Part shown: positions 1 to 64,000 of the stretch, piece after piece | How positions within the stretch are numbered: the stretch's first letter is position 1 | How the letters are laid out: each line of letters begins with the position of its first letter | NCBI RefSeq assembly: GCF_001677475.2 | Contig: NZ_CP015229.1 | DNA length: 64,000 bases | Reading direction: 5' to 3' (one strand) | Source of the DNA: Escherichia coli | GTDB lineage: Bacteria; Pseudomonadota; Gammaproteobacteria; Enterobacterales; Enterobacteriaceae | The notes under the pieces: generated by a model | The model's database searches: none | The model's input: only the letters and a program-made list of their open reading frames with translations | What the model was told of the DNA's origin: nothing | Program-made: the position numbers and the translations under genes

Positions 1-595
<595 letters not shown>

Positions 596-612
<17 letters not shown>

Positions 613-1735
613 CCAGTTTAAGCACCTCTTTGGGAATGGAAATATGTCTGTTCAGGGCCGGGCGCGGCTGTGCGCCCTCGCGCCAGTGTTTCATTTGCAG
701 GACGTAGGTCAGAACGTGGGCGATAGCCCGGTAAAGCTGAAACGGAATTTGCTGGTTCACCTGGGTGGTGTAGTAAACCGAGCGCGCCAGTCGCGGGAAC
801 TCGACCACTTCCACCTGATTCTCAGTGGCGACCTGGCGAATATAGAGGGCGATTTCATCGGTGCCTTTCGCCACCACAAACGGCGCGGCGGCGCGCGACT
901 GGTCATACTGCAACGCCACGGCGTAGTGGGTCGGGTTGGTGATCACCACGTTGGCTTTCGGCACCACTTTGCGAATCTGCCCCATCGCCAGTTGCCGTTG
1001 CAGCCGCCGCACGCGTGCCTTCACTTCCGGCTTGCCTTCCTGATTTTTGTACTCTTCTTTCAGCTCTTGTTTGGTCATTTTTAGCCCTTTGGTGAACAGG
1101 GCTTTCGCCAGCGGCACGTCGATAAGTGCAAAGAAAATAAACAGGATTACAAAGTTGCGCATCACGCTGGCGTAGAGCGATAAACCATCGTTAATTGCCA
1201 GTTTGAACGGCAGCGCCTGCAGGCCGAGAAAGGCGGTAAAGTTATTGCGTAGGCTAATCCACAACATCACCAGCACCACCACCGACTTCACCGTCATCTT
1301 CCCCGTTTCCGCCAGATGTTCACTGGAGAACAGCCGCCCAATGCCTTTTAACGGGCTGATTTTGCTGAAATCCGGGAGGATTTTTTTCGGCAGAAACAGC
1401 CAGCCACCAGGCACCAGCGAAGAGAGCAGCGCGGCGGCGGGCATCGGCAGCAACGTAAGAATAAACTTGCCGAGAATTAACAGGTGATGGCGCAGAAACT
1501 GGCCGATAACGTCCGGGTTATTAATCTCCTGCGCGTACTGATGCACGCTGATAAAACTCTCGCGCACAAAATCGGCATACCATGGGAAGCTGCTGGAGAT
1601 CACCACAAACGCCGCAAACAGGCTCGCCGCCAGCCCCATATCCTTCGAGCGCGGCAGTTGCCCCTCTTCACGCGCTTTACGCAGCTTTTGCGCCGAGGGT
1701 TTCTCTGTTTTTTCTTCGCTGCTGCTATCCGCCAT
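596..1735 (-). CDS. lfhB: Lateral flagellar export apparatus protein FlhB homolog
   Basis: 379 aa; NPTHYAVAL autocleavage motif; N-terminal TM domain. Confidence 0.9.
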
Positions 1736-2507
1736 AGTGACCTTTCAGCGCGTCGAGCTGTTGCAGGACAAAATTCGCCAGATGCAGATAGTGATCCGGC
1801 AGGTTGTAGAGCAGGGTGGCAAAGCAGACCAGCCCCGCCAGCATGTTGATGGGAAAGCCGAGCGAAAAGAGGTTCAGCGGCGGTGCAATACGGTTAAGCA
1901 GGCCAAAGCAGCCCTGCACAATCAGCATGATAAAAGTGGTCGGCAGCGCCAGTAGCGATGCGGATGCCAGCACCCAGCTAAAGGCCAGCGCGATGGTGCG
2001 CAGGGTTTGCGGATGCAGCGCGTTGCCGATCGGCCAGTAGGTGAAACCCTTATACAGCACGCTCACCAGCAGCAGATGCCCGTCCATGGCAAAAAACAGC
2101 AGGATCGTGTAGACGTTGATTAACTCCGCCAGCACGGTGGTCGATGCGCCGCTGCTCGGGTCGTTCATCACCGCCATGCTCATCCCCATATTGAACGAGA
2201 GAATTTGCCCGGCCAGTTGCAGCGCCAGAAACAGAAACTGAAACATCAGCCCGAATAACATGCCCCATAAAATTTGCTCCACCGTCAGGATCAGGCTGTT
2301 GAGCGATAACAGGTCGTGGGGAATGGGATGGGGGATCAACGGCGTGATGATAATTGCCAGCGCCAGCGACAAAATAATCCGCACGCGCACGGTCAGGGCG
2401 CTGTTATCCAGCACTGGCACATAGCGCAGAAACGCCATAATGCGCACGAAGGGAAACCACAGCCCCAGCGCCAGATCCATCAGTTGCGTAACGTCGCTTG
2501 TGCGCAT
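1725..2507 (-). CDS. lfiR: Flagellar export apparatus FliR homolog
   Basis: Polytopic membrane protein; start set to ATG 2505-2507 immediately after lfiQ stop (ORF track extends to 2558). Confidence 0.8.
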   Translation of the reverse strand: MRTSDVTQLMDLALGLWFPFVRIMAFLRYVPVLDNSALTVRVRIILSLALAIIITPLIPHPIPHDLLSLNSLILTVEQILWGMLFGLMFQFLFLALQLAGQILSFNMGMSMAVMNDPSSGASTTVLAELINVYTILLFFAMDGHLLLVSVLYKGFTYWPIGNALHPQTLRTIALAFSWVLASASLLALPTTFIMLIVQGCFGLLNRIAPPLNLFSLGFPINMLAGLVCFATLLYNLPDHYLHLANFVLQQLDALKGHYGG

Positions 2508-2508
2508 C

Positions 2509-2781
2509 TTAATGAACCAGCAGGGCGGCCTGGGTAAACAGGTGAATGCACAGGTCATGCAACTGGATAATCATCCATTTGCCGCACACGCCCAGCACCA
2601 CCAGCGTGACAATCAGCCTCGGTAAAAAGCTCAGAGTCTGTTCGTTAATCTGCGTCACCGCCTGGAACACGCTCACCAGCAGGCCGACCAGTAAACTCGG
2701 TACCACCAGCACAGAAACCAGTAAAATCACCACTTTTATGCCGCTGGCGACAATGTCGGCGGCTACGTCTACGGTCAACAT
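2509..2781 (-). CDS. lfiQ: Flagellar export apparatus FliQ homolog
   Basis: 90 aa, two TM helices, position between fliP and fliR homologs. Confidence 0.85.
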   Translation of the reverse strand: MLTVDVAADIVASGIKVVILLVSVLVVPSLLVGLLVSVFQAVTQINEQTLSFLPRLIVTLVVLGVCGKWMIIQLHDLCIHLFTQAALLVH

Positions 2782-2783
2782 AA

Positions 2784-3536
2784 TCAGCCCAGCCCCAGCC
2801 CGCGAATGCTGGTGGTGAGCGTACCGATGGTCAGCGACCAGCCGTCGATCAGCACAAACAGCATCAACTTAAAGGGCAGCGAAACAATCAGCGGCGACAG
2901 CATCATCATCCCCATCGCCATCAGTACGCTGGCGACAATCAGGTCGATAACCAGAAACGGGATGTAAATCATAAAGCCAATCTGGAAAGCGGTTTTCAGC
3001 TCGCTCAACACATAGGCGGGCACCACGATCGAGAGATCCTGATCGGCAGCATTGCCCTTCGCGCCGCCGATGGTCATGATTTGCGCCATCGCTTTTTTGT
3101 CAGTCTGCGCCAGCATAAAGCGTTTCAGCGGCGTAGCGGCGGTGCTCAACGCATCGGTCAGGGTAATCCGATCGTTTTCGAACGGCACCACAGCGTGGTC
3201 GTAAATATTGAGCCAGATGGGGCGCATCACCAGCATGGTGAGGGAGAGCGCAATGCCAATCAGAATGCGGTTCGGCGGCGTTTGTTGCAGCCCCAGCGCC
3301 TGGCGCAGCAGCGACAGCACGATAATAAAGCGCGTAAAGCAGGTCATCATCAGCACCATCGTCGGCAACAAACCGACGAGAGTCATCAGAATCAACACCT
3401 GAATTTTGACGCTGTATTCCTGAGTGTTGCCGTGGGTCACCACGTTAAGCAGCGCAATATCTCCGCCCTGGGCGAATGCCAGCGGGGCGAGCGCCAGCAG
3501 CCCAAGGCCCAGCGTCAGTTGAGTGCGGCGTTTCAT
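2784..3536 (-). CDS. lfiP: Flagellar export apparatus FliP homolog
   Basis: 250 aa with signal peptide and FliP-like TM core. Confidence 0.85.
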   Translation of the reverse strand: MKRRTQLTLGLGLLALAPLAFAQGGDIALLNVVTHGNTQEYSVKIQVLILMTLVGLLPTMVLMMTCFTRFIIVLSLLRQALGLQQTPPNRILIGIALSLTMLVMRPIWLNIYDHAVVPFENDRITLTDALSTAATPLKRFMLAQTDKKAMAQIMTIGGAKGNAADQDLSIVVPAYVLSELKTAFQIGFMIYIPFLVIDLIVASVLMAMGMMMLSPLIVSLPFKLMLFVLIDGWSLTIGTLTTSIRGLGLG

Positions 3537-3904
3537 GGTGCCAGGTCGTTGATATCGCGGGTGTTAAATTCCAGCACGCGCAGGCCGTACTTCTCGTTGA
3601 CCACCACCACTTCCGCTTTGCCCAGCAGGATATTGTTCACTTTAATATCCAGCGGCTCTCCGGCAAGTTTATCCAGCTCAATCACCGTGTCGTCGTCGAT
3701 GTTAAGCAGGTCGGCTAACATGATTTCCACCGACGACACTTCCAGCGTTAAGGTCACCGGAATGCGTTTCAGCAGCGTCATCGAGTCGGAAAAGCGGTCT
3801 TCCAGGCGGGTGACCAGCGTTTCGGCGTCGGCGGATTTCGTGACAGGCGCAACTTCATCGGCGAGGCCAAAATCCCCGGCTAAAATATCGTCTTGTTTAC
3901 TCAT
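3533..3904 (-). CDS. lfiN: Flagellar motor switch protein FliN homolog
   Basis: C-terminal SpoA/FliN domain (DIKVNNILLGKAEVVVVNEKYGLRV); start set to ATG 3902-3904 just after lfiM stop. Confidence 0.8.
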   Translation of the reverse strand: MSKQDDILAGDFGLADEVAPVTKSADAETLVTRLEDRFSDSMTLLKRIPVTLTLEVSSVEIMLADLLNIDDDTVIELDKLAGEPLDIKVNNILLGKAEVVVVNEKYGLRVLEFNTRDINDLAP

Positions 3905-4748
3905 GGCTATTCTCATTTTTGCCCGCCAGCTCCGACAAAAACAGTTTGTCTTTGTCTTCCACAATCAGGGCGCTAAATAATTCAGATTGCCCAATCGCCA
4001 CCGGGAACGTGTCTCCCAGCGAAATGGGTAAAATATCCCCGGCTTTTATCTGCGCCAGATCGGCGACATTCATCGATAGCTCGGCGATTTTGACGTTCAG
4101 GGTCAACGGCAGGGAGCGGATGATTTCTTTAATCAGGGCCGGTTTATTAACCGATTTCGCCACCTGCTGCGGTTTACTGTGCTCGCTGTGGCGGATCAGA
4201 TTTAAAATAAAATCGGTGTGGGCGTCGTCGAGCAAAATACGAAAGCTGCTCTCTTCATCACCCGCGAGGGTAAAGGTTAATTGATACGCCCAGTGGGTAA
4301 TCACTGTGCTGCTGTCCAGCTTTAACTTCAGCGCAATACCGGAGGTTTGCAGATTAAATATCAGCGTGCAGATATCCAGCGCCAGTCGGTTCTTTAATCG
4401 TGTTTCGGTTTTGGTCGGCAGCCCGTTATGCGCTTTCGCCTCTTCAAGAGATGACTCCAGACCATAAAAATTGCCCAGCAGCATTAACAGCAAGGAGCGA
4501 TCAATATCAAACGCCAGATGCCCGACCTGGGAAACCATCAGTTCGGCGTTTTTATTAATAATATCCATTTCGCAGCCAATCTTTTTTAGGGTGATATTGC
4601 TGCGATGCTTTTTGAGAAAGTAGCTGCCAAGATGCGAATCAATCACGTCAAAATTCCCCGTAAACAGGGTCGGCAGGCGATGGTAGGGGCGTCCGAGCCG
4701 ATTACCTTCTAATTTAAAGATGCCTGGCGTTTTACTGTACTTCAGCAT
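3897..4748 (-). CDS. lfiM: Flagellar motor switch protein FliM homolog
   Basis: FliM-like sequence with C-terminal SpoA-like region; alternative upstream start at 4793. Confidence 0.75.
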   Translation of the reverse strand: MLKYSKTPGIFKLEGNRLGRPYHRLPTLFTGNFDVIDSHLGSYFLKKHRSNITLKKIGCEMDIINKNAELMVSQVGHLAFDIDRSLLLMLLGNFYGLESSLEEAKAHNGLPTKTETRLKNRLALDICTLIFNLQTSGIALKLKLDSSTVITHWAYQLTFTLAGDEESSFRILLDDAHTDFILNLIRHSEHSKPQQVAKSVNKPALIKEIIRSLPLTLNVKIAELSMNVADLAQIKAGDILPISLGDTFPVAIGQSELFSALIVEDKDKLFLSELAGKNENSHE

Positions 4749-4925
4749 GGCGTACTTTCTCTGCTGTAATGGTATGGGCGTTTTTGTGCACACAAATCCG
4801 GCAGTGACACAAGGTGAACTATTAAATAGAGGGGGCGTGAAAGGGGCAAATTATTAATAGGGTGAAAAAATAATTAAATTATTAAAGGGTGAGGTATCAG
4901 GCATCGTCATAAAACATTGCACGAA

Positions 4926-5013
<88 letters not shown>

Positions 5014-5134
5014 TCTAACTCATTGTTTAAACTAAAATAATATTTTTATTATCGTTTAATTCAAACTTATTAAGCCTGCCGGTGATACGCTTCAGAACAT
5101 CCTGATTATTGTCGCTACTTATATCGTTCACCCT

Positions 5135-6121
5135 ATGTCTGAACTTATTGCAACTGCCGCTTCCAGCATTAACGCTTTTACTCTGGCAAAGCGTGTCGCC
5201 GCATTTAACGTGCCGGTGCTCATTCAGGGCGAAACCGGCGCGGGCAAAGAATGCGTGGCGAAATATATTCACACCGTAGCCTTTGGTGAAAATGATAACG
5301 CGCCCTATATCGGCGTGAACTGCGCGGCGATCCCGGAAAACATGCTGGAAGCTACATTATTTGGCTACGACAAAGGCGCATTTACCGGCGCAATTGCCAG
5401 CGTGCCAGGCAAAATGGAACTGGCAAATAACGGCACCTTATTGCTCGATGAAATTGGCGATATGCCGCTGGCATTACAGGCCAAAATATTACGCGTATTG
5501 CAGGAACAGCAGGTTGAGCGATTAGGCAGCAACCGACAAATTAAACTCAATTTTCGCCTGATTGCCTGCACCAATAAAAACCTTGAACAGGAAGTCGCTG
5601 CCGGGCGTTTTCGTGAAGATCTCTATTATCGTCTGGCGGTTATTCCTATTACCATGCCGCCGCTGCGTGAACGTTTGAACGATATTATTCCGCTGGCAGA
5701 GTCATTTATAAAAAAATACTCCACGGTGCTGGTGAAAAATATCACCCTTTCGGAATCTACCCGCCGTGCGCTGCTGAATTACCGCTGGCCGGGTAATGTG
5801 CGCCAGCTGGAAAACGCCATTCAGCGGGGAATGATTTTAAATCGCGACGGCGTGATTTACCCGGACGCGTTAGGCCTGCCGGAAAATGACATTGCCGACC
5901 ACAGCGAACTGCAATGGCCCATTCAGCCCTCCGTATCTGTTGCGGAAACCAGCGATTTAGGCCAGGCCGGACGTAGCGCCCAGTATCAATATATCGCCGA
6001 CCTGATGCGTAAATATCAGGGCAACCGCAGCAAAATTGCCGACCTGTTAGGCATTACCCCGCGCGCACTGCGCTATCGACTGGCCTCCATGCGCAAGCAC
6101 GGTATTGAAGTTTTCTCCTGA
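5135..6121 (+). CDS. lafK: Sigma-54-dependent transcriptional activator LafK (AAA+ domain plus C-terminal HTH, no N-terminal receiver domain)
   Basis: Walker A GETGAGKE, GAFTGA motif (KGAFTGA), C-terminal Fis-type HTH. Confidence 0.85.
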   Translation: MSELIATAASSINAFTLAKRVAAFNVPVLIQGETGAGKECVAKYIHTVAFGENDNAPYIGVNCAAIPENMLEATLFGYDKGAFTGAIASVPGKMELANNGTLLLDEIGDMPLALQAKILRVLQEQQVERLGSNRQIKLNFRLIACTNKNLEQEVAAGRFREDLYYRLAVIPITMPPLRERLNDIIPLAESFIKKYSTVLVKNITLSESTRRALLNYRWPGNVRQLENAIQRGMILNRDGVIYPDALGLPENDIADHSELQWPIQPSVSVAETSDLGQAGRSAQYQYIADLMRKYQGNRSKIADLLGITPRALRYRLASMRKHGIEVFS

Positions 6122-6135
6122 CCCGGAAGTTAAAA

Positions 6136-6477
6136 ATGAGCATTACTACAATCAACAGCACCATGCAGGCGCAAATCATGCAGGACGTGCAGCGGATGCA
6201 GGCCAACGCCCAGGCGCCGGTGCTTCCCGCCATGACCTTCAGTTCCACCGACCCGGACGTTTCGTTTAACCGCATTATGAGCGGCGCGTTCAGTCACGTT
6301 GACCAGTTCCAGCAGGTGGCGGAGCAGCAGCAAACGGCTATCGACACGGGCAAAAGTGATGACCTCGCCGGGGCGATGATCGCCAGCCAGCAGGCGTCGC
6401 TCTCGTTCTCCGCGCTGGTGCAGGTGCGCAACAAAATCGCCACCGGATTTAACGATCTGATGAGTATGTCGATCTAA
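6136..6477 (+). CDS. lfiE: Flagellar hook-basal body protein FliE homolog
   Basis: 113 aa, FliE-like C-terminus, precedes fliF homolog. Confidence 0.75.
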   Translation: MSITTINSTMQAQIMQDVQRMQANAQAPVLPAMTFSSTDPDVSFNRIMSGAFSHVDQFQQVAEQQQTAIDTGKSDDLAGAMIASQQASLSFSALVQVRNKIATGFNDLMSMSI

Positions 6478-6481
6478 CCCT

Positions 6482-8128
6482 ATGAATGCACAAATAAAGA
6501 AGTTAACCCAGGCGTTTCCGGCGTTTCGACTGCGTCTCGCAGATAACAAACGCTGGGCGCTGATGGCGGTAGTGGGGCTTGCCGTGGCGGCAACGGCGAT
6601 TATCGTCAGCGTGCTGTGGACCGGTAATCGCGGCTACGTCTCGCTCTACGGACGCCAGGAAAATCTGCCCGTGTCGCAGATTGTCACCGTGCTGGATGGC
6701 GAAAAGCTCAGCTACCGCATCGACCCGCAAAGCGGGCAGATTCTGGTGCCGGAAGATGAACTGTCGAAAACGCGCATGACCCTTGCTGCCAAAGGCGTGC
6801 AGGCGATATTGCCCAGCGGCTACGAGCTGATGGACAAAGACGAAGTGCTCGGCAGCAGCCAGTTCGTGCAGAACGTGCGCTACAAACGCAGCCTCGAAGG
6901 GGAGCTGGCGCAGAGCATCATGTCGCTGGACGCGGTGGAGAGCGCGCGGGTGCATCTGGCGCTCAACGAAGAAAGCTCGTTTGTGGTCAGCGATGAGCCG
7001 CAAAACAGTGCCTCGGTGGTGGTGCGTCTGCACTACGGCGCGAAGCTGAATATGGACCAGGTGAACGCCATTGTGCATCTGGTTTCCGGCAGCATTCCGG
7101 GGCTGCACGCCAGCAAAGTTAGCGTCGTCGATCAGGCGGGAAATCTGCTAACCGACGGCATTGGCGCGGGCGAGGCGGTTTCTGCCGCTACCCGTAAACG
7201 CGATCAGATTCTCAAAGACATCCAGGACAAAACCCGCGCCAGCGTGGCAAACGTGCTGGATTCGCTGGTCGGCAGCGGGAATTACCGCGTCAGCGTGATG
7301 CCGGATCTCGACCTCAGCACCATCGACGAAACCCAGGAACACTACGGCGACGCGCCGAAAATCAACCGCGAAGAGAGCGTGCTGGACAGCGACACTAACC
7401 AGGTGGCGATGGGCGTGCCCGGTTCGCTCAGTAACCGTCCGCCGGTTGCGGCGAATCAGATGACCAACGGTACGGAAGAAAACCGCTCGCCGGAAGCGTT
7501 ATCCAAACACAGCGAAAGCAAGCGCGATTACTCTTACGACCGCAGCGTCCAGCATATTCAGCATCCCGGGTTTGCGGTGAAACGCCTCAACGTGGCGGTG
7601 GTGCTCAATCAAAACGCCCCGGCGCTGAAAAACTGGAAGCCGGAGCAGACTGCGCAACTGACCGCGTTGCTGAACAATGCCGCCGGGATCGACGTCCAGC
7701 GCGGTGACAATCTCACCTTATCGCTGCTTAACTTTGTGCCGCAGGCGGTGCCGGTCGAACCAATTATTCCGCTGTGGAAAGACGACAGCGTGCTGGCCTG
7801 GGTGCGGCTGATTGGCTGCGGCCTGCTGGCGCTGTTGTTGCTGTTCTTTGTGGTGCGCCCGGTAATGAAACGCCTGACGGCGGTACGTGCGCCGGTTATC
7901 CCGCCAGAACCGGAAGCCGTCAGCGAACCGTGGATCGCCATGCCGGAAGAGGAGCGCAAAAACGTCGATCTGCCGTCGCTACCCGGCGATGACAGCCTGC
8001 CGTCCCAGAGTTCCGGCCTCGAAGTAAAACTCGAGTTCCTGCAAAAACTGGCCATGAGCGACACCGATCGCGTAGCCGAAGTTCTCAGACAATGGATCAC
8101 CAGCAATGAGCGAATTGACAACAAATAA
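6482..8128 (+). CDS. lfiF: Flagellar MS-ring protein FliF homolog
   Basis: 548 aa, N-terminal TM, large periplasmic domain, C-terminal TM. Confidence 0.85.
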   Translation: MNAQIKKLTQAFPAFRLRLADNKRWALMAVVGLAVAATAIIVSVLWTGNRGYVSLYGRQENLPVSQIVTVLDGEKLSYRIDPQSGQILVPEDELSKTRMTLAAKGVQAILPSGYELMDKDEVLGSSQFVQNVRYKRSLEGELAQSIMSLDAVESARVHLALNEESSFVVSDEPQNSASVVVRLHYGAKLNMDQVNAIVHLVSGSIPGLHASKVSVVDQAGNLLTDGIGAGEAVSAATRKRDQILKDIQDKTRASVANVLDSLVGSGNYRVSVMPDLDLSTIDETQEHYGDAPKINREESVLDSDTNQVAMGVPGSLSNRPPVAANQMTNGTEENRSPEALSKHSESKRDYSYDRSVQHIQHPGFAVKRLNVAVVLNQNAPALKNWKPEQTAQLTALLNNAAGIDVQRGDNLTLSLLNFVPQAVPVEPIIPLWKDDSVLAWVRLIGCGLLALLLLFFVVRPVMKRLTAVRAPVIPPEPEAVSEPWIAMPEEERKNVDLPSLPGDDSLPSQSSGLEVKLEFLQKLAMSDTDRVAEVLRQWITSNERIDNK

Positions 8129-9116
8129 AAGCAACAGCTACCTGGAACAGGCGGCGATCCTGCTGCTGTGTCTGGGCGAAGAGGCGGCGGCGACGGTGAT
8201 GCAAAAACTCAGCCGCGAAGAAGTGGTGCGCCTGAGCGAAAACATGGCGCGGCTTTCCGGCGTCAAAACCAGCATGGCGCGCAAAGTGATCAATAACTTC
8301 TTTGATGAGTTCCGCGAACAGAGCGGCATCAACGGCGCATCGCGATCCATGTTGCAGGGCATTCTCAACAAAGCCCTCGGCACCGAGATCGCCAGCAGCG
8401 TGATCAACGGCATCTACGGCGATGAGATCCGCTCACGGATGGCGCGTCTGCAATGGGTGGAACCACGCCAGCTGGCGATGCTGATCTCCGAAGAGCATCT
8501 GCAATTGCAGGCAGTGTTCCTCGCGTTTCTGACACCGGAAATCTCGGCGGCGGTGCTTTCATATCTCAACGAATCGGTACAAAACGAAATTCTCTATCGG
8601 GTGGCGAAACTCAACGACGTCAACCGCGACGTGGTGGATGAACTGGACAGGCTGATCGAACGCGGTCTGTCAGTACTTTCGGAGCACGGCTCGAAGGTGA
8701 AAGGCATCAAACAGGCGGCGGATATCGTCAACCGCTTTCAGGGCAACCAGCAGGTGATCCTCGACCAGATGCGCGAGCGTGACGAAAACGTGCTGGAGCA
8801 GCTCCAGGATGAGATGTATGACTTCTTTATCCTCAGCCGCCAGAACGAAGAGGTGCGCCGACGTCTGCTCGACGAAGTGCCGATGGAAGACTGGGCGGTG
8901 GCGCTGAAAGGTACTGAAGCTCTGCTGCGCCGTTCCATTTACGCGGTAATGCCAAAACGTCAGGCTCAGCAACTGGAAGCGATCACCGCGCGCCTGGGGC
9001 CGGTGCCGGTCAGCCGTATCGAACAGATCCGCCGCGAAATCATGGGCATTGCCCGTGAGCTGGAAGAGGCGGGCGAAATTCAGCTACAGCTTTTTGCGGA
9101 ACAGACGGCGGAGTAA
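8106..9116 (+). CDS. lfiG: Flagellar motor switch protein FliG homolog
   Basis: 336 aa FliG-like; overlaps fliF homolog end. Confidence 0.85.
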   Translation: MSELTTNKSNSYLEQAAILLLCLGEEAAATVMQKLSREEVVRLSENMARLSGVKTSMARKVINNFFDEFREQSGINGASRSMLQGILNKALGTEIASSVINGIYGDEIRSRMARLQWVEPRQLAMLISEEHLQLQAVFLAFLTPEISAAVLSYLNESVQNEILYRVAKLNDVNRDVVDELDRLIERGLSVLSEHGSKVKGIKQAADIVNRFQGNQQVILDQMRERDENVLEQLQDEMYDFFILSRQNEEVRRRLLDEVPMEDWAVALKGTEALLRRSIYAVMPKRQAQQLEAITARLGPVPVSRIEQIRREIMGIARELEEAGEIQLQLFAEQTAE

Positions 9117-9119
9117 CCC

Positions 9120-9830
9120 ATGACCATTGAAACACTGCGCGGGCGTTATCGTCTGCACCGTTTTCCGCCGCGCCAGCGAGCTATGGCGAGTGAACCACTG
9201 ACCGCAGGGATCAGCGCCGCCGACTACCAGCGCCAGTTAAAAGACGGTTTTCAGGAAGGGCTGCAAAAAGGCTTTGAGCAGGGGATGACCGAAGGGATCG
9301 ACCAGGGATTTCTTGAAGGTCATCAAAAAGGGTTTGAAGATGGGCGACGCCAGGGCTACACCGAAGGCAGCCTCTCTGGGCAGCAGGAAGGGCGCAAGCA
9401 GTTTGTGGAGGCGGCGCAGCCGCTGGAAGCCATCAGCGGAAAAGTGAACGACTTCCTCGCCCATATCGAACGTAAACAGCGGGAAGATTTGCTGCAACTG
9501 GTGGAAAAAGTCACCCGCCAGGTGATCCGCTGCGAACTGGCGCTGCAACCGACGCAATTGCTGGCGCTGGTGGAAGAGGCGCTGGCGGCGTTCCCTTCCA
9601 TGCCGGAAACCCTGCAAGTGATGATGAGTGCGGAAGAATTTAACCGCATCCGTGACGCGGTGCCGGAAAAAGTCAACGAATGGGGGCTGATGCCGTCACT
9701 CGACTTAGCGCCGGGTGAATGCCGGGTGATTACCGATAAATCCGAACTGGATATCGGCTGCGAGCACCGCCTTGAACAGTGCATGACAGCACTAAAAGAG
9801 ACCCTAACGCCGGAGTCGCAAAGTGAGTGA
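9120..9830 (+). CDS. lfiH: Flagellar assembly protein FliH homolog
   Basis: Position between FliG and FliI homologs; repeated QxGFxxG motifs. Confidence 0.75.
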   Translation: MTIETLRGRYRLHRFPPRQRAMASEPLTAGISAADYQRQLKDGFQEGLQKGFEQGMTEGIDQGFLEGHQKGFEDGRRQGYTEGSLSGQQEGRKQFVEAAQPLEAISGKVNDFLAHIERKQREDLLQLVEKVTRQVIRCELALQPTQLLALVEEALAAFPSMPETLQVMMSAEEFNRIRDAVPEKVNEWGLMPSLDLAPGECRVITDKSELDIGCEHRLEQCMTALKETLTPESQSE

Positions 9831-11160
9831 TTTTTCCGCTTTCGATAACGCCCTGCGCTCGCTGGAGTCGATCCCATTAGCCCGCGTCGCCGGGCGACTG
9901 GTGCGCCTTAACGGCATCCTGCTGGAGAGCGTCGGTTGCCCGCTAATGACCGGACAACTGTGCCGCATCGAAAGCGCCAACCACACGCTGATCGACGCGC
10001 AGGCCGTGGGATTTAATCGCGACATCACCTACTTAATGCCGTTTAAACAGCCGGTCGGCTTGATGGCGGGCGCGCGCGTCTTCCCGGAGGAAAAAGCCCA
10101 CGACATCCTGATTGGCGAAAGCTGGCTAGGCCGCGTGGTGAATGGCCTCGGCGAGCCGCTGGATGGCAAAGGGCGCTTAAATGGCAGCGATCTTTTGCCG
10201 CCGCTGCCACCGTCGGTCAATCCCTTAACCCGGCGTTCAGTGGACGAACCGCTGGACGTGGGCGTGAAAGCGATCAACGGCCTGCTGACCATCGGCAAAG
10301 GCCAGCGCGTTGGGCTGATGGCGGGTAGCGGGGTGGGGAAAAGCGTACTGCTGGGGATGATCACCCGCCAGACCAAAGCCGACATCGTGGTGGTTGGGCT
10401 GATTGGCGAACGCGGGCGCGAAGTGAAAGAGTTTATCGACCATTCACTGGGCGAGGACGGGCTGGCGAAGTCCATCGTCGTTGTCGCGCCTGCCGATGAA
10501 TCGCCGCTGATGCGCCTGAAAGCCACCGAACTGTGCCACTCCATCGCCGCCTGGTTTCGCGACCGTGGGCATCACGTTTTACTGCTGGTGGATTCCCTGA
10601 CCCGCTACGCGATGGCGCAGCGTGAAATTGCCCTCTCGCTCGGCGAGCCGCCTGCCACCAAAGGCTATCCGCCATCGGCATTCGGTATGATCCCCAAACT
10701 GGTCGAAAGTGCAGGCAACAGCGAAAGCGCAGGATCGATGACCGCCATCTACACCGTGCTGGCGGAAGGCGACGACCAGCAAGATCCGATTGTAGACTGC
10801 GCCCGCGCGGTGCTGGACGGGCATATCGTATTAACCCGCAAACTGGCGGAAGCGGGGCATTATCCGGCCATTGATATCGGCCAGTCGATCAGCCGCTGTA
10901 TGAACCAGGTTACCAGCCTGGAACATCAGCAATCCGCCCGCGCGTTAAAGCAAAACTACGCCGCCTATATGGAGATCAAACCGCTGATCCCACTCGGCGG
11001 CTACGTGGCAGGCGCGGACGCCAGCGTCGATAAAGCGGTAAAAATGTACCCGACCATCGAGCGATTTTTGCGCCAGGAGATGCGCGAACCCGCCTCCCTC
11101 GAACTGGTGCAAAGCCGCCTGCAAATCCTCTTTCCTGGTGCCAAAAAGGCAGAACAGTAA
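9823..11160 (+). CDS. lfiI: Flagellum-specific ATPase FliI homolog
   Basis: Walker A GSGVGKSVLLGMI; F1/T3SS ATPase family. Confidence 0.9.
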   Translation: MSDFSAFDNALRSLESIPLARVAGRLVRLNGILLESVGCPLMTGQLCRIESANHTLIDAQAVGFNRDITYLMPFKQPVGLMAGARVFPEEKAHDILIGESWLGRVVNGLGEPLDGKGRLNGSDLLPPLPPSVNPLTRRSVDEPLDVGVKAINGLLTIGKGQRVGLMAGSGVGKSVLLGMITRQTKADIVVVGLIGERGREVKEFIDHSLGEDGLAKSIVVVAPADESPLMRLKATELCHSIAAWFRDRGHHVLLLVDSLTRYAMAQREIALSLGEPPATKGYPPSAFGMIPKLVESAGNSESAGSMTAIYTVLAEGDDQQDPIVDCARAVLDGHIVLTRKLAEAGHYPAIDIGQSISRCMNQVTSLEHQQSARALKQNYAAYMEIKPLIPLGGYVAGADASVDKAVKMYPTIERFLRQEMREPASLELVQSRLQILFPGAKKAEQ

Positions 11161-11162
11161 CT

Positions 11163-11597
11163 ATGCGACAAATCATCGACACCCTCGCGCAGTTACAGCG
11201 CCTGCGGGATAAATCGGTCAAGGACAAAACCGTCGAGCTGGCAAAACAGAAACAGATTTGCGCGGGCTATGACAACAATATCAAAGCATTAGGTTACCTG
11301 GTGGAGAAAACCTCTGCGGGCGCGGCGGCATCGGTGGAATCGCTGAAAAACGTCAGCGGCTACAAAGGCACCCTGCGCAAGGTGATCGCCTGGCAAGAGC
11401 AGGAAAAAACGCTGGCTAACATCAAAGCCACGCGAATGCAGAAAAACCTGACGGCGGCGGCCTGCGAAGAGAAAGTGGTGGCTTTGACGCTGGACGACAA
11501 ACGCCGCGAGCAACAAGAAAGCGCCACGGCGAAAGCGCAGAAAGCGGTGGACGATATCGCCGTGCAGTGCTGGTTGCGGCACAAATTAGCGGAGTAG
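11163..11597 (+). CDS. lfiJ: Flagellar export chaperone FliJ homolog
   Basis: 144 aa coiled-coil protein after fliI homolog. Confidence 0.7.
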   Translation: MRQIIDTLAQLQRLRDKSVKDKTVELAKQKQICAGYDNNIKALGYLVEKTSAGAAASVESLKNVSGYKGTLRKVIAWQEQEKTLANIKATRMQKNLTAAACEEKVVALTLDDKRREQQESATAKAQKAVDDIAVQCWLRHKLAE

Positions 11598-11599
11598 CC

Positions 11600-11995
11600 A
11601 TGAAAACGGTCATCACCTTCGGCACCTTCGATGTGTTTCATGTCGGTCATCTGCGCCTTTTACAACGCGCCCGCGCATTGGGCGAGCGGCTGCTGGTCGG
11701 CGTGTCGTCAGACGCCCTGAACATCGCCAAAAAGGGCAGAGCGCCGGTTTACCATCAGGATGAACGCATGGCGATTATCGCCGGGCTGGCGTGTGTGGAT
11801 GGCGTATTTCTTGAGGAATCGCTGGAGCAAAAAGCAGAGTATTTGCGGGGGTACAGTGCGGATATTTTGGTGATGGGTGATGACTGGGCAGGGAAGTTTG
11901 ACAGCTTTGCGTATATTTGTGAGGTGGTGTATTTCCCCCGCACGCCATCGGTGTCGACGACGGGGATTATTGATGTGATTAGGGCGCTTTTATAA
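11600..11995 (+). CDS. Cytidylyltransferase-like protein (glycerol-3-phosphate cytidylyltransferase TagD-like)
   Basis: GTFDVFHVGH (HxGH nucleotidyltransferase motif); ~131 aa; RBS ggag before ATG at 11600. Confidence 0.7.
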   Translation: MKTVITFGTFDVFHVGHLRLLQRARALGERLLVGVSSDALNIAKKGRAPVYHQDERMAIIAGLACVDGVFLEESLEQKAEYLRGYSADILVMGDDWAGKFDSFAYICEVVYFPRTPSVSTTGIIDVIRALL

Positions 11996-12022
11996 AGTGC
12001 TAACACCCAGATGTTTGTTTCT

Positions 12023-12103
12023 TGCCGGATGCGGCGTAAACGCCTTATCCAGCCTACAAGACGTGATCGATCCGTAGGCCTGATAAGCGAAGCGCATCAG
12101 GCA
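12023..12103. repeat. REP/BIME palindromic units
   Basis: gccggatgcggcgtaaacgccttatcc and inverted partner. Confidence 0.8.
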
Positions 12104-12113
12104 CTTCTGTGGT

Positions 12114-14558
12114 TTACCCCAACGCCTCCACAATCACCATTGCCGCCCGTTCCCCCGCCTTGCCATCCATAAACGCGTCGCAATAGTGATGGCGAATCTC
12201 CGCCAGCTTCGCCTGCAACGCCTTCCAGTCAAACGCCTCTGACAGCAGATAACGCAGTTCCGCCATATCGTGAGCGACGGGTAATATCGCGCGGATTCGC
12301 TGATCGGCGCTTTCAGGCGTGGAGTAGCTTTGCTCGCCATCGAGCAGTTCCGTCATGCCCGAAAAGTCGAGCAGGATCACCCGCTTATCAACGTGGATAG
12401 CATCGAAAATAAAGCCGCTGTTATCGGTGAGCACGTAATCGGCCTTTGCCAGTAGCGCCAGCGTGTGACGGGCGGAGTCGGTGCGCTGTTTTAAATGTCT
12501 GCGCGCCAGGGCCAGCGACGCCGCTTCTTCCGGGCGCGCGCAGGTGCCGTGGTGCAGTTTGCAAATCAGGTTCACATCACCGCTTAAGCGCCCCAATTTT
12601 TCTGCCCAGTGGGGCAGGGAGCTTAATGTGCCAAACGTGGGGGCGTAGAGCACCGTAGTTTTACGAAAATCGGGTTGGATATTTTCCGGCAACGAACGAT
12701 CGAAAGTGCCGTTATGCCAGGTGTCGAAGCGCGGGTTGCCAACCACTTTTGCATTGCCGAAATGTTCCAGCGCCTGCTGGCTGTAGTGGCTGTAACACAA
12801 AATGCGCTGATAAAAACGGTTCCAGTCGGCATGGTTCCACGTCTCTTTGGCTAAGCCGTACATGGCGCGGATGTTCACGGGGGAAAGGCCATTGAGCGCA
12901 GGCGTGTGGTAGGGGCTGACCAGGCATTTCACCCGCTGACCGTGTGCCTGCATTTCAGATAAGCGCATACCTTTAAGCTGCGGATCGACGATACTTTTTA
13001 GCGTCGCCAGCATTTCATCAAGAAACGGTTTAAACACGCGGTCGTTGATCACCAGCGTGCAACTCTGCCCCTGCGCCTGTAGGGATGTGATGATGGGGCG
13101 GTACAGCGCGTAGTGAAAGGAGGTTTCCATAAAAAAGCCGATGGTGTCGGCGATGGGTAACGCGGATGGCGTTGTGGCTACGGGCAATTTATTGAAAAAG
13201 TGACTAATATTATCAGTCACTTTTTGCTCGATATCACTAAAGCCCGGTCGCTGGTAACAAAGGCTCGGATAACAGGCCAGCCATTTGTCGGCGCGTAGCA
13301 GCGACTGCCAACACTCTTCAAGTGAGTGCTCATCGTTGCTCATCTGCTGCGCCAGTTGCGGGTAGTAGCGGCTGTTCACCAGATAAGCGCACACTTTGCG
13401 GCAGTCCCGCGCGTGCACCAGCCCCGGCAAACTTTTTAGCATCGTTCCCTGCGAAATTTCGCCGCCAAGGATCATCACCTGCCAGGGAATTTTCGCCAGG
13501 CTGGCCAGCAGAGTGTTCAGCACCTGAATATGTTTCTCCTGCTTGAGAATGACCGCGTCATCTTCCAGTAAAAGGTAGTTTTGCCAGCCCTGCCGTTGCG
13601 CCAGGCGCAGCGCCTGCAAGTGTGACTGCTGGCGGCCCCGTTGACCGTTTTCATCTTCGCAGGCGGCAAGGCGGGTGATCTTCTCAGGCGGAATATGCAG
13701 CAAAGCCAGTTCTTCACGGATCTGTTGTAAGCGATCCGGGCGTTTATCCAGATTCAGCAGAACGATCTGATCGATCACCTGATGGTTGATCGCCTGATGA
13801 TGAGTGGCGTTATGCAGACTCAGATAAGCATTGCGGAGCAGCGGATCGCGGACGATATCCGTAAGCGTCGCGTTTACTGGCGTGCTGGCCCCGAGAATAA
13901 AGTCTTTATCAAAGGTGTTGTGGCTGTGCGAGATACACAGAATCGTGCGCTCACCGGGCAGTTGTAGCGGGTTAACGCTGAAGTTATCGGTGAAACTTTT
14001 CTCTTCACCTAAATTGCAATCGTCATCGTAGCGGTGCTTTTTCAGGTAGTTACGGTGATAGCAAAAGGTGCCGTTGAGGATGTTATGCGAGCCAAAGCAG
14101 CGGCTTTTGAAAATGCGGTTGATATGGCTGTACCAGATGGGGATCTGGTCGGAACCGGAGATGAGCGCCCGGTGTTTTTGCATCATGGCGATGGTGTACG
14201 AGATTTTATCTGCCGGGTAGTAGTCGTCATCGTCCATGCAGAGGATGTATTCGCCGCGCGCCAGTTCGTTGAGCATATTACGTTTTTTGCCCAGCGGCAG
14301 TTTTTCCGGGTGATGGATGTAGCGGATATTGAAGGACTCCGGCTTGCCATTGGTCAGGCGGTCGATGATGTGTTGATGGCTTTGCGGGGAGTCGTCGAGG
14401 ATGACCAGTTCGCGGCGGTCTGCCGGGTAGTCCTGATAGCGGTACATATAGAGCAGGTACAGCAGGAATGCGCCGCGATTCCAGGTTGGCGTGACGACGC
14501 TGACAAATGGTTTTTCGCGGTGGGTGGCGAGTGTTTTGATGATGGTTGGTGTTGGCAT
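12114..14558 (-). CDS. Multidomain glycosyltransferase (GT2-like N-term, GT25-like middle, CDP-glycerol glycerophosphotransferase TagF-like C-term)
   Basis: DDDDYY (DxD) near N-term; LLEDDAV middle; VLYAPTFG (TagF-family LYAPTWR-like) C-term; start set to internal ATG 14556-14558 because upstream extension reads into a GC-rich repeat. Confidence 0.7.
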   Translation of the reverse strand: MPTPTIIKTLATHREKPFVSVVTPTWNRGAFLLYLLYMYRYQDYPADRRELVILDDSPQSHQHIIDRLTNGKPESFNIRYIHHPEKLPLGKKRNMLNELARGEYILCMDDDDYYPADKISYTIAMMQKHRALISGSDQIPIWYSHINRIFKSRCFGSHNILNGTFCYHRNYLKKHRYDDDCNLGEEKSFTDNFSVNPLQLPGERTILCISHSHNTFDKDFILGASTPVNATLTDIVRDPLLRNAYLSLHNATHHQAINHQVIDQIVLLNLDKRPDRLQQIREELALLHIPPEKITRLAACEDENGQRGRQQSHLQALRLAQRQGWQNYLLLEDDAVILKQEKHIQVLNTLLASLAKIPWQVMILGGEISQGTMLKSLPGLVHARDCRKVCAYLVNSRYYPQLAQQMSNDEHSLEECWQSLLRADKWLACYPSLCYQRPGFSDIEQKVTDNISHFFNKLPVATTPSALPIADTIGFFMETSFHYALYRPIITSLQAQGQSCTLVINDRVFKPFLDEMLATLKSIVDPQLKGMRLSEMQAHGQRVKCLVSPYHTPALNGLSPVNIRAMYGLAKETWNHADWNRFYQRILCYSHYSQQALEHFGNAKVVGNPRFDTWHNGTFDRSLPENIQPDFRKTTVLYAPTFGTLSSLPHWAEKLGRLSGDVNLICKLHHGTCARPEEAASLALARRHLKQRTDSARHTLALLAKADYVLTDNSGFIFDAIHVDKRVILLDFSGMTELLDGEQSYSTPESADQRIRAILPVAHDMAELRYLLSEAFDWKALQAKLAEIRHHYCDAFMDGKAGERAAMVIVEALG

Positions 14559-14596
14559 GGTGTTTGGGTGAGTTAAGGGGTGAATGTGATGAATGT

Positions 14597-14725
14597 GCGC
14601 GCTGATGCCCTCACCCCGACCCTCTCCCACAGGGAGAGGGAGAGAACCAGCGCCGATTTTAATACCGTGCTCGATCGGTTCCCTCGCCCCTTTGGGGAGA
14701 GGGTTAGGGTGAGGGGCAAAGCGCG
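14597..14725. repeat. GC-rich ~130-bp nested-palindrome intergenic repeat, copy 1 (boxC/RSA-type)
   Basis: ccctcaccc...ccctctcccacagggagaggg...cccctcgcccctttggggagagggttagggtgaggg; near-identical copies at ~21948 and ~24236. Confidence 0.8.
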
Positions 14726-14736
14726 CACAGAGCGAC

Positions 14737-15705
14737 TCACGTCAGCAGCGAAAACGCTGAAAGCAGCGGCTCTGCCGCACATAACGACTGAATTTGCTGG
14801 CGAATAAACAGCGCATTTTCACTGGTCCGCCAGCGTTCAAACATGGCGAAGAGGGCGAAAATATCCTCCTTCCGCAGCGGAGAACCATCCAGCGTCCATA
14901 AACTGATTAACGTGCGGATAAGATAAAAATCGCACACCAGCGGGAAATAATCCGCCCCGTCTGCCTGCCCGATCGCATCGTGGTAAACGCGGTAGATCAG
15001 GTAATTACGCAAAATCCAGGGTGAAGTGGTGAAATGCTGCTGCCAGGTAGTTTGCCACTGCGCCTGAAGCTGCTGATGTAACAGGGCTTCGCTGTTGGCG
15101 TCATGCAATGTCAGTAAAGAAACCTGCAACGGCAGCGAGGCTTTGCGCGGGCTTTCCGGCAGAATCGACCAGTCAAACGCAAAACTTCCGAGCAGCGTCA
15201 CCAGCTGGCGTGCCAGCTGTGGCACAGGTGGCAACTGGGCGAACTGTGCCTGTAGCGTACCTTTTCGCGCATGGTCGGCCAGCGCCTGCGGCAGCGTCGT
15301 CAAACGGGCCAGAGTATCGCCATTCTTGCCCGGCATTTTACTGGCGCGGGAGAGCAGGATACCGACGGCATACAGTGACAATTCCGGGGTTAAATCGGCG
15401 AGCGTAAGGGTGCTCAAAATGACCTGGTTTAATATCACATCGCGTGCGGAAAGCTCACTGGCACTCTCTTCCATAGACCGATAGGTGAGCTGTAATTCAA
15501 ACGCACTGGCGTCGTTGAGCACCGCTTCGCAGCTTTCTGGCTCTGTAAGCATCAGACTCAGGCGAATTTCATTTTTCCATACCTTGCGGACATACAAAGG
15601 CGAACCAGGATGTTGTGCAATAAATTTGCGCACAAATTCAGGTTCGTAACATTCAATAAAACTCATAGGAGGCTTCCAGTCTTTAATGCTGAACAGGAAT
15701 TGCAA
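14737..15705 (-). CDS. Hypothetical protein, Flag-2-associated
   Basis: 322-aa ORF co-oriented downstream of lfgN; no motif recognised by eye. Confidence 0.5.
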   Translation of the reverse strand: MQFLFSIKDWKPPMSFIECYEPEFVRKFIAQHPGSPLYVRKVWKNEIRLSLMLTEPESCEAVLNDASAFELQLTYRSMEESASELSARDVILNQVILSTLTLADLTPELSLYAVGILLSRASKMPGKNGDTLARLTTLPQALADHARKGTLQAQFAQLPPVPQLARQLVTLLGSFAFDWSILPESPRKASLPLQVSLLTLHDANSEALLHQQLQAQWQTTWQQHFTTSPWILRNYLIYRVYHDAIGQADGADYFPLVCDFYLIRTLISLWTLDGSPLRKEDIFALFAMFERWRTSENALFIRQQIQSLCAAEPLLSAFSLLT

Positions 15706-15793
15706 TTACCGTGCCGGAAAATTTTTTAATATAAAACAAAGAATTGTTTTTCAGGCGGAAAATCCATTTCCGCTATGGGGGAAGGAATGGTCA

Positions 15794-16222
15794 TTATTCC
15801 TGATAAATAAAATCCGCTTCGCTGCCTAAAAAAGACTGAATAAATTCATACTGACGAATCAACAATTCACCGTTTTTATCGTTATACGCCTTACAGCGTT
15901 CGGCTTTTTGTTCAAGTCGTTGCCACAAGCGTTGTGCCGCCTCTTTTTGTACGGCGGGTAACCAGTTAAAAATCTGCTCTAAACCTTCCCGATTGACACT
16001 GACGCCGAGAAATTTCAGCAGGCTGTGGCGTTGTTGGCTGTGGCTGTTTAACTGATCGTAGTGATGCATTATCTCATCATTCACCGCCAGTAATTCCTCA
16101 CTCGCGCGGCGAATCATGCAGATCCGCTGACGATGGAGAAGTTCGCGCAGGGAATCGTAAAGCGCGTCATCGTCACGAATTCCCTGCAACAACGCCTTCA
16201 CCTGTTGTAACCGGATACTCAC
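15794..16222 (-). CDS. lfgN: Flagellar chaperone FlgN-like protein
   Basis: 142 aa, position after flgM homolog. Confidence 0.65.
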   Translation of the reverse strand: MSIRLQQVKALLQGIRDDDALYDSLRELLHRQRICMIRRASEELLAVNDEIMHHYDQLNSHSQQRHSLLKFLGVSVNREGLEQIFNWLPAVQKEAAQRLWQRLEQKAERCKAYNDKNGELLIRQYEFIQSFLGSEADFIYQE

Positions 16223-16234
16223 TTCATCGGCCTC

Positions 16235-16513
16235 TTAGTTCTGGAAAAAACTCAGCATGTCGCTGGCTAACTGTTCGGTGTCCACTTGCAGGCTGCCGGA
16301 GGCCAGCATCGCCTGCATTTGCTCCACTTTGTCGCTGTCGATATCGCTCTCTTGCTGGTCGTTCAGCGTTTGCTGGGCAGACTGCAATCCCGCCTGGGTA
16401 ATGTCGTCGGCGCTTAGCGTCGTGGTGGTGGTCGCTGTGCTTTTACGCGGCTGGCTGGAGCCTGCCGTTGTGGCTGTCGGGCGATTGCCTGGCATAGTCG
16501 GGGTGATTTTCAT
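16235..16513 (-). CDS. lfgM: Anti-sigma-28 factor FlgM homolog
   Basis: 92 aa, Ser/Thr-rich N-term, FlgM-like C-terminal helices. Confidence 0.7.
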   Translation of the reverse strand: MKITPTMPGNRPTATTAGSSQPRKSTATTTTTLSADDITQAGLQSAQQTLNDQQESDIDSDKVEQMQAMLASGSLQVDTEQLASDMLSFFQN

Positions 16514-16593
16514 CGCAACCTCGTCTCGGTATTTAGGTGGGTTACTCCGGTAAAGCGGTTAACAGGCGGCAAAACTTTAATCGCCTGCGCAAA

Positions 16594-17331
16594 TTACTCC
16601 GCGCCTACCGTCGTCACCACGCCGCTTTCCGCCACCATCGCGCTGATGACCCGCTGGCTGCTGGCGTTACGTACTTTCACCATCTCGCCTTTGCGACCAT
16701 TTTTCAGCGCCACGCCGGGCATCGAGGCGGTGATCCCCGCGTTCTGGAAAACAATCATCACCGGCTGATCGCGCTCGACCAGCACCGGAGACACCAGTTC
16801 TTCTTTGGTAAGCGGCCTGCCTGGTTGCAGCGCGTGCTTACTGCTTAAACCAATCGCGTCATCGAGCTCCATCAACACATCGCGACGCTGGGCGCTGACG
16901 TTGTAGGGCTTCAGCTCCACATCATTCGCGGTGAGAGGCGTATCGCGGGCAATCAGTGACTTCGCCATCACCACCGGCACCAGAACATCCGGGCGCACCG
17001 CCACGTTCATCTGCCAGCTTTGCGGGCAACTGACGGTGAAGTTCATGCGGTTGAGGGCGATTTCCGCAGGCGATGTCAGCGTGACGCCGGGTGTTGTAAT
17101 ACAGGGCGCGGCGGTCGCAATCTGCGACGGAATATAGACCTTAAAGGTGTAGCGATAGTCATGCCATTGCCGCTGTTGCGCCAGCGATTCAATTTCCTGG
17201 CTCGCGGCATTCAGCACCTGGGCGTTGACTTGTTCCCGCGCGCTGTGTTGCACGGGGTGGACGGCGGCGTAGCCCGGTAAGGCCAGCACCAGGAGGAAGA
17301 ACAACTTCCGCCTGCAAAATTGAAAACTCAT
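16594..17331 (-). CDS. lfgA: Flagellar basal-body P-ring formation protein FlgA homolog
   Basis: 245 aa with signal peptide; divergent from flgB homolog. Confidence 0.75.
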   Translation of the reverse strand: MSFQFCRRKLFFLLVLALPGYAAVHPVQHSAREQVNAQVLNAASQEIESLAQQRQWHDYRYTFKVYIPSQIATAAPCITTPGVTLTSPAEIALNRMNFTVSCPQSWQMNVAVRPDVLVPVVMAKSLIARDTPLTANDVELKPYNVSAQRRDVLMELDDAIGLSSKHALQPGRPLTKEELVSPVLVERDQPVMIVFQNAGITASMPGVALKNGRKGEMVKVRNASSQRVISAMVAESGVVTTVGAE

Positions 17332-17360
17332 AAACCCTTTCTCATCAGTGACTTAAAAAA

Positions 17361-17377
17361 TGGCACGGCGATTGCTT
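17361..17377 (+). promoter_or_regulatory. Candidate sigma-54 promoter (TGGCAC-N5-TTGCT) for lfgBCDEFG
   Basis: tggcacggcgattgctt ~35 bp upstream of lfgB start; LafK is a sigma-54 activator. Confidence 0.6.
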
Positions 17378-17412
17378 AGCGTATGCGTATTGAAGCAGGA
17401 GTGACGCAGGAA

Positions 17413-17748
17413 ATGGGGATCAGTTTTCAACAGGCATTGGGAGTGCATCCGCAGGCAGTGAAGTTACGTCTTGAGAGGACCGAGCTACTGACTGCGAATC
17501 TGGCGAATGTCGATACGCCAAATTTCAAGGCTAAAGATATTGATTTTGCCAGGGAGATGCAACGGGCAAATAACGTGGCGGTGGATGTCCAGTACCGCGT
17601 GCCGATGCAGCCGTCGGAAGATGGCAACACCGTGGAACTGAACAGCGAACAGGCGCGGTTTTCACAAAATAGTATGGATTATCAAAGCAGTTTGACCTTT
17701 CTGAATCTGCAAATTAGCGGCATCAGAGAGGCCATTGAAGGGAAATAA
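17413..17748 (+). CDS. lfgB: Flagellar basal-body rod protein FlgB homolog
   Basis: ANLANVDTPNFKAKDIDF rod-protein N-terminal motif; start set to ATG 17413. Confidence 0.85.
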   Translation: MGISFQQALGVHPQAVKLRLERTELLTANLANVDTPNFKAKDIDFAREMQRANNVAVDVQYRVPMQPSEDGNTVELNSEQARFSQNSMDYQSSLTFLNLQISGIREAIEGK

Positions 17749-17750
17749 GC

Positions 17751-18182
17751 ATGTCATTTACTGATATCTATCAGATTTCCGGCTCGGCGATGACGGCGCA
17801 AACGCTACGTCTGAATACCGTCGCCAGTAACCTGGCGAATGCTAATGCGCCCGCCAGCAGCGAGGCGCAGGCGTATAAAGCGCGCAGCCCGGTGTTTGCG
17901 GCGGTGTATCACCACAGCTTGCTGGCGGGTACACATCGTCATGCCATTGACGGTGCCAGCGTGCAGGTGCAGGACGTGCTGCAAACCGGCGGGGCGGTGA
18001 AACGCTATGAACCGCATTCACCTCTGGCGGATGCTAACGGGGATGTCTGGTATCCCGACGTCAACGTGGTGGAACAGATGGCGGACATGATGTCGGCTTC
18101 GCGCGATTTTGAAACCAACGTCGATGTGCTCAACAACGTGAAAAGTATGCAGCAAAGTTTGCTGAAACTGGGAGAAGCCTGA
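17751..18182 (+). CDS. lfgC: Flagellar basal-body rod protein FlgC homolog
   Basis: 143 aa; SNLANANA motif. Confidence 0.85.
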   Translation: MSFTDIYQISGSAMTAQTLRLNTVASNLANANAPASSEAQAYKARSPVFAAVYHHSLLAGTHRHAIDGASVQVQDVLQTGGAVKRYEPHSPLADANGDVWYPDVNVVEQMADMMSASRDFETNVDVLNNVKSMQQSLLKLGEA

Positions 18183-18895
18183 TGAATACCCTGGCGCTGA
18201 ATGCGCAATCGCCGCAGCCGACCGCCACGGCGGAAAGCAATAATGTGGCGGCCAGCGACACGACAAGCAGCAGCGATAGCTCGCCCGTCGATACCTTCCT
18301 GACGCTGTTTGTCGCCGAGATCCAAAACCAGGACCCGACCGACCCAACCGACGCCACCGAATATATCGACCAGCTTTCGTCGATGGCGCAGGTGGCGATG
18401 ATGGAAGAGATGAGCGTGCAGGCCAACACCAACGCGGTGCTGATGAGCAACATTCAGGTGATGGCGCTCGGCAACCTGGTGGGCGACGACATTATGGTAC
18501 AGACCTCCGCCTTGCAGGTAAGCGACCAGACTATTAACGGTCGCGCCACGCTGGACGATGCCTGTACCACTGCCGATCTCCACTTTACCGATGCCGCAGG
18601 CGATGACTACACCGTTTCTCTGATCCCGCAGGGCAGTTCGTCTGTCGGGCCAGGCCAGGTCGATTTCTCGATTAATCCGGCGGATTACGGTATCCCGCCG
18701 GGCGATTACGACGTCTCGGTAGTCACCAACACCGGGGAAGAAGAGGTGCCGATTGAAGTCTCCGGCGAAGTGGAAGATGTGCGCATCCCGCTCGACGGCA
18801 GCTCTCCGGTGCTCAACGTTGCAGGCGTCGGCGAAGTGCCGTTCACCATGATTAGCCAGTTTGGCGTACCCGATGCCGACAGTGATGTGGCGTGA
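18182..18895 (+). CDS. lfgD: Flagellar hook assembly protein FlgD homolog
   Basis: FLTLFVAEIQNQDPTDP FlgD N-terminal motif. Confidence 0.8.
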   Translation: MNTLALNAQSPQPTATAESNNVAASDTTSSSDSSPVDTFLTLFVAEIQNQDPTDPTDATEYIDQLSSMAQVAMMEEMSVQANTNAVLMSNIQVMALGNLVGDDIMVQTSALQVSDQTINGRATLDDACTTADLHFTDAAGDDYTVSLIPQGSSSVGPGQVDFSINPADYGIPPGDYDVSVVTNTGEEEVPIEVSGEVEDVRIPLDGSSPVLNVAGVGEVPFTMISQFGVPDADSDVA

Positions 18896-18911
18896 TGTCC
18901 GGTGCCAAATT

Positions 18912-18993
18912 GCCTGATGCGCTTCGCTTATCAGGCCTACATGAATCTGCATGGTTTTGTAGGCCGGATAAGGTGTTCACGCCGCATCCGGCA
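18912..18993. repeat. REP/BIME palindromic units
   Basis: cctgatgcgcttcgcttatcaggcctac ... ggccggataaggtgttcacgccgcatccggc. Confidence 0.8.
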
Positions 18994-19038
18994 AAACAAC
19001 GGGCACGCTGTCAAAATTTGAATTAACAGGAAGACACA

Positions 19039-20241
19039 ATGAGTTATGAAATTGCCGCAACGGGGCTGAATGCCGTTAACGAACAGCTGGACGGGATCAG
19101 TAACAACATCGCCAACGCCGGAACGGTGGGCTATAAGTCGATGACCACCCAGTTTTCCGCCATGTATGCCGGAAGTCAGGCGATGGGCGTCAGCGTGGCG
19201 GGCACCGCGCAAAGCATTTCGCGCGGCGGTTCGCTGGTCTCCACCGGTAACGCGCTCGATTTAGCGATTAACAACGATGGCTTTTTTGTTACCTGCGACA
19301 GCGCGGGCAACATTTCCTACACCCGCGCCGGATCGTTTGAAACCGACAAAAACGGCTATATCGTCAACGCCTCAGGCGCTTATTTGCAGGGCTACCCGGT
19401 CGATGACAGCGGCACTTTGCAAACCGGTACAGTCACAGATATCCAGATCAAAACCGGTAATATTCCGGCGCAGGCCAGCAGCAGCCTGACTTTTACCGCT
19501 AACTTCAACGCCAGCGATGAAGCTATCGACCGCACCACCGTACCGTTCGACCCGACCAACAGCAGCTCGTACACCGACAGCTACACCACCACGGTGTATG
19601 ACTCATTAGGCAACGAACATTCGGTATGCCAGTACTTCACCAAAACCAGCGATAACACCTGGGAAGTACAGTACACCTTCGACGGTCAGCAGCAGACCGG
19701 CGTTCCGGCGACGACGTTAACCTTCGACCCGAACACCGGGAAGCTGACTTCGCCAACCACGCCGCAGACCATTGAGTTTCAGACCGACGCAGCCGCACCC
19801 ATCGACTTAACCGTCGATTACTCGACCTGTACGCAATACGGCTCGGACTTCTCGGTCACCACCAACTCTGCCAACGGCTACGCTTCCGCGACTCAAAACG
19901 GTGTGCAGGTCGATGACGATGGCAAAGTTTACGCTACCTACAGCAACGGCGAGCGCATGTTGCAGGGGCAGGTGGTGCTGGCGACCTTCCCGAATGAAAA
20001 CGGCCTGGAGGCAGTGAGCGGCACCGCGTGGGTACAAACGGGCGAATCCGGCACCCCGCTGATTGGCGTTCCCGGCTCCGGCACCTGCGGCACGCTGTCG
20101 TCGGGCGTGCTCGAAAGCTCTAACGTCGATATCACCAGCGAACTGGTCAACCTGATGACCGCCCAGCGTAACTATCAGGCCAACACCAAAGTTATCGCTA
20201 CCAGCACGCAGCTCGATGACGCGCTGTTCCAGGCAATGTAA
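19039..20241 (+). CDS. lfgE: Flagellar hook protein FlgE homolog
   Basis: 400 aa; conserved flg N- and C-terminal helices. Confidence 0.85.
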   Translation: MSYEIAATGLNAVNEQLDGISNNIANAGTVGYKSMTTQFSAMYAGSQAMGVSVAGTAQSISRGGSLVSTGNALDLAINNDGFFVTCDSAGNISYTRAGSFETDKNGYIVNASGAYLQGYPVDDSGTLQTGTVTDIQIKTGNIPAQASSSLTFTANFNASDEAIDRTTVPFDPTNSSSYTDSYTTTVYDSLGNEHSVCQYFTKTSDNTWEVQYTFDGQQQTGVPATTLTFDPNTGKLTSPTTPQTIEFQTDAAAPIDLTVDYSTCTQYGSDFSVTTNSANGYASATQNGVQVDDDGKVYATYSNGERMLQGQVVLATFPNENGLEAVSGTAWVQTGESGTPLIGVPGSGTCGTLSSGVLESSNVDITSELVNLMTAQRNYQANTKVIATSTQLDDALFQAM

Positions 20242-20978
20242 TGGATCGCTTGATTTATACCGCCCTGAGCGGTGCTTCTCAGACCCTGTACGAGCAGCAG
20301 ATTAGCGCAAACAACCTGGCGAACGTCAACACCAATGGTTTTCGCGCCGATATGGCAATGGCAACCAACGACAAGGTGAAAGGCGGCGGCTTCGACACGC
20401 GCTATATGGCGCAGGAAGGGGCCAGCGGCGTGAACGACAGCACGGGTGTAGCGGAGAAAACCGAACGCCCGCTGGACGTGGCGATTCAGGGCGCGGGTTA
20501 CATTGCGGTGCAGGATAAAAACGGCAACGAAGTTTATACCCGCAACGGCAACATTCAGCAGGACGACCAGGGTCAACTGACTATCGACGGCAATCTGGTG
20601 CTGGGGGATAACGGGCCGATCATTCTGCCGCCGAACGCCATTGCTTCGTTTGGCAGCGACGGCACGTTGTCGGTGACGCCCGATGACGGCGACGTGACCG
20701 CGACGATGGATATCGACCGCCTGAAGCTGGTGGATATTCCGGTCGCTAACCTGGCGAAAAACGGCGAAGGGATGCTGGTAACTGCCGACGGCGTACCGGC
20801 TCAGCGCGATGAAAACATCAAAGTTAGCGGTGGTTTTCTGGAGGGCAGTAACGTCTCGGCGGTGAGTGAGATGATGTCGTCCATCGCCATGAACCGCCAG
20901 TTCGAAGCGCAGATCAAGATGATGAAAACCGCCGAAGATATCAGCGACGCGGGCAACCGCTTATTGCGCGGCTCGTAA
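20241..20978 (+). CDS. lfgF: Flagellar basal-body rod protein FlgF homolog
   Basis: 245 aa rod protein. Confidence 0.8.
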   Translation: MDRLIYTALSGASQTLYEQQISANNLANVNTNGFRADMAMATNDKVKGGGFDTRYMAQEGASGVNDSTGVAEKTERPLDVAIQGAGYIAVQDKNGNEVYTRNGNIQQDDQGQLTIDGNLVLGDNGPIILPPNAIASFGSDGTLSVTPDDGDVTATMDIDRLKLVDIPVANLAKNGEGMLVTADGVPAQRDENIKVSGGFLEGSNVSAVSEMMSSIAMNRQFEAQIKMMKTAEDISDAGNRLLRGS

Positions 20979-20985
20979 CCGCACA

Positions 20986-21122
20986 TCGTAGGCCGGATAA
21001 GGCGTTCACGCCGCATCCGGCAGTTATGCGGTGGCGCCTGATGCGACGCTTTGCGTCTTATCAGGCCTACAAGCCTGTGCCCAAACCGTAGGCCGGATAA
21101 GGCGTTCACGCCGCATCCGGCA
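20986..21122. repeat. Cluster of REP/BIME palindromic units (at least three)
   Basis: Repeated ggccggataaggcgttcacgccgcatccggca and gcctgatgcgacgctttgcgtcttatcaggcctac. Confidence 0.85.
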
Positions 21123-21156
21123 ATCGGCGGCAAAAAACAACACGGAATTTACCACC

Positions 21157-21942
21157 ATGAACGCAGCACTATGGAGCAGCAAAACCGGCCTCTCAGCGCA
21201 GGATGCTGAAATGAGCGCGATTGCCAACAACATCGCCAACGTTAACACCACCGGCTTCAAGCGTGACCGGGTGATGTTTCAGGATCTGTTCTACCAGACC
21301 CAGGAAGCGCCGGGCGCGATGCTCGACCAGAACAACATCATGCCGACCGGGCTGCAATTCGGTAGCGGCGTGCGCATTGTCGGCACCCAAAAAACCTTCA
21401 CCGAAGGCAACGTCGAAACCACCGACAACGCGATGAATGTCGCCATTATGGGGCAGGGGTTTTTGCAGGTGCAAAAGGCTAATGGCGATATCGCCTATAC
21501 CCGCGACGGCAATTTGCAGGTGAACGCCGACGGCGTACTGACCAACTCGCAGGGCTTGCCGTTGCAGCCGGAAATCGATGTTCCGGCGGGGGCGACCAAT
21601 GTTGCGTTTGGCGAAGATGGTACGGTGACGGCGATTCTTCCTGGCGACAGCGACGTGACCGAGTTAGGGCAACTGACGCTGGTTAACTTCGCTAACCCGG
21701 CGGGGCTTTCCGCTGAGGGTGACAACCTCTATCTGGAAACCGCCGCCAGCGGTCAGCCGACCGAAGGTGTGCCGGGCGAAGATGGGCTTGGCACTTTGCA
21801 GGACAATGCACTGGAAGGCTCGAACGTGGATATCGTCAACGAAATGGTGGCGATGATTACGGTGCAACGCGCGTACGAGATGAACGCCAAAATGGTGTCG
21901 GCAGCGGACGATATGTTGCAGTACATCAGCCAGACGCTGTAA
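21157..21942 (+). CDS. lfgG: Flagellar basal-body rod protein FlgG homolog
   Basis: Start set to internal ATG (MNAALWSSKTGLSAQ...); upstream extension in ORF track reads through REP cluster. Confidence 0.85.
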   Translation: MNAALWSSKTGLSAQDAEMSAIANNIANVNTTGFKRDRVMFQDLFYQTQEAPGAMLDQNNIMPTGLQFGSGVRIVGTQKTFTEGNVETTDNAMNVAIMGQGFLQVQKANGDIAYTRDGNLQVNADGVLTNSQGLPLQPEIDVPAGATNVAFGEDGTVTAILPGDSDVTELGQLTLVNFANPAGLSAEGDNLYLETAASGQPTEGVPGEDGLGTLQDNALEGSNVDIVNEMVAMITVQRAYEMNAKMVSAADDMLQYISQTL

Positions 21943-21947
21943 GGGCG

Positions 21948-22082
21948 TGGGGGCAATGTGTGGCCTGATGCCCTCACCCCGGCCCTCTCCCACAGGGAGA
22001 GGGAGAAAAGCGGCGCACGATGTAACAACGCGCACAGGTCAGTCCCCTCGCCCCTTCGGGGAGAGGGTTAGGGTGAGGGGGA
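21948..22082. repeat. GC-rich ~130-bp nested-palindrome intergenic repeat, copy 2
   Basis: Near-identical to copies at 14597 and 24236. Confidence 0.8.
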
Positions 22083-22148
22083 ACAAACAGCTCCGCACCC
22101 ACCAAACAACCGGCCACCCCGTGGCCTGCAACACTAAACAGGCAGAAC

Positions 22149-22814
22149 GTGAAAAATTATCTCTGGCTGGTGGCACTGCTTCCCCTGCTTAGCGGGTGTG
22201 AATCGCAGGCTATTCTGGTCAAAAAAGACGACGCATACTTTGCGCCACCGAAAACCGAAGCGCCGCCTCCGGCAGACGGGCGTGCCGGAGGCGTGTTTGA
22301 AACTGGCTACAACTGGTCGCTCACCGCCGACCGACGAGCTTACCGTGTGGGCGATATCCTGACGGTGATTCTCGAAGAATCGACCCAGTCGAGCAAACAG
22401 GCGAAAACCAACTTTGGCAAAAGCAACAGTGTCGATATCACCGCGCCAACGGTATTCGGTCACACCAAAAATAAGCTTTCCGGTTCCATCGACGCCAACC
22501 GCGACTTTGACGGCAGCGCCACCTCCCAGCAGCAGAATAGCCTGCGCGGGGAGATCACCGTTTCCGTCCATGCGGTGCAGCCCAACGGCATCCTGGAAAT
22601 TCGCGGCGAGAAATGGCTCACCCTCAACCAGGGTGATGAGTACATCCGCTTGAGCGGCCTGGTACGCGCCGATGATATCCAGAACGACAACTCGGTTTCC
22701 TCCCAGCGGATCGCCGATGCCCGCATCTCCTATGCCGGACGCGGCGCGTTAAGCGACGCCAACGCCGCAGGTTGGCTGACGCGGCTGTTTAACCATCCTC
22801 TGTTCCCGATTTAA
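22149..22814 (+). CDS. lfgH: Flagellar L-ring lipoprotein FlgH homolog
   Basis: Lipobox LLSGC after signal peptide; GTG start. Confidence 0.85.
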
Positions 22815-23929
22815 TGCCGGAGAGTGCAATGCAAAACTGGATAAAGACGGTGATGATCGCCGTAAGCCTGGTGCTGCCCGGCGTGGCGCTGGCGCAATCG
22901 CTGGAGTCGCTGGTCAACGTACAGGGCGTGCGTGAAAACCAACTGGTCGGCTATAGCCTGGTGGTCGGCCTTGACGGCACTGGCGATAAAAACCAGGTCA
23001 AATTCACTAACCAGACCATCACCAATATGCTGCGCCAGTTTGGCGTGCAACTGCCGAATAAAATCGACCCGAAGGTGAAAAACGTCGCCGCGGTGGCGGT
23101 GAGCGCCACGCTGCCGCCGATGTACTCGCGCGGGCAAACCATTGACGTCACCGTCTCGTCGATTGGCGATGCCAAAAGTATTCGCGGCGGCACTTTGCTG
23201 CTGACCCAACTGCACGGCGCAGATGGCGAAGTTTATGCCCTGGCGCAGGGTAGCGTGGTGGTCGGCGGGATGAATGCCACCGGGGCCAGCGGCTCAAGCG
23301 TAACGGTTAATACGCCAACCGCCGGGTTAATTCCCAACGGCGCGACGGTGGAGCGCGAGATCCCCAGCGATTTTCAGATGGGCGATACCATCACCCTCAA
23401 CCTGAAACGTCCGTCGTTTAAAGATGCCAACCACATTGCAGCAGCGATCAACGCCTCGTTTGGCGGCATCGCCACCGCGCAGAGTTCCACCAACGTTACC
23501 GTGCGTGCCCCCACCAGCCCCGGCGCGCGGGTGGCGTTTATGTCGCAACTGGATGATGTGCAGGTGCAGGCGGAGAAAATCCGCGCCCGCGTGGTGTTTA
23601 ACTCACGCACCGGCACGGTGGTAATGGGTGACGGTATCGCGTTGCATGCGGCGGCGGTGTCGCACGGCAGTCTTACTGTCTCGATTAACGAAACCAGCAA
23701 CGTCAGCCAGCCGAATGCCTTTGCCGGTGGGCGCACGGCGGTGACGCCGCAGAGCAATATCGCGGTGAATCATGCGCGCCCTGGCGTGGTGAGCTTGCCG
23801 GAGTCGAGCAGCCTGAAAACGCTGGTGAATGCCCTGAACAGTTTAGGCGCAACGCCGGACGACATTATGTCGATTTTGCAGGCGCTGCATGAAGCGGGCG
23901 CGCTGGATGCCGACCTGGAGGTGATCTGA
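22814..23929 (+). CDS. lfgI: Flagellar P-ring protein FlgI homolog
   Basis: 371 aa with signal peptide. Confidence 0.85.
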
Positions 23930-24228
23930 TGAAAGTGAACGCCAGCGGTGGGATTGACGGCAGCGACGCGTTAATGGGGCCGAAGGTTCAGGCCAATGAT
24001 ATCAAGCAGGCCGCGGAACAGTTCGAGGCGATTTTTTTACGCAACATGTTGAAAGAGATGCGTAAAACCAACGAGTTGTTTGATTCGAAAGATAACCCAT
24101 TTAACAGCGATTCGGTGCGCATGATGCAGGGGTTTTATGACGATGAGTTGTGTAACACCCTGGCGCAGCAGCACGGGATTGGGATTGCGGCGATGATTGT
24201 AAAGCAGTTGTCGCCGAAGGGGAAATGA
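23929..24228 (+). CDS. lfgJ: Short FlgJ-like rod-binding protein (no muramidase domain)
   Basis: 99 aa, position between flgI and flgK homologs. Confidence 0.65.
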   Translation: MKVNASGGIDGSDALMGPKVQANDIKQAAEQFEAIFLRNMLKEMRKTNELFDSKDNPFNSDSVRMMQGFYDDELCNTLAQQHGIGIAAMIVKQLSPKGK

Positions 24229-24235
24229 GGGGAGG

Positions 24236-24366
24236 TGCACGCTGATGCCCTCACCCCGGCCCTCTCACTAGGAGAGGGAGCAGACTGGTGCCGTATTTAA
24301 CAATGTGCTCGATCGGTCCCCTCTCCCTTGAGGGAGAGGGTTAGGGTGAGGGGGCAATGCGCCCAC
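24236..24366. repeat. GC-rich ~130-bp nested-palindrome intergenic repeat, copy 3
   Basis: Near-identical to copies at 14597 and 21948. Confidence 0.8.
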
Positions 24367-24436
24367 CATTACCCACTTAAGAATCCACAACCTAACGCCG
24401 CTTTTAACCGGCACGATTTACCGGTAAGGATCCAAC

Positions 24437-25804
24437 ATGGACATGATTAACATCGGCTACAGCGGCGCATCAACGGCGCAGGTGGAGCTGAACGTCACGG
24501 CGCAAAACACCGCTAACGCCATGACCACGGGCTATACCCGCCAGGTGGCGGAGATCAGCACCATCGGTGCCAGCGGCGGTTCGCCGAACAGCGCCGGTAA
24601 CGGCGTACAGGTGGACAGCATTCGCCGCGTCTCCAACCAGTATCAGGTGTGGTATGCCGCCAGCGATTACGGCTATTACAGCACCCAGCAGGGGTATCTC
24701 AGCCAACTGGAAGCGGTACTAAGCGACGATAACAGCAGCCTGAGCGGCGGCTTCGATAACTTCTTCGCCGCCCTTAACGAAGCGACCACCAGCCCCGATG
24801 ATTCCGCCCTGCGCGAGCAGGTGATCAGCGAAGCCGGGGCGCTGTCGTTGCGTATCGATAACACGCTCGATTACGTCGACTCGCAAAGCACGGAAATCAT
24901 CAGCCAGCAGCAGGCGATGGTGTCGCAAATCAATACGCTCACCAGCGGCATCGCCAGCTATAACCAGCAAATCGCTCAGGCCGAAGCCAACGGCGATAAC
25001 GCCTCCGCGCTGTACGACGCCCGCGACCAGATGGTGGAAGAACTCAGCGGGATGATGGATGTGCAGGTCAATATCGACGACCAGGGCAACTACAACGTCA
25101 CCCTGCAAAACGGTCAGCCGCTGGTGAGCGGGCAGCAAAGCTCGACCATCGCGCTGGAAACCAACGCCGATGGCACGCCGACCATGTCGCTGACGTTCGC
25201 TGGCACCACCTCGACGATGACCACCGACACCGGCGGTTCATTAGGCGCACTGTTTGATTATCAAAACGATGTGCTGTCGCCGCTAACCGACACCATCAAC
25301 AGCATGGCGTCGCAGTTCGCCGATGCGGTCAACAACCAGCTGGCGCAGGGCTACGATCTCAACGGTAACCCCGGCGAGCCGCTGTTTATTTACGATGCCA
25401 GTAATGCCGATGGCCCGCTGACCGTCAACCCGGATATCACCGCCGACGAACTGGCGTTCTCCAGTTCGCCGGACGAAAGCGGCAACAGCGACAACCTGCA
25501 GGCGCTGATCAACATCTCCACCGAACCGCTGGAGATAGCCAACCTTGGCAGCGTGACGGTTGGGCAGGCGTGCTCGTCAATCATCAGCAATATCGGCATT
25601 TACAGTCAGCAAAATCAGACGGAAGTCGATGCCGCGTCCAATGTCTATTCCGCAGCGCAAAACCAGCAGAGCAGCGTCAGCGGCGTCAGCATGGACGAAG
25701 AGGCGGTGAACCTGATCACTTATCAACAAATTTATGAAGCCAATCTGAAAGTCATTTCCGCCGGGGCCGAGATTTTCGATTCGGTGCTGGAAATGTGCAG
25801 CTAA
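24437..25804 (+). CDS. lfgK: Flagellar hook-associated protein 1 FlgK homolog
   Basis: 455 aa; flg N-terminal helix motif. Confidence 0.8.
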   Translation: MDMINIGYSGASTAQVELNVTAQNTANAMTTGYTRQVAEISTIGASGGSPNSAGNGVQVDSIRRVSNQYQVWYAASDYGYYSTQQGYLSQLEAVLSDDNSSLSGGFDNFFAALNEATTSPDDSALREQVISEAGALSLRIDNTLDYVDSQSTEIISQQQAMVSQINTLTSGIASYNQQIAQAEANGDNASALYDARDQMVEELSGMMDVQVNIDDQGNYNVTLQNGQPLVSGQQSSTIALETNADGTPTMSLTFAGTTSTMTTDTGGSLGALFDYQNDVLSPLTDTINSMASQFADAVNNQLAQGYDLNGNPGEPLFIYDASNADGPLTVNPDITADELAFSSSPDESGNSDNLQALINISTEPLEIANLGSVTVGQACSSIISNIGIYSQQNQTEVDAASNVYSAAQNQQSSVSGVSMDEEAVNLITYQQIYEANLKVISAGAEIFDSVLEMCS

Positions 25805-26748
25805 GCGGGAGCGCGAAAATGCGAGTAACCACCCAACAAACCTACGTCTCGATGACGCAAAGTTTTAATAATCTCTCCGGCGATCTGGCGCATGTGGTCG
25901 AGCAGATGGCAACCGGTAAGGAAATTTTGCAGCCGTCCGATGACCCGATCGCCGCCACGCGCATCACCCAGTTAAACCGCCAGCAGTCAGCGATTGAGCA
26001 GTATCAGAGCAATATCGACTCCGCGTCGGCGGGGTTAAGTCAGCAGGAGTCGATTCTTGATGGCGTCAACAACAGCCTGCTGGCGGTGCGCGATGACCTG
26101 CTGGAAGCGGCGAACGGCACCAATACTGCCGACTCGCTCGCAAGCTTCGGGCAGGATATTGAGTCGCTCACCGAATCAATGGTCGCGGCGCTGAACTATC
26201 AGGACGAAGACGGGCATTACGTGTTTGGCGGCACCATCAACGATCAGCCGCCGATTGTTGCGGTGGACGATGACGGCGATGGTGTCACCGACAGCTACAG
26301 CTATCAGGGCAACAGCGACCACCGCCAGACCACCGTGTCGAACGGCGTGGAAGTGGACACCAACGTGGCGGCGAGCGATTTCTTTGGCAGCAATTTAGAT
26401 GTGCTCAATACGCTGAATTCCCTGTCGCAGGAGCTGCAAAACCCGGACGTTGACCCCGCCGATCCGCAGGTGCAGAGCGATATTCAGAACGCCGTTGATG
26501 TGGTGGACACCGCCTCAGACAACCTCAATGCTTCGATTGCTTCGCTTGGCGAGACGCAGAATACCATGTCGATGTTGAGCGATGCGCAGACGGATATCTC
26601 TACTTCGAATGATGAGTTGATTGGCTCTTTACAGGATCTCGATTACGGCCCGGCGTCGATCACCTTTACCGGACTGGAAGTGGCAATGGAAGCTACCCTC
26701 AAGACTTACTCGAAAGTGAGTGAGTTGAATTTGTTCAGCGTTCTCTAA
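25795..26748 (+). CDS. lfgL: Flagellar hook-associated protein 3 FlgL homolog
   Basis: 317 aa flagellin-like terminal helices; alternative start ATG 25819. Confidence 0.75.
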   Translation: MQLSGSAKMRVTTQQTYVSMTQSFNNLSGDLAHVVEQMATGKEILQPSDDPIAATRITQLNRQQSAIEQYQSNIDSASAGLSQQESILDGVNNSLLAVRDDLLEAANGTNTADSLASFGQDIESLTESMVAALNYQDEDGHYVFGGTINDQPPIVAVDDDGDGVTDSYSYQGNSDHRQTTVSNGVEVDTNVAASDFFGSNLDVLNTLNSLSQELQNPDVDPADPQVQSDIQNAVDVVDTASDNLNASIASLGETQNTMSMLSDAQTDISTSNDELIGSLQDLDYGPASITFTGLEVAMEATLKTYSKVSELNLFSVL

Positions 26749-26764
26749 CTCTTTCAGGAACAGT

Positions 26765-27742
26765 ATGCAGGTCGGACTTACATCTTCATCACTCGCCACC
26801 GGCGGGGCGCATAGCGCTGCGGTATCGTCGTCAACCGTTGCGCCCACTCAGGCGGTGCGGCAAAAGCTCCCGGCGACGGCGAGTGAATATCCGGCCTCGC
26901 CGCTGATTACCACTCGCCCGCAGCGTTACAGCGTGCAGCTTAACGATCAGCTCACCACGTTGCAGCAGGCGGATCACTATCTCGGGCAACTGGAGCAGCA
27001 GTTGCTCGATTACCGTCACAGCCAGCGTAAGGGCGGGCAGGCGCAGAGTACGGCGCTGATGCAGATGCTGGACAAACGCACCGCGCTTTCCGGCGGTGCG
27101 GTGGACCGTCAGTTGCAGCCGGTGTTGCAGGGGGAAGCGCGGGTGACCTTTCACTCGCCGGATCTGGCGAGTCTGGTGCACAACCCCACGCCGGGAACGC
27201 GGATGTTCAGTGTCTCTGACGGGCGGCAGACCCAGCTTTCGGCGGTGATGCTGTCTGAGGATGACAGCGCTGGGCAGTACCAGACGCGGCTGACCAACGC
27301 CCTGCGCCGCGTGGGCGTGCAACTGCATCAGCAAGCGGACGGCATCAGCTTCTCCACCACTGAAAAACAGTGGCCCCATATCGAGCGCACCTTAAGCGTG
27401 CGCACCGATGGTGATAAGTCGGCGTTTATGCCGCTAAAAACCTTTGCCGAACCATCACAGGCGGACCGCTTTGCGCAAAGCCTGCAACAGGGTGGGGCGG
27501 GGATTTCCCAGACGTTAGAAGGCATTAATCAGCAGCGCGCGCAGATGGCGGTGCAGCAGGAAAAAGCCCGCCAGTTGATCGACGGCATGTCACGCTTCCC
27601 GCAAACGGAAAACGCGGTGCAGGCATCGGAGAACCTTGGCGGCGTGCTGGATAGCGCCAATCATAACTATCATGTTTTATTGCAGGCGGTGAACGGTCAG
27701 GCGCGAATTTCCAGCCAGACGGTGAGGAATTTATTGGGGTAA
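26765..27742 (+). CDS. lafW: Lateral flagellar protein LafW-like, function unknown
   Basis: 325 aa, Gln-rich; position after flgL homolog. Confidence 0.5.
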   Translation: MQVGLTSSSLATGGAHSAAVSSSTVAPTQAVRQKLPATASEYPASPLITTRPQRYSVQLNDQLTTLQQADHYLGQLEQQLLDYRHSQRKGGQAQSTALMQMLDKRTALSGGAVDRQLQPVLQGEARVTFHSPDLASLVHNPTPGTRMFSVSDGRQTQLSAVMLSEDDSAGQYQTRLTNALRRVGVQLHQQADGISFSTTEKQWPHIERTLSVRTDGDKSAFMPLKTFAEPSQADRFAQSLQQGGAGISQTLEGINQQRAQMAVQQEKARQLIDGMSRFPQTENAVQASENLGGVLDSANHNYHVLLQAVNGQARISSQTVRNLLG

Positions 27743-27747
27743 TTATC

Positions 27748-27788
27748 GGTTGGCCGGATAAGACGCCTTTAGCGTCGCATCCGGCATA
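27748..27788. repeat. REP palindromic unit
   Basis: ggccggataagacgcctttagcgtcgcatccggca. Confidence 0.75.
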
Positions 27789-27800
27789 TATTGGCACTTG

Positions 27801-28643
27801 TCAGCATTTCTGCACAGTATTTAACAACTTCTCTAAATTCTGATACATCGCGCTATTAATATCGCTGTTCTGCCACTCATCCACATTAAAGGTTAATTGC
27901 CAGCTGCCGTTGCACTGGTTACGCAGAACAATATCGCTTTCCAGTCGGTTACGAACATATTTATAATAGGTTGTCATTGTCATATTATGCGCTGACAATA
28001 AATTATCGAGTTTGTCTTTTCCTGGTGCAAGGGTTTGTGAAAGTAACGGTGCGGAGTTATTTTCTTTTCCAGAACTAAGATGAAATATTTTTATTCTTGG
28101 ACTGTTAATTGACTCTTTTACCAGTTGCGGGGCGTCAGGTGTATTTTTCAAGTGTGAATATCCCACGGTCGAGCCAATAAATATAACAGCTGCGGCTAAC
28201 GCTACCCCCATTATTCCTTTATGTTTTTTTCTAACAGGCACAGGCGGTGTTGTCGAAGATATCTCTTCTGGCACAGTTCCCTGTATCTGGTCGGTAATAA
28301 TCATCGCTTCTGCAGGCGATGACTCCGGCAAAGACACATACTCTTTATTGCACAAGTAACCTTTCTTCGGAATTGTTTTAATAATGTTCTGTTGTTTGCC
28401 ATCATCGTCGATAGCAACCCGCAACGCATGGATCGCCGTCGGCAGGCTGTTTCCGCCGACAATGCGGTTCTTCCATACTTCGGCACATAAATAAGATCGC
28501 GATAAAACCACATCGGCATTTTTTGCTAATGTTTCCAGCAAAATAAAATGGTATTCGCCGAGACGACGTGTTTCACCCGTTTCGCAATGTATTAAGGCAT
28601 TAAGCGACGGGTCCATCCGCCAGTTGTTGATAATAATACTCAT
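27801..28643 (-). CDS. lafZ: ToxR/CadC-like membrane-anchored transcriptional regulator (winged-helix DNA-binding domain + single TM)
   Basis: OmpR/PhoB-type wHTH-like N-term, TM segment GVALAAAVIFIGSTVGY; start set to internal ATG (MSIIINNW...). Confidence 0.6.
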   Translation of the reverse strand: MSIIINNWRMDPSLNALIHCETGETRRLGEYHFILLETLAKNADVVLSRSYLCAEVWKNRIVGGNSLPTAIHALRVAIDDDGKQQNIIKTIPKKGYLCNKEYVSLPESSPAEAMIITDQIQGTVPEEISSTTPPVPVRKKHKGIMGVALAAAVIFIGSTVGYSHLKNTPDAPQLVKESINSPRIKIFHLSSGKENNSAPLLSQTLAPGKDKLDNLLSAHNMTMTTYYKYVRNRLESDIVLRNQCNGSWQLTFNVDEWQNSDINSAMYQNLEKLLNTVQKC

Positions 28644-29128
28644 AGTTGAGTTTACCTTAGCAAGGGATAAATGTTTCCTGATAGTGCTTTGCATAAAGCA
28701 CAGTCTTATACGTCCCTGAGAAGATGATTTTTCTGCGTGATAATTAATATTTTATGGTAATAGGATTATTCTTAATCACTATATGGCGTGGAAATGTAAC
28801 GAAATGACAGGATAGGTACAATAGCCAAATGTGTACTATTTGCAACGCAATGTAAATTTTGGCATCAGTACATTGAGAAGAAAACGCGTTAATTGATGGT
28901 AATCTTAACTATATCAAGCGTTTGATAAAGACATATTTTGATACCTGGCCATGTGGCAGATATTGCTAATAATCTTTTTATCTGAATTTAAACTCTGCTT
29001 TCTTTTAGCTAAAAGTGGCATCGGATAATACGTAGCGAATTTTTTTCATAGCGGTTTTAAGTTTGCTCCCGAGGTGTCGTTTTTACAGGGTATCGAAACG
29101 AAAACGATTAATCCCAAGGAGCAGTATC

Positions 29129-30043
29129 ATGTTATCTATTAACACCAATAACGCCTCAATGGCCGCCGTTAATGCAATCAGCAAAAGCAGCTCTTCTCTG
29201 TCTACATCTATGGAACGCCTGGCAACGGGTAACCGGATTAACTCTTCAGCAGATGATGCGGCGGGCAAACAGATTGCTAACCGTTTAACTGCACAGTCCA
29301 GCGGTATGGGCGTGGCGCTGAGCAACATTAACGATGCCACCGCGATGCTGCAAACCGCTGACAGCATGTTCGACGAAATGTCTGACGTGCTGGGGCGTAT
29401 GAAAGACCTGTCAACTCAGGCAGCGAACGGCACCTACAGCGACGACGACCTGCAGGCGATGCAGGACGAATACGACGAACTGGGTCAGCAGATGTCTGAC
29501 ATGCTGCAAAACACCACCTACGGCGGCACCAACCTGTTCGGTGTTTCCGGCACCAGCAACACCGGTACTGACGGCTTGTTCCAGAGCGCGGTAACTTTCC
29601 AGGTGGGCGCGGAATCTTCTGACACCATGACCGTGAATATTTCAAGCCAACTGAATACGCTGGTGACTGACCTTTCTGCGATCAGCAACTCCTTTAGCGC
29701 GGATCAGGCAGACACCACGGGTACTGCGGGCGTTTCTGGCGGTACTGAACTGACCGCGTCTGGCTCGGCTAACCAGATGATCACCAGCATTTCTACCGCG
29801 ATGGATGATGTTTCTCAGATCCAGTCCAAGCTGGGTGCGTCTATCAACCGTCTGAACGATACCGCCAACAACCTGACCAGTATGCAGGACAACACCGAAG
29901 TCGCTATCGGTAACATTATGGATACCGACTACGCGACGGAAGCGTCCAACATGACCAAACAGCAGGTGCTGATGCAGACCGGCATCACCATGCTGAAACA
30001 GTCCAACAGCATGTCCAGCATGGTTTCCAGCCTGCTGCAGTAA
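29129..30043 (+). CDS. lafA: Lateral flagellin LafA
   Basis: Flagellin N-term (NTNNASMAAVNAISKSSSSL) and C-term (LMQTGITMLKQSNSMSSMVSSLLQ); RBS aagga before ATG 29129. Confidence 0.9.
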   Translation: MLSINTNNASMAAVNAISKSSSSLSTSMERLATGNRINSSADDAAGKQIANRLTAQSSGMGVALSNINDATAMLQTADSMFDEMSDVLGRMKDLSTQAANGTYSDDDLQAMQDEYDELGQQMSDMLQNTTYGGTNLFGVSGTSNTGTDGLFQSAVTFQVGAESSDTMTVNISSQLNTLVTDLSAISNSFSADQADTTGTAGVSGGTELTASGSANQMITSISTAMDDVSQIQSKLGASINRLNDTANNLTSMQDNTEVAIGNIMDTDYATEASNMTKQQVLMQTGITMLKQSNSMSSMVSSLLQ

Positions 30044-30048
30044 TGGCG

Positions 30049-30088
30049 GACTTGCCGGATGCGGCGTGAACGCCTTATCCGGCCTACA
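30049..30088. repeat. REP palindromic unit
   Basis: gccggatgcggcgtgaacgccttatccggcctac. Confidence 0.8.
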
Positions 30089-30092
30089 AACA

Positions 30093-30121
30093 ACACCGCC
30101 TGTGGGCGGTGTTGTGCTTTT
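30093..30121 (+). terminator. Candidate rho-independent terminator after lafA
   Basis: Hairpin acaccgcc-tgtg-ggcggtgt followed by T-rich tract. Confidence 0.6.
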
Positions 30122-30203
30122 GGCGGCAGGCTTTTTTCCGTCGAACCGGAAACACGCTTTCCGCCTCATTTTTCAATCTCTTGATTATTCACATAAAAAT
30201 TAT

Positions 30204-30218
30204 TGGCACGCCTTTTGC
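30204..30218 (+). promoter_or_regulatory. Candidate sigma-54 promoter (TGGCAC-N5-TTGC) upstream of lafB
   Basis: tggcacgccttttgcc ~30 bp upstream of lafB start. Confidence 0.55.
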
Positions 30219-30250
30219 CAATAACCTGACATCGTTATCCGGAGTCATCA

Positions 30251-31567
30251 ATGATCAACCCAAGAACCATTGCCCAAGAAATTGCGTATGCCGATGTTGC
30301 CACTCAGGCGGCAAATTTGCAGGAGAAGCAGACCGAGCTGGATGCCGAAAGCAGCGGCCTGGACTCGCTCAGCTCGGCGTTGAGCGATTTCCAAAGTGCT
30401 GTCGATGCGCTGAACAGCGATACCGACGGCCCGGTGACCTTCGCCGCCACCAGCAATAATGACTCGGCGACCGTTTCCGCTAACTCGCAGGCGCAAGCGG
30501 GAAGCTACTCATTTTTCGTTGAGCAACTGGCGCAGGGGCAGCAGACCACATTCAGTATGGGCGACGACGCCTTTTCCGCCACCGGCACTTTTGAACTGAC
30601 GATGGGCGACAGCACCATGGATATTGATCTGTCGGCGGCGGATCAGAACGGTGACGGCGACGGTTTTATCGACGCCAGTGAACTGGTGAATGCGATTAAC
30701 GACTCCGATGACAATCCGGGGGTGTCGGCGGCGCTGGTCAAAACCGACGGCACCACCACGATTATGCTCACCTCCGATAGCACCGGGGCGCAGAGCGCGT
30801 TTTCGGTGAGCGTAACGGGGCATGATGCCAGCAACGATAGCGCCAGCGCGCCCGTTCCCACGGATGTTTCCTCCGCCCAGGACGCGATTATTCATCTTGG
30901 CAGCGCCACGGGGCCTGAGATCACCAACAGCAGCAATACATTTGATGATGTGATCCCCGGTGTCACCATGACTTTCACCGAAGTCAGCGATTCTGACAGC
31001 GATCTCACCACCTTTAACATCAGCGAAGATTCCAGCGCCAGCCAGGAGAAAGTACAGACCTTTGTCGATGCCTATAACACCTTGATTGATACGGTTGATT
31101 CGCTGACCACCCACGGTGATGACAGTACCAGCGCCGGGGTATTTGCAGGCGACGCAGGACTCAGTTCACTGGCGAACCAGCTCGATGACATCGCCCATGC
31201 CAGTTACAACGGCGTGTCGATTGTTGACTACGGCATCACTCTCGATTCTCACGGCCACTTACAGATCGACGCCGACCAGTTCAGCGACGAAATGGCGAAA
31301 AATCCTGATGGTCTGACCTCTATTTTCGTTGGTGACAACAGCATGGTGGCGCAGATGGACGACCTGATTAACACCTACACGGACTCCAGCAACGGCATCA
31401 TCACCCTGCGCCAGCAGAACATTGACGATCAGATGAGCAAAATTCAGGACGAAGGCGATCAGCTTACCGATACCTATAACGCCAACTACGACCGTTATCT
31501 GGAGGAGTACACCAACACGCTGGTTGAGGTGTACACCATGAAAGCCAGCATGGCGGCATTCGCGTAA
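30251..31567 (+). CDS. lafB: Flagellar filament cap protein FliD homolog
   Basis: 438 aa, FliD-like terminal regions. Confidence 0.75.
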   Translation: MINPRTIAQEIAYADVATQAANLQEKQTELDAESSGLDSLSSALSDFQSAVDALNSDTDGPVTFAATSNNDSATVSANSQAQAGSYSFFVEQLAQGQQTTFSMGDDAFSATGTFELTMGDSTMDIDLSAADQNGDGDGFIDASELVNAINDSDDNPGVSAALVKTDGTTTIMLTSDSTGAQSAFSVSVTGHDASNDSASAPVPTDVSSAQDAIIHLGSATGPEITNSSNTFDDVIPGVTMTFTEVSDSDSDLTTFNISEDSSASQEKVQTFVDAYNTLIDTVDSLTTHGDDSTSAGVFAGDAGLSSLANQLDDIAHASYNGVSIVDYGITLDSHGHLQIDADQFSDEMAKNPDGLTSIFVGDNSMVAQMDDLINTYTDSSNGIITLRQQNIDDQMSKIQDEGDQLTDTYNANYDRYLEEYTNTLVEVYTMKASMAAFA

Positions 31568-31589
31568 TTCATAAGGAATATCCCTAAAG

Positions 31590-31982
31590 ATGTATGAAGT
31601 ACAGGATGGTTATTCGCAATACAAAGAGGTCGATCTCGCGGCACGTACCGCGGCGGCCTCTCCGCTTGAACTGGTGCTGGTGCTGTTCGCCGGGCTTCTC
31701 GACGAACTGGAGCGCGCCAAAAGCCACATTGAAGGGCGACGTTTCGAGAAGAAAGCTCAGAGCATCAATAAATGTATCGACATTCTCAATGCGCTCACCA
31801 GTTCACTGGAGTTTGAAACCGGCGGCGAGCTGGTGGTTAACCTTTCGCGCCTCTATGACCACTGCGTGTATCGCTTGTATGAGGCCAGCGGCGAGCTGTC
31901 GGCGGAGAAAATCGATGAAGTGATGCTGATTTTAAGCAACCTGCGCGAAGGCTGGGAAGGGCTTTCGGGCAAGCTGGGTTAA
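31590..31982 (+). CDS. lafC: Flagellin chaperone FliS homolog
   Basis: 130 aa, FliS-like four-helix sequence. Confidence 0.8.
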   Translation: MYEVQDGYSQYKEVDLAARTAAASPLELVLVLFAGLLDELERAKSHIEGRRFEKKAQSINKCIDILNALTSSLEFETGGELVVNLSRLYDHCVYRLYEASGELSAEKIDEVMLILSNLREGWEGLSGKLG

Positions 31983-31986
31983 TGCC

Positions 31987-32298
31987 ATGAATCAACAACA
32001 TAAACCGCTTTTCGCGCTGATAGATGCGATGAACGAAGCTCTCGACAAGCAACGCTGGCGACGTCTTCCGGCGCTGCATCAGCAGTTGATGCGTCAGTTT
32101 CACGATTACGCGGCGGCTGAAACTGACGCGCAACAGCTTGGTGCGGTGAAATCGCAACTTCATGCCGCGTTTAGCGCATTAATTGCCCGCCGCGAGCAGC
32201 GTGCCGACGTGCTGAAAGCGCGCATGGAGCTGCATCAGCAGCGCCAGGAAGGCGTGCTGGCCTACTCAATTGTTCATTTACTTTCGGAGAAGCCATGA
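31987..32298 (+). CDS. lafD: Small lateral flagellar protein (FliT-like?)
   Basis: 103 aa helical protein after fliS homolog. Confidence 0.5.
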   Translation: MNQQHKPLFALIDAMNEALDKQRWRRLPALHQQLMRQFHDYAAAETDAQQLGAVKSQLHAAFSALIARREQRADVLKARMELHQQRQEGVLAYSIVHLLSEKP

Positions 32299-33356
32299 AT
32301 CCGGCATTGCTTGCCACGCTCGGAACGCTTGCGGAAACCGCGTCTCTGAAAACGGATATTTTACCGCCGGTGAGCGGTGAAAATGCGCCCGCGTTTACGC
32401 TGCCGAAAATGGCAGTCGCGGCGGTGGCGGAGCGCGTTCATAGCGCGAAAACCAGTCAGCAACAAGCCACGCACCCGCAGGAGAACGATCCGGCAACGAT
32501 GCAGGCCTTAATGGCGCTGTTACTGCCGCAACCTGCCGCGCCGCATCAGGACACGCCGCCGCCGCGAAACGTGGCGACATCGCCGGTTATCCAGCAACTG
32601 ACGAAAGCGGTGGTGCAAAACGCGCCGCAACGCCCGACGCAACAGCAGGAACTCACGCCGTTGCCGCCGCAGTTGCAGGCGCTGGTGAGCCAGTTGCCGC
32701 AGGTAAAACCGGATCAGCATGCCAGACTGGCGACTTACGCCAGTGAAGATTTACATGCCATTGCGCCGACGCAGCCGCGCGTCTCAACACAGCCAGCTCG
32801 CCCGAAACCTGAACTAACCCGTGTGACCTCGCGCCCGCAGGTTGAGCGTAAAACGGAAAAAGTGCCGGACAGCGAACCGGTTATTGCGCGTGCGGTGTTG
32901 CAGGATAAGACGCCGGAACTGGTCAGCGATCATCAGGAGATTGTCGCCAAACCAGCCACGCTTTCGATGGACGAACTGGGTGAAAAACTGACGACGCTTT
33001 TCAAAGATCAGATCCACTTTCAGCTCAACAAACAACAGCAGATCTCCACCATCCGTCTCGATCCACCGTCGCTTGGCAAGCTCGAGATCGCCGTACAACT
33101 CGACAACGGCAAACTGATGGTGCACATCGGCGCGAACCAAAGTGAAGTTTGCCGCGCGTTACAGCAGTTTAGCGACGATCTCCGCCAGCATCTGACGGCG
33201 CAAAATTTTATGGAGGTGAACGTACAGGTTTCCTCCGAAGGGCAGTCGCAGCAACAACAACAGTCGGGCCATCAGCAGGAAGAGGTGAGTGCCGCCTTAC
33301 AGCTTGATGATGCGCCTCAATTTCAACAGAACGAATCCGTTTTGATCAAAGTGTAA
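32295..33356 (+). CDS. lafE: Hook-length control protein FliK-like
   Basis: Pro/Gln-rich N-term; FliK-like C-terminal domain (IRLDPPSLGKLEIAVQLDNGKLMVHI). Confidence 0.7.
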   Translation: MNPALLATLGTLAETASLKTDILPPVSGENAPAFTLPKMAVAAVAERVHSAKTSQQQATHPQENDPATMQALMALLLPQPAAPHQDTPPPRNVATSPVIQQLTKAVVQNAPQRPTQQQELTPLPPQLQALVSQLPQVKPDQHARLATYASEDLHAIAPTQPRVSTQPARPKPELTRVTSRPQVERKTEKVPDSEPVIARAVLQDKTPELVSDHQEIVAKPATLSMDELGEKLTTLFKDQIHFQLNKQQQISTIRLDPPSLGKLEIAVQLDNGKLMVHIGANQSEVCRALQQFSDDLRQHLTAQNFMEVNVQVSSEGQSQQQQQSGHQQEEVSAALQLDDAPQFQQNESVLIKV

Positions 33357-33363
33357 AGGCAAT

Positions 33364-33831
33364 ATGAAGAAAATCGTGGTGGCGGGCGTGGTCAGCGCCG
33401 TTCTGGCGTTGGTGGTGGGGGCCGGAGCTGGATGGAGTGTCTGGCATCATTATGCTGGAAAAGGAAAACCGACTGCCGCCGCGCAGACGGAAACGGTGGA
33501 AACCCTGGATGAAAGTAAAAGCGTGTTTGTGACGTTGCCGGAAACCATTGTCACGCTGCATGACAACAACGGCGCGGACCATTATTTGTCGGCGGAATTA
33601 GTGATGGTAGTCGCCAGTGACAAAGAAGCGGAAAAAATAAAACATCAGGAGCCGCTGTATCAAAGTATTGCAGTTGAATGCCTGACGGAAATGAAATTTG
33701 AAGATTTGCGTGGCATGAAAATATCTGCCATCCGCAAACTGATTTCTGACGCGTTAAAGAAAGATCTTCAGCGTCGCAAAATGAGCGCACCGTATAAGGA
33801 TTTGCTGGTGAAAAAAGTGGTCTTCCAGTAA
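33364..33831 (+). CDS. lafF: Flagellar basal body-associated protein FliL homolog
   Basis: 155 aa, single N-terminal TM, FliL-like. Confidence 0.7.
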   Translation: MKKIVVAGVVSAVLALVVGAGAGWSVWHHYAGKGKPTAAAQTETVETLDESKSVFVTLPETIVTLHDNNGADHYLSAELVMVVASDKEAEKIKHQEPLYQSIAVECLTEMKFEDLRGMKISAIRKLISDALKKDLQRRKMSAPYKDLLVKKVVFQ

Positions 33832-33850
33832 TCACCAGGCGGATATAAAT

Positions 33851-34567
33851 ATGCTACAGGATGTATTCGAGTCAGAAGAATTTGCTGCCACACCGGTATT
33901 AACCCCGCAGCAGGAGAGCCACTACTTGCAGGCCTATTTACCGTTGGTGCGTAAAGTGGTGCGGCAACTTGCCCCGCAGTGTAATTGCATTATTGACCGT
34001 CAGGATATGGAACAAACGGCGTTAATGGGGCTGCTTAACGCCATTCGTCGCTATGGGCAGCCGGATGAAGGTTTTGCGGGCTATGCCGTGCACCGTATTC
34101 GCGGCGCGATCCTGGATGAGCTGCGCGCTCTCGACTGGCGACCGCGCCAGCTGCGACAGAAATATCATCAGATGAAAGACCTGATTCGCGAAACGCGTAA
34201 AAAACTGGGTCACGAACCGGAGTGGTCAGAACTGGCCGTGGAAGGGATCTCGCATGAAGATTATCTCGAATATCAGCAACTGGAAGGGGCGGAAACACTC
34301 GCCAGTCTGGACGAACTGCTGAACGGTGAAGGGGCAGGCATTCCGCTTGTTGGCAGGGAACTGGAAGATCAGTTTGTCACCCAGCAAATGTTGCAACAGG
34401 CGCTTTCACAATTAAGCGAAAAAGAGCAACTGATCCTCTCCATGTATTACCAGCATGAGATGAATCTCAAAGATATTGCGCTGGTATTAGGGCTAACCGA
34501 GGCCCGAATTTGTCAACTGAATAAACAGATCGCGCAGAAAATTCGTGATTTTGTCTATCCGAATTAA
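33851..34567 (+). CDS. lafS: Lateral flagellar sigma factor (sigma-28/FliA family)
   Basis: 238 aa; sigma-70 region 2 and region 4 HTH (LKDIALVLGLTEARICQL). Confidence 0.8.
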   Translation: MLQDVFESEEFAATPVLTPQQESHYLQAYLPLVRKVVRQLAPQCNCIIDRQDMEQTALMGLLNAIRRYGQPDEGFAGYAVHRIRGAILDELRALDWRPRQLRQKYHQMKDLIRETRKKLGHEPEWSELAVEGISHEDYLEYQQLEGAETLASLDELLNGEGAGIPLVGRELEDQFVTQQMLQQALSQLSEKEQLILSMYYQHEMNLKDIALVLGLTEARICQLNKQIAQKIRDFVYPN

Positions 34568-34579
34568 AGTGAAGAAATT

Positions 34580-35443
34580 ATGCAAAAAATATTAGGTTTA
34601 CTGGTGGTGCTCGGCTGCGTATTTGGCGGTTATTTTGAAGCGGGCGGGCAATTAGTGGCTATCTGGCAACCGGCGGAGATGATCATTATTTTGGGTGCCG
34701 GTTTCGGGGCGATGATTATTGGTAACCCGAAACATGTGCTGAAAGAGATTGCCCATCAAATTAAAGGCGTGATCAGTAAAAAACAGCTTGGGCCGGAATT
34801 TCAGCGCCAGCTATTAATGTGCCTGTATGAGTTGCTCGAAATGGTGCAAAACGGCGGCCTGCGCATGCTGGATCAGCATATCGAGCAGCCGGAGGAGAGC
34901 ACTATTTTCCAGAAATACCCGCTGGTGTTAACCCAGAAACGGCTGGTGACCTTTATTGCCGATAACTTTCGCCTGATGGCGATGGGTAAGATTGACGCTC
35001 ATGAACTGGAAGGCATTCTCGATCAGGAACTGGACACCGCTGAAGAGTCGCTGTTAACGCCGTCGCGCTCGCTGCAACGTACCGCCGAAGCGATGCCGGG
35101 ATTTGGTATTTGTGCAGCAGTGTTGGGGATCATCATCACCATGCAGTCGATTGATGGATCTATCGCCCTGATTGGCCTGAAAGTGGCGGCAGCGCTGGTA
35201 GGGACGTTTTTAGGCGTCTTTATCTGCTACTGCCTGATGGACCCGCTCGCCAACGCCATGGAACAACAGGCGCGGGCGGAGCATTCATTGTTGGAGTGCG
35301 TGCGTACCGTGCTGGTGGCGCAGGCGGGCGGTAAACCGACGCTGCTGGCGGTGGACGCCGGGCGTAAGCTGCTGCATCTGGCGTCCAAACCGACCTTCGC
35401 CAACCTCGACGCGTGGGTGAATGCGATGCTGGAGCAAGAATAA
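34580..35443 (+). CDS. lafT: Lateral flagellar motor stator protein MotA homolog
   Basis: 287 aa MotA/TolQ/ExbB-type 4-TM protein. Confidence 0.85.
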   Translation: MQKILGLLVVLGCVFGGYFEAGGQLVAIWQPAEMIIILGAGFGAMIIGNPKHVLKEIAHQIKGVISKKQLGPEFQRQLLMCLYELLEMVQNGGLRMLDQHIEQPEESTIFQKYPLVLTQKRLVTFIADNFRLMAMGKIDAHELEGILDQELDTAEESLLTPSRSLQRTAEAMPGFGICAAVLGIIITMQSIDGSIALIGLKVAAALVGTFLGVFICYCLMDPLANAMEQQARAEHSLLECVRTVLVAQAGGKPTLLAVDAGRKLLHLASKPTFANLDAWVNAMLEQE

Positions 35444-35445
35444 GC

Positions 35446-36369
35446 ATGAGAAAGACGGGCAACCGCCGCGAGCGTGGGGCAAAAACCACCATCGTCCGGC
35501 GGCAGATCAAAAAGAATCATGCCGGGCATCACGGCGGGGCGTGGAAGGTGGCGTTTGCCGACTTTACTTTGGCAATGATGGCGCTGTTTATGACCCTGTG
35601 GATTGTCAACAGCGTCAGTAAATCCGAGCGTGAAAGTATTATCGCCGCGCTGCACGGGCAGTCGATTTTTAACGGTGGCGGGCTGTCGCCGTTAAATAAA
35701 ATCAGCCCGCCTCATCCGCCGAAACCTGCCACCGTGGCGGTGCCGGAAGAGACGGAGAAGAAAGCGCGCGACGTCAACGAGAAAACGGCGCTACTGAAGA
35801 AGAAATCTGCCACCGAGCTTGGAGAGCTGGCAACCAGTATCAACACCATTGCCCGTGATGCGCATATGGAAGCGAATCTGGAGATGGAGATTGTCCCGCA
35901 GGGATTACGCGTGCTGATTAAAGACGACCAGAACCGCAATATGTTTGAACGCGGCAGCGCGAAGATTATGCCGTTCTTTAAAACGCTGCTGGTGGAGTTA
36001 GCGCCAGTGTTCGACTCGCTCGATAACAAAATTATTATTACCGGGCATACTGATGCGATGGCCTACAAAAGCAATATCTACAACAACTGGAACCTTTCGG
36101 GCGATCGCGTGCTTTCGGCCCGTCGGGTGCTGGAAGAGGCCGGAATGCCGGAAGATAAAGTGATGCAGGTGAGCGCGATGGCGGACCAGATGTTGCTGGA
36201 TGCCAAAAATCCGCAAAGCGCGGGCAACCGGCGCATTGAGATTATGGTGCTGACTAAAAGCGCGTCCGATACGCTGTATCAATACTTTGGTCAGCATGGG
36301 GATAAAGTGGTGCAGCCGCTGGTGCAAAAGCTGGATAAGCAGCAGGCGCTTTCGCAGCGAACGCGTTAA
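35446..36369 (+). CDS. lafU: Lateral flagellar motor stator protein MotB homolog (OmpA-like C-term)
   Basis: N-terminal TM, OmpA-like peptidoglycan-binding motif NRRIEI; start set to ATG 35446 after lafT stop. Confidence 0.85.
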   Translation: MRKTGNRRERGAKTTIVRRQIKKNHAGHHGGAWKVAFADFTLAMMALFMTLWIVNSVSKSERESIIAALHGQSIFNGGGLSPLNKISPPHPPKPATVAVPEETEKKARDVNEKTALLKKKSATELGELATSINTIARDAHMEANLEMEIVPQGLRVLIKDDQNRNMFERGSAKIMPFFKTLLVELAPVFDSLDNKIIITGHTDAMAYKSNIYNNWNLSGDRVLSARRVLEEAGMPEDKVMQVSAMADQMLLDAKNPQSAGNRRIEIMVLTKSASDTLYQYFGQHGDKVVQPLVQKLDKQQALSQRTR

Positions 36370-36407
36370 ATGCTGAATCTTTACGCATTTCTCAAACCCT
36401 GAAATCA

Positions 36408-36423
36408 CTGTATACTTTACCAG
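36408..36423 (+). promoter_or_regulatory. LexA (SOS) box upstream of dinB
   Basis: ctgtatactttaccag matches CTGT-N8-ACAG LexA operator. Confidence 0.8.
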
Positions 36424-36439
36424 TGTTGAGAGGTGAGCA

Positions 36440-37495
36440 ATGCGTAAAATCATTCATGTGGATATGGACTGCTTTTTCGCCGCGGTGGAGATGCGCGACA
36501 ATCCCGCCCTGCGCGATATCCCTATTGCTATTGGCGGCAGCCGCGAACGTCGGGGGGTGATCAGCACCGCCAATTATCCTGCGCGTAAATTTGGCGTACG
36601 TAGCGCTATGCCGACAGGGATGGCGCTCAAATTATGCCCACATCTCACCTTGCTTCCGGGGCGCTTTGACGCCTACAAAGAAGCCTCAAATCATATCCGT
36701 GAAATCTTCTCGCGCTACACCTCGCGCATTGAACCGTTGTCACTGGATGAAGCCTATCTCGATGTCACCGATAGCGTCCATTGCCACGGTTCTGCGACCC
36801 TCATCGCCCAGGAAATCCGCCAGACGATCTTCAACGAGCTGCAACTGACGGCGTCTGCGGGCGTGGCACCAGTAAAGTTTCTCGCCAAAATCGCCTCCGA
36901 CATGAATAAACCCAACGGCCAGTTTGTGATTACGCCGGCAGAAGTTCCGGCATTTTTACAAACCTTGCCGCTGGCAAAAATTCCCGGCGTCGGCAAAGTC
37001 TCGGCGGCAAAACTGGAAGCGATGGGGCTACGGACCTGCGGTGATGTGCAAAAGTGTGATCTGGTGATTCTGCTTAAACGCTTTGGCAAATTTGGCCGCA
37101 TTTTGTGGGAGCGTAGTCAGGGGATTGACGAGCGCGACGTTAACAGTGAACGGTTGCGAAAATCCGTCGGCGTGGAACGCACGATGGCGGAAGATATTCA
37201 TCACTGGTCTGAATGTGAAGCGATTATCGAGCGGCTGTATCCTGAACTTGAACGCCGTCTGGCAAAGGTAAAACCTGATTTACTGATTGCCCGCCAGGGG
37301 GTGAAATTAAAGTTCGATGATTTTCAGCAAACCACTCAGGAGCATGTCTGGCCGCGGCTGAATAAAGCTGACTTAATCGCCACCGCGCGTAAAACCTGGG
37401 ATGAACGCCGTGGCGGGCGCGGTGTGCGTCTGGTGGGGCTGCATGTGACGTTGCTTGACCCGCATATGGAAAGACAACTGGTGCTGGGATTATGA
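36440..37495 (+). CDS. dinB: DNA polymerase IV
   Basis: [23 protein letters not shown]-family polymerase N-terminus. Confidence 0.95.
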
Positions 37496-37546
37496 TGTAT
37501 ACTATTATGTCTATTCTGGTGTGCATTATTATGAGGGGATCACTGT

Positions 37547-37840
37547 ATGCATCGAATTCTCGCTGAAAAATCGGTCAATATCACTGAGTTACGTAAAAAC
37601 CCAGCTAAATACTTTATTGATCAACCGGTTGCGGTTCTTTCTAATAATCGCCCCGCAGGATATCTCTTAAGTGCCAGCGCATTTGAAGCGTTAATGGACA
37701 TGCTTGCTGAACAAGAGGAGAAAAAACTGGTGAAGGCGCGCTTCCGTCCGAGTGCCGCAAGATTAGAGGAAATTACACGCCGCGCTGAACAATATCTTAA
37801 TGATATGACGGATGATGATTTCAATGACTTTAAGGAATAA
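37547..37840 (+). CDS. yafN: Antitoxin YafN (Phd/YefM family)
   Basis: 97 aa, operon with yafO downstream of dinB. Confidence 0.85.
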   Translation: MHRILAEKSVNITELRKNPAKYFIDQPVAVLSNNRPAGYLLSASAFEALMDMLAEQEEKKLVKARFRPSAARLEEITRRAEQYLNDMTDDDFNDFKE

Positions 37841-37842
37841 GG

Positions 37843-38241
37843 ATGCGGGTATTCAAAACAAAACTTATTCGCCTGCAACTTACAGCAGAGGAACTTGATG
37901 CGTTAACGGCGGATTTTATTTCCTATAAGCGTGACGGTGTTTTGCCAGATATATTTGGTCGCGATGCACTCTACGACGACTCGTTTACCTGGCCATTAAT
38001 CAAATTTGAGCGAGTTGCTCATATTCATCTGGCAAATGTGAATAATCCATTTCCGTCACAGTTGCGCCAATTCAGCAGAACGAATGACGAAGCGCATTTG
38101 GTATATTGTCAGGGTGCGTTTGATGAGCAAGCATGGTTGCTCATTGCCATTCTGAAACCTGAACCTCATAAACTGGCTCGAGATAACAACCAAATGCATA
38201 AAATTGGGAAAATGGCAGAAGCGTTTCGCATGCGTTTTTGA
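37843..38241 (+). CDS. yafO: Toxin YafO (ribosome-dependent mRNA interferase)
   Basis: 132 aa immediately after yafN. Confidence 0.85.
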   Translation: MRVFKTKLIRLQLTAEELDALTADFISYKRDGVLPDIFGRDALYDDSFTWPLIKFERVAHIHLANVNNPFPSQLRQFSRTNDEAHLVYCQGAFDEQAWLLIAILKPEPHKLARDNNQMHKIGKMAEAFRMRF

Positions 38242-38250
38242 ATTTATATT

Positions 38251-38703
38251 ATGAATAACATACAAATAAGAAACTATCAGCCTGGCGATTTTCAGCAACT
38301 ATGCGCTATTTTCCTTAGAGCGGTTACGATGACCGCCAGTCAGCATTATTCACCACAACAAATTGCCGCCTGGGCGCAGATTGACGAATCTCGCTGGAAG
38401 GATAAACTCGCGAAATCACAAGTGCGGGTTGCCATCATTAATGCACAACCGGTTGGTTTTATTTCCCGCATTGAACATTATATCGATATGTTATTTGTTG
38501 ACCCTGAATACACCCGCCGTGGGGTTGCCAGCGCTTTGTTAAAACCTTTGATTAAGTCTGAATCCGAACTTACAGTGGACGCCAGCATAACCGCAAAACC
38601 ATTTTTTGAACGTTATGGTTTTCAGACAGTTAAGCAGCAGCGCGTTGAATGCCGGGGAGCGAGGTTTACTAATTTTTATATGCGTTATAAACAGCAACAT
38701 TAA
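38251..38703 (+). CDS. yafP: GNAT family N-acetyltransferase YafP
   Basis: 150 aa, acetyl-CoA binding motif (RRGVASALL). Confidence 0.85.
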   Translation: MNNIQIRNYQPGDFQQLCAIFLRAVTMTASQHYSPQQIAAWAQIDESRWKDKLAKSQVRVAIINAQPVGFISRIEHYIDMLFVDPEYTRRGVASALLKPLIKSESELTVDASITAKPFFERYGFQTVKQQRVECRGARFTNFYMRYKQQH

Positions 38704-38881
38704 ATCCAGCTTGCAATGAAAATAACGCCCGCCTAATATGTGCGCGTTTTGTTATTCCACAAACTGCAAGGAGGTAAATCATGACAAATCCTTTATCAAT
38801 GACTCTTTGCAGACCTTTCCAGGATTAATTCTTTTTTTTCTTGCCCTGGATCCGTCTGCCATTTCCTGATTTTTATATTTA

Positions 38882-39007
38882 TATACTCTAAATAATTCGA
38901 GTTGTAGGAAGGCGACAAGCGAGTGAATCCCTAGGAGCTTACGAAAGTAAGTGACTGGGGTGAACGAACGCAGTCGTAGTACATGCAACTTGAAGTATGA
39001 CGAGTAT
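38882..39007. repeat. ERIC (IRU) element
   Basis: Contains gtgaatccctaggagcttac and aagtaagtgactggggtgaacg (ERIC1R/ERIC2 primer sites); terminal inverted repeats atatactc/gagtata. Confidence 0.85.
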
Positions 39008-39009
39008 AA

Positions 39010-40161
39010 ATGGAATGGTACATGGGCAAATATATTCGTCCCTTATCCGATGCGGTATTTACCATCGCATCTGATGACCTGTGGATCGAGAGTTTAGCGA
39101 TCCAACAATTACACACCACGGCAAATTTACCCAACATGCATCGCGTAGTGGGGATGCCAGATTTACACCCCGGACGTGGCTACCCGATTGGCGCAGCGTT
39201 CTTCTCCGTAGGTCGTTTTTACCCGGCGCTGGTCGGCAATGATATCGGCTGCGGCATGGCGCTATGGCAAACAGATATTCTCGTGCGCAAGTACAACGCC
39301 GATAAGTTTGAAAAGCGATTATCAGCTTTGGATGACGTTGCTGAAGAAAGCTGGCTGGAGGAAAACCTGCCGTCAGCGTTTGCACTACATCCGTGGCGCA
39401 GCTCGCTTGGCTCCATCGGCGGTGGCAATCACTTCGCTGAACTGCAACAGATTGATCAAATTATCGACGCGGAACTGTTTGCACTGGCAGGTCTGGATGC
39501 GCAGCATCTGCAACTGCTGGTTCATAGCGGATCGCGTGGTCTGGGGCAGTCTGTTTTACAAAAACATATTTCCACATTCTCGCATCATGGTTTGCCGGAA
39601 GGCAGTGATGACGCGATGCGCTATATCGTGGAACATGACGATGCGCTGGCGTTTGCTCGCATTAATCGCCAGATGATCGCCCTGCGCATAATGCAACAGG
39701 TGAAGGCTACGGGAAGTCCGGTTCTGGATGTGGCGCATAACTTCATTACCGCGAGTAAAATTGGCGATCAACAAGGCTGGTTACACCGTAAAGGGGCTGC
39801 GCCAGATGACAGTGGCCTGGTGGTTATCCCCGGTTCACGCGGTGATTACTCATGGCTTGTACAGCCTGTCAGTAGCGAAGAAATATTGCATTCGCTGGCG
39901 CATGGGGCAGGACGTAAATGGGGGCGCACCGAGTGCAAAGGACGGCTGGCAGCGAAATACACGGCGACGCAACTTACGCGTACTGAACTTGGCAGCAGGG
40001 TAATTTGTCGCGATAAACAGCTCATCTTTGAAGAGGCGCCGCAGGCCTATAAATCGGCAGAAAGCGTGGTGCAATGTCTGGTGCAGGCCGGTTTAATTAT
40101 TCCTGTCGCGCGGCTGCGCCCGGTGCTGACACTCAAAAACAGTGGAGGGAAAAAAGGATGA
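39010..40161 (+). CDS. rtcB2: RtcB-family RNA ligase paralog coupled to prfH (RtcB2)
   Basis: 383 aa; RtcB-like metal-binding His/Cys residues ([28 protein letters not shown]); ATGA overlap with prfH. Confidence 0.8.
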
Positions 40162-40772
40162 TCTTGCTACAACTCTCCTCAGCCCAGGGACCGGAAGAAT
40201 GCTGCCTCGCAGTCAAAAAGGCGTTGGACAGGCTGATTAAAGAAGCATCCCAACAGCGTGTTGCGGTAACGGTGCTGGAGACAGAAACGGGCCGCTACTC
40301 TGATTCGCTGCGTTCAGCGCTGGTTTCTCTGGATGGCGACAACGCATGGGCATTAAGCGAAAGCTGGTGCGGCACTATTCAGTGGATTTGTCCGAGTCCG
40401 TATCGGCCTCATCATGGGCGCAAAAACTGGTTTCTGGGCATTGGGCGTTTTACCGCTGATGAGCAGGAACAATCGGATGCAATCCGTTATGAGACGCTGC
40501 GTTCGTCGGGGCCGGGCGGTCAACATGTCAATAAAACCGACTCGGCGGTACGCGCCACGCATCTGGCTACCGGAATTAGTGTGAAGGTTCAGTCAGAGCG
40601 CAGCCAGCATGCTAACAAACGGCTGGCGCGATTGCTGATCGCCTGGAAGCTGGAACAACAGCAACAGGAAAATAGCGCGGTGCTGAAATCGCAGCGGCGA
40701 ATGTTCCATCACCAGATTGAACGTGGCAACCCGCGACGGACATTTACAGGGATGGCTTTTATCGAAGGATAA
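40158..40772 (+). CDS. prfH: Peptide chain release factor homolog PrfH
   Basis: GGQ motif ([16 protein letters not shown]); ~204 aa from ATG 40158. Confidence 0.85.
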
Positions 40773-40784
40773 TGAAGGATGAAA

Positions 40785-40814
40785 CTGCCGGAAGGCGATT
40801 AAACGCCATCCGGC
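40785..40814. terminator. Candidate bidirectional terminator hairpin between prfH and pepD
   Basis: tgccgga...tccggca inverted repeat. Confidence 0.45.
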
Positions 40815-40828
40815 AGCAAATCAAATAA

Positions 40829-42286
40829 TTACTTCGCCGGAATTTCTTTCAGCAGTTCAGTCAGCAGTGTCCAGTAATGACCTACGCTTTCGATGTGAAC
40901 TTGCTCATCCGGAGAGTGTGGACCGGTGATAGTTGGCCCGATAGACACCATGTCCATTTCCGGATACGGTTTTTTGAACAGACCACATTCCAGGCCCGCG
41001 TGGATAATCTGGATGTTCGGCGTCTTGTTGAACAGGCGCTGATAGGTTTCACGTACCAGATGCATCACCGGAGAATTAGCGTCCGGCTGCCAGCCAGGAT
41101 ATGCGCCTTTCGCTTCGGTTTTCGCGCCAGCCAATTTACCCAGCGAATCCAGCATGCTCACCACGTAGTCTTTACCGCTGTCGATCAGAGAACGGATCAG
41201 ACAGTGAATTTCTACGTTATTGTCAGTCATGGTCACCACACCGACGTTCAGGGAGGTTTCGACCACACCTTTTGCCACGTCGGAGTTGCGGATCACACCG
41301 TTCGGGGTGGCGTTCAGTAGACGAATAAAGGTATCGCGAGATTTCGCAATCAGGGCAGCTTTATCGTTCGCTACAGAGTCCAGCAACAAGGCCAGATTTT
41401 TCTCTTTCTCTGCCAGCTCGTTTTTCAGGATATCCTGATAGGTATTCACCAGAGATTTCAGGGCGTCGACTTTATCAGCTGCGACAGCAATGGTCGCAAA
41501 GGCTTCACGCGGGATGGCGTTACGCAGTGTGCCGCCGTTGAAATCAATAAGACGCAGGTCCAGTTCTTCTGCATGACCCGCCAGGAAGCGCACCAGCAGT
41601 TTGTTGGCATTACCCAGGCCAACGTGGATTTCACCGCCGGAGTGACCGCCTTTCAGACCTTTTAAGGTTAACTTGAAGGTTTCAAAACCAGCTGGAACCG
41701 CTTCACGATCTAAATGCAGGTTGGAGGTGAAGTCGATACCCCCCGCACAACCCATGTAGATTTCACCTTCTTCTTCGGAGTCGGTGTTAATCAAAATATC
41801 AGCCTGCAACCAGTTGCTCTGTAAGCCGAACGCACCGTCCATACCTGCTTCTTCGGTCATGGTCAGCAGCACTTCCAGCGGGCCGTGAACCACGTTTTCG
41901 TCAGCCAGAACCGCCAGTGCAGAGGCCATACCAATGCCGTTATCCGCACCCAGCGTGGTACCGCGCGCTTTAACCCATTCGCCATCAATATAAGGCTGGA
42001 TAGGATCTTTAGTGAAGTCATGCACGGTGTCGTTATTTTTCTGCGGCACCATATCGAGGTGGGCCTGCAAGACGACCGGTTTACGATTTTCCATACCTGC
42101 GGTAGCAGGTTTACGAATCAGGATATTACCTACCTGATCGCGTTCGACATGGAAACCTTTCTCTTTTGCCCAACCAACAATGTATTCAGCGAGTTGCTCT
42201 TCATGATAGGACGGGTGAGGAATAGAACAGATTTTGGCAAAAATATCCCACAGCGGCTGTGGAGATAATTGAGACAGTTCAGACAC
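40829..42286 (-). CDS. pepD: Cytosol non-specific dipeptidase (aminoacyl-histidine dipeptidase)
   Basis: 485 aa M20 family peptidase. Confidence 0.9.
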   Translation of the reverse strand: MSELSQLSPQPLWDIFAKICSIPHPSYHEEQLAEYIVGWAKEKGFHVERDQVGNILIRKPATAGMENRKPVVLQAHLDMVPQKNNDTVHDFTKDPIQPYIDGEWVKARGTTLGADNGIGMASALAVLADENVVHGPLEVLLTMTEEAGMDGAFGLQSNWLQADILINTDSEEEGEIYMGCAGGIDFTSNLHLDREAVPAGFETFKLTLKGLKGGHSGGEIHVGLGNANKLLVRFLAGHAEELDLRLIDFNGGTLRNAIPREAFATIAVAADKVDALKSLVNTYQDILKNELAEKEKNLALLLDSVANDKAALIAKSRDTFIRLLNATPNGVIRNSDVAKGVVETSLNVGVVTMTDNNVEIHCLIRSLIDSGKDYVVSMLDSLGKLAGAKTEAKGAYPGWQPDANSPVMHLVRETYQRLFNKTPNIQIIHAGLECGLFKKPYPEMDMVSIGPTITGPHSPDEQVHIESVGHYWTLLTELLKEIPAK

Positions 42287-42546
42287 GTTAAGTCTCCTTG
42301 TCGATCACCCGCAAAACAGTATTGCAGGTCACAGGGTTAGCAGAAAATGTTGTCAACACAAGACAGGCTTGCGAGATATGTTTGAGAATACCACTTTATC
42401 CCGCGTCAGGGAGAGGCAGTGCGTAAAAAGACGCGGACTCATGTGAAATACTGGTTTTTAGTGCGCCAGATCTCTATAATCTCGCGCAACCTATTTTCCC
42501 CTCGAACACTTTTTAAGCCGTAGATAAACAGGCTGGGACACTTCAC

Positions 42547-43005
42547 ATGAGCGAAAAATACATCGTCACCTGGGACATGTTGCAGATCCATGCACGTAAA
42601 CTCGCAAGCCGACTGATGCCTTCTGAACAATGGAAAGGCATTATTGCCGTAAGCCGTGGCGGTCTGGTACCGGGTGCGTTACTGGCGCGTGAACTGGGTA
42701 TTCGTCATGTCGATACCGTTTGTATTTCCAGCTACGATCACGACAACCAGCGCGAGCTTAAAGTGCTGAAACGCGCAGAAGGCGATGGCGAAGGCTTCAT
42801 CGTTATTGATGACTTGGTGGATACCGGTGGTACTGCGGTTGCTATTCGAGAAATGTATCCAAAAGCGCACTTTGTCACCATCTTCGCAAAACCGGCCGGT
42901 CGCCCGCTGGTTGATGATTATGTTGTTGATATCCCGCAAGATACCTGGATCGAACAGCCGTGGGATATGGGCGTCGTATTCGTCCCGCCAATCTCTGGTC
43001 GCTAA
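42547..43005 (+). CDS. gpt: Xanthine-guanine phosphoribosyltransferase
   Basis: 152 aa; PRPP-binding motif [11 protein letters not shown]. Confidence 0.95.
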
Positions 43006-43096
43006 TCTTTTCAACGCCTGGCACTGCCGGGCGTTGTTCTTTTTAACTTCAGGCAGGTTACAATAGTTTCCAGTAAGTATTCTGGAGGCTGCATCC

Positions 43097-44341
43097 ATGA
43101 CACAGGCAAACCTGAGCGAAACCCTGTTCAAACCCCGCTTTAAACATCCTGAAACCTCGACGCTAGTTCGCCGCTTTAATCACGGCGCACAACCGCCTGT
43201 GCAGTCGGCCCTTGATGGTAAAACCATCCCTCACTGGTATCGCATGATTAACCGTTTGATGTGGATCTGGCGCGGCATTGACCCACGTGAAATCCTCGAC
43301 GTCCAGGCGCGTATTGTGATGAGCGATGCCGAACGTACCGACGATGATTTATACGATACGGTGATTGGCTACCGCGGCGGCAACTGGATTTATGAGTGGG
43401 CTACCCAGGCGATGGTGTGGCAACAAAAAGCCTGTGCGGAAGAAGATCCGCAACTCAGTGGTCGACACTGGCTGCATGCGGCTACGTTGTACAACATTGC
43501 TGCCTATCCTCATCTAAAAGGAGATGACCTGGCCGAGCAAGCGCAGGCTTTGTCAAACCGCGCCTATGAAGAGGCCGCTCAGCGTCTGCCGGGCACGATG
43601 CGGCAGATGGAGTTTACCGTACCCGGCGGTGCGCCCATCACCGGCTTTTTGCATATGCCGAAAGGCGATGGCCCGTTCCCGACAGTATTAATGTGTGGTG
43701 GTCTGGATGCGATGCAGACGGACTATTACAGCCTGTATGAACGTTATTTTGCGCCGCGCGGCATTGCGATGCTGACTATTGATATGCCGTCGGTGGGCTT
43801 TTCTTCAAAATGGAAGCTCACCCAGGACTCCAGCCTGTTGCATCAGCACGTCTTAAAGGCGCTGCCTAACGTACCGTGGGTAGATCACACTCGCGTCGCG
43901 GCCTTTGGTTTCCGTTTCGGCGCTAACGTTGCCGTACGTCTGGCATACCTTGAATCGCCGCGTCTGAAAGCGGTTGCCTGTCTTGGTCCGGTAGTTCATA
44001 CCCTGTTGAGTGATTTTAAGTGCCAGCAACAGGTGCCGGAAATGTATCTTGACGTTCTGGCGAGTCGTTTGGGGATGCATGATGCTTCCGACGAAGCGTT
44101 ACGCGTGGAGCTGAATCGCTATTCATTAAAAGTGCAAGGATTGCTGGGACGTCGTTGCCCAACGCCAATGTTATCAGGCTACTGGAAGAACGATCCGTTC
44201 AGCCCGGAAGAGGACTCACGCTTAATCACCTCATCATCTGCTGACGGTAAATTATTAGAGATCCCATTTAACCCGGTGTATCGGAATTTTGACAAAGGCC
44301 TTCAGGAAATCACAGACTGGATCGAAAAACGATTGTGTTAA
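43097..44341 (+). CDS. frsA: Esterase FrsA (fermentation/respiration switch protein)
   Basis: 414 aa alpha/beta hydrolase. Confidence 0.9.
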
Positions 44342-44800
<459 letters not shown>

Positions 44801-44809
44801 GTGAAATGT

Positions 44810-44830
44810 GCCGGATGCATCACATCCGGC
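44810..44830. terminator. Bidirectional terminator hairpin between crl and phoE
   Basis: gccggatg-catcac-atccggc perfect stem. Confidence 0.6.
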
Positions 44831-44838
44831 AATAATCA

Positions 44839-45894
44839 TTAAAACTGATACGTCATCCCAACCGCGACAATATCATCATTATTAATATTCAATTTGTTAT
44901 CGCTATCCAGTTGGTTGATTTTATAATCAACAAACGCTGACATATTTTTGTTGAAATAATATGTAGCACCGACGTCGATATAATTGACCAGATCTTCATC
45001 ACCGATACCTTCAATATCTTTCCCTTTCGATAAGACATAACCCAGCGATGGACGCAGACCAAAGTCAAACTGATATTGAGCGACCGCTTCAAAGTTCTGT
45101 GTCTTATTGGCAAAGCCGCCAGTTATTGGCGTCATTTTGCGTGTTTCAGAATAGAAAGTTGCCAGATAAATATTATTGGCATCGTATTTCAGACCTGTTG
45201 CCCATGCTTCTGCACGCTTGCCTGTGCCACGGCTTTGCAGATTCTGCTCGTTGGTGCGATCTGAGTTGGTATAGGCCCCACTAATGGCGAAATCGCTGCC
45301 GCCAAAGTCATATGTCAATGACGTGCCGAAGCCATCGCCGTTTTGCTTTTTAACGTCGCGGTTTTCGTTTTTCCCTTGATATTGCAGGGTTAAGTTCAGG
45401 CCATCGATAACGCCGAAGAAGTCGGTGTTCCGATACGTCGCCAGACCGCTGGCGCGTTTGGTCATGAAGTTGTCGGTCTGCGCCGAGGAGTCGCCACCAA
45501 ATTCCGGGAACATATCGGTCCAGGCCTCAACGTCATACAACGCGCCCAGGTTACGACCATAATCGAAAGAACCCAAATCTTTATATTTCAACCCGGCAAA
45601 AGCGAGACGCGTTTTTTGCTGTGCAGTATCACTCTCCGCTTTATTACCGGCAAACTCCGCTTCCCACCGACCATAACCCGTCAGTTGATCGTTAATTTGT
45701 GTTTCGCCTTTAAAACCAAAACGGATATAACTCTGGTCGCCATCTTTACTGTCGTTATCACTCATATAATGCATGGCTTTAACTTTGCCATAGACATCCA
45801 GTTTATTACCGTCTTTGTTATATATTTCTGCGGCCTGTACGGATGCAGATGCCACAATGCCCATCACCACTAATGCCAGAGTGCTCTTTTTCAT
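44839..45894 (-). CDS. phoE: Outer membrane phosphoporin PhoE
   Basis: Signal peptide [21 protein letters not shown]; porin C-terminus ...GMTYQF. Confidence 0.95.
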
Positions 45895-45966
45895 TTTCAT
45901 TCCTGATTTTAATTAACGCGCGAATATTCAGCGGGAGAGTCCCGTTGAAAACAGGAAAGTTTTTAA

Positions 45967-45993
45967 CCTGAGATTGTTAAAGATATATTACAG
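45967..45993 (-). promoter_or_regulatory. Candidate Pho box (PhoB binding site) upstream of phoE
   Basis: Minus-strand ctgtaatatatctttaacaatctcagg resembles CTGTCAT-type Pho box repeats. Confidence 0.55.
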
Positions 45994-46181
45994 ATTAATA
46001 ATATTCTTAAAATGTGGTAATTTATTAAATCTGTAATAAAAGCGTAAACAACTGCCGCTAGGCTTGCTGATCCCGCGCAACAAAACGCCATGCTTTGCTC
46101 GCAGATGGTTGGCAACCGACGACAGTCCTGCTAAAACGTTCGTTTGATATCATTTTTCCTAAAATTGAATGGCAGAGAATC

Positions 46182-47285
46182 ATGAGTGACAGCCAGACGC
46201 TGGTGGTAAAACTCGGCACCAGTGTGCTAACAGGCGGATCGCGCCGCCTGAACCGTGCCCATATCGTTGAACTTGTTCGCCAGTGCGCGCAGTTACATGC
46301 CGCCGGGCATCGGATTGTTATTGTGACGTCGGGCGCGATCGCCGCCGGACGTGAGCACCTGGGTTACCCGGAACTGCCAGCGACTATCGCCTCGAAACAA
46401 CTGCTGGCGGCGGTAGGGCAGAGTCGACTGATTCAACTGTGGGAACAGCTGTTTTCGATTTATGGCATTCATGTCGGGCAAATGCTGCTGACCCGTGCTG
46501 ATATGGAAGACCGTGAACGCTTCCTGAACGCCCGCGACACCCTGCGTGCGTTGCTCGATAACAATATCGTTCCGGTAATCAATGAGAACGATGCTGTCGC
46601 TACTGCGGAGATTAAGGTCGGCGATAACGATAACCTTTCTGCGCTGGCGGCGATTCTGGCGGGTGCCGATAAACTGTTGCTGCTGACCGATCAAAAAGGT
46701 TTGTATACCGCTGACCCGCGCAGCAATCCGCAGGCAGAACTGATTAAAGATGTTTACGGCATTGATGACGCACTGCGCGCGATTGCCGGTGACAGCGTTT
46801 CAGGCCTCGGAACTGGCGGCATGAGTACCAAATTGCAGGCCGCAGACGTGGCTTGCCGTGCGGGTATCGACACCATTATTGCCGCGGGCAGCAAACCGGG
46901 CGTTATTGGTGATGTGATGGAAGGCATTTCCGTCGGTACGCTGTTCCATGCCCAGGCCACTCCGCTTGAAAACCGTAAACGCTGGATTTTCGGTGCGCCG
47001 CCTGCGGGTGAAATCACGGTAGATGAAGGGGCAACCGCCGCCATTCTTGAACGCGGCAGCTCCCTGTTGCCGAAAGGCATTAAAAGCGTGACTGGCAATT
47101 TCTCGCGTGGTGAAGTCATCCGCATTTGCAACCTCGAAGGCCGCGATATCGCCCACGGTGTCAGTCGTTACAACAGCGATGCATTACGCCGTATTGCCGG
47201 ACACCACTCGCAAGAAATTGATGCAATACTGGGATATGAATACGGCCCGGTTGCCGTTCACCGTGATGACATGATTACCCGTTAA
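46182..47285 (+). CDS. proB: Glutamate 5-kinase
   Basis: Start set to internal ATG ([19 protein letters not shown]...), 367 aa. Confidence 0.95.
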
Positions 47286-47296
47286 GGAGCAGGCCG

Positions 47297-48550
47297 ATGC
47301 TGGAACAAATGGGCATTGCCGCGAAGCAAGCCTCGTATAAATTAGCGCAACTCTCCAGCCGCGAAAAAAATCGCGTGCTGGAAAAAATCGCCGATGAACT
47401 GGAAGCACAAAGCGAAATCATCCTCAACGCTAACGCCCAGGATGTTGCAGACGCGCGTGCCAATGGCCTTAGCGAAGCGATGCTTGACCGTCTGGCACTG
47501 ACGCCCGCACGGTTGAAAGGCATTGCCGACGATGTGCGCCAGGTGTGCAACCTCGCCGATCCGGTGGGGCAGGTGATTGATGGTGGTGTGCTGGACAGCG
47601 GTCTGCGTCTGGAGCGTCGTCGCGTACCGCTGGGGGTGATTGGCGTGATTTATGAAGCTCGCCCGAACGTGACAGTTGATGTCGCTTCGCTGTGCCTGAA
47701 AACCGGTAACGCAGTGATCCTGCGCGGTGGCAAAGAAACCTGTCGCACTAACGCTGCAACGGTGGCGGTGATTCAGGACGCCCTGAAATCCTGCGATTTA
47801 CCGGCGGGTGCCGTGCAGGCGATTGATAATCCTGACCGTGCGCTGGTCAGTGAAATGCTGCGTATGGATAAATACATCGACATGTTGATCCCGCGCGGCG
47901 GGGCTGGTTTGCATAAACTGTGCCGCGAACAGTCGACGATCCCGGTGATCACTGGTGGTATAGGCGTATGCCATATTTACGTTGATGAAAGTGCAGAGAT
48001 CGCTGAAGCCCTGAAAGTCATCGTCAACGCGAAAACCCAGCGTCCGAGCACATGTAATACGGTTGAAACGTTGCTGGTAAATAAAAACATAGCAGATAGC
48101 TTCCTGCCCGCATTAAGCAAACAAATGGCGGAAAGCGGCGTGACATTACACGCAGATGCAGCTGCGCTGGCGCAGTTGCAGACAGGCCCCGCGAAGGTGG
48201 TGGCGGTTAAAGCCGAAGAGTATGACGATGAGTTTCTGTCATTAGATTTGAACGTCAAAATCGTCAGCGATCTTGACGATGCCATCGCCCATATTCGTGA
48301 ACACGGCACGCAACACTCCGATGCGATCCTGACCCGCGATATGCGCAACGCCCAGCGTTTTGTTAACGAAGTGGATTCGTCCGCTGTTTACGTTAACGCC
48401 TCTACGCGTTTTACCGACGGCGGCCAGTTTGGACTGGGTGCGGAAGTGGCGGTAAGCACACAAAAACTCCACGCGCGTGGCCCAATGGGGCTGGAAGCGC
48501 TGACCACTTACAAGTGGATCGGCATTGGTGATTACACCATTCGTGCGTAA
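47297..48550 (+). CDS. proA: Gamma-glutamyl phosphate reductase
   Basis: 417 aa aldehyde dehydrogenase-type. Confidence 0.95.
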
Positions 48551-48664
48551 ATAAAACCGGGTGATGCAAAACTAGCCATTTGATTCACAAGGCCATTGAC
48601 GCATCGCCCGGTTAGTTTTAACCTTGTCCACCGTGATTCACGTTCGTGAACATGTCCTTTCAGG

Positions 48665-48740
48665 GCCGATATAGCTCAGTTGGTAGAGCAGCGCATTCGT
48701 AATGCGAAGGTCGTAGGTTCGACTCCTATTATCGGCACCA
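48665..48740 (+). tRNA. thrW: tRNA-Thr (anticodon CGU)
   Basis: gccgatatagctcagttggtagagcagcgcattcgtaatgcgaaggtcgtaggttcgactcctattatcggcacca; cloverleaf with CGT anticodon and CCA end. Confidence 0.95.
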
Positions 48741-48754
48741 TTTAAATCAATAAG

Positions 48755-48960
48755 TTACACATCATTAGTACCTTCCTTATTTCTTGACTGGGACAAATTT
48801 GGGACCGATGGGTTCAGAATCGAGTCTATTTGCCGTGCGTGTTCGGTAAGGTGATTAGGTGCGAGGTGAGCATATCGACGAACCATTTCAAGAGTTTCCC
48901 ATCCTCCCATTTCTGTAAGTGCAAGAAGAGAAACACTGGACTGAACCAGCCTGCTTGCCT
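48755..48960 (-). pseudogene. Tyrosine recombinase/integrase remnant (C-terminal fragment only)
   Basis: ORF encodes ...[36 protein letters not shown] (integrase C-terminus with catalytic Tyr) but lacks upstream catalytic domain; abuts thrW 3' end. Confidence 0.7.
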
Positions 48961-49103
48961 TTGCTATCAAAGTACCTTGAGGACCAGATGATTTCTGGCG
49001 ATATTTACAGCGCGTCCGCAATGAGTTTTTCTCCGTGCCGCCAGTGACGTTCCCCGCTTTTTCAGTGCGGCGATAATATCAGCGGGATGCCAGTCCTGTT
49101 GTG

Positions 49104-49574
49104 TCATACAACCACCTCGCTGATAAATTTTACGCCGTCGGCGGTGCGCAGCCAGCGCGGGGCTTTGAGTCCTTCCATGAAATACCAGACCAGTTCACAC
49201 AACAGCCCGGTCAGGGTTTGTTCCGTTTTTGGTTCCGCCGGGCGTTCCAGCAGAAGCTGGAGTAGTGCGAGGCAGTATTCGCACAAGGAATCTGGTTCGG
49301 AAATAAAGTGCTCTGGTGTGGCGGGAAGGGTATCAACGGTCAGGCTTTCAATCAGATGCGGCGGGATGGGGTCGTGCAGCGTGGGGTGCAATAGCGCAAG
49401 AGCCGCGTGAAGCCGTCCGCAGAGCGCTAGCCGTAGCGCGGGATCGTCGGTTTCGATCAGGGTTTCGGCGAAGCGGGCGCAGTAATCGGCAAGGACAGTA
49501 AAATCCGTGGTGGCATTGAAGGGGGCGGACAGCAGATCGAGTAAATCGCAGTCAGGGGTGAGGGTTGTAGCCAT
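49104..49574 (-). CDS. Hypothetical protein (island-encoded, unknown function)
   Basis: 156 aa from ATG 49572-49574 with upstream aggag RBS; no recognisable motif. Confidence 0.5.
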   Translation of the reverse strand: MATTLTPDCDLLDLLSAPFNATTDFTVLADYCARFAETLIETDDPALRLALCGRLHAALALLHPTLHDPIPPHLIESLTVDTLPATPEHFISEPDSLCEYCLALLQLLLERPAEPKTEQTLTGLLCELVWYFMEGLKAPRWLRTADGVKFISEVVV

Positions 49575-49917
49575 AGGGCGTCTCCTGTAACGGTTTATTA
49601 TGTCCGCCACTAGAGAGGCTAATCTCATGGGGGGCGGAACCGGACGGGGTTAGCCTTACCGGCGTTACAGGAAACCGGCGCGTCTTGCGACGCCCCCGCC
49701 CGGCCCGCCATTGAGGTGTAGCCGAACGCACGACACAAAAAAGACGCTGGTGCGTCAAGTGTCGCCTGTAACGGTTTTCAGGAGGCTAATCCCGACGCCT
49801 GATTTTGCAGGCGCGGGAGAAAGATACTGCGATTGGTCATGAGTGGCAAGGGCTACATCCTGTTTACCGACATCTCACGCAAAAATACCCTGATTATTAA
49901 TAGCGAAAATCAGTTTC

Positions 49918-52900
49918 TTATTTTGGCGGTAGCTTTTTGCGGTTCTTTGCCAATTGGAATCCTTCAGGTAACGGTTTGAATTTATCGCCGCCTTTAGGCC
50001 AGCGTTTTGCCCTGCTCTGAAATGCCCTTAACGAGTCGATATCCAGTGTTGCAGCGATCACAAAGTCATTATCGCCGCCCTTCACACGAGCAATATCACG
50101 CATAAAGGGTTCTTTTGCCGGGGAACGTACGCGACTATCGCCGTATTTTCGGTTATTCACTAAAATGGTATAGGCATGAATATCCAGCGCTGCTGATTCA
50201 ATCAACGATGCAAACGTATCCAGATCTTTATTCCAGCTCAATACCATTAATGCATCGAGCGCGCCCTGAAAACGGATCCTCGCTTTACTATTCTGGAGTT
50301 CAGAGCAAATCATAACGCCAAAATTGACGCCGTGATGAATATATACCGGCTTACGTTGTTTAACATTAAGTGTCGAGTCCCAAGACTTACCATAAGTTGA
50401 AAATAATGCCTCATCTTCACCTACGGCGGGTTCCAGCTTGGGTTGCCATATTTTGACACTCGCTGGATAGCCGAGTCTGTTATCTGAAAGGACAAGTACG
50501 GCCTCACTCTTCAGTTGATTATCGCCTAAGTGGCGGTATTCTGTTCCCGCAATTAGACTGATACCCGCCGAACTCAAACGATCAGCAATACTGTTAACCC
50601 AGCGTAACGGGATTGAAAGCTCGGGGAATAAAACATAATCAGGTTTAGGAGATAGTTTCAATGTTGCATTAACCAGTTCAGAAATCCGCTGGTACCTTGA
50701 ACGGGACAAGTTAGATTTATTGCAGGCCATTTTAGCCCAGTCGTCTTCCTCTGTTTTAATGCTGGTTAGCGCAACGACAATTTTATGTTTCCTGTCAGTG
50801 CCAATATGAATGAATTTCTTAGGCCGAGCTTTTTTTGTCGCTTCATCTGAGTCCTGCTCCGATGCTAGTAACGTCGGTTTGATCCATACACCGCGTAATG
50901 CTTGAGTATATTTTGCCCAAACGGTGGACGGTCTCTCATCTGGTTTTTTGTCGGATGTAGAGGGTAATCCAACACATTCGGGGGCCAGTTCTGATATTTC
51001 AGCGGGAGTTAAAGGACGTGTAGGGAAAATGTAAGGTAGGTAACTTTCGTTCTTACGATTTCCTTTAGCCACTTTTTCCAGTCGGGTATTCTTGGTTGAT
51101 TTCAAAAATAGCTTAATAACGTCAATATCAATAAGCGATGAGTCCCTCATTAATTTCAGTATTTTAACTTCTTTTTTACGATCACGCTGATTAACAAGTT
51201 TTTCTGCCGACTGACTCTTTACGATCTGTTTATAAGGTTCCTTTGCTAAATCAGCTCGAGCTACCAATGGCGCTTTTAAATAAAAATCTGCTGAATCAAA
51301 GCGAAGATCCAGTAAATCCTTTAGATTTGTCAGACTTTGTGAAATATGATTAAAAAATGTATCCGCAAGGCACTCTTCTTTCTTTGAACGTTTATCAAGA
51401 AATAATCTGTCAGGACTGTAATATCGTGTCGCTGCATCAACAAATAGCCAGCTTAATGTGCCTTTTATACAGCGCCAAAGATCATTTACTGCTCGAGTTT
51501 TGCAACCATTTATAGTCACTTCCTTACCTGAAGTAATCACCGATGCCAACAGGTTGATGGACTCGTAAGCTTTAAGTACAATTTTTTCCGCGTGCTGCCA
51601 TTCATTCATACTGATAGCAAAGCCAAGCAGCCTTGGCAGATAACTAAAATGTGCAAATAGATTATCAGCCCTAAGAATATGGTTGTAGGCAAACTGATAA
51701 AACTCTTCCCGCTGTTCTTTCCATTCACTTGGAGACAGATCTCGTGCCAGTGTTTCAACGTAGCGTAATTGCAGTGACCAGCCCAAACGACGAATGGTTA
51801 ATCCATCCGCACGGCGCAGAGTATCGGCATTTTCACCTACACTACCGGCAGCGGAAAGGACTTTAGCTGCGGTGGAGTGTTCCAGTTGATCCGGTGAAGG
51901 CATCAAGCGGTGTTCACTAGAAAGCTCGTAGATCTCCTTTTCGATACTGTCGAGCAGATCTATTCCTGCCCTCCCTTGAAGCACGAAAAGTTTTTGCTTA
52001 TCGGATTGTAACTGGATGGTGGTCTTACCCTGGAAATGCTCGCCCTGCTGTATTTGCCATATTTGTTTTTTCTCGTTTTTCAGATAAACGCAATCATTGC
52101 CAAGCCTATCTTGCAGCAATAACATAAATTCGTGATTATTAGTAATTTTACCTGTATCGCGTATTACAAGGAACATATCATCGACATAACGACCGTAGTG
52201 AATTGGCGACAGTTTTTCAATGACTAATTTATCCCAATGGTGTAGCAATATATTGGAAATGATCCGACTGGCTGTTAATCCAATGACCAGACCACCATTA
52301 ATAACAGGTGTTTTGTACGCTATTTTTTTTCCAAATGCCGCTGCGCCGTCAGACCAGTGCTTTAAGAATACAGCTAACTGTGCAGTAAACGCTTTTTCAT
52401 GCTCAGTCAGTTTTATGTTTAGTGTGTTATAGAGATCATCAGAGGTTATAGCCAGTGGATCAATAAAATGATAGTAACTTTTTAAATCCAGTGAGGCGGC
52501 GATAATGTCACGATCTTTTTCCAACTCGTCACGTATAGCTTTTAAGCCATCACCACGCCATTTTTGGTAGGGCTGGAAATAGGGGCTAAAAGAACCCACG
52601 GCACTGATATGGAATGGATTATCCTGCTCATTGCTAAATAATTCATCATTACGAATACGTTTTAGCCGCGCGCCATAACAACAGTTGTCTAAGCTGGCAT
52701 CAAATTTATGCCCGACCATATTAATCCATAGTGCAGAGATAATGTGACTATCAACCGGGAAGTCACCAATAATACGAAACTCTGGTATCAGATCAAAATT
52801 ATTAAATAAATGGTCGGCTGCTCGTTTAGGATTAGAAAAGTGGACGTGTCCATTTTGGAATTCATGTTTTTTCTTTGTGGTTAATTTTTTCGGTAACAAA

Positions 52901-53127
52901 CGAAATTTGCCAATCAACTTCTTATTGCTACTGAATCCATCTTCGCTCTGCAAAATATCTAAGAGTTCTTGCAGGTTTTCAATTAATTCCTGCTCATACT
53001 CGGCAAATTTGATAGCAACAGGAAATGTATTCTCAAAGAAGCTATCGGCTTTGGCTTTCCGGTAAGCGACCAGAAGGTCTTCAATCGTCAGATCATCCCA
53101 GCCAGTGAAAGTTGCCTGATATGTCAT
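49918..53127 (-). CDS. Reverse transcriptase-nitrilase fusion protein (UG/Abi-type defence-associated RT architecture)
   Basis: 1069 aa; RT motifs LDLKSYYHFIDP, GGLVIGLTASRIISNILL, YGRYVDDMF; C-terminal CN-hydrolase signatures FPELSIP and GVMICSELQN; low-GC gene. Confidence 0.75.
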   Translation of the reverse strand: MTYQATFTGWDDLTIEDLLVAYRKAKADSFFENTFPVAIKFAEYEQELIENLQELLDILQSEDGFSSNKKLIGKFRLLPKKLTTKKKHEFQNGHVHFSNPKRAADHLFNNFDLIPEFRIIGDFPVDSHIISALWINMVGHKFDASLDNCCYGARLKRIRNDELFSNEQDNPFHISAVGSFSPYFQPYQKWRGDGLKAIRDELEKDRDIIAASLDLKSYYHFIDPLAITSDDLYNTLNIKLTEHEKAFTAQLAVFLKHWSDGAAAFGKKIAYKTPVINGGLVIGLTASRIISNILLHHWDKLVIEKLSPIHYGRYVDDMFLVIRDTGKITNNHEFMLLLQDRLGNDCVYLKNEKKQIWQIQQGEHFQGKTTIQLQSDKQKLFVLQGRAGIDLLDSIEKEIYELSSEHRLMPSPDQLEHSTAAKVLSAAGSVGENADTLRRADGLTIRRLGWSLQLRYVETLARDLSPSEWKEQREEFYQFAYNHILRADNLFAHFSYLPRLLGFAISMNEWQHAEKIVLKAYESINLLASVITSGKEVTINGCKTRAVNDLWRCIKGTLSWLFVDAATRYYSPDRLFLDKRSKKEECLADTFFNHISQSLTNLKDLLDLRFDSADFYLKAPLVARADLAKEPYKQIVKSQSAEKLVNQRDRKKEVKILKLMRDSSLIDIDVIKLFLKSTKNTRLEKVAKGNRKNESYLPYIFPTRPLTPAEISELAPECVGLPSTSDKKPDERPSTVWAKYTQALRGVWIKPTLLASEQDSDEATKKARPKKFIHIGTDRKHKIVVALTSIKTEEDDWAKMACNKSNLSRSRYQRISELVNATLKLSPKPDYVLFPELSIPLRWVNSIADRLSSAGISLIAGTEYRHLGDNQLKSEAVLVLSDNRLGYPASVKIWQPKLEPAVGEDEALFSTYGKSWDSTLNVKQRKPVYIHHGVNFGVMICSELQNSKARIRFQGALDALMVLSWNKDLDTFASLIESAALDIHAYTILVNNRKYGDSRVRSPAKEPFMRDIARVKGGDNDFVIAATLDIDSLRAFQSRAKRWPKGGDKFKPLPEGFQLAKNRKKLPPK

Positions 53128-53330
53128 GCGTTATCGTCCTTAGATTAAAGTCTGTACAGAATTAGCCAGCCGTTTCATGCCCGAAGGAGGTGCTCTTGAC
53201 ACCAGTAATCCATCAGTGAGGCTGGCAATAATTTTGATTTGTATCCATGTTACACGCTCCCCGCAACCAGTCCGAGCATATATTTGTCACATTTTTCCCG
53301 AAAGTGATTAAGTTTGAATTTTTTGTTTAA

Positions 53331-53349
53331 TGTCGATTTTTAGTCGACA
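53331..53349. promoter_or_regulatory. Inverted repeat tgtcga-N7-tcgaca in divergent promoter region (candidate operator)
   Basis: Palindrome ~75 bp upstream of AbiEi-like gene; AbiEi antitoxins autoregulate via promoter inverted repeats. Confidence 0.35.
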
Positions 53350-53422
53350 AAATGAGGAATAAGTAAATTATTTCTTGCTGTGGCGTATCCCTGAACCTAC
53401 ACTGGTTTAAATATTTGTACTA

Positions 53423-54226
53423 ATGTCTATTCAGGGGCGACATTTGCCAAATTATCTAAACTGGCTGATGCAGAATACGCTACCCGGTCAGGTGCTGCTC
53501 CAGTCATGGCTTACCCGCAACGGCGTAGATCGTAAGCTCTCTTACCTCTATGTCCAGAATGGCTGGCTCAGGCGGATCGCTCACGGCGTATACTGCCGGA
53601 CGGGTCGTGAACCGGACTGGGTGGACGCGGTTTACTGCCTGCAAACACAGTGGGAAAAGCCAGTACGGGTGGCGGGGCTAACCAGCCTTGCGCTTCAGGG
53701 CCATGCGCACTATACCGAACCGGGTAAGCCGCAAATCTGGCTCGCGCTTCCGGCTTACGTCAAACTGCCGGGATGGTTTGCTGCCTTCGAACAATCTGCA
53801 ACATTTATCACGCTGTATACATCGGGCCTTACCGTTGATGTCACGTCATTTACTACGGAACTGAAAATTGGCGACCGGCAGTTAGCAGGCAGTGCCCCGG
53901 AACTGGCCGCGTATGAGATCGCCTGCGGCGTTCCTTCGTTGATATCGTTCGAACATGCCGATGCTCTGTTTCAGGGGATGAATCTTCTCAGCCCGCGTAA
54001 ATTGCAGGCGTTACTCTGCGCCAGTCATTCGGTTAAAACCAACCGGGTGATGCTTTACCTTGCCCGGCGTAATGGACACCCTTATTTTCAGTATATTGAT
54101 CAAAGCGGTATAGAAACAGGTACGGGAAAGCGGCAAATCATACCCGGCGGCTGGCTGGAGCCGGATTATCAAATTACTGTTCCACGCGAATTTAAACCGG
54201 AAGGAGTCGAAGATGGATCTGCGTGA
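53423..54226 (+). CDS. AbiEi-like antitoxin / transcriptional regulator (type IV TA)
   Basis: 267 aa; N-terminal AbiEi-type wHTH-like region (LTRNGVDRKLSYLYVQNGWLRRIAHGVYCRTG); overlaps downstream NTase gene by 14 bp. Confidence 0.6.
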   Translation: MSIQGRHLPNYLNWLMQNTLPGQVLLQSWLTRNGVDRKLSYLYVQNGWLRRIAHGVYCRTGREPDWVDAVYCLQTQWEKPVRVAGLTSLALQGHAHYTEPGKPQIWLALPAYVKLPGWFAAFEQSATFITLYTSGLTVDVTSFTTELKIGDRQLAGSAPELAAYEIACGVPSLISFEHADALFQGMNLLSPRKLQALLCASHSVKTNRVMLYLARRNGHPYFQYIDQSGIETGTGKRQIIPGGWLEPDYQITVPREFKPEGVEDGSA

Positions 54227-55133
54227 TAGCTATACCCGGCAGGTCAAACTGTTGATGGCCGCTCTGCCGCATGTGGCGAAGGAGTCCTGTTTCGCGTTGA
54301 AAGGCGGCACGGCAATCAATTTGTTTGTGCAGGATTTTCCCCGTCTGTCGGTGGATATCGATCTGGCGTATAAGACTTTTGCGGATCGCGATACCGATTT
54401 GACGGCGATCAACGACGCTTTGAAGAGAATTACTGCATCGCTGAACAGTAAACCGGGGATTACCGCGATTCGGCAGGAAAATAAAACGGATGAAAAGCGC
54501 ATCATTGTGAATACGGCTGATGCCCAGATTAAGATCGAGGTTAGTCCGGTCTGGCGTGGGCTGTTGTTGCCTCCGGCAGAAATGTCGGTGTGCGAACGTG
54601 TGGAAATGGAGTATGGCTTCACCACTATGAGTGTCGTTTCGCTGGCGGATCTTTATGGCGGTAAAATCTGCGCAGCGCTTGATCGTCAGCACCCGCGCGA
54701 TCTGTTTGATGTGCTGAATATGCTGGAGAAACCGGGACTGATGCGGGAGATCTTTGACGGTTTTCTTTGTTATCTGGCAGGCCATCCCCGCCCCATTGCC
54801 GAGTTGCTGGCCCCAAACTGGGATACAGAGCGGATCACGACGCTGTATGCCCAGGAATTTTCGGGGATGACTCAGCAGGAAACGTCGCTGGAATCGCTGC
54901 TGTCAGTAACGACTTTGCTGCCGCAGGCGTTGAAGTCACATCTTACGGATCTGGATCGCGAGTTCTTGCTCAGTTTTAAGCAAAACAGCCCTGACTGGTC
55001 GCGGTATCGCTATCCTGAAATTCAGCATCTTCCGGCTATTCGCTGGAAGCAACGCAATCTGGCGGTGCTTAAAGATAAAAATCCGGCGAAGTATGTGGCG
55101 GCGGTGAATAAGCTAGAGAGGGTGCTGGAGTAA
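54213..55133 (+). CDS. AbiEii-like nucleotidyltransferase toxin (DUF1814-type)
   Basis: 306 aa; NTase motif LKGGTAINLF ... RLSVDIDLAY (hGG...DhD). Confidence 0.65.
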   Translation: MDLRDSYTRQVKLLMAALPHVAKESCFALKGGTAINLFVQDFPRLSVDIDLAYKTFADRDTDLTAINDALKRITASLNSKPGITAIRQENKTDEKRIIVNTADAQIKIEVSPVWRGLLLPPAEMSVCERVEMEYGFTTMSVVSLADLYGGKICAALDRQHPRDLFDVLNMLEKPGLMREIFDGFLCYLAGHPRPIAELLAPNWDTERITTLYAQEFSGMTQQETSLESLLSVTTLLPQALKSHLTDLDREFLLSFKQNSPDWSRYRYPEIQHLPAIRWKQRNLAVLKDKNPAKYVAAVNKLERVLE

Positions 55134-55538
55134 TATTCTTAGCGCTGTTCAGGGACTCTGAATTGGGCCATGATGCTTTGGTTATATGAATAACTTCGTG
55201 GCCATAACTCAAACATATTCATTTAATTCAATACATAGCACCATCGAGTAAGAGATCGCTGAGTCATTAGACGATCTCTGCTCGTGGAAATACGAAACTA
55301 TCTCTTTCCAAAGCTGATCTGAATAACATTATCTGGAGCATCATTATTAGACCTGATGATCTCATGCTCAATAAAATCCCCCCATTTCAAAAAAAGATCC
55401 CGTAATTTTTCCGCCTGCTGCCCGACCTGATAAGTTCTGATTAATCTGTCTTTCGGAACATGATTCAACAGAAGTTCTATAAGCCGTTCTGGCGCATCCA
55501 GATACTCAGCACAGCCTGTAGAGTGCAGGTGCAGACAT

Positions 55539-56438
55539 TTAAGCCAATTGCTGCCGCCATTCCTTGACGTGGTCAATCAGGGCGCGGAGCTTTGGTGCAA
55601 TATTGCGACGCTGTGGGAAATACAGATAGAAGCCCGGAAATTGTGGAAGAAAGTCATCAAGCAGCGATACAAGCTTACCGCTTTCAATATATGGCCTGAA
55701 CGTTTCCTGAGTGGCAATTGTTATTCCTCCGCCGGCAAGAGCCAGCCTCAACATCAGACGCAGATCATTCGTCGTAATCTGCGGTTCAATCGCAAGGTCG
55801 AAAGCTCTACCGTTTTCTTCAAATGGCCAGCGATAAGGAGCAACCTCCGGGGACTGACGCCAGCCGATACACTTATGATTCACAAGTTCACGCGGGTGAA
55901 CAGGTGTGCTGTTGGCTGCGAGATAGGAGGGAGAGGCAACGACCATTTCACGCTGCCTGGCGGTAAGGGGAACAGCAATCATGTCTTTTTCAATGACCTC
56001 TCCGAGCCTTACGCCAGCATCGTAACCTGCGGCAACGATATCGAATTCCTCATCCGTGACAACAATATCAAGCGTAACGGCTGGATTGGCAGCTGCAAAC
56101 GAAGCGATTAGCGGACCTGAAAGAAATTCTTCTGCTATCGACGTCACCGCGATTCTGAGATGTCCACGTGGTACATGGTCAGAAACCATCTCTTCGAACG
56201 CTGCCTCAATACCGGATAAAGGTAATGACAACGATTTATGCAGCCGTTCTCCCGCTTCCGTCAAATTAACTGAGCGCGTGGTCCGCATTACAAGCATTGT
56301 CCCGAATGCATCTTCAAGGCGTCTTATTCCCTGACTGACCGCTGAACGGGTAACGCCCAGTCGTGCGGCGGCTTTACTGAAATTACTCTCTTCTGCTACC
56401 GCGATAAAAATGGGTAAAAGATTAAGATCGATTTTCAT
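55539..56438 (-). CDS. LysR-family transcriptional regulator
   Basis: 299 aa; N-terminal HTH (FSKAAARLGVTRSAVSQGIRRLE) and LysR substrate-binding domain. Confidence 0.9.
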   Translation of the reverse strand: MKIDLNLLPIFIAVAEESNFSKAAARLGVTRSAVSQGIRRLEDAFGTMLVMRTTRSVNLTEAGERLHKSLSLPLSGIEAAFEEMVSDHVPRGHLRIAVTSIAEEFLSGPLIASFAAANPAVTLDIVVTDEEFDIVAAGYDAGVRLGEVIEKDMIAVPLTARQREMVVASPSYLAANSTPVHPRELVNHKCIGWRQSPEVAPYRWPFEENGRAFDLAIEPQITTNDLRLMLRLALAGGGITIATQETFRPYIESGKLVSLLDDFLPQFPGFYLYFPQRRNIAPKLRALIDHVKEWRQQLA

Positions 56439-56536
56439 TGTTTAATGCCGCTAACCACTGAGTACATTGAAAGCAGGATACTGGAACCAATCATAAAGTT
56501 CTATTATCTCTCCGAACACATTTGAAGGAGAACGTA

Positions 56537-57259
56537 ATGGATAAGGTCATATTAATCACCGGCGCATCAAGTGGTATTGGGGAAGGTATTGCCAGAGAAC
56601 TGGGAACGACAGGTGCGAAGGTTTTACTGGGCGCACGCAGAGTTGAGCGTATCGAAGCCATTGCAACCGAAATCTGCCTCGCAGGAGGAATTGCTAAAGC
56701 GCGGGAGTTGGATGTCACAGACCGACAGTCCATGGCCGATTTCGTGCAAGCAGCGCTGGATAACTGGGGGCGAGTTGATGTTCTTATCAATAATGCGGGC
56801 GTTATGCCGCTTTCACCGCTTGCAGCAGGAAAACAGGATGAATGGGAGCTCACTATTGACGTGAATATCAAAGGTGTACTGTGGGGAATTGGCGCTGTAC
56901 TTCCGGTGATGGAAGCACAGGGTTCCGGTCAGATAATCAATCTTGGTTCTATTGGTGCCCTTTCTGTTGTGCCCACAGGCGCAGTCTATTGTGCATCAAA
57001 ATTTGCAGTACGGGCTATTTCTGATGGCTTACGGCAGGAAAGCTCGAAAATCCGTGTGACCTGCGTAAATCCTGGCGTTGTCGAAAGTGAACTGGCTTCA
57101 ACCATTACCCATGTGGAAACCATGAAGGCAATGGACGCCTACCGTTCTGTTGCACTTCAACCCGCGGATATTGCCCGTGCTGTAAGGCATATTATTGAAT
57201 CTCCCGAAAGCGTTGATACAACCGAAATTACCATCAGACCCACTGCATCTGCAAACTGA
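56537..57259 (+). CDS. Short-chain dehydrogenase/reductase (SDR)
   Basis: TGASSGIG Rossmann motif; catalytic YxxxK (YCASK); divergent from LysR gene. Confidence 0.9.
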   Translation: MDKVILITGASSGIGEGIARELGTTGAKVLLGARRVERIEAIATEICLAGGIAKARELDVTDRQSMADFVQAALDNWGRVDVLINNAGVMPLSPLAAGKQDEWELTIDVNIKGVLWGIGAVLPVMEAQGSGQIINLGSIGALSVVPTGAVYCASKFAVRAISDGLRQESSKIRVTCVNPGVVESELASTITHVETMKAMDAYRSVALQPADIARAVRHIIESPESVDTTEITIRPTASAN

Positions 57260-57470
57260 AGAATAACTTTTACATTCACGTTTTATTAAATATGTCAGAA
57301 GGAAAATTTATATCCACCTGTTTTGCATAGCAAGATGCATTATGTATTGCTCACCCCGAAGGAGATGAAGTTTTAATTACAGAAGGAGTATTTTCTCTTG
57401 GAGTAAATATGGCTCATGTTTAATGCCTATGTATATAAAACTCATCCTCTCAATTGTCAGGAGAATTAAC

Positions 57471-57701
57471 ATGAATACTATCTGTTCTTTAATTGTTGTG
57501 GTTACACTGTCTTTATTATCATTCAGTAGCGTCGCCAAAACGATTACTGCCGTCGGTTCAACCATCGACAGCACTGAAAAAGAAATTTCTTTACAGGCAG
57601 AAAAACAAGGAAAATCATATAAAATTCTGGGCGCATTTTTCAAGAACAGAGTTTATATTATAGCAAAGTTAACACCAGTCAGTAAAAATGATGCTTCATA
57701 A
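57471..57701 (+). CDS. Small secreted protein, DUF1471 (YdgH/BhsA)-like
   Basis: 76 aa with signal peptide; RBS caggag before ATG 57471. Confidence 0.55.
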   Translation: MNTICSLIVVVTLSLLSFSSVAKTITAVGSTIDSTEKEISLQAEKQGKSYKILGAFFKNRVYIIAKLTPVSKNDAS

Positions 57702-57752
57702 GGCTCATGATATAATTTTTAAGACATGATCAAGAAGCACGTTTATTTATTC

Positions 57753-57880
57753 ATATACTCTAAATAATTCAAGTTGCAGGAAGGCGACAAGTGAGTGAAT
57801 CCCCAGGAGCTTACAAAAGTAAGTGACTGGGGTGAATGAACGCAGTCGCAGCACATGCAACTTGAAGTATGACGAGTATA
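57753..57880. repeat. ERIC (IRU) element, second copy
   Basis: gtgaatccccaggagcttac and aagtaagtgactggggtgaatg; ~90% identical to copy at 38882. Confidence 0.85.
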
Positions 57881-58527
57881 ATTATCATTATTATGGCCAT
57901 GGAATACCTGACAAATGACGCTACCCCAACCTTCTGTACCAGTCGTTCTGCTAATTCTACCGATGCTTCGGTCTGGAGTGGTAGAGTAATATTAGACACA
58001 GTTTTATTTTCTCTCTTTTTCGAGGGCTGTATATGAACAGGAAGAATACATCCCTAAGCGGTTAATGCTGGCGTAATCAATAGACCAGCATTAATCACAG
58101 ATGATTATCAATCAGACAGAAATGGTTAAATCGTCGAATTCATAATTAATACTTTTTGTAACGCCGCTGAATAGCTTGAAAAGGATGTATATTTTAAATA
58201 TCAGTGAAGTGAACAGTTTATTGCCGTTATTAATAGAAATGGAGGAATAAATACGCGTATTCTACTATTGCAACAAAAACAACGATATTGATCATTTTTC
58301 ATAATGAAGTAACCTGACAGATATAAAAATGTTGATTGAGGCTAAATGCCCGGATGAAGGTTGTCGAGGGAGCCAGGTTGTTTTTTCTTTTGGATGATCT
58401 CCATTGCTGGATAGTCCCCTTGTACAGATAAGTCTGCTCTTTCTCGCTCAAAGCAGACCCTGGAATTGAACGCAGAGTGACTACCTGACACAATATTGCA
58501 CCGTGAAGAGTCGGTCGTTGTTAACGT

Positions 58528-59412
58528 TCAGATTTTCAATGTATCAATGACCATCCGCAGAGCGGGGGAGACGTTGCGATGAGGGTAATAGAGAAACAAT
58601 CCCTCCATTCGCAGGCTGTAACGCTGCAACACTCTGATAAGCTTACCGTGTTCTAAATCATCCGCGACCAGTTCAACAGGAACATAGGCCAATCCGAGGC
58701 CCAGCCGGGCTGCTTCTGCTTCCATATAGCTGTCGGATAAGGCCCATTGCCCTTCAGGGCGATGAGTGATTTTTTTATCATCCTGATTGAGTTCCCACTG
58801 GTATACGCTGCCGTCGGCAAACTGATAGGCGATACAGGGATGCGCCTTTAAATCCGCCGGGGTTTGCGGAAAACCATAGCGACGAAAATGTTCCGGAGTC
58901 CCCACAATTGCCATCTCCATATCGGGCGTGATGCGTACCGCGACCATGCCCTGACCGACTTCAGGCCCCAGGCGGACACCTGCATCGAATCTTTCCTCGA
59001 TGATATCGACGAACCGGCTCTCATTTATCAGTTCAAGCCGGATATCAGGATATCGCTGTTTAAATACCGCCAGCTTTGGCAGCAGGCATTTATCAATCGC
59101 GTGCTGGCTGGCATTGATACGCACCGTGCCGGAGGGCGTCTCTCGATAGTGCGCCAGCGTGGCAAGCCCAAGATCTAACATTTCAAATCCAGATGCCGTC
59201 TTCTGGTAGAGCTGCTCGCCTGCTTGTGTCAGCGACAGTTTACGCGTGGTGCGCACTAGCAGCTGGACGCCCAGCCTTTCTTCAAGCTCGCGAACAGAAC
59301 GGCTGACTCCTGACTGAGCAAGACCCAGCCGCTGAGCTGCTGCGGTAAAGCTGCCTTCCCGCACCACCTGCATAAACAGGTACAGCTCGTTGTAGTTCTC
59401 CCTTTTCGCCAT
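58528..59412 (-). CDS. LysR-family transcriptional regulator
   Basis: 294 aa; HTH FTAAAQRLGLAQSGVSRSVRELE. Confidence 0.9.
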   Translation of the reverse strand: MAKRENYNELYLFMQVVREGSFTAAAQRLGLAQSGVSRSVRELEERLGVQLLVRTTRKLSLTQAGEQLYQKTASGFEMLDLGLATLAHYRETPSGTVRINASQHAIDKCLLPKLAVFKQRYPDIRLELINESRFVDIIEERFDAGVRLGPEVGQGMVAVRITPDMEMAIVGTPEHFRRYGFPQTPADLKAHPCIAYQFADGSVYQWELNQDDKKITHRPEGQWALSDSYMEAEAARLGLGLAYVPVELVADDLEHGKLIRVLQRYSLRMEGLFLYYPHRNVSPALRMVIDTLKI

Positions 59413-59598
59413 TGAAACATCCCCCCTTCATGCCGGCAATCTCCGCATTAATTTATAACAATATGGTATTAATCTTAGCATTAATCGCCCCCTAATCAGC
59501 ACTAATTCTGCTCATTATAATGACCCCATCAAAGCAAAGCACCGCAGCGTTGTCCGTCGGAAACCTGTATCTCTCTGTTGTTTTTTATGGGGATTTTT

Positions 59599-60735
59599 AT
59601 GAAAGCCTTCACCCGAACGCTAAAAACCGCGATGCCGACCATGTTGCTTTTCGCATCATTAAGTGGAGTCACGACAATGAGTTATGCTGATTCAACCAAT
59701 CCTAATGCCCCTGTGTCCATGACAGATAAATGGGATAAAACGTTCGCCGAGAGCCAGAAAGTCGATCACCGTAAAGTCTCGTTCCCGAACCGATATGGCA
59801 TCACCTTAGTGGGCGATCTTTACCTGCCTAAAGACCGTGGCGATCGCAAACTGGCGGCGATTGCGGTCAGTGGGCCATTTGGCGCGGTGAAAGAGCAATC
59901 CAGCGGCTTGTATGCGCAGACGCTGGCGGAACGAGGGTTTGTTACCCTGGCGTTCGATCCTTCTTACACCGGGGAAAGCGGCGGCTATCCGCGAAACGTC
60001 GCCTCACCGGATATCAACACTGAAGATTTCAGCGCGGCGGTGGATTTCTTAGGGCTGCAAAAAGAGGTAGATCGCAACCGTATCGGGCTGCTCGGTATTT
60101 GTGGCTGGGGCGGCATGGCGCTGAACGACGCGGCGATGGATACCCGCGTTAAAGCGGTAGCTACCAGCGTGATGTATGACATGAGCCGGGCGATGGGTCA
60201 TGGTGTGGGGGATGGCAAAGACCGTTATTCTATCGCCGACCGTCGTGCTGTTCTGCAATATCTGAATGAACAGCGCCGGAAGGATGCGCAGAGCGGAACG
60301 TTCGCTCACGGTGGTCATGATATTAATGTCGATAGCAACGGCAAGGTCAGTGCTGGCGAGCGCATTCTGCCAGAAACGCTGCCGGCAAATCCTCATCCGG
60401 TACTGAAAGAGTTCTTTGACTACTATCGCATGCCGCGCGGCTTCCACGAACGTTCCGTTAACTCTACCGGGGCGTGGACGGCAACGATGCCGCTGTCATT
60501 TATGAATATGCCGCTGTTGAGCTACGCCAGTGAAATCACCATTCCGACGCTGATTGTGACCGGTGAGAAAGCACATTCACGTTATTTTGCTGAAGATGCT
60601 TACAAGGCGGTTGGCAGTAAAGACAAAGAGCTGGTGGTGGTACCAGGGGCAAATCACGTGGACCTGTACGATAACGTGGCCGGAAAAATACCTTTCGCGA
60701 AGTTCGAACAATTTTTCCAGACCAAACTGAAATAA
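59599..60735 (+). CDS. Secreted alpha/beta hydrolase (dienelactone hydrolase-like, Cys nucleophile)
   Basis: Signal peptide; nucleophile elbow GICGWGG; divergent from LysR gene. Confidence 0.7.
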   Translation: MKAFTRTLKTAMPTMLLFASLSGVTTMSYADSTNPNAPVSMTDKWDKTFAESQKVDHRKVSFPNRYGITLVGDLYLPKDRGDRKLAAIAVSGPFGAVKEQSSGLYAQTLAERGFVTLAFDPSYTGESGGYPRNVASPDINTEDFSAAVDFLGLQKEVDRNRIGLLGICGWGGMALNDAAMDTRVKAVATSVMYDMSRAMGHGVGDGKDRYSIADRRAVLQYLNEQRRKDAQSGTFAHGGHDINVDSNGKVSAGERILPETLPANPHPVLKEFFDYYRMPRGFHERSVNSTGAWTATMPLSFMNMPLLSYASEITIPTLIVTGEKAHSRYFAEDAYKAVGSKDKELVVVPGANHVDLYDNVAGKIPFAKFEQFFQTKLK

Positions 60736-60810
60736 AACCTCTCCTGAATTGATGCAAAGCCACCGGTCTATGGCAGGTGGCTTTTATCCTGATCTTTGTG
60801 AAATTTCACT

Positions 60811-62004
60811 ATGTCGACACTAAGCCAAACACTATCACCTCATCATCAGCGCGCATACTGGGGCGGTATTTTTGCCATGACCCTGTGCGTGTTTGTGCTG
60901 ATTGCTTCTGAATTTATGCCCGTCAGCCTGCTCACGCCGATTACCCGCGATTTAGGCGTGACGGAGGGGCTTGCAGGGCAGGGGATTGCTATCTCCGGCG
61001 CGCTGGCGGTTCTGACCAGCCTGACGCTTTCAACGCTAGCTGGAAAGATGAATCGTAAGTTCCTGCTGCTGGGGATGACGGTTCTGATGGCCGTATCGGG
61101 GCTTATTATTGCGCTGGCTTCCAGTTATCTGATGTATATGGTCGGTCGTGCGATGATTGGGGTGGCCATTGGCGGTTTTTGGTCGATGTCAGCGGCAACG
61201 GCGATTCGTCTGGTGCCGCAGCATCAGGTTACGCGTGCGCTGGCGATTTTCAACGCCGGTAATGCGCTGGCGACGGTCGTGGCCGCGCCGCTGGGAAGCT
61301 ATCTGGGGGCCACGGTCGGATGGCGAGGCGCTTTCTTGTGCCTGGTGCCTATCGCGGTTGTCGCCTTTATCTGGCAGTACATCAGCCTGCCCAGTATGGA
61401 TGCGAATAAAAGCCACACGTCAGCTGGCGATGTATTCCGCATACTTAGCCGCCGCGTGATTGCGGTTGGCATGCTGGCCTGCGGCCTGTTTTTCATGGGG
61501 CAGTTTGCACTATTCACCTATGTGCGCCCGTTTCTGGAGTCGGTGACACGGGTTAATTCCTTAGGCTTGTCGTTGATTTTGCTGATTATCGGCGTGGCCG
61601 GTTTTATTGGCACGCTGGTTGTTTCGGCATTTCTCAACAGAAAATTCTACCCCACGCTGATGGCCATACCCGGACTGATGGCCGTCATTGCTATCGGTCT
61701 GATGCTTACCGGGCATCACGTCTGGACGGTCTCGCTGCTGTTAGGACTCTGGGGCATGCTGGCCACCGCCGCGCCAACCGGATGGTGGACATGGATTGCG
61801 CGTACGTTGCCTGACAACGCCGAAGCCGGAGGCGGCCTCATGGTCGCGGTGATTCAGCTCGCCATCGCCCTTGGATCAACGGCAGGAGGCATCGTGTTTG
61901 ACCGCCTTGGCTGGCAGAGTACGTTTGCCATGAGTAGCGTGCTGCTCCTTTGCGCGGGCGTACTGACCTTTGTTACCGCACGCCAGAAGGCCGGTGCGTT
62001 TTAG
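60811..62004 (+). CDS. MFS transporter
   Basis: 397 aa, 12 predicted TM segments. Confidence 0.85.
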   Translation: MSTLSQTLSPHHQRAYWGGIFAMTLCVFVLIASEFMPVSLLTPITRDLGVTEGLAGQGIAISGALAVLTSLTLSTLAGKMNRKFLLLGMTVLMAVSGLIIALASSYLMYMVGRAMIGVAIGGFWSMSAATAIRLVPQHQVTRALAIFNAGNALATVVAAPLGSYLGATVGWRGAFLCLVPIAVVAFIWQYISLPSMDANKSHTSAGDVFRILSRRVIAVGMLACGLFFMGQFALFTYVRPFLESVTRVNSLGLSLILLIIGVAGFIGTLVVSAFLNRKFYPTLMAIPGLMAVIAIGLMLTGHHVWTVSLLLGLWGMLATAAPTGWWTWIARTLPDNAEAGGGLMVAVIQLAIALGSTAGGIVFDRLGWQSTFAMSSVLLLCAGVLTFVTARQKAGAF

Positions 62005-62183
62005 TCCGGCGAGGGGGCGCGTTGCTGAATAAGTTACACACGGCGATGAGCGCCCACTATGGGTTGGGCGCTCTTTTAAACGATTTAGGTGATTTTCTAA
62101 AACGGCTACTGCAAATTTTTCTCTTAATTTATGGGTATTTCCCCCGGAGGCGAGAAAGCGCTCTCCACGCCCGGCCGCAAGGA

Positions 62184-63140
62184 TCAGGACGACGGGGGCA
62201 GGCATGAATCCTCCTCCAGATGGAGACGTACAGAGGCAACTTCTGCCAGCACAGAGAGGGCCAGTGTATGCGCATCCCGGGCTTTGGGGAATATCCCGAT
62301 GGGTGCCCGGATTTGCGCTGTCTCCTCCCTGGACCATCCCAGCTCGTGGAGCTTTTGCAGACGTAAAGTGTGGGTTCGATAGCTGCCCAATGCGCCGAGA
62401 TAAAAGGGTTTTGCCTCTCGCGCGGCCTGCAACACTGGCAGCTCCCGGTTGAGATCATGGCACAGCAAAATGACCGCCGTATCGGTATCGATCTGAGCGC
62501 TGGCTGAGGCCGGAAAAAGATCGAAGATATGGTTGTCATAGCCTGTGGCTGCTGCAAGACTCGCGGTTGCCTGCGCCTCAAGAGAACCTCCGTAAATCAA
62601 CAGCCTGACGCATGGCCTGAACCCTACCTCAAAGCCATTGAGATTCCAGCCCGTTCGGGTTTGCGTGGGCAGGCACACCAGCGATTGTGCTTGCGGATCA
62701 TAGCGCAGCCCCGCCGGTTTTCTCTGTTCCAGGCGGTTCAGCACGGCGAGCAGAGGCTGTGCCGTGCGTAGTTTATGGAGCGTCAGCGTGATCCCACCGC
62801 CGCAGGGCAGAACGATGTCAAACCACGGCGAACCTTCGCCATAGCGAATTTCGCGATCGCAGCCTGAGCCCATCATCTCCAGCGCTTCAAAAGCGGCAGC
62901 GGCCTCCACGCAGCCGCCAGAGACAAAACCGCAGTAACGACCATCTTCGCGCACCACCATCTGCGCCCCGAGCGGGCGCGCCGCGCCGCCGCGTATCTCC
63001 ACCAGCGTCACCAGCACCGCTCCTTTACCGGACATTAGCGCCTCTACGGCGAAGCGCAGAATGGTCCGGTGGTCATCGGTGAGAAACGCCTGCTCTGGCT
63101 TATGCCAGTGTTCGTCTTTGTCAAAAAGCGGGTATGACAT
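62184..63140 (-). CDS. paoD: XdhC/CoxI-family molybdenum cofactor insertion chaperone (PaoD-like)
   Basis: 318 aa; XdhC N-terminal and Rossmann-like domains (LLIYGGS). Confidence 0.75.
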   Translation of the reverse strand: MSYPLFDKDEHWHKPEQAFLTDDHRTILRFAVEALMSGKGAVLVTLVEIRGGAARPLGAQMVVREDGRYCGFVSGGCVEAAAAFEALEMMGSGCDREIRYGEGSPWFDIVLPCGGGITLTLHKLRTAQPLLAVLNRLEQRKPAGLRYDPQAQSLVCLPTQTRTGWNLNGFEVGFRPCVRLLIYGGSLEAQATASLAAATGYDNHIFDLFPASASAQIDTDTAVILLCHDLNRELPVLQAAREAKPFYLGALGSYRTHTLRLQKLHELGWSREETAQIRAPIGIFPKARDAHTLALSVLAEVASVRLHLEEDSCLPPSS

Positions 63141-63149
63141 TGTTCCTCC

Positions 63150-64000
63150 TTAAACCACATCCGGCAGCTTATCGAGCAGCTTATCCAGAGTGATGGGATA
63201 ATCCCGTACCCGAATACCGGTGGCGTTATACACCGCGTTGGCGATAGCCGCGCTCACGCCGCACAGGCCCAGCTCACCGACACCTTTGGCCTTCATCGGG
63301 GAGGATATGGGGTCGGTATCATCCAGGAAAATCACCTCCTGTTTTGGGATATCCGCATGGACCGGCACCTCATACCCCGCCATATCGTGATTAACGAAGT
63401 AGCCCAAACGGTCATCCACCGCCAGCTCCTCCATCAGTGCCGCGCCCATGCCCATAGTCATTGCGCCAATGACCTGGCTGCGTGCAGTTTTCGGATTCAG
63501 GATGCGTCCTGCAGCACACACAGCGAGCATACGCCGGACCCGAACTTCTCCCGTCGCGCTATGCACGCCGACCTCCACAAAATGCCCGGCAAAGGTCGAC
63601 TGCTGGTACTCCTTGCTCAGTGTTCCGAATTCAATGCTCTCTTCCGCTGTCAGTCTGCCGCCTGCGGTGGCCTCACGTAGCGTGGCGCTACGGGTACCGT
63701 TGGTAATCTTGCCGTCGGCAAACTGCGACTGCTCAGGATCAAACCCGACAGCCGAGGCAATCATTTCGCGAAGTTTCACGCAGGCGGCGTAAACGCCAGA
63801 GGTGGAGGTATTCGCGCCCCATTGTCCGCCAGAACCCGCAGAAACCGGGAAACTGGAATCGCCGAGGTGAACCGCAACCTGCTCCAGCGGTACGCCAAGC
63901 ATTTCCGCTGCCGTCTGGGCCAGAATGGTGTAGCTGCCGGTGCCAATGTCGGTCATGTCCGTTTCTACGGTAACGGTGCCGTTTTGTTCGAGGTGAACCC
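63150..64000 (-). CDS. paoC: Aldehyde oxidoreductase molybdopterin-binding subunit (PaoC-like), C-terminal part; 5' end beyond window
   Basis: Reading frame stays open to window end; C-terminal domain of xanthine dehydrogenase family. Confidence 0.7.
   Translation of the reverse strand, partial: VHLEQNGTVTVETDMTDIGTGSYTILAQTAAEMLGVPLEQVAVHLGDSSFPVSAGSGGQWGANTSTSGVYAACVKLREMIASAVGFDPEQSQFADGKITNGTRSATLREATAGGRLTAEESIEFGTLSKEYQQSTFAGHFVEVGVHSATGEVRVRRMLAVCAAGRILNPKTARSQVIGAMTMGMGAALMEELAVDDRLGYFVNHDMAGYEVPVHADIPKQEVIFLDDTDPISSPMKAKGVGELGLCGVSAAIANAVYNATGIRVRDYPITLDKLLDKLPDVV

Follow-up and report, generated by a model that had tools for sequence, protein, structure and literature searches.

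Two overlapping genes lie next to a reverse transcriptase (RT)-nitrilase gene at thrW in a 64,000-nt stretch of Escherichia coli DNA (the window; all coordinates below refer to it). Do they form an AbiEi/AbiEii toxin-antitoxin pair, as a sequence-only reading of the window had proposed, and if so, does the pair work with its neighbour or on its own? The identity of the pair as AbiEi/AbiEii was supported, and it passed every computational test that we applied. The explanation that we consider best overall, and quite probable, is that the two genes form a self-contained AbiE module, of the MenAT-like COG5340/DUF1814 class, that acts independently of its neighbour. The designation "type IV", under which the pair had been described, is a database label and is now disputed; the AbiE system of Streptococcus agalactiae has been reclassified as type VII (bioRxiv 10.64898/2026.01.19.700257). 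What our analysis adds to the existing annotation is a corrected start codon, two candidate operators, and evidence that the RT-nitrilase gene belongs to a separate cassette occupying a slot of a P4-like hotspot.

Gene layout and start codons

Both open reading frames are on the + strand, at 53423-54226 (267 aa) and 54213-55133 (306 aa), and the 14-bp overlap described for them is found at 54213-54226. The antitoxin gene, abiEi, most likely starts at the TTG at 53444 rather than at the ATG at 53423, which would lengthen the protein by 7 residues. We placed the start at the TTG because this codon and a Shine-Dalgarno sequence (AGGGG, AGGAG or AGAGG) 6-7 nt before it were kept in 8/8 aligned loci, namely four E. 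coli alleles and the loci of Brenneria, Pectobacterium, Buttiauxella and [Enterobacter] lignolyticus, whereas the conservation of the ATG is lost outside E. coli. The gene then spans 53444..54226 and encodes 260 aa, with an N-terminal winged helix-turn-helix (wHTH) and a C-terminal AbiEi_3 domain; the PGAP annotation has the same 260-aa form. The toxin gene, abiEii (54213..55133, + strand), encodes a DUF1814 Pol-beta-type nucleotidyltransferase of 306 aa. The ATG of abiEii falls 14 bp inside abiEi and is preceded by a Shine-Dalgarno sequence of its own (GAAGGAG, 54200-54206). The two genes are intact and under purifying selection, with dN/dS values among E. coli alleles of 0.055-0.12 over both genes (0.055-0.10 for abiEi) at dS up to 0.25.

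Family assignment and predicted folds

The second gene had been read as a DUF1814 nucleotidyltransferase and the first as a protein with an AbiEi-type N-terminal wHTH. Both assignments were borne out in the profile searches, where similarity to the AbiE families was far above chance for both proteins. Pfam AbiEii (PF08843) matched residues 14-221 of the toxin with an E-value of 1.9e-35, and PADLOC AbiEii (PDLC02290) matched it with 7.8e-117 over profile positions 3-289 of 290. The signature segments LKGGTAINLF and SVDIDLAY are residues 29-38 and 46-53 of the protein. The motifs of DUF1814 proteins have been defined as hG[GS]x9-13 Dh[DE]h (I), h[DE]h (II), a conserved Lys (III) and a DUF1814-specific acidic motif (IV) (PMC7450476). 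All four are present in the toxin as G31-G32-T33 ... S46-V-D48-I-D50 (I), K107-I-E109 (II), G149-G150-K151 (III) and D157-R-Q-H-P-R-D163-x-x-D166 (IV), with each motif invariant or conserved to at least 90% in 32 homologues. The candidate phospho-acceptor S46, at least 90% conserved in the same homologues, stands two residues ahead of D48, an offset also found in MenT3 (S78/D80), MenT4 (S67/D69) and MenT1 (T39/D41) (PMC7450476, PMC11375011). The predicted structure of the toxin matched the fold of MenT4, the bi-lobed Pol-beta-like fold of MenT toxins.

For the antitoxin, Pfam gave AbiEi_3_N (9.8e-29) and AbiEi_3 (4.9e-34), and the PADLOC AbiEi profile matched with 7.6e-79. The suggested AbiEi_4 family was not the right one, having only an E-value of 0.014. 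The AF2 model had a pLDDT of 78 overall and of 89-96 in the N-terminal domain, in which the wHTH (approximately residues 1-70) was confidently modelled. A Foldseek search with this model recovered Rv2827c (1ZEL, 4e-9) and S. agalactiae AbiEi (6Y8Q, 2.9e-5), both with a probability of 1.00. Residues 77-94 of the antitoxin make up a flexible loop that is conserved, with G78 and G86 invariant. Pfam, the model, Foldseek and the gene order all identify the first gene as an upstream cognate antitoxin with an N-terminal wHTH and a C-terminal antitoxicity domain. Searches of the PDB chains, by phmmer for both proteins and by hmmsearch for their family profiles (A1 and A2), gave nothing relevant at E-values up to 10. 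The link to MenT and AbiEi proteins therefore had to rest on comparison of folds, and in the case of MenT on fold and Pfam.

Comparison with characterised systems

The MenA4-MenT4 pair of Mycobacterium tuberculosis (Rv2827c-Rv2826c; PDB 1ZEL, 6Y56) has the same operon order as the E. coli pair, antitoxin first. The spacing of S67/D69/K171/D186 in MenT4 (2, 102, 15; PMC7450476) is near-identical to that of S46/D48/K151/D166 in the E. coli toxin (2, 103, 15), although sequence identity between the two pairs is only 14-17%, with no match at the HMM level. MenT4 was reported to show no phosphorylation, to form no stable complex with MenA4 and to prefer GTP (PMC11375011), and MenA4 is toxic by itself (PMC7450476, PMC11375011). 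The reference biochemistry for the mechanism proposed below comes from MenA3-MenT3 (Rv1044-Rv1045, TglT), whose toxin adds pyrimidines to the 3' CCA end of tRNA and carries a phospho-serine in motif I. MenT3 is structurally further from the E. coli toxin than MenT4 is, differs in the spacing of motifs III and IV (K189-D211) and is 11% identical to it.

The prototypes from S. agalactiae and Lactococcus lactis pair, as here, a wHTH antitoxin with a DUF1814 toxin that has four nucleotidyltransferase motifs. Although its fold was recovered with the E. coli protein, S. agalactiae AbiEi belongs to another Pfam family, DUF4095-like rather than AbiEi_3 (PMC7725324), has 195 aa compared to 260 aa and is 11% identical; the phospho-acceptor of the S. 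agalactiae toxin is T65, compared to the candidate S46 in E. coli. Among the prototypes, an abortive-infection phenotype has been demonstrated for L. lactis AbiE only.

AbiE-2 of Serratia sp. ATCC 39006 (AbiE-A2/AbiE-T2) likewise has an AbiEi_3-type antitoxin gene 5' of the gene for a DUF1814 toxin, of 305 aa (PMC7725324), whose motif-I serine is also numbered S46. The termini of this toxin encoded in published primers (MDKHSPYY and LAEWIE) match a clade whose toxins share 53-56% identity with the E. coli toxin. AbiE-2 thus belongs to a different clade, at a toxin identity of about 55% inferred from these termini. It occupies another genomic location, and common operators are not expected, since TGTC-N11-GACA occurs only in the clade whose AbiEi identity is at least 74% (see below). 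When produced in E. coli, the AbiE-2 toxin lowered viability 10^6-fold and perturbed tRNA pools, and the cognate antitoxin rescued the cells (PMC7725324).

Upstream region and candidate operators

The RT-nitrilase gene is divergent from the pair, as had been noted, with its CDS at 49918-53127 on the minus strand. The intergenic region from this gene to the ATG at 53423 comprises 295 bp (53128-53422). A divergent region of about 290 bp had been described as a promoter region shared by both sides; the region itself exists, but it is composite rather than shared, as 53128-53219 goes with the RT cassette and 53220-53443 with AbiE. The AbiE part (53220..53443, + strand), at the first base of which homology to the ST131-type locus restarts, moves with the module and contains the candidate promoter and operators.

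The inverted repeat reported earlier, TGTCGA (53331-53336) and TCGACA (53344-53349), is present and is included in an imperfect 21-bp palindrome (site 1, AATGTCGATTTTTAGTCGACA, 53329..53349, unstranded) that we consider a candidate AbiEi operator. Site 1 is the most conserved block of an upstream region that has otherwise diverged, and its right arm, TCGACA, coincides with a -35-like hexamer. Its Pectobacterium counterpart, at the same offset of -113 from the TTG, is perfectly palindromic with arms of 10 bp (ATGTCGATTTAAAATCGACAT). A second copy of the 21-bp motif, identical to site 1 at 15/21 bases and likewise a candidate operator (site 2, AATGTCTATTCAGGGGCGACA, 53422..53442, unstranded), overlaps the abiEi Shine-Dalgarno sequence and stops just before the TTG. 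The 21-bp pattern, which was derived post hoc, had two matches in the 64 kb of the window, sites 1 and 2 only. A repeat with 6-bp arms would be weak on its own, and it gained weight only because of the phylogenetic footprint and the second copy.

The core TGTC-N11-GACA was found at -20 in 9/10 loci with AbiEi identity of at least 74%, Brenneria having a variant, and TGTC-N9-13-GACA was found upstream of none of the loci with AbiEi identity below 74%. We therefore rejected an operator common to the whole family; a clade-specific motif fits the expectation if the motif co-evolves with the wHTH. Two conserved palindromic sites at the fixed offsets -113 and -20 resemble the two-repeat operator of S. 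agalactiae, and the wHTH antitoxin of the AbiE prototype autoregulates via paired inverted repeats in its promoter. Sites 1 and 2 are thus candidate operators conserved across genera, although the Shine-Dalgarno sequence inside site 2 could alone account for the conservation of that site, without any operator role. A weak sigma-70-like match has its -35 at 53344-53349 and its -10 at 53366-53371; sigma-70-like matches in the upstream region were no more numerous than in shuffles. The terminator scan gave no excess over shuffles either, and its sole terminator-like hairpin falls within abiEi.

Distribution and genomic context

AbiE is carried by 832/5426 complete E. coli genomes (~15%), and a published survey found AbiEii in 82% of ST131 strains (PMC10790755). 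The exact proteins are already present in NCBI under AbiE names. The pair thus represents a widespread, already annotated family, and its identification is correct but ordinary. We collected 80 species-level loci spanning Proteobacteria, Bacteroidota, Chlorobi, Melainabacteria and Nitrospirota. In 78 of them, the gene immediately 5' of the toxin gene is of AbiEi_3 type, the remaining 2 being cut by a contig end so that the upstream region is absent. Neither protein matched any NCBIfam model or any PHROGs family, and the latter result gives no hint that the pair was phage-borne. The supplements of Rousset et al. 2022 make no mention of AbiE for P4 hotspots. An intact, selected AbiE module at thrW in about 15% of complete E. 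coli genomes, including those of ST131 type, is relevant to host-range prediction in phage therapy and to toxin-antitoxin inventories, and its practical value is modest.

The element that hosts the pair is a decayed P4-like satellite at thrW, with a slot for either an RT-nitrilase or a type I restriction-modification (R-M) cassette. The integration site, thrW (48665..48740, + strand), is a tRNA-Thr(CGT) gene according to ARAGORN (Rfam tRNA, 71.8 bits), and integrase fragments lie at 48755-49021 and 55298-55576. We searched for a second att copy, a duplicate of the thrW 3' end, in order to delimit the island, and did not find one. The left border of the slot is a P4-type immunity RNA region (49627..49827, minus strand). 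In Rfam searches, its C4 antisense RNA (49627-49715, 73.7 bits) and isrK (49737-49814, 68 bits) scored above gathering and its c4-a1b1 target (49775-49827, 43.8 bits) just under gathering. The slot is filled by a variable cassette (49851..53219, minus strand), not part of the pair, with a single UG5-large RT-nitrilase gene. PADLOC RT_UG5-nitrilase matched residues 2-1067 of its product with E = 0, and the RT carries a fused C-N hydrolase domain at its C-terminus (UG5-large, DRT11-like). From the RT stop (49918) to the RNA region with C4 and isrK, all ORFs are shorter than 50 aa, which fits a minimal DRT11 architecture, a downstream transmembrane partner being optional in this class. The GC content of the cassette is 41.8%, compared to 52-54% for AbiE.

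The RT is present in 260/5426 complete E. coli genomes and has AbiE immediately adjacent in 258-259 of these 260. In about 570 further E. coli genomes with AbiE, a type I R-M system (hsdRMS) stands where the RT would be (ST131-type loci; L002 and L089 among our loci), and in [Enterobacter] lignolyticus (L086) the slot is empty. Within 8 kb of AbiE, an RT-nitrilase gene was found in 0/80 species-level loci, from which we conclude that AbiE and RT are independent neighbours. Of the proposed compact two-system defence island at thrW, the location stands; by their distribution, the two systems are juxtaposed and not linked.

Biological role

By analogy to characterised relatives, the pair would defend against phages by abortive infection, stabilise the island, or do both. 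Phage defence by the AbiE subfamily of the E. coli pair is assumed here. S. agalactiae AbiE in E. coli gave no protection against 32 coliphages (bioRxiv 10.64898/2026.01.19.700257), so that this role is extrapolated from L. lactis AbiE alone. The defence-island-like neighbourhoods bear on it as circumstantial evidence: relatives in other genera adjoin an HNH and methylase pair (Pectobacterium) or a Lamassu-like cassette (Buttiauxella), the usual signature of a defence gene. It is possible, though we lean against it, that the pair mainly serves addiction or stabilisation, retaining the thrW island with its exchangeable defence cassette in the genome, and is not itself anti-phage. Plasmids are reportedly stabilised by S. 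agalactiae AbiE, as attributed to Dy et al. 2014. Such a role would also agree with the failure against coliphages, with AbiE being the constant partner of a slot that holds RT-nitrilase, type I R-M or nothing, and with the retention of the pair under purifying selection after a working integrase and the second att copy were lost. However, abortive infection is the classical activity of L. lactis AbiE, the neighbours of the relatives in other genera point to defence, and the two roles are compatible with each other.

Proposed mechanism

Within the preferred reading of an independent AbiE module, unrestrained AbiEii, as a Pol-beta-type nucleotidyltransferase, would add nucleotides to the 3' CCA ends of tRNAs, as MenT1 and MenT3 extend tRNA 3' ends (PMC7450476, PMC10435456). 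This would block aminoacylation and translation and lead to bacteriostasis. The C-terminal domain of AbiEi is predicted to neutralise the toxin, most likely by inducing auto-phosphorylation of AbiEii on the motif-I serine S46; antitoxin-induced auto-phosphorylation has been reported in related systems (PMC11375011; bioRxiv 10.64898/2026.01.19.700257). The alternative is a MenA4-like route. As MenT4, the closest solved relative, shows neither phosphorylation nor a stable complex and prefers GTP, both the neutralisation step and the nucleotide are uncertain for AbiEii. The N-terminal wHTH of AbiEi may bind both 21-bp palindromic sites, one over the -35-like hexamer and the other over the ribosome-binding site, and thereby repress its own operon.

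We regard it as unlikely that the pair, as a member of the MenAT4-like structural branch, uses a third control mechanism, for instance a tight coupling between transcriptional and translational autoregulation or a nucleotidyltransferase-like C-terminal domain of the antitoxin. If it did, E. coli would provide a tractable model in which to address a question that M. tuberculosis MenAT4 has left. The pair could also be a native E. coli model of the MenAT4 branch of DUF1814 toxins, which is poorly understood. For the autoregulation variant, the arrangement of interest is the overlap of an operator with the ribosome-binding site in front of an antitoxin gene whose conserved TTG start is weak.

Integrity and independence of the pair

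The degraded state of the element, with its integrase fragments and single att copy, and the truncated toxins (175-260 aa) that some E. coli strains encode would suit a pair that is an inactive, decaying remnant carried in a dead P4-like island. This is very improbable for the sequence studied, in which both ORFs are full length and all catalytic motifs are intact, given the low dN/dS values among E. coli alleles and the conservation of the Shine-Dalgarno sequences, TTG start and operator-like sites across genera. A single coupled three-gene system of AbiE and RT-nitrilase, in which the toxin might, for instance, be triggered or modulated from the shared divergent promoter region by what the RT makes or by the nitrilase, would explain their near-constant adjacency in RT-bearing E. 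coli genomes and the AbiEii-like gene near the unrelated UG5-large RT of Sinorhizobium meliloti (bioRxiv 10.64898/2025.12.16.694600), but we rejected such a linkage as scarcely credible and largely refuted by distribution, considering the hsdRMS-bearing and empty slots, the 80 species-level loci, the separate boundaries and GC content of the cassette, and a UG5-large RT in S. meliloti that suffices alone for defence (bioRxiv 10.64898/2025.12.16.694600).

Identity of the pair and start of abiEi

The sequence-only reading had proposed an AbiEi/AbiEii-like pair in two overlapping genes of the plus strand, and profile matches to both proteins in Pfam and PADLOC bear this out. The open reading frames at 53423-54226 (267 aa) and 54213-55133 (306 aa), with their 14-bp overlap, were verified, and the second protein contains the expected toxin motifs LKGGTAINLF (residues 29-38) and SVDIDLAY (residues 46-53). 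Both proteins match the PADLOC models over almost the full length (AbiEi, 7.6e-79; AbiEii, 7.8e-117). Of the two profiles suggested, AbiEi_4 and DUF1814, the toxin profile AbiEii/PF08843 matched at 1.9e-35, but AbiEi_4 reached merely E 0.014; the first protein is instead matched by AbiEi_3_N (residues 12-97, 9.8e-29) and AbiEi_3 (residues 102-254, 4.9e-34). No NCBIfam model was found for either protein, and no PDB chain was detected from sequence, family profiles included.

The finding of an AbiE pair is correct but already known. Identical protein sequences in NCBI (e.g. ANO87463.1 and ANO87464.1) are named AbiEi antitoxin and AbiEii toxin, PGAP annotates both proteins across hundreds of RefSeq genomes, the near full-length PADLOC models cover this AbiE subfamily, and a survey reported AbiEii in 82% of ST131 and 72% of ST73 strains (PMC10790755). 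What we add is a corrected start codon, two conserved operator-like sites, a MenAT4-like structural placement and the architecture of the cassette slot.

The start of abiEi is probably not ATG 53423, as PGAP and orthologous proteins start 7 codons further downstream. We aligned the sequences upstream of eight loci, four of them E. coli alleles and the others from Brenneria, Pectobacterium, Buttiauxella and [Enterobacter] lignolyticus. The TTG equivalent to position 53444 is invariant in 8/8 and is preceded by AGGGG, AGGAG or AGAGG, whereas the position of ATG 53423 is TTG in most other genera and belongs to a conserved palindrome half-site. Because the downstream TTG is invariant and so preceded, and the ATG is not kept across genera, the start of abiEi is most likely TTG 53444, which would give a protein of 260 aa. 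The TTG start is kept in all orthologues at least 74% identical, from five genera; ATG is mostly used by remoter relatives. A strong Shine-Dalgarno sequence, GAAGGAG (54200-54206), precedes abiEii. That a weak start is conserved on the antitoxin, under a palindrome resembling an operator, hints that its translation is tuned.

Candidate operators

The inverted repeat reported at 53331-53349, TGTCGA-N7-TCGACA, is present and forms the core of a 21-bp candidate operator, site 1 (53329-53349, AATGTCGATTTTTAGTCGACA). Site 2 (53422-53442, AATGTCTATTCAGGGGCGACA) is identical to it in 15/21 bases and, at offset -20, overlaps the Shine-Dalgarno sequence of abiEi. The 21-bp pattern, derived post hoc, has only these two matches in 64 kb. 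Site 1 is the most conserved block of the aligned loci, the rest of the upstream region having diverged; the Pectobacterium copy is perfectly palindromic, with arms of 10 bp (ATGTCGATTTAAAATCGACAT), and lies at offset -113 to the TTG, as in the window. At the position of site 2, TGTC-N11-GACA occurs in 9/10 loci with AbiEi identity of at least 74% (Brenneria has a variant) and in 0 of the more distant loci, a distribution that co-evolution of an operator and its wHTH would be expected to produce. TCGACA, the right arm of site 1, doubles as the -35 element of the sole forward promoter-like match, in a promoter scan that was overall no better than shuffles. The two candidate sites, here predicted from sequence, resemble the two-repeat operator of S. 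agalactiae AbiEi (cited in PMC7725324 and PMC7450476).

Independence from the RT-nitrilase

The divergent RT-nitrilase gene was confirmed at 49918-53127 on the minus strand (1069 aa; PADLOC RT_UG5-nitrilase, E = 0), separated from the pair by 295 bp (53128-53422). Of the two-system island proposed at thrW, the adjacency to both RT-nitrilase and thrW stands, but by distribution, boundaries and GC content AbiE and the RT-nitrilase are independent modules joined in a hotspot. Of 5426 complete E. coli genomes, 832 have the AbiE pair and 260 have the RT. AbiE adjoins the RT in essentially all RT carriers; in about 570 further AbiE carriers, ST131-type included, the RT on the same thrW scaffold is replaced by hsdRMS, a type I R-M operon. 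The intergenic region is composite rather than a shared promoter region: RT and R-M configurations lose homology at 49850/49851 and regain it at 53220. About 92 bp of upstream sequence therefore travel with the RT, and about 200 bp, both 21-bp sites among them, stay with AbiE. The slot holds no cassette in [Enterobacter] lignolyticus, where 112 bp lie between the homologue of 49556-49850 and the region upstream of AbiE. The GC content of the RT gene is 41.8% vs 52-54% for AbiE.

We scanned one genome per species and took the best 80 AbiE loci (Proteobacteria, Bacteroidota, Chlorobi, Melainabacteria and Nitrospirota). The toxin is immediately preceded by an AbiEi_3-type gene in all 78 loci whose upstream region is included, and 0 of the 80 have an RT-nitrilase at a distance of 8 kb or less. 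A UG5-large RT adjoins an AbiEii-like gene in S. meliloti (bioRxiv 10.64898/2025.12.16.694600); a functional link was rejected on distribution, and this adjacency is best read as defence-island clustering.

The RT-nitrilase of the window has no downstream transmembrane partner, with 159 bp from its stop to the next annotated ORF. It is thus like the minimal DRT11 architecture of S. meliloti and unlike the E. coli E101 system, which is RT-nitrilase plus 1TM. Since a UG5-large RT without such a partner defends alone in S. meliloti (bioRxiv 10.64898/2025.12.16.694600), the window cassette may by analogy be complete as a single gene.

Island and cassette slot

The island is a decayed P4-like satellite, as seen from its P4-type immunity RNA region, integrase fragments and single thrW 3' end. 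Downstream of thrW (tRNA-Thr(CGT), 48665-48740), Rfam matches to C4 antisense RNA (49627-49715, 73.7 bits), isrK (49737-49814, 68 bits) and the c4-a1b1 target (49775-49827) form the left border of the slot. An integrase fragment lies on either side of the island (48755-49021 and 55298-55576, minus strand), the thrW 3' end was not found a second time in the window, and the element looks immobilised. A PGAP/RefSeq "ash family protein" ORF (49552-49827, minus strand) overlies these Rfam matches. The C4/isrK segment of about 300 bp has counterparts of 79-85% identity in [Enterobacter] lignolyticus and Buttiauxella, and 49552-49827 is probably an RNA locus of P4-type immunity, not a protein gene.

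The left breakpoint of the slot recurs at 49850/49851. Its contents are the UG5-large RT-nitrilase (49851-53219), hsdRMS in the ST131-type locus L002 (2705-8794) or 112 bp only in the [Enterobacter] lignolyticus locus L086 (6731-6842); in Buttiauxella, a Lamassu-like cassette lies right of the same C4/isrK-like segment. In ST131-type genomes abiEii is followed by an integrase that is full-length but interrupted and by a duplicated thrW 3' end (L002, 10876-12195 and 12363-12613). P4-like satellites bear defence hotspots that include UG5 RT-nitrilase (PMC9122126), which the window island fits; neither that paper nor its supplements mention AbiE.

Structure and likely mechanism

The predicted AbiEi model (pLDDT 78, pTM 0.53) is very confident for the N-terminal winged-helix domain and of low confidence in the loops at residues 77-94 and 128-142; how the domains are arranged overall is uncertain. 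It matches Rv2827c, which is the cognate antitoxin of MenT4 (4e-9), and S. agalactiae AbiEi (2.9e-5), each with probability 1.00. The closest structural relative of the whole pair is thus MenA4-MenT4. In an alignment of 32 AbiEii homologues (identity 53-89%), K30-G31-G32-T33, D48, D50, K107, E109, K151, D157, R158, D163 and D166 are invariant and S46 is at least 90% conserved. The spacing of S46/D48/K151/D166 (2, 103, 15) mirrors that of the MenT4 active-site residues S67/D69/K171/D186 (PMC7450476).

The identity, integrity and pairing of the module, and the selection on it, come from these analyses; its mechanism may be drawn from relatives. The AbiE-2 system of Serratia sp. ATCC 39006 has an AbiEi_3-type antitoxin, and its toxin lowers E. 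coli viability 10^6-fold, is countered by the cognate antitoxin only, and perturbs tRNA pools (PMC7725324). By its primer-encoded termini (MDKHSPYY... and ...LAEWIE), it would belong to a clade with about 55% identity to the window toxin. MenT1 and MenT3 extend tRNA 3' CCA ends with pyrimidines, and MenT4 prefers GTP (PMC7450476, PMC11375011). In MenAT1, MenAT3 and S. agalactiae AbiE, neutralisation is by antitoxin-induced auto-phosphorylation of a motif-I Ser/Thr, and AbiE was therefore reclassified as type VII (PMC11375011; bioRxiv 10.64898/2026.01.19.700257). S46 is the equivalent residue, and AbiEi could neutralise AbiEii in this way; this step is uncertain because MenT4 is not phosphorylated (PMC11375011). 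The pair may serve in phage defence, in island stabilisation or in both. To our knowledge, phage defence has been demonstrated for L. lactis AbiE alone. The S. agalactiae AbiE protected against 0/32 coliphages (bioRxiv 10.64898/2026.01.19.700257).

Selection on the pair

Against three E. coli alleles, Brenneria and Pectobacterium, pairwise dN/dS of the window genes is 0.055-0.10 for abiEi and 0.07-0.12 for abiEii; these low values indicate that selection maintains both genes. The E. coli alleles (L001, L002 and L003; 53423-55133 in the window) show high synonymous divergence (dS 0.04-0.25), whereas nucleotide identity of the adjoining RT gene is 98.3-98.6% among the carriers listed. This suggests that the AbiE alleles are old or recombining and that the RT cassette spread recently.

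Follow-up and report, generated by a model that had tools for sequence, protein, structure and literature searches.

O-island 9 beside paoD in Escherichia coli: two LysR-headed modules and a presence pattern attributed to repeated deletion

Results

Genes and features of the segment

The window is a stretch of 64,000 nucleotides of an Escherichia coli chromosome (NZ_CP015229.1). A sequence-only reading of this DNA (55539-62004) had placed six genes, an AT-rich gap and an ERIC element here, and each was found at the stated position. Its two LysR-headed modules were borne out as well, and both LysR proteins carry HTH_1 and LysR_substrate domains. The whole is an accessory segment of E. coli that lies in the chromosomal backbone, with the thrW attachment junction on one side and paoD on the other; module 1 is backbone immediately beside thrW/attR. 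The GC content of the module genes is host-like (0.50-0.58).

The first LysR gene (55539-56438, minus strand, 299 aa) is the ortholog of z0342 in the gene list of O-island 9. Its last 113 codons (55539-55877) are the yagP pseudogene of K-12. Divergent from it lies the z0343 ortholog (56537-57259, plus strand), encoding a classical SDR oxidoreductase (adh_short, E=5e-54) with TGASSGIG, NNAG and YCASK motifs. Its start was corrected to the ATG at 56537 (240 aa), in agreement with PGAP and every homolog. No NCBIfam equivalog cutoff was reached by this protein. The Arg-Arg pair after beta2 suggests the use of NADP(H), and the enzyme is most likely a carbonyl or aldehyde reductase of the NADP(H) type.

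The third gene, probably z0344 (57471-57701, plus strand), encodes a small Sec-exported protein with a precursor of 76 aa and a mature form of about 54 aa. The start was corrected to the ATG at 57471, as in the homologs; those with 58% identity come after the SDR gene in prophage and plasmid copies and begin at the same Met. The description of this protein as secreted and DUF1471-like stood as far as a weak resemblance is concerned, but all curated thresholds were missed (Pfam YdgH_BhsA-like, 15 bits against a cutoff of 27, E=0.024; NCBIfam BhsA, 22 bits against 90). No sequence match was obtained in the PDB.

The divergent regulatory spacer of module 1 (98 bp, 56439-56536) contains a TTA-N7-TAA dyad of the T-N11-A form as putative binding site (56442-56454), a promoter-like TTGAAA-16-AATCAT sequence (56467-56494) and a GAAGGAG Shine-Dalgarno sequence. 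Its column identity is 92% across Pantoea, Klebsiella prophage and plasmid copies, and all three genes are conserved together with the 98-bp spacer in the prophage, plasmid and Pantoea copies. To the outgroup locus L093 the spacer is 100% identical, whereas the flanking genes of that locus reach only 92-95%.

The gap between the modules is indeed AT-rich (GC 0.34-0.39). The statement that it holds no ORF is essentially right, since in other strains its ORFs of 55-64 aa are not intact. The presence of the ERIC element was confirmed (57754-57880, about 126 bp); it was recognized by ERIC2/ERIC1R sequences (57795-57838) and an outer inverted repeat, and it is flanked by a TA duplication. Rfam V_AS5 matches it full-length at 57753-57876, below threshold. 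The site is empty in loci L001, L002 and L092, and the filled junction was shared by none of 5426 genomes; by this comparison only this lineage carries the insertion. Furthermore, the gap holds a ykgR pseudogene remnant of 21 C-terminal codons (58230-58298, minus strand), annotated by PGAP here and in other carriers. Homology to outgroup loci with intact ykgR stops at 58298; intact YkgR sequences occur in L092 and L093. In the adjoining non-coding spacer (58299-58527), a 64-aa ORF is disrupted in other strains by frameshifts or stops. Nothing corresponding to 58299-58442 is present in the outgroup loci (L092-L094) or Kluyvera (L006), and the Kluyvera homology to module 2 begins at 58443. In view of the ykgR remnant, module 2 is bordered on its left by an old rearrangement scar, and module 2 may have been inserted anciently, together with pao-ecp.

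The LysR gene of module 2 (58528-59412, minus strand, 294 aa) is the ortholog of OvrB (Z0346), with 98.3% amino acid identity to the protein at the same position in O157:H7 strain 86-24. Divergent from it lies the z0347 ortholog (59599-60735, plus strand), an exported alpha/beta-hydrolase of the PA2218/YcjY family with structure matches to 2HDW (E=3e-123) and 5XB6 (E=5e-44). Its start was corrected to the ATG at 59599 (precursor of 378 aa), which is invariant in a seven-genus alignment; PGAP gives the long form for a second copy in strain S115. The signal peptide ends ...SYA|DSTNP. The assignment as a secreted hydrolase with a Cys nucleophile (GICGWGG) gained support: the Cys lines up with the nucleophile Ser in a G-L-S-M-G-G hydrolase, 80 of 80 homologs keep both Cys168 and His353, and most homologs have Sec, Tat or lipoprotein export signals. 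A periplasmic enzyme with a Cys-His active site would be the best explanation.

The MFS transporter gene follows 75 bp downstream (60811-62004, plus strand, 397 aa, z0348 ortholog); its product matches MFS_1 and resembles NepI of the DHA1 family. No terminator was predicted between the two genes in a simple scan. The transporter gene is linked to the hydrolase gene in Kluyvera, Hafnia and E. cloacae, and in 12 of about 75 loci of the hydrolase family. A two-gene operon is probable. The gene most often found next to members of the hydrolase family is a LysR gene (31 of about 75 loci).

In the divergent regulatory region of module 2 (59413-59598), three blocks do not change across the seven-genus alignment, from E. 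coli to Aeromonas, while the sequence around them varies: ATTTATAACAATATGGTATTAAT at 59451-59473, which contains ATA-N9-TAT, CTAATCAGCAC at 59481-59491, and TATAAT at 59516-59521 with a poor -35. They would serve as recognition site, activation site and activator-dependent promoter. The simple promoter and terminator scan did not exceed chance, so that conservation is the sole basis of the promoter calls.

Occurrence in other genomes

The comparison of presence and absence among other E. coli, proposed earlier as a check, was run. Among 5426 genomes, 384 carry the full region, 383 module 1 and 912 module 2, and the carriage is nested. Universal conservation together with host-like composition was not found; the accessory label stands because only 7-17% of the genomes carry the modules.

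K-12-type genomes keep 55522-55877, the C-terminus of the first LysR protein, fused to 62129 onward at the paoD flank. The interval missing from them is therefore 55878-62128; at its edges the homology to locus L003 breaks with a 5-bp overlap. At least three distinct deletion junctions were found, including the K-12 type; the deletion in FCI48 spans 55771-57942 and that in ETEC4068 55135-58065. At locus L092, proA (on the thrW side) is followed directly by module 1 with no DNA inserted between them. Compared with other E. coli, the modules show 97.6-99.3% DNA identity and the MFS gene 95.8-96.9%; the corresponding values for core genes are 96.4-98.4% (paoD/paoC) and at most 98.2% (crl-proA). 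In comparison with Kluyvera, the hydrolase and the second LysR gene show 92.5-92.8% DNA identity and 97.1-97.6% protein identity. Protein identity exceeding DNA identity points to purifying selection on both.

Each module also turns up in other settings as a compact cassette of its own. P2-like prophages carry module 1, as does a 186-kb plasmid, where it neighbours pco/sil, and a KTE114-type Escherichia lineage has it without module 2. The three-gene cassette of module 2 sits in an Ag43-type island (Ag43/AlpA) of strain S115. Synteny of the second LysR gene with the hydrolase gene, in most cases extending to the MFS gene, is seen in Kluyvera, Enterobacter, Hafnia and Aeromonas, and in other genera module 2 lies at non-pao loci. 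The Kluyvera DNA homology spans only 58443-62021, which coincides exactly with the cassette.

Discussion

This interval has been described before, as O-island 9 (z0342-z0348) of EHEC O157:H7. This identification is based on the size of the gap in K-12-type genomes (6251 bp here, of which about 6125 bp remain once the ERIC element is subtracted), which fits the published 6132 bp (PMC6768210), on the matching gene order and annotation in O157:H7 strain 86-24, and on 95-99% protein identity to that strain. The sequence-only reading had missed both the published island and the identity of the second LysR protein with OvrB, a LEE virulence activator. The region is thus an ordinary and known one, a previously described O-island of pathogenic E. 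coli. In gene order, orientation, size and place beside paoD this copy is like that of strain EDL933. The 126-bp ERIC insertion is additional here, the second LysR protein is called with 294 aa instead of 300 aa, and the adjoining thrW island consists of a DRT reverse transcriptase and AbiE, whereas the O157 copy adjoins prophage genes.

We consider it probable that this O-island consists of two LysR-run modules, one with an SDR and one with a hydrolase and an MFS transporter, which were present early and then lost repeatedly. In module 1 the z0342-type LysR protein would govern an NADP(H)-type SDR followed by a small Sec-exported BhsA-like protein, and in module 2 OvrB would govern an operon of the hydrolase and a NepI-like exporter. 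Each regulator would bind a T-N11-A-type site in its own short divergent spacer and, with a small-molecule co-inducer bound, activate the adjacent enzyme promoter. The comparative footprints fit the earlier proposal of LysR control at both divergent promoters. In module 2 the putative recognition site near -65, the activation site over a weak -35 and the good -10 would form the classical layout. The segment would already have occupied its present site in early E. coli and later been lost by deletion more than once, also in the K-12 lineage.

That two catabolic or detoxification cassettes were gained here horizontally and independently, with patchiness reflecting gain, was the earlier interpretation, and two acquisitions were also proposed in the OvrB paper (PMC6768210). 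The separate occurrence of the modules on mobile elements and at other loci agrees with it, as do the cassette limits in Kluyvera, the KTE114-type lineage, the truncated ykgR between the modules as a rearrangement scar, and the carriage in only 7-17% of genomes. Separate histories of the two modules are supported by these comparisons, and this part of the interpretation holds. Independent acquisition does not explain the presence and absence at this site, however, and we regard it as unlikely. The LysR fragment at the K-12-type junction is producible by deletion only, there are three distinct deletion junctions and carriage is strictly nested. No integrase, att repeat or IS element borders either module here, the gene GC is host-like, and the modules have diverged to the same degree as the core genes flanking them. 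Because of the K-12 fragment, the junctions, the nested carriage and the core-like divergence, the genome comparison indicates that the patchy presence in E. coli is due to repeated deletion and not to two insertions. Laboratory strains lack the segment through deletion, and it is no recent gain by this strain. Repeated deletion in most lineages could also describe a decaying remnant without function heading for loss, with the ykgR pseudogene and the ERIC insertion in the spacer and the faster evolution of the MFS gene as further signs. This we judge highly improbable, as the six ORFs are intact here and in all inspected carriers, protein identity to Kluyvera is well above DNA identity, conservation is higher in the regulatory spacers than in the coding DNA, and a phenotype of OvrB has been demonstrated (PMC6768210).

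OvrB is a published activator of LEE1/ler, the gut-attachment genes (Liu et al. 2019, PMC6768210). It binds PLEE1 in EMSA and ChIP-qPCR, adherence and mouse colonisation require it, and in LEE-positive strains its binding at the LEE1 promoter raises ler (PMC6768210). Neither adherence nor LEE was affected in single-deletion strains of z0342-45, z0347 and z0348, which is uninformative on a metabolic role, and the promoters examined for OvrB were LEE promoters only (PMC6768210). A dedicated LEE1 regulator, with hydrolase and MFS transporter as bystanders under their own regulation, would account for the binding and for the lack of such a phenotype in the z0347 and z0348 mutants, but seems to us a poor candidate. 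The LysR-hydrolase pair and its footprint are kept in Kluyvera, Hafnia and Aeromonas, where LEE is presumed absent, and LysR genes are the dominant neighbour of the hydrolase family across phyla. Furthermore, the 912 genomes with module 2 (from humans, pigs, chickens and water) exceed the sampled O157/O145 serotypes in number and diversity, LEE status being no part of this count. Hence, with a cross-genus footprint typical of LysR control in the hydrolase promoter region, the native target of OvrB is probably the hydrolase-MFS operon.

Among known systems, the closest structure to the SDR is 3TFO (E=3e-122), which is uncharacterised, followed by clavaldehyde dehydrogenase (2JAH, 2e-45); cofactor and catalytic motifs are common to these classical SDRs and the protein described here. 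The small protein shares a signal peptide and a mature domain of about 55 aa with the periplasmic stress proteins BhsA, YdgH and McbA (DUF1471). The weak similarity covers most of the domain, and one homolog is named BhsA by JGI. For the MFS transporter, the alignment with NepI, a purine ribonucleoside efflux pump of the DHA1 type, is full-length (13-388 to 15-389) and the lengths are similar. The score of 292 bits is below the equivalog cutoff of 584; thus it is a paralog of NepI.

The hydrolase belongs to one family with PA2218 of P. aeruginosa (PDB 2HDW) over the full length, and the motifs GICGWGGMALN, KEQ, AHSRYF and HVDLYD are conserved. PA2218 comes from a different organism and is a structural-genomics entry. 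Module 2 also resembles ycjZ (pgrR)/ycjY of K-12, a divergent pair made up of a LysR regulator and an alpha/beta-hydrolase from the same superfamily, and YcjY (5XB6, E=5e-44) has the G-I-C nucleophile-elbow Cys in common with the hydrolase. YcjY has 306 aa and lacks an N-terminal export signal, because the alignment starts at its residue 4 and at residue 65 of the 385-aa query ORF. In contrast to the hydrolase of module 2, ycjY has no MFS partner and belongs to a peptidoglycan-recycling regulon (ycjY-ymjDC-mpaA).

Gene content and identity with O-island 9

The genes listed in the sequence-only reading were all confirmed by the ORF map, with corrected start codons. Module 1 comprises the gene of LysR #1 (55539-56438, minus strand), on the opposite strand an SDR gene (ATG at 56537, 240 aa, same start in all homologs), and a small gene (ATG at 57471, 76 aa), whose homologs begin at the same Met. 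In module 2 the gene of LysR #2 (58528-59412, minus strand) is divergent from a hydrolase gene (ATG at 59599, 378 aa) and the gene of an MFS transporter (397 aa, Pfam MFS_1); the hydrolase ATG is invariant in the alignment from E. coli to Aeromonas. The neighbouring paoD (62184-63140, minus strand) encodes a protein with XdhC domains (Pfam). Both LysR proteins show the LTTR architecture of about 300 aa with HTH_1 and LysR_substrate (Pfam, each domain E<=1e-21). The GC content is 0.34-0.39 across 57200-58400 versus 0.50-0.58 for the genes (LysR #1 and SDR 0.50, module 2 0.53-0.58). AT-richness is confined to the small gene (0.34) and the spacer; the GC content of the other genes is host-like.

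This segment is already known as O-island 9 (OI-9) of EHEC O157:H7, with the regulator OvrB. In strain EDL933 OI-9 consists of z0342-z0348 with 6132 bp, and OvrB is Z0346, whose LysR gene stands ahead of the hydrolase and MFS genes (PMC6768210). The seven-gene order z0342-z0348 (LysR, SDR, two hypotheticals, LysR, hydrolase, MFS) was found between the thrW-side island and paoD. Strain 86-24, used as O157:H7 reference in place of EDL933 (NC_002655), carries the same genes in the same order, adjoining paoD, with proteins 95-99% identical to those of the window. LysR #2 and the 86-24 protein at the syntenic z0346 position share 98.3% aa identity over the full length. The gap in K-12 amounts to 6251 bp here, or about 6125 bp minus the ERIC element, compared with the published 6132 bp. 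OvrB was reported to bind the LEE1 promoter (EMSA and ChIP-qPCR) and to activate ler, in O157, O55:H7 and O145:H28, and it is required for adherence and for the colonisation of mice; deleting any one of the other six OI-9 genes gave no adherence or LEE phenotype (PMC6768210). Thus, the gene content and the virulence role of one regulator were known before. A review of 2024 describes further OvrB roles as unclear (PMC10877973).

In most E. coli RefSeq/PGAP records the OI-9 hydrolase is annotated with 352 aa and the MFS transporter with 375 aa (two full-length loci, L001 8350-9408 and L002 8032-9090). Protein conservation extends upstream of this PGAP hydrolase start, and for a divergent second copy in strain S115 PGAP gives 378 and 397 aa (L098 6052-7188). 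The 352-aa annotation hence drops the predicted signal peptide MKAFTRTLKTAMPTMLLFASLSGVTTMSYA, followed by DSTNP, and the 375-aa annotation the predicted N-terminus of the transporter.

Gap between the modules

An ERIC element had been proposed for the gap, and the primer sites, the outer inverted repeat and the multicopy intergenic location bear this out. The sequences used for its identification are those of the ERIC-PCR primers ERIC2 and ERIC1R. They match back-to-back at 57795-57838 with two and one mismatches (0 expected by chance), within an element of about 126 bp (57754-57880) which is spanned by a 25-nt outer inverted repeat. The sole Rfam match in the region (57753-57876) is to a 129-nt repeat-type model, full-length but sub-threshold. 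Half-element matches were obtained in 1452 genomes, and a second copy is located in the window at about 38923-38966 (ERIC2 and ERIC1R with one and three mismatches). Neither the outgroup loci nor the other E. coli loci of full length contain the gap copy, and its filled junction is shared by none of the 5426 complete E. coli genomes. The empty site reads TTCA-TA-ATTATC, hence a duplicated TA flanks the element.

Homology to the outgroup loci stops at 58298, within ykgR. A remnant of this gene is left at 58230-58298 (minus strand), a pseudogene of 21 C-terminal codons. The intact ykgR of ordinary E. coli is found on the far side of ecp-ykgL-ykgOM (L097 7049-7150). Therefore, carriers hold a 117-bp direct repeat bracketing module 2, pao and ecp (about 17-20 kb). 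In loci of the KTE114 type and in those labelled 'E. fergusonii' the intact ykgR comes immediately after module 1. Either E. coli received an ancient insertion here, or the other lineages underwent a repeat-mediated deletion. The gap was described before as a stretch with no ORF. This holds in so far as the ORFs of 55-64 aa are broken by stops or frameshifts elsewhere, but the ykgR pseudogene is present. The spacer ORFs at 57811-57999 (minus), 57869-58036 (plus) and 58299-58493 (minus) were considered as z0345 and rejected on account of the stops and frameshifts in other strains.

Carriage in E. coli

The comparison across E. coli genomes revealed patchy and nested carriage. Of 5426 complete genomes, 384 have the whole region, 383 have module 1 and 912 have module 2. 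With an ERIC-free O157 query the full region was found in 429 genomes. K-12-type genomes match the window over 55522-55877 and then from 62129 onwards, the two parts overlapping by 5 bp. They keep 339 bp, annotated as a LysR substrate-binding-domain pseudogene without N-terminus, which is yagP. Even-step sampling suggests that this junction is the majority state. Further deletion junctions were detected in FCI48, lacking 55771-57942, and in ETEC4068, lacking 55135-58065. In E. coli strain 100117 (L096 11093-14988) betA/betB directly follow paoC, so that a large deletion is implied at the distal end of the pao locus, a further sign of a deletion-prone neighbourhood.

In the outgroup locus L092 (assembly labelled E. 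fergusonii) gpt-frsA-crl-phoE-proB-proA is directly followed by LysR #1, SDR, small gene and ykgR. The window aligns with this locus at 42754-48758 and again from 55524, and thrW (tRNA-Thr CGT) is located at 48665-48740. Hence, 48759-55523 represents an island of its own that was inserted at thrW, and the old junction marks the start of module 1. This small defence island directly abuts module 1. It contains a defence reverse transcriptase of 1069 aa (49918-53127, minus strand; PADLOC RT_UG5-nitrilase/DRT, 1032 bits), an AbiEi/AbiEii pair (53423-55133) and an integrase remnant (55298-55576, minus strand). No mobility genes were found in the ORF map within 55539-62004. The modules are 97.6-99.3% identical to those of other E. 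coli (MFS gene 95.8-96.9%), and paoD/paoC 96.4-98.4%. For the crl-proA core flank the best identity to any complete E. coli genome is 98.2%.

Occurrence of the modules outside this site

Module 1 occurs in a Pantoea chromosome with the same 98-bp spacer and without the small gene. In Klebsiella it is carried by P2-like prophages, where it stands as cargo between the genes for replication and those for packaging. A 186-kb plasmid of E. coli has it next to an integrase and the pco/sil genes for copper resistance. The identities of these copies are 87-89% for LysR #1, 90-91% for the SDR and 58% for the small protein. An Atu4866-domain gene accompanies the prophage and plasmid copies (L088/L089 3003-5543; L090/L091 4003-6525); the window is without such a gene. 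In the KTE114-type Escherichia lineage module 1 is present without module 2.

Among the matches listed, the LysR-hydrolase pair, usually with the MFS gene next, was found in Kluyvera, Enterobacter, Hafnia, 'Escherichia sp. ESNIH1' and Aeromonas, the LysR of the latter being 77% identical to LysR #2. In Kluyvera the DNA homology of 91.5% covers 58443-62021, the exact cassette limits. A further 27 E. coli genomes match module 2 at 60-80% identity only; in S115, the one inspected of these (about 78%), the second copy is situated inside an Ag43/AlpA-type island. Outside E. coli pao was not found beside module 2 in any of the matches listed, and a functional link of module 2 to the pao aldehyde oxidoreductase was rejected on this basis.

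SDR, small protein and MFS transporter

The homology search of the SDR gave adh_short (Pfam, E=5e-54) and 3TFO, uncharacterised, as nearest PDB entry, followed by clavaldehyde dehydrogenase. The classical motifs TGASSGIG, NNAG and YCASK were read in the translation. For the small protein, predicted to be exported, a DUF1471-like nature had been assumed. This goes no further than resemblance, since no curated threshold was reached (Pfam PF07338 15.1 bits, cutoff 27; NCBIfam BhsA 21.9 bits, cutoff 90); a PDB sequence match was not obtained either. The MFS transporter scores 292 bits against the NepI model NF007578 (NCBIfam, equivalog cutoff 584) and is a NepI paralog, not an equivalog.

Hydrolase

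The hydrolase is related to PA2218 (2HDW, structural genomics, E=3e-123) and to E. coli YcjY (5XB6, E=5e-44). It reaches 21.2 bits against Pfam DLH (PF01738, cutoff 21), with no single stretch significant, and 35.6 bits against the PETase-like family (cutoff 28), the better of the two. In the alignment the Cys of the nucleophile elbow, after strand beta5, takes the place of the nucleophile Ser in the G-L-S-M-G-G of the canonical serine hydrolase 8B4U, and YcjY has a Cys there as well. C168 (G-I-C-G-[W/F]-G-G) and H353 (A-x-H-x-D-L-Y-D) are invariant in 80 of 80 homologs from many phyla; K98-E99-Q100, D120 and H326-S327 are among the other invariant residues. Candidate catalytic acids are D194 (99%) and E323 (93%). 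The proposal of a Cys nucleophile agrees with this alignment, and the likewise proposed secretion with the predicted signal peptide and with the Sec, Tat (RRxxLK) or lipoprotein signals on most homologs. The hydrolase is thus predicted to be an exported enzyme with a putative Cys-His active site.

Homologs with 53-62% identity occur across Alphaproteobacteria, Bacteroidota, Firmicutes, Campylobacterota and Gastranaerophilales (L013-L085), and a Methanobacterium MAG has one with 43-55%. Such identity is unusually high for an uncharacterised exported enzyme. A literature search found no function for YcjY, PA2218 or yagP, and the family is without known function. YcjY in an O157 machine-learning paper was set aside as a feature label only, carrying no functional information. 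In about 75 loci of the family, LysR genes are neighbours in 31 and NepI-like MFS genes in 12. Other recurrent neighbours are cyclophilin-like proteins, hexapeptide acetyltransferases, cupins, flavodoxin-like proteins, aldo-keto reductases and SDRs, a neighbourhood with a detoxification/redox flavour, not a pathway.

Divergent promoters

In the module 2 spacer, several blocks show no change from E. coli to Aeromonas, and the sequence around them varies. The cross-genus alignment yielded ATTTATAACAATATGGTATTAAT (59451-59473), which includes an ATA-N9-TAT dyad (59455-59469), CTAATCAGCAC (59481-59491), and TATAAT (59516-59521) with a poor -35. These blocks would correspond to the classical LTTR layout, from which we infer a putative recognition site at about -65, an activation site over the -35 and an activator-dependent promoter. 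A distance of 75 bp separates the hydrolase gene from the MFS gene, and no terminator is predicted in between. The consensus promoter and terminator scans, not above shuffled expectation (11 vs 8.5 and 8 vs 6.7), serve as a pointer only. The module 1 spacer is 92% conserved across genera and contains a TTA-N7-TAA dyad (56442-56454). The outgroup locus L093 has an identical spacer, with no more than 92-95% identity in the genes on either side. The dyads of both spacers, candidates for the T-N11-A recognition type, fall within stretches of high conservation.

Discussion

The origin of OI-9 was proposed to be two independent acquisitions (PMC6768210), and the sequence-only reading likewise assumed independently acquired cassettes. 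Its observation of the two modules is borne out, but its interpretation is supported in part. Distinct origins of the modules are reasonable in deep time. The present distribution speaks against recent gain, given the deletion junctions, the nested carriage, the backbone position of module 1, the co-divergence and the host-like gene GC. Furthermore, the non-carriers show truncated genes, not the intact empty site expected for an island. A LysR stump abutting paoD can, as the alignments read, only have arisen by deletion, and K-12 yagP would be this stump of the z0342 ortholog. The comparison thus favours repeated loss rather than gain for the presence and absence in E. coli, and corrects the published view of two gains.

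Regarding regulation, no z0347 promoter test, motif or inducer is contained in the OvrB study (PMC6768210), and no ligand is named in the literature found. K-12 ycjZ(pgrR)/ycjY is a pair analogous to LysR #2 and the hydrolase (PMC5934670). This pair and the LTTR-like footprint point to control of the hydrolase-MFS operon as the native task of OvrB, which would be exerted in a ligand-dependent manner; LEE1 activation would be an added output in LEE-positive strains. We regard it as a tentative and rather doubtful proposal that OvrB is natively a ligand-gated activator of the divergent operon for a periplasmic Cys-hydrolase and MFS transporter, later co-opted for LEE1 in EHEC. If true, the small molecule that the hydrolase deals with, an ester, lactone or thioester present in the gut, would act as a cue for virulence. 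This would also give a first physiological handle on a very widespread, uncharacterised family of exported thiol hydrolases with links to LysR genes across Proteobacteria, Bacteroidota, Firmicutes and Melainabacteria. The z0347-z0348 promoter (59451-59521), as candidate native operator of OvrB, may offer a natural route to its inducer.

In general, OI-9 is catalogued and a role of OvrB in EHEC virulence had been established before; the segment is therefore no new kind of system. In comparison with this knowledge the additions are incremental: loss favoured over gain, the probable origin of yagP, a candidate operator for OvrB, the predicted export and Cys-His site of the hydrolase, and the truncated starts in the annotation.
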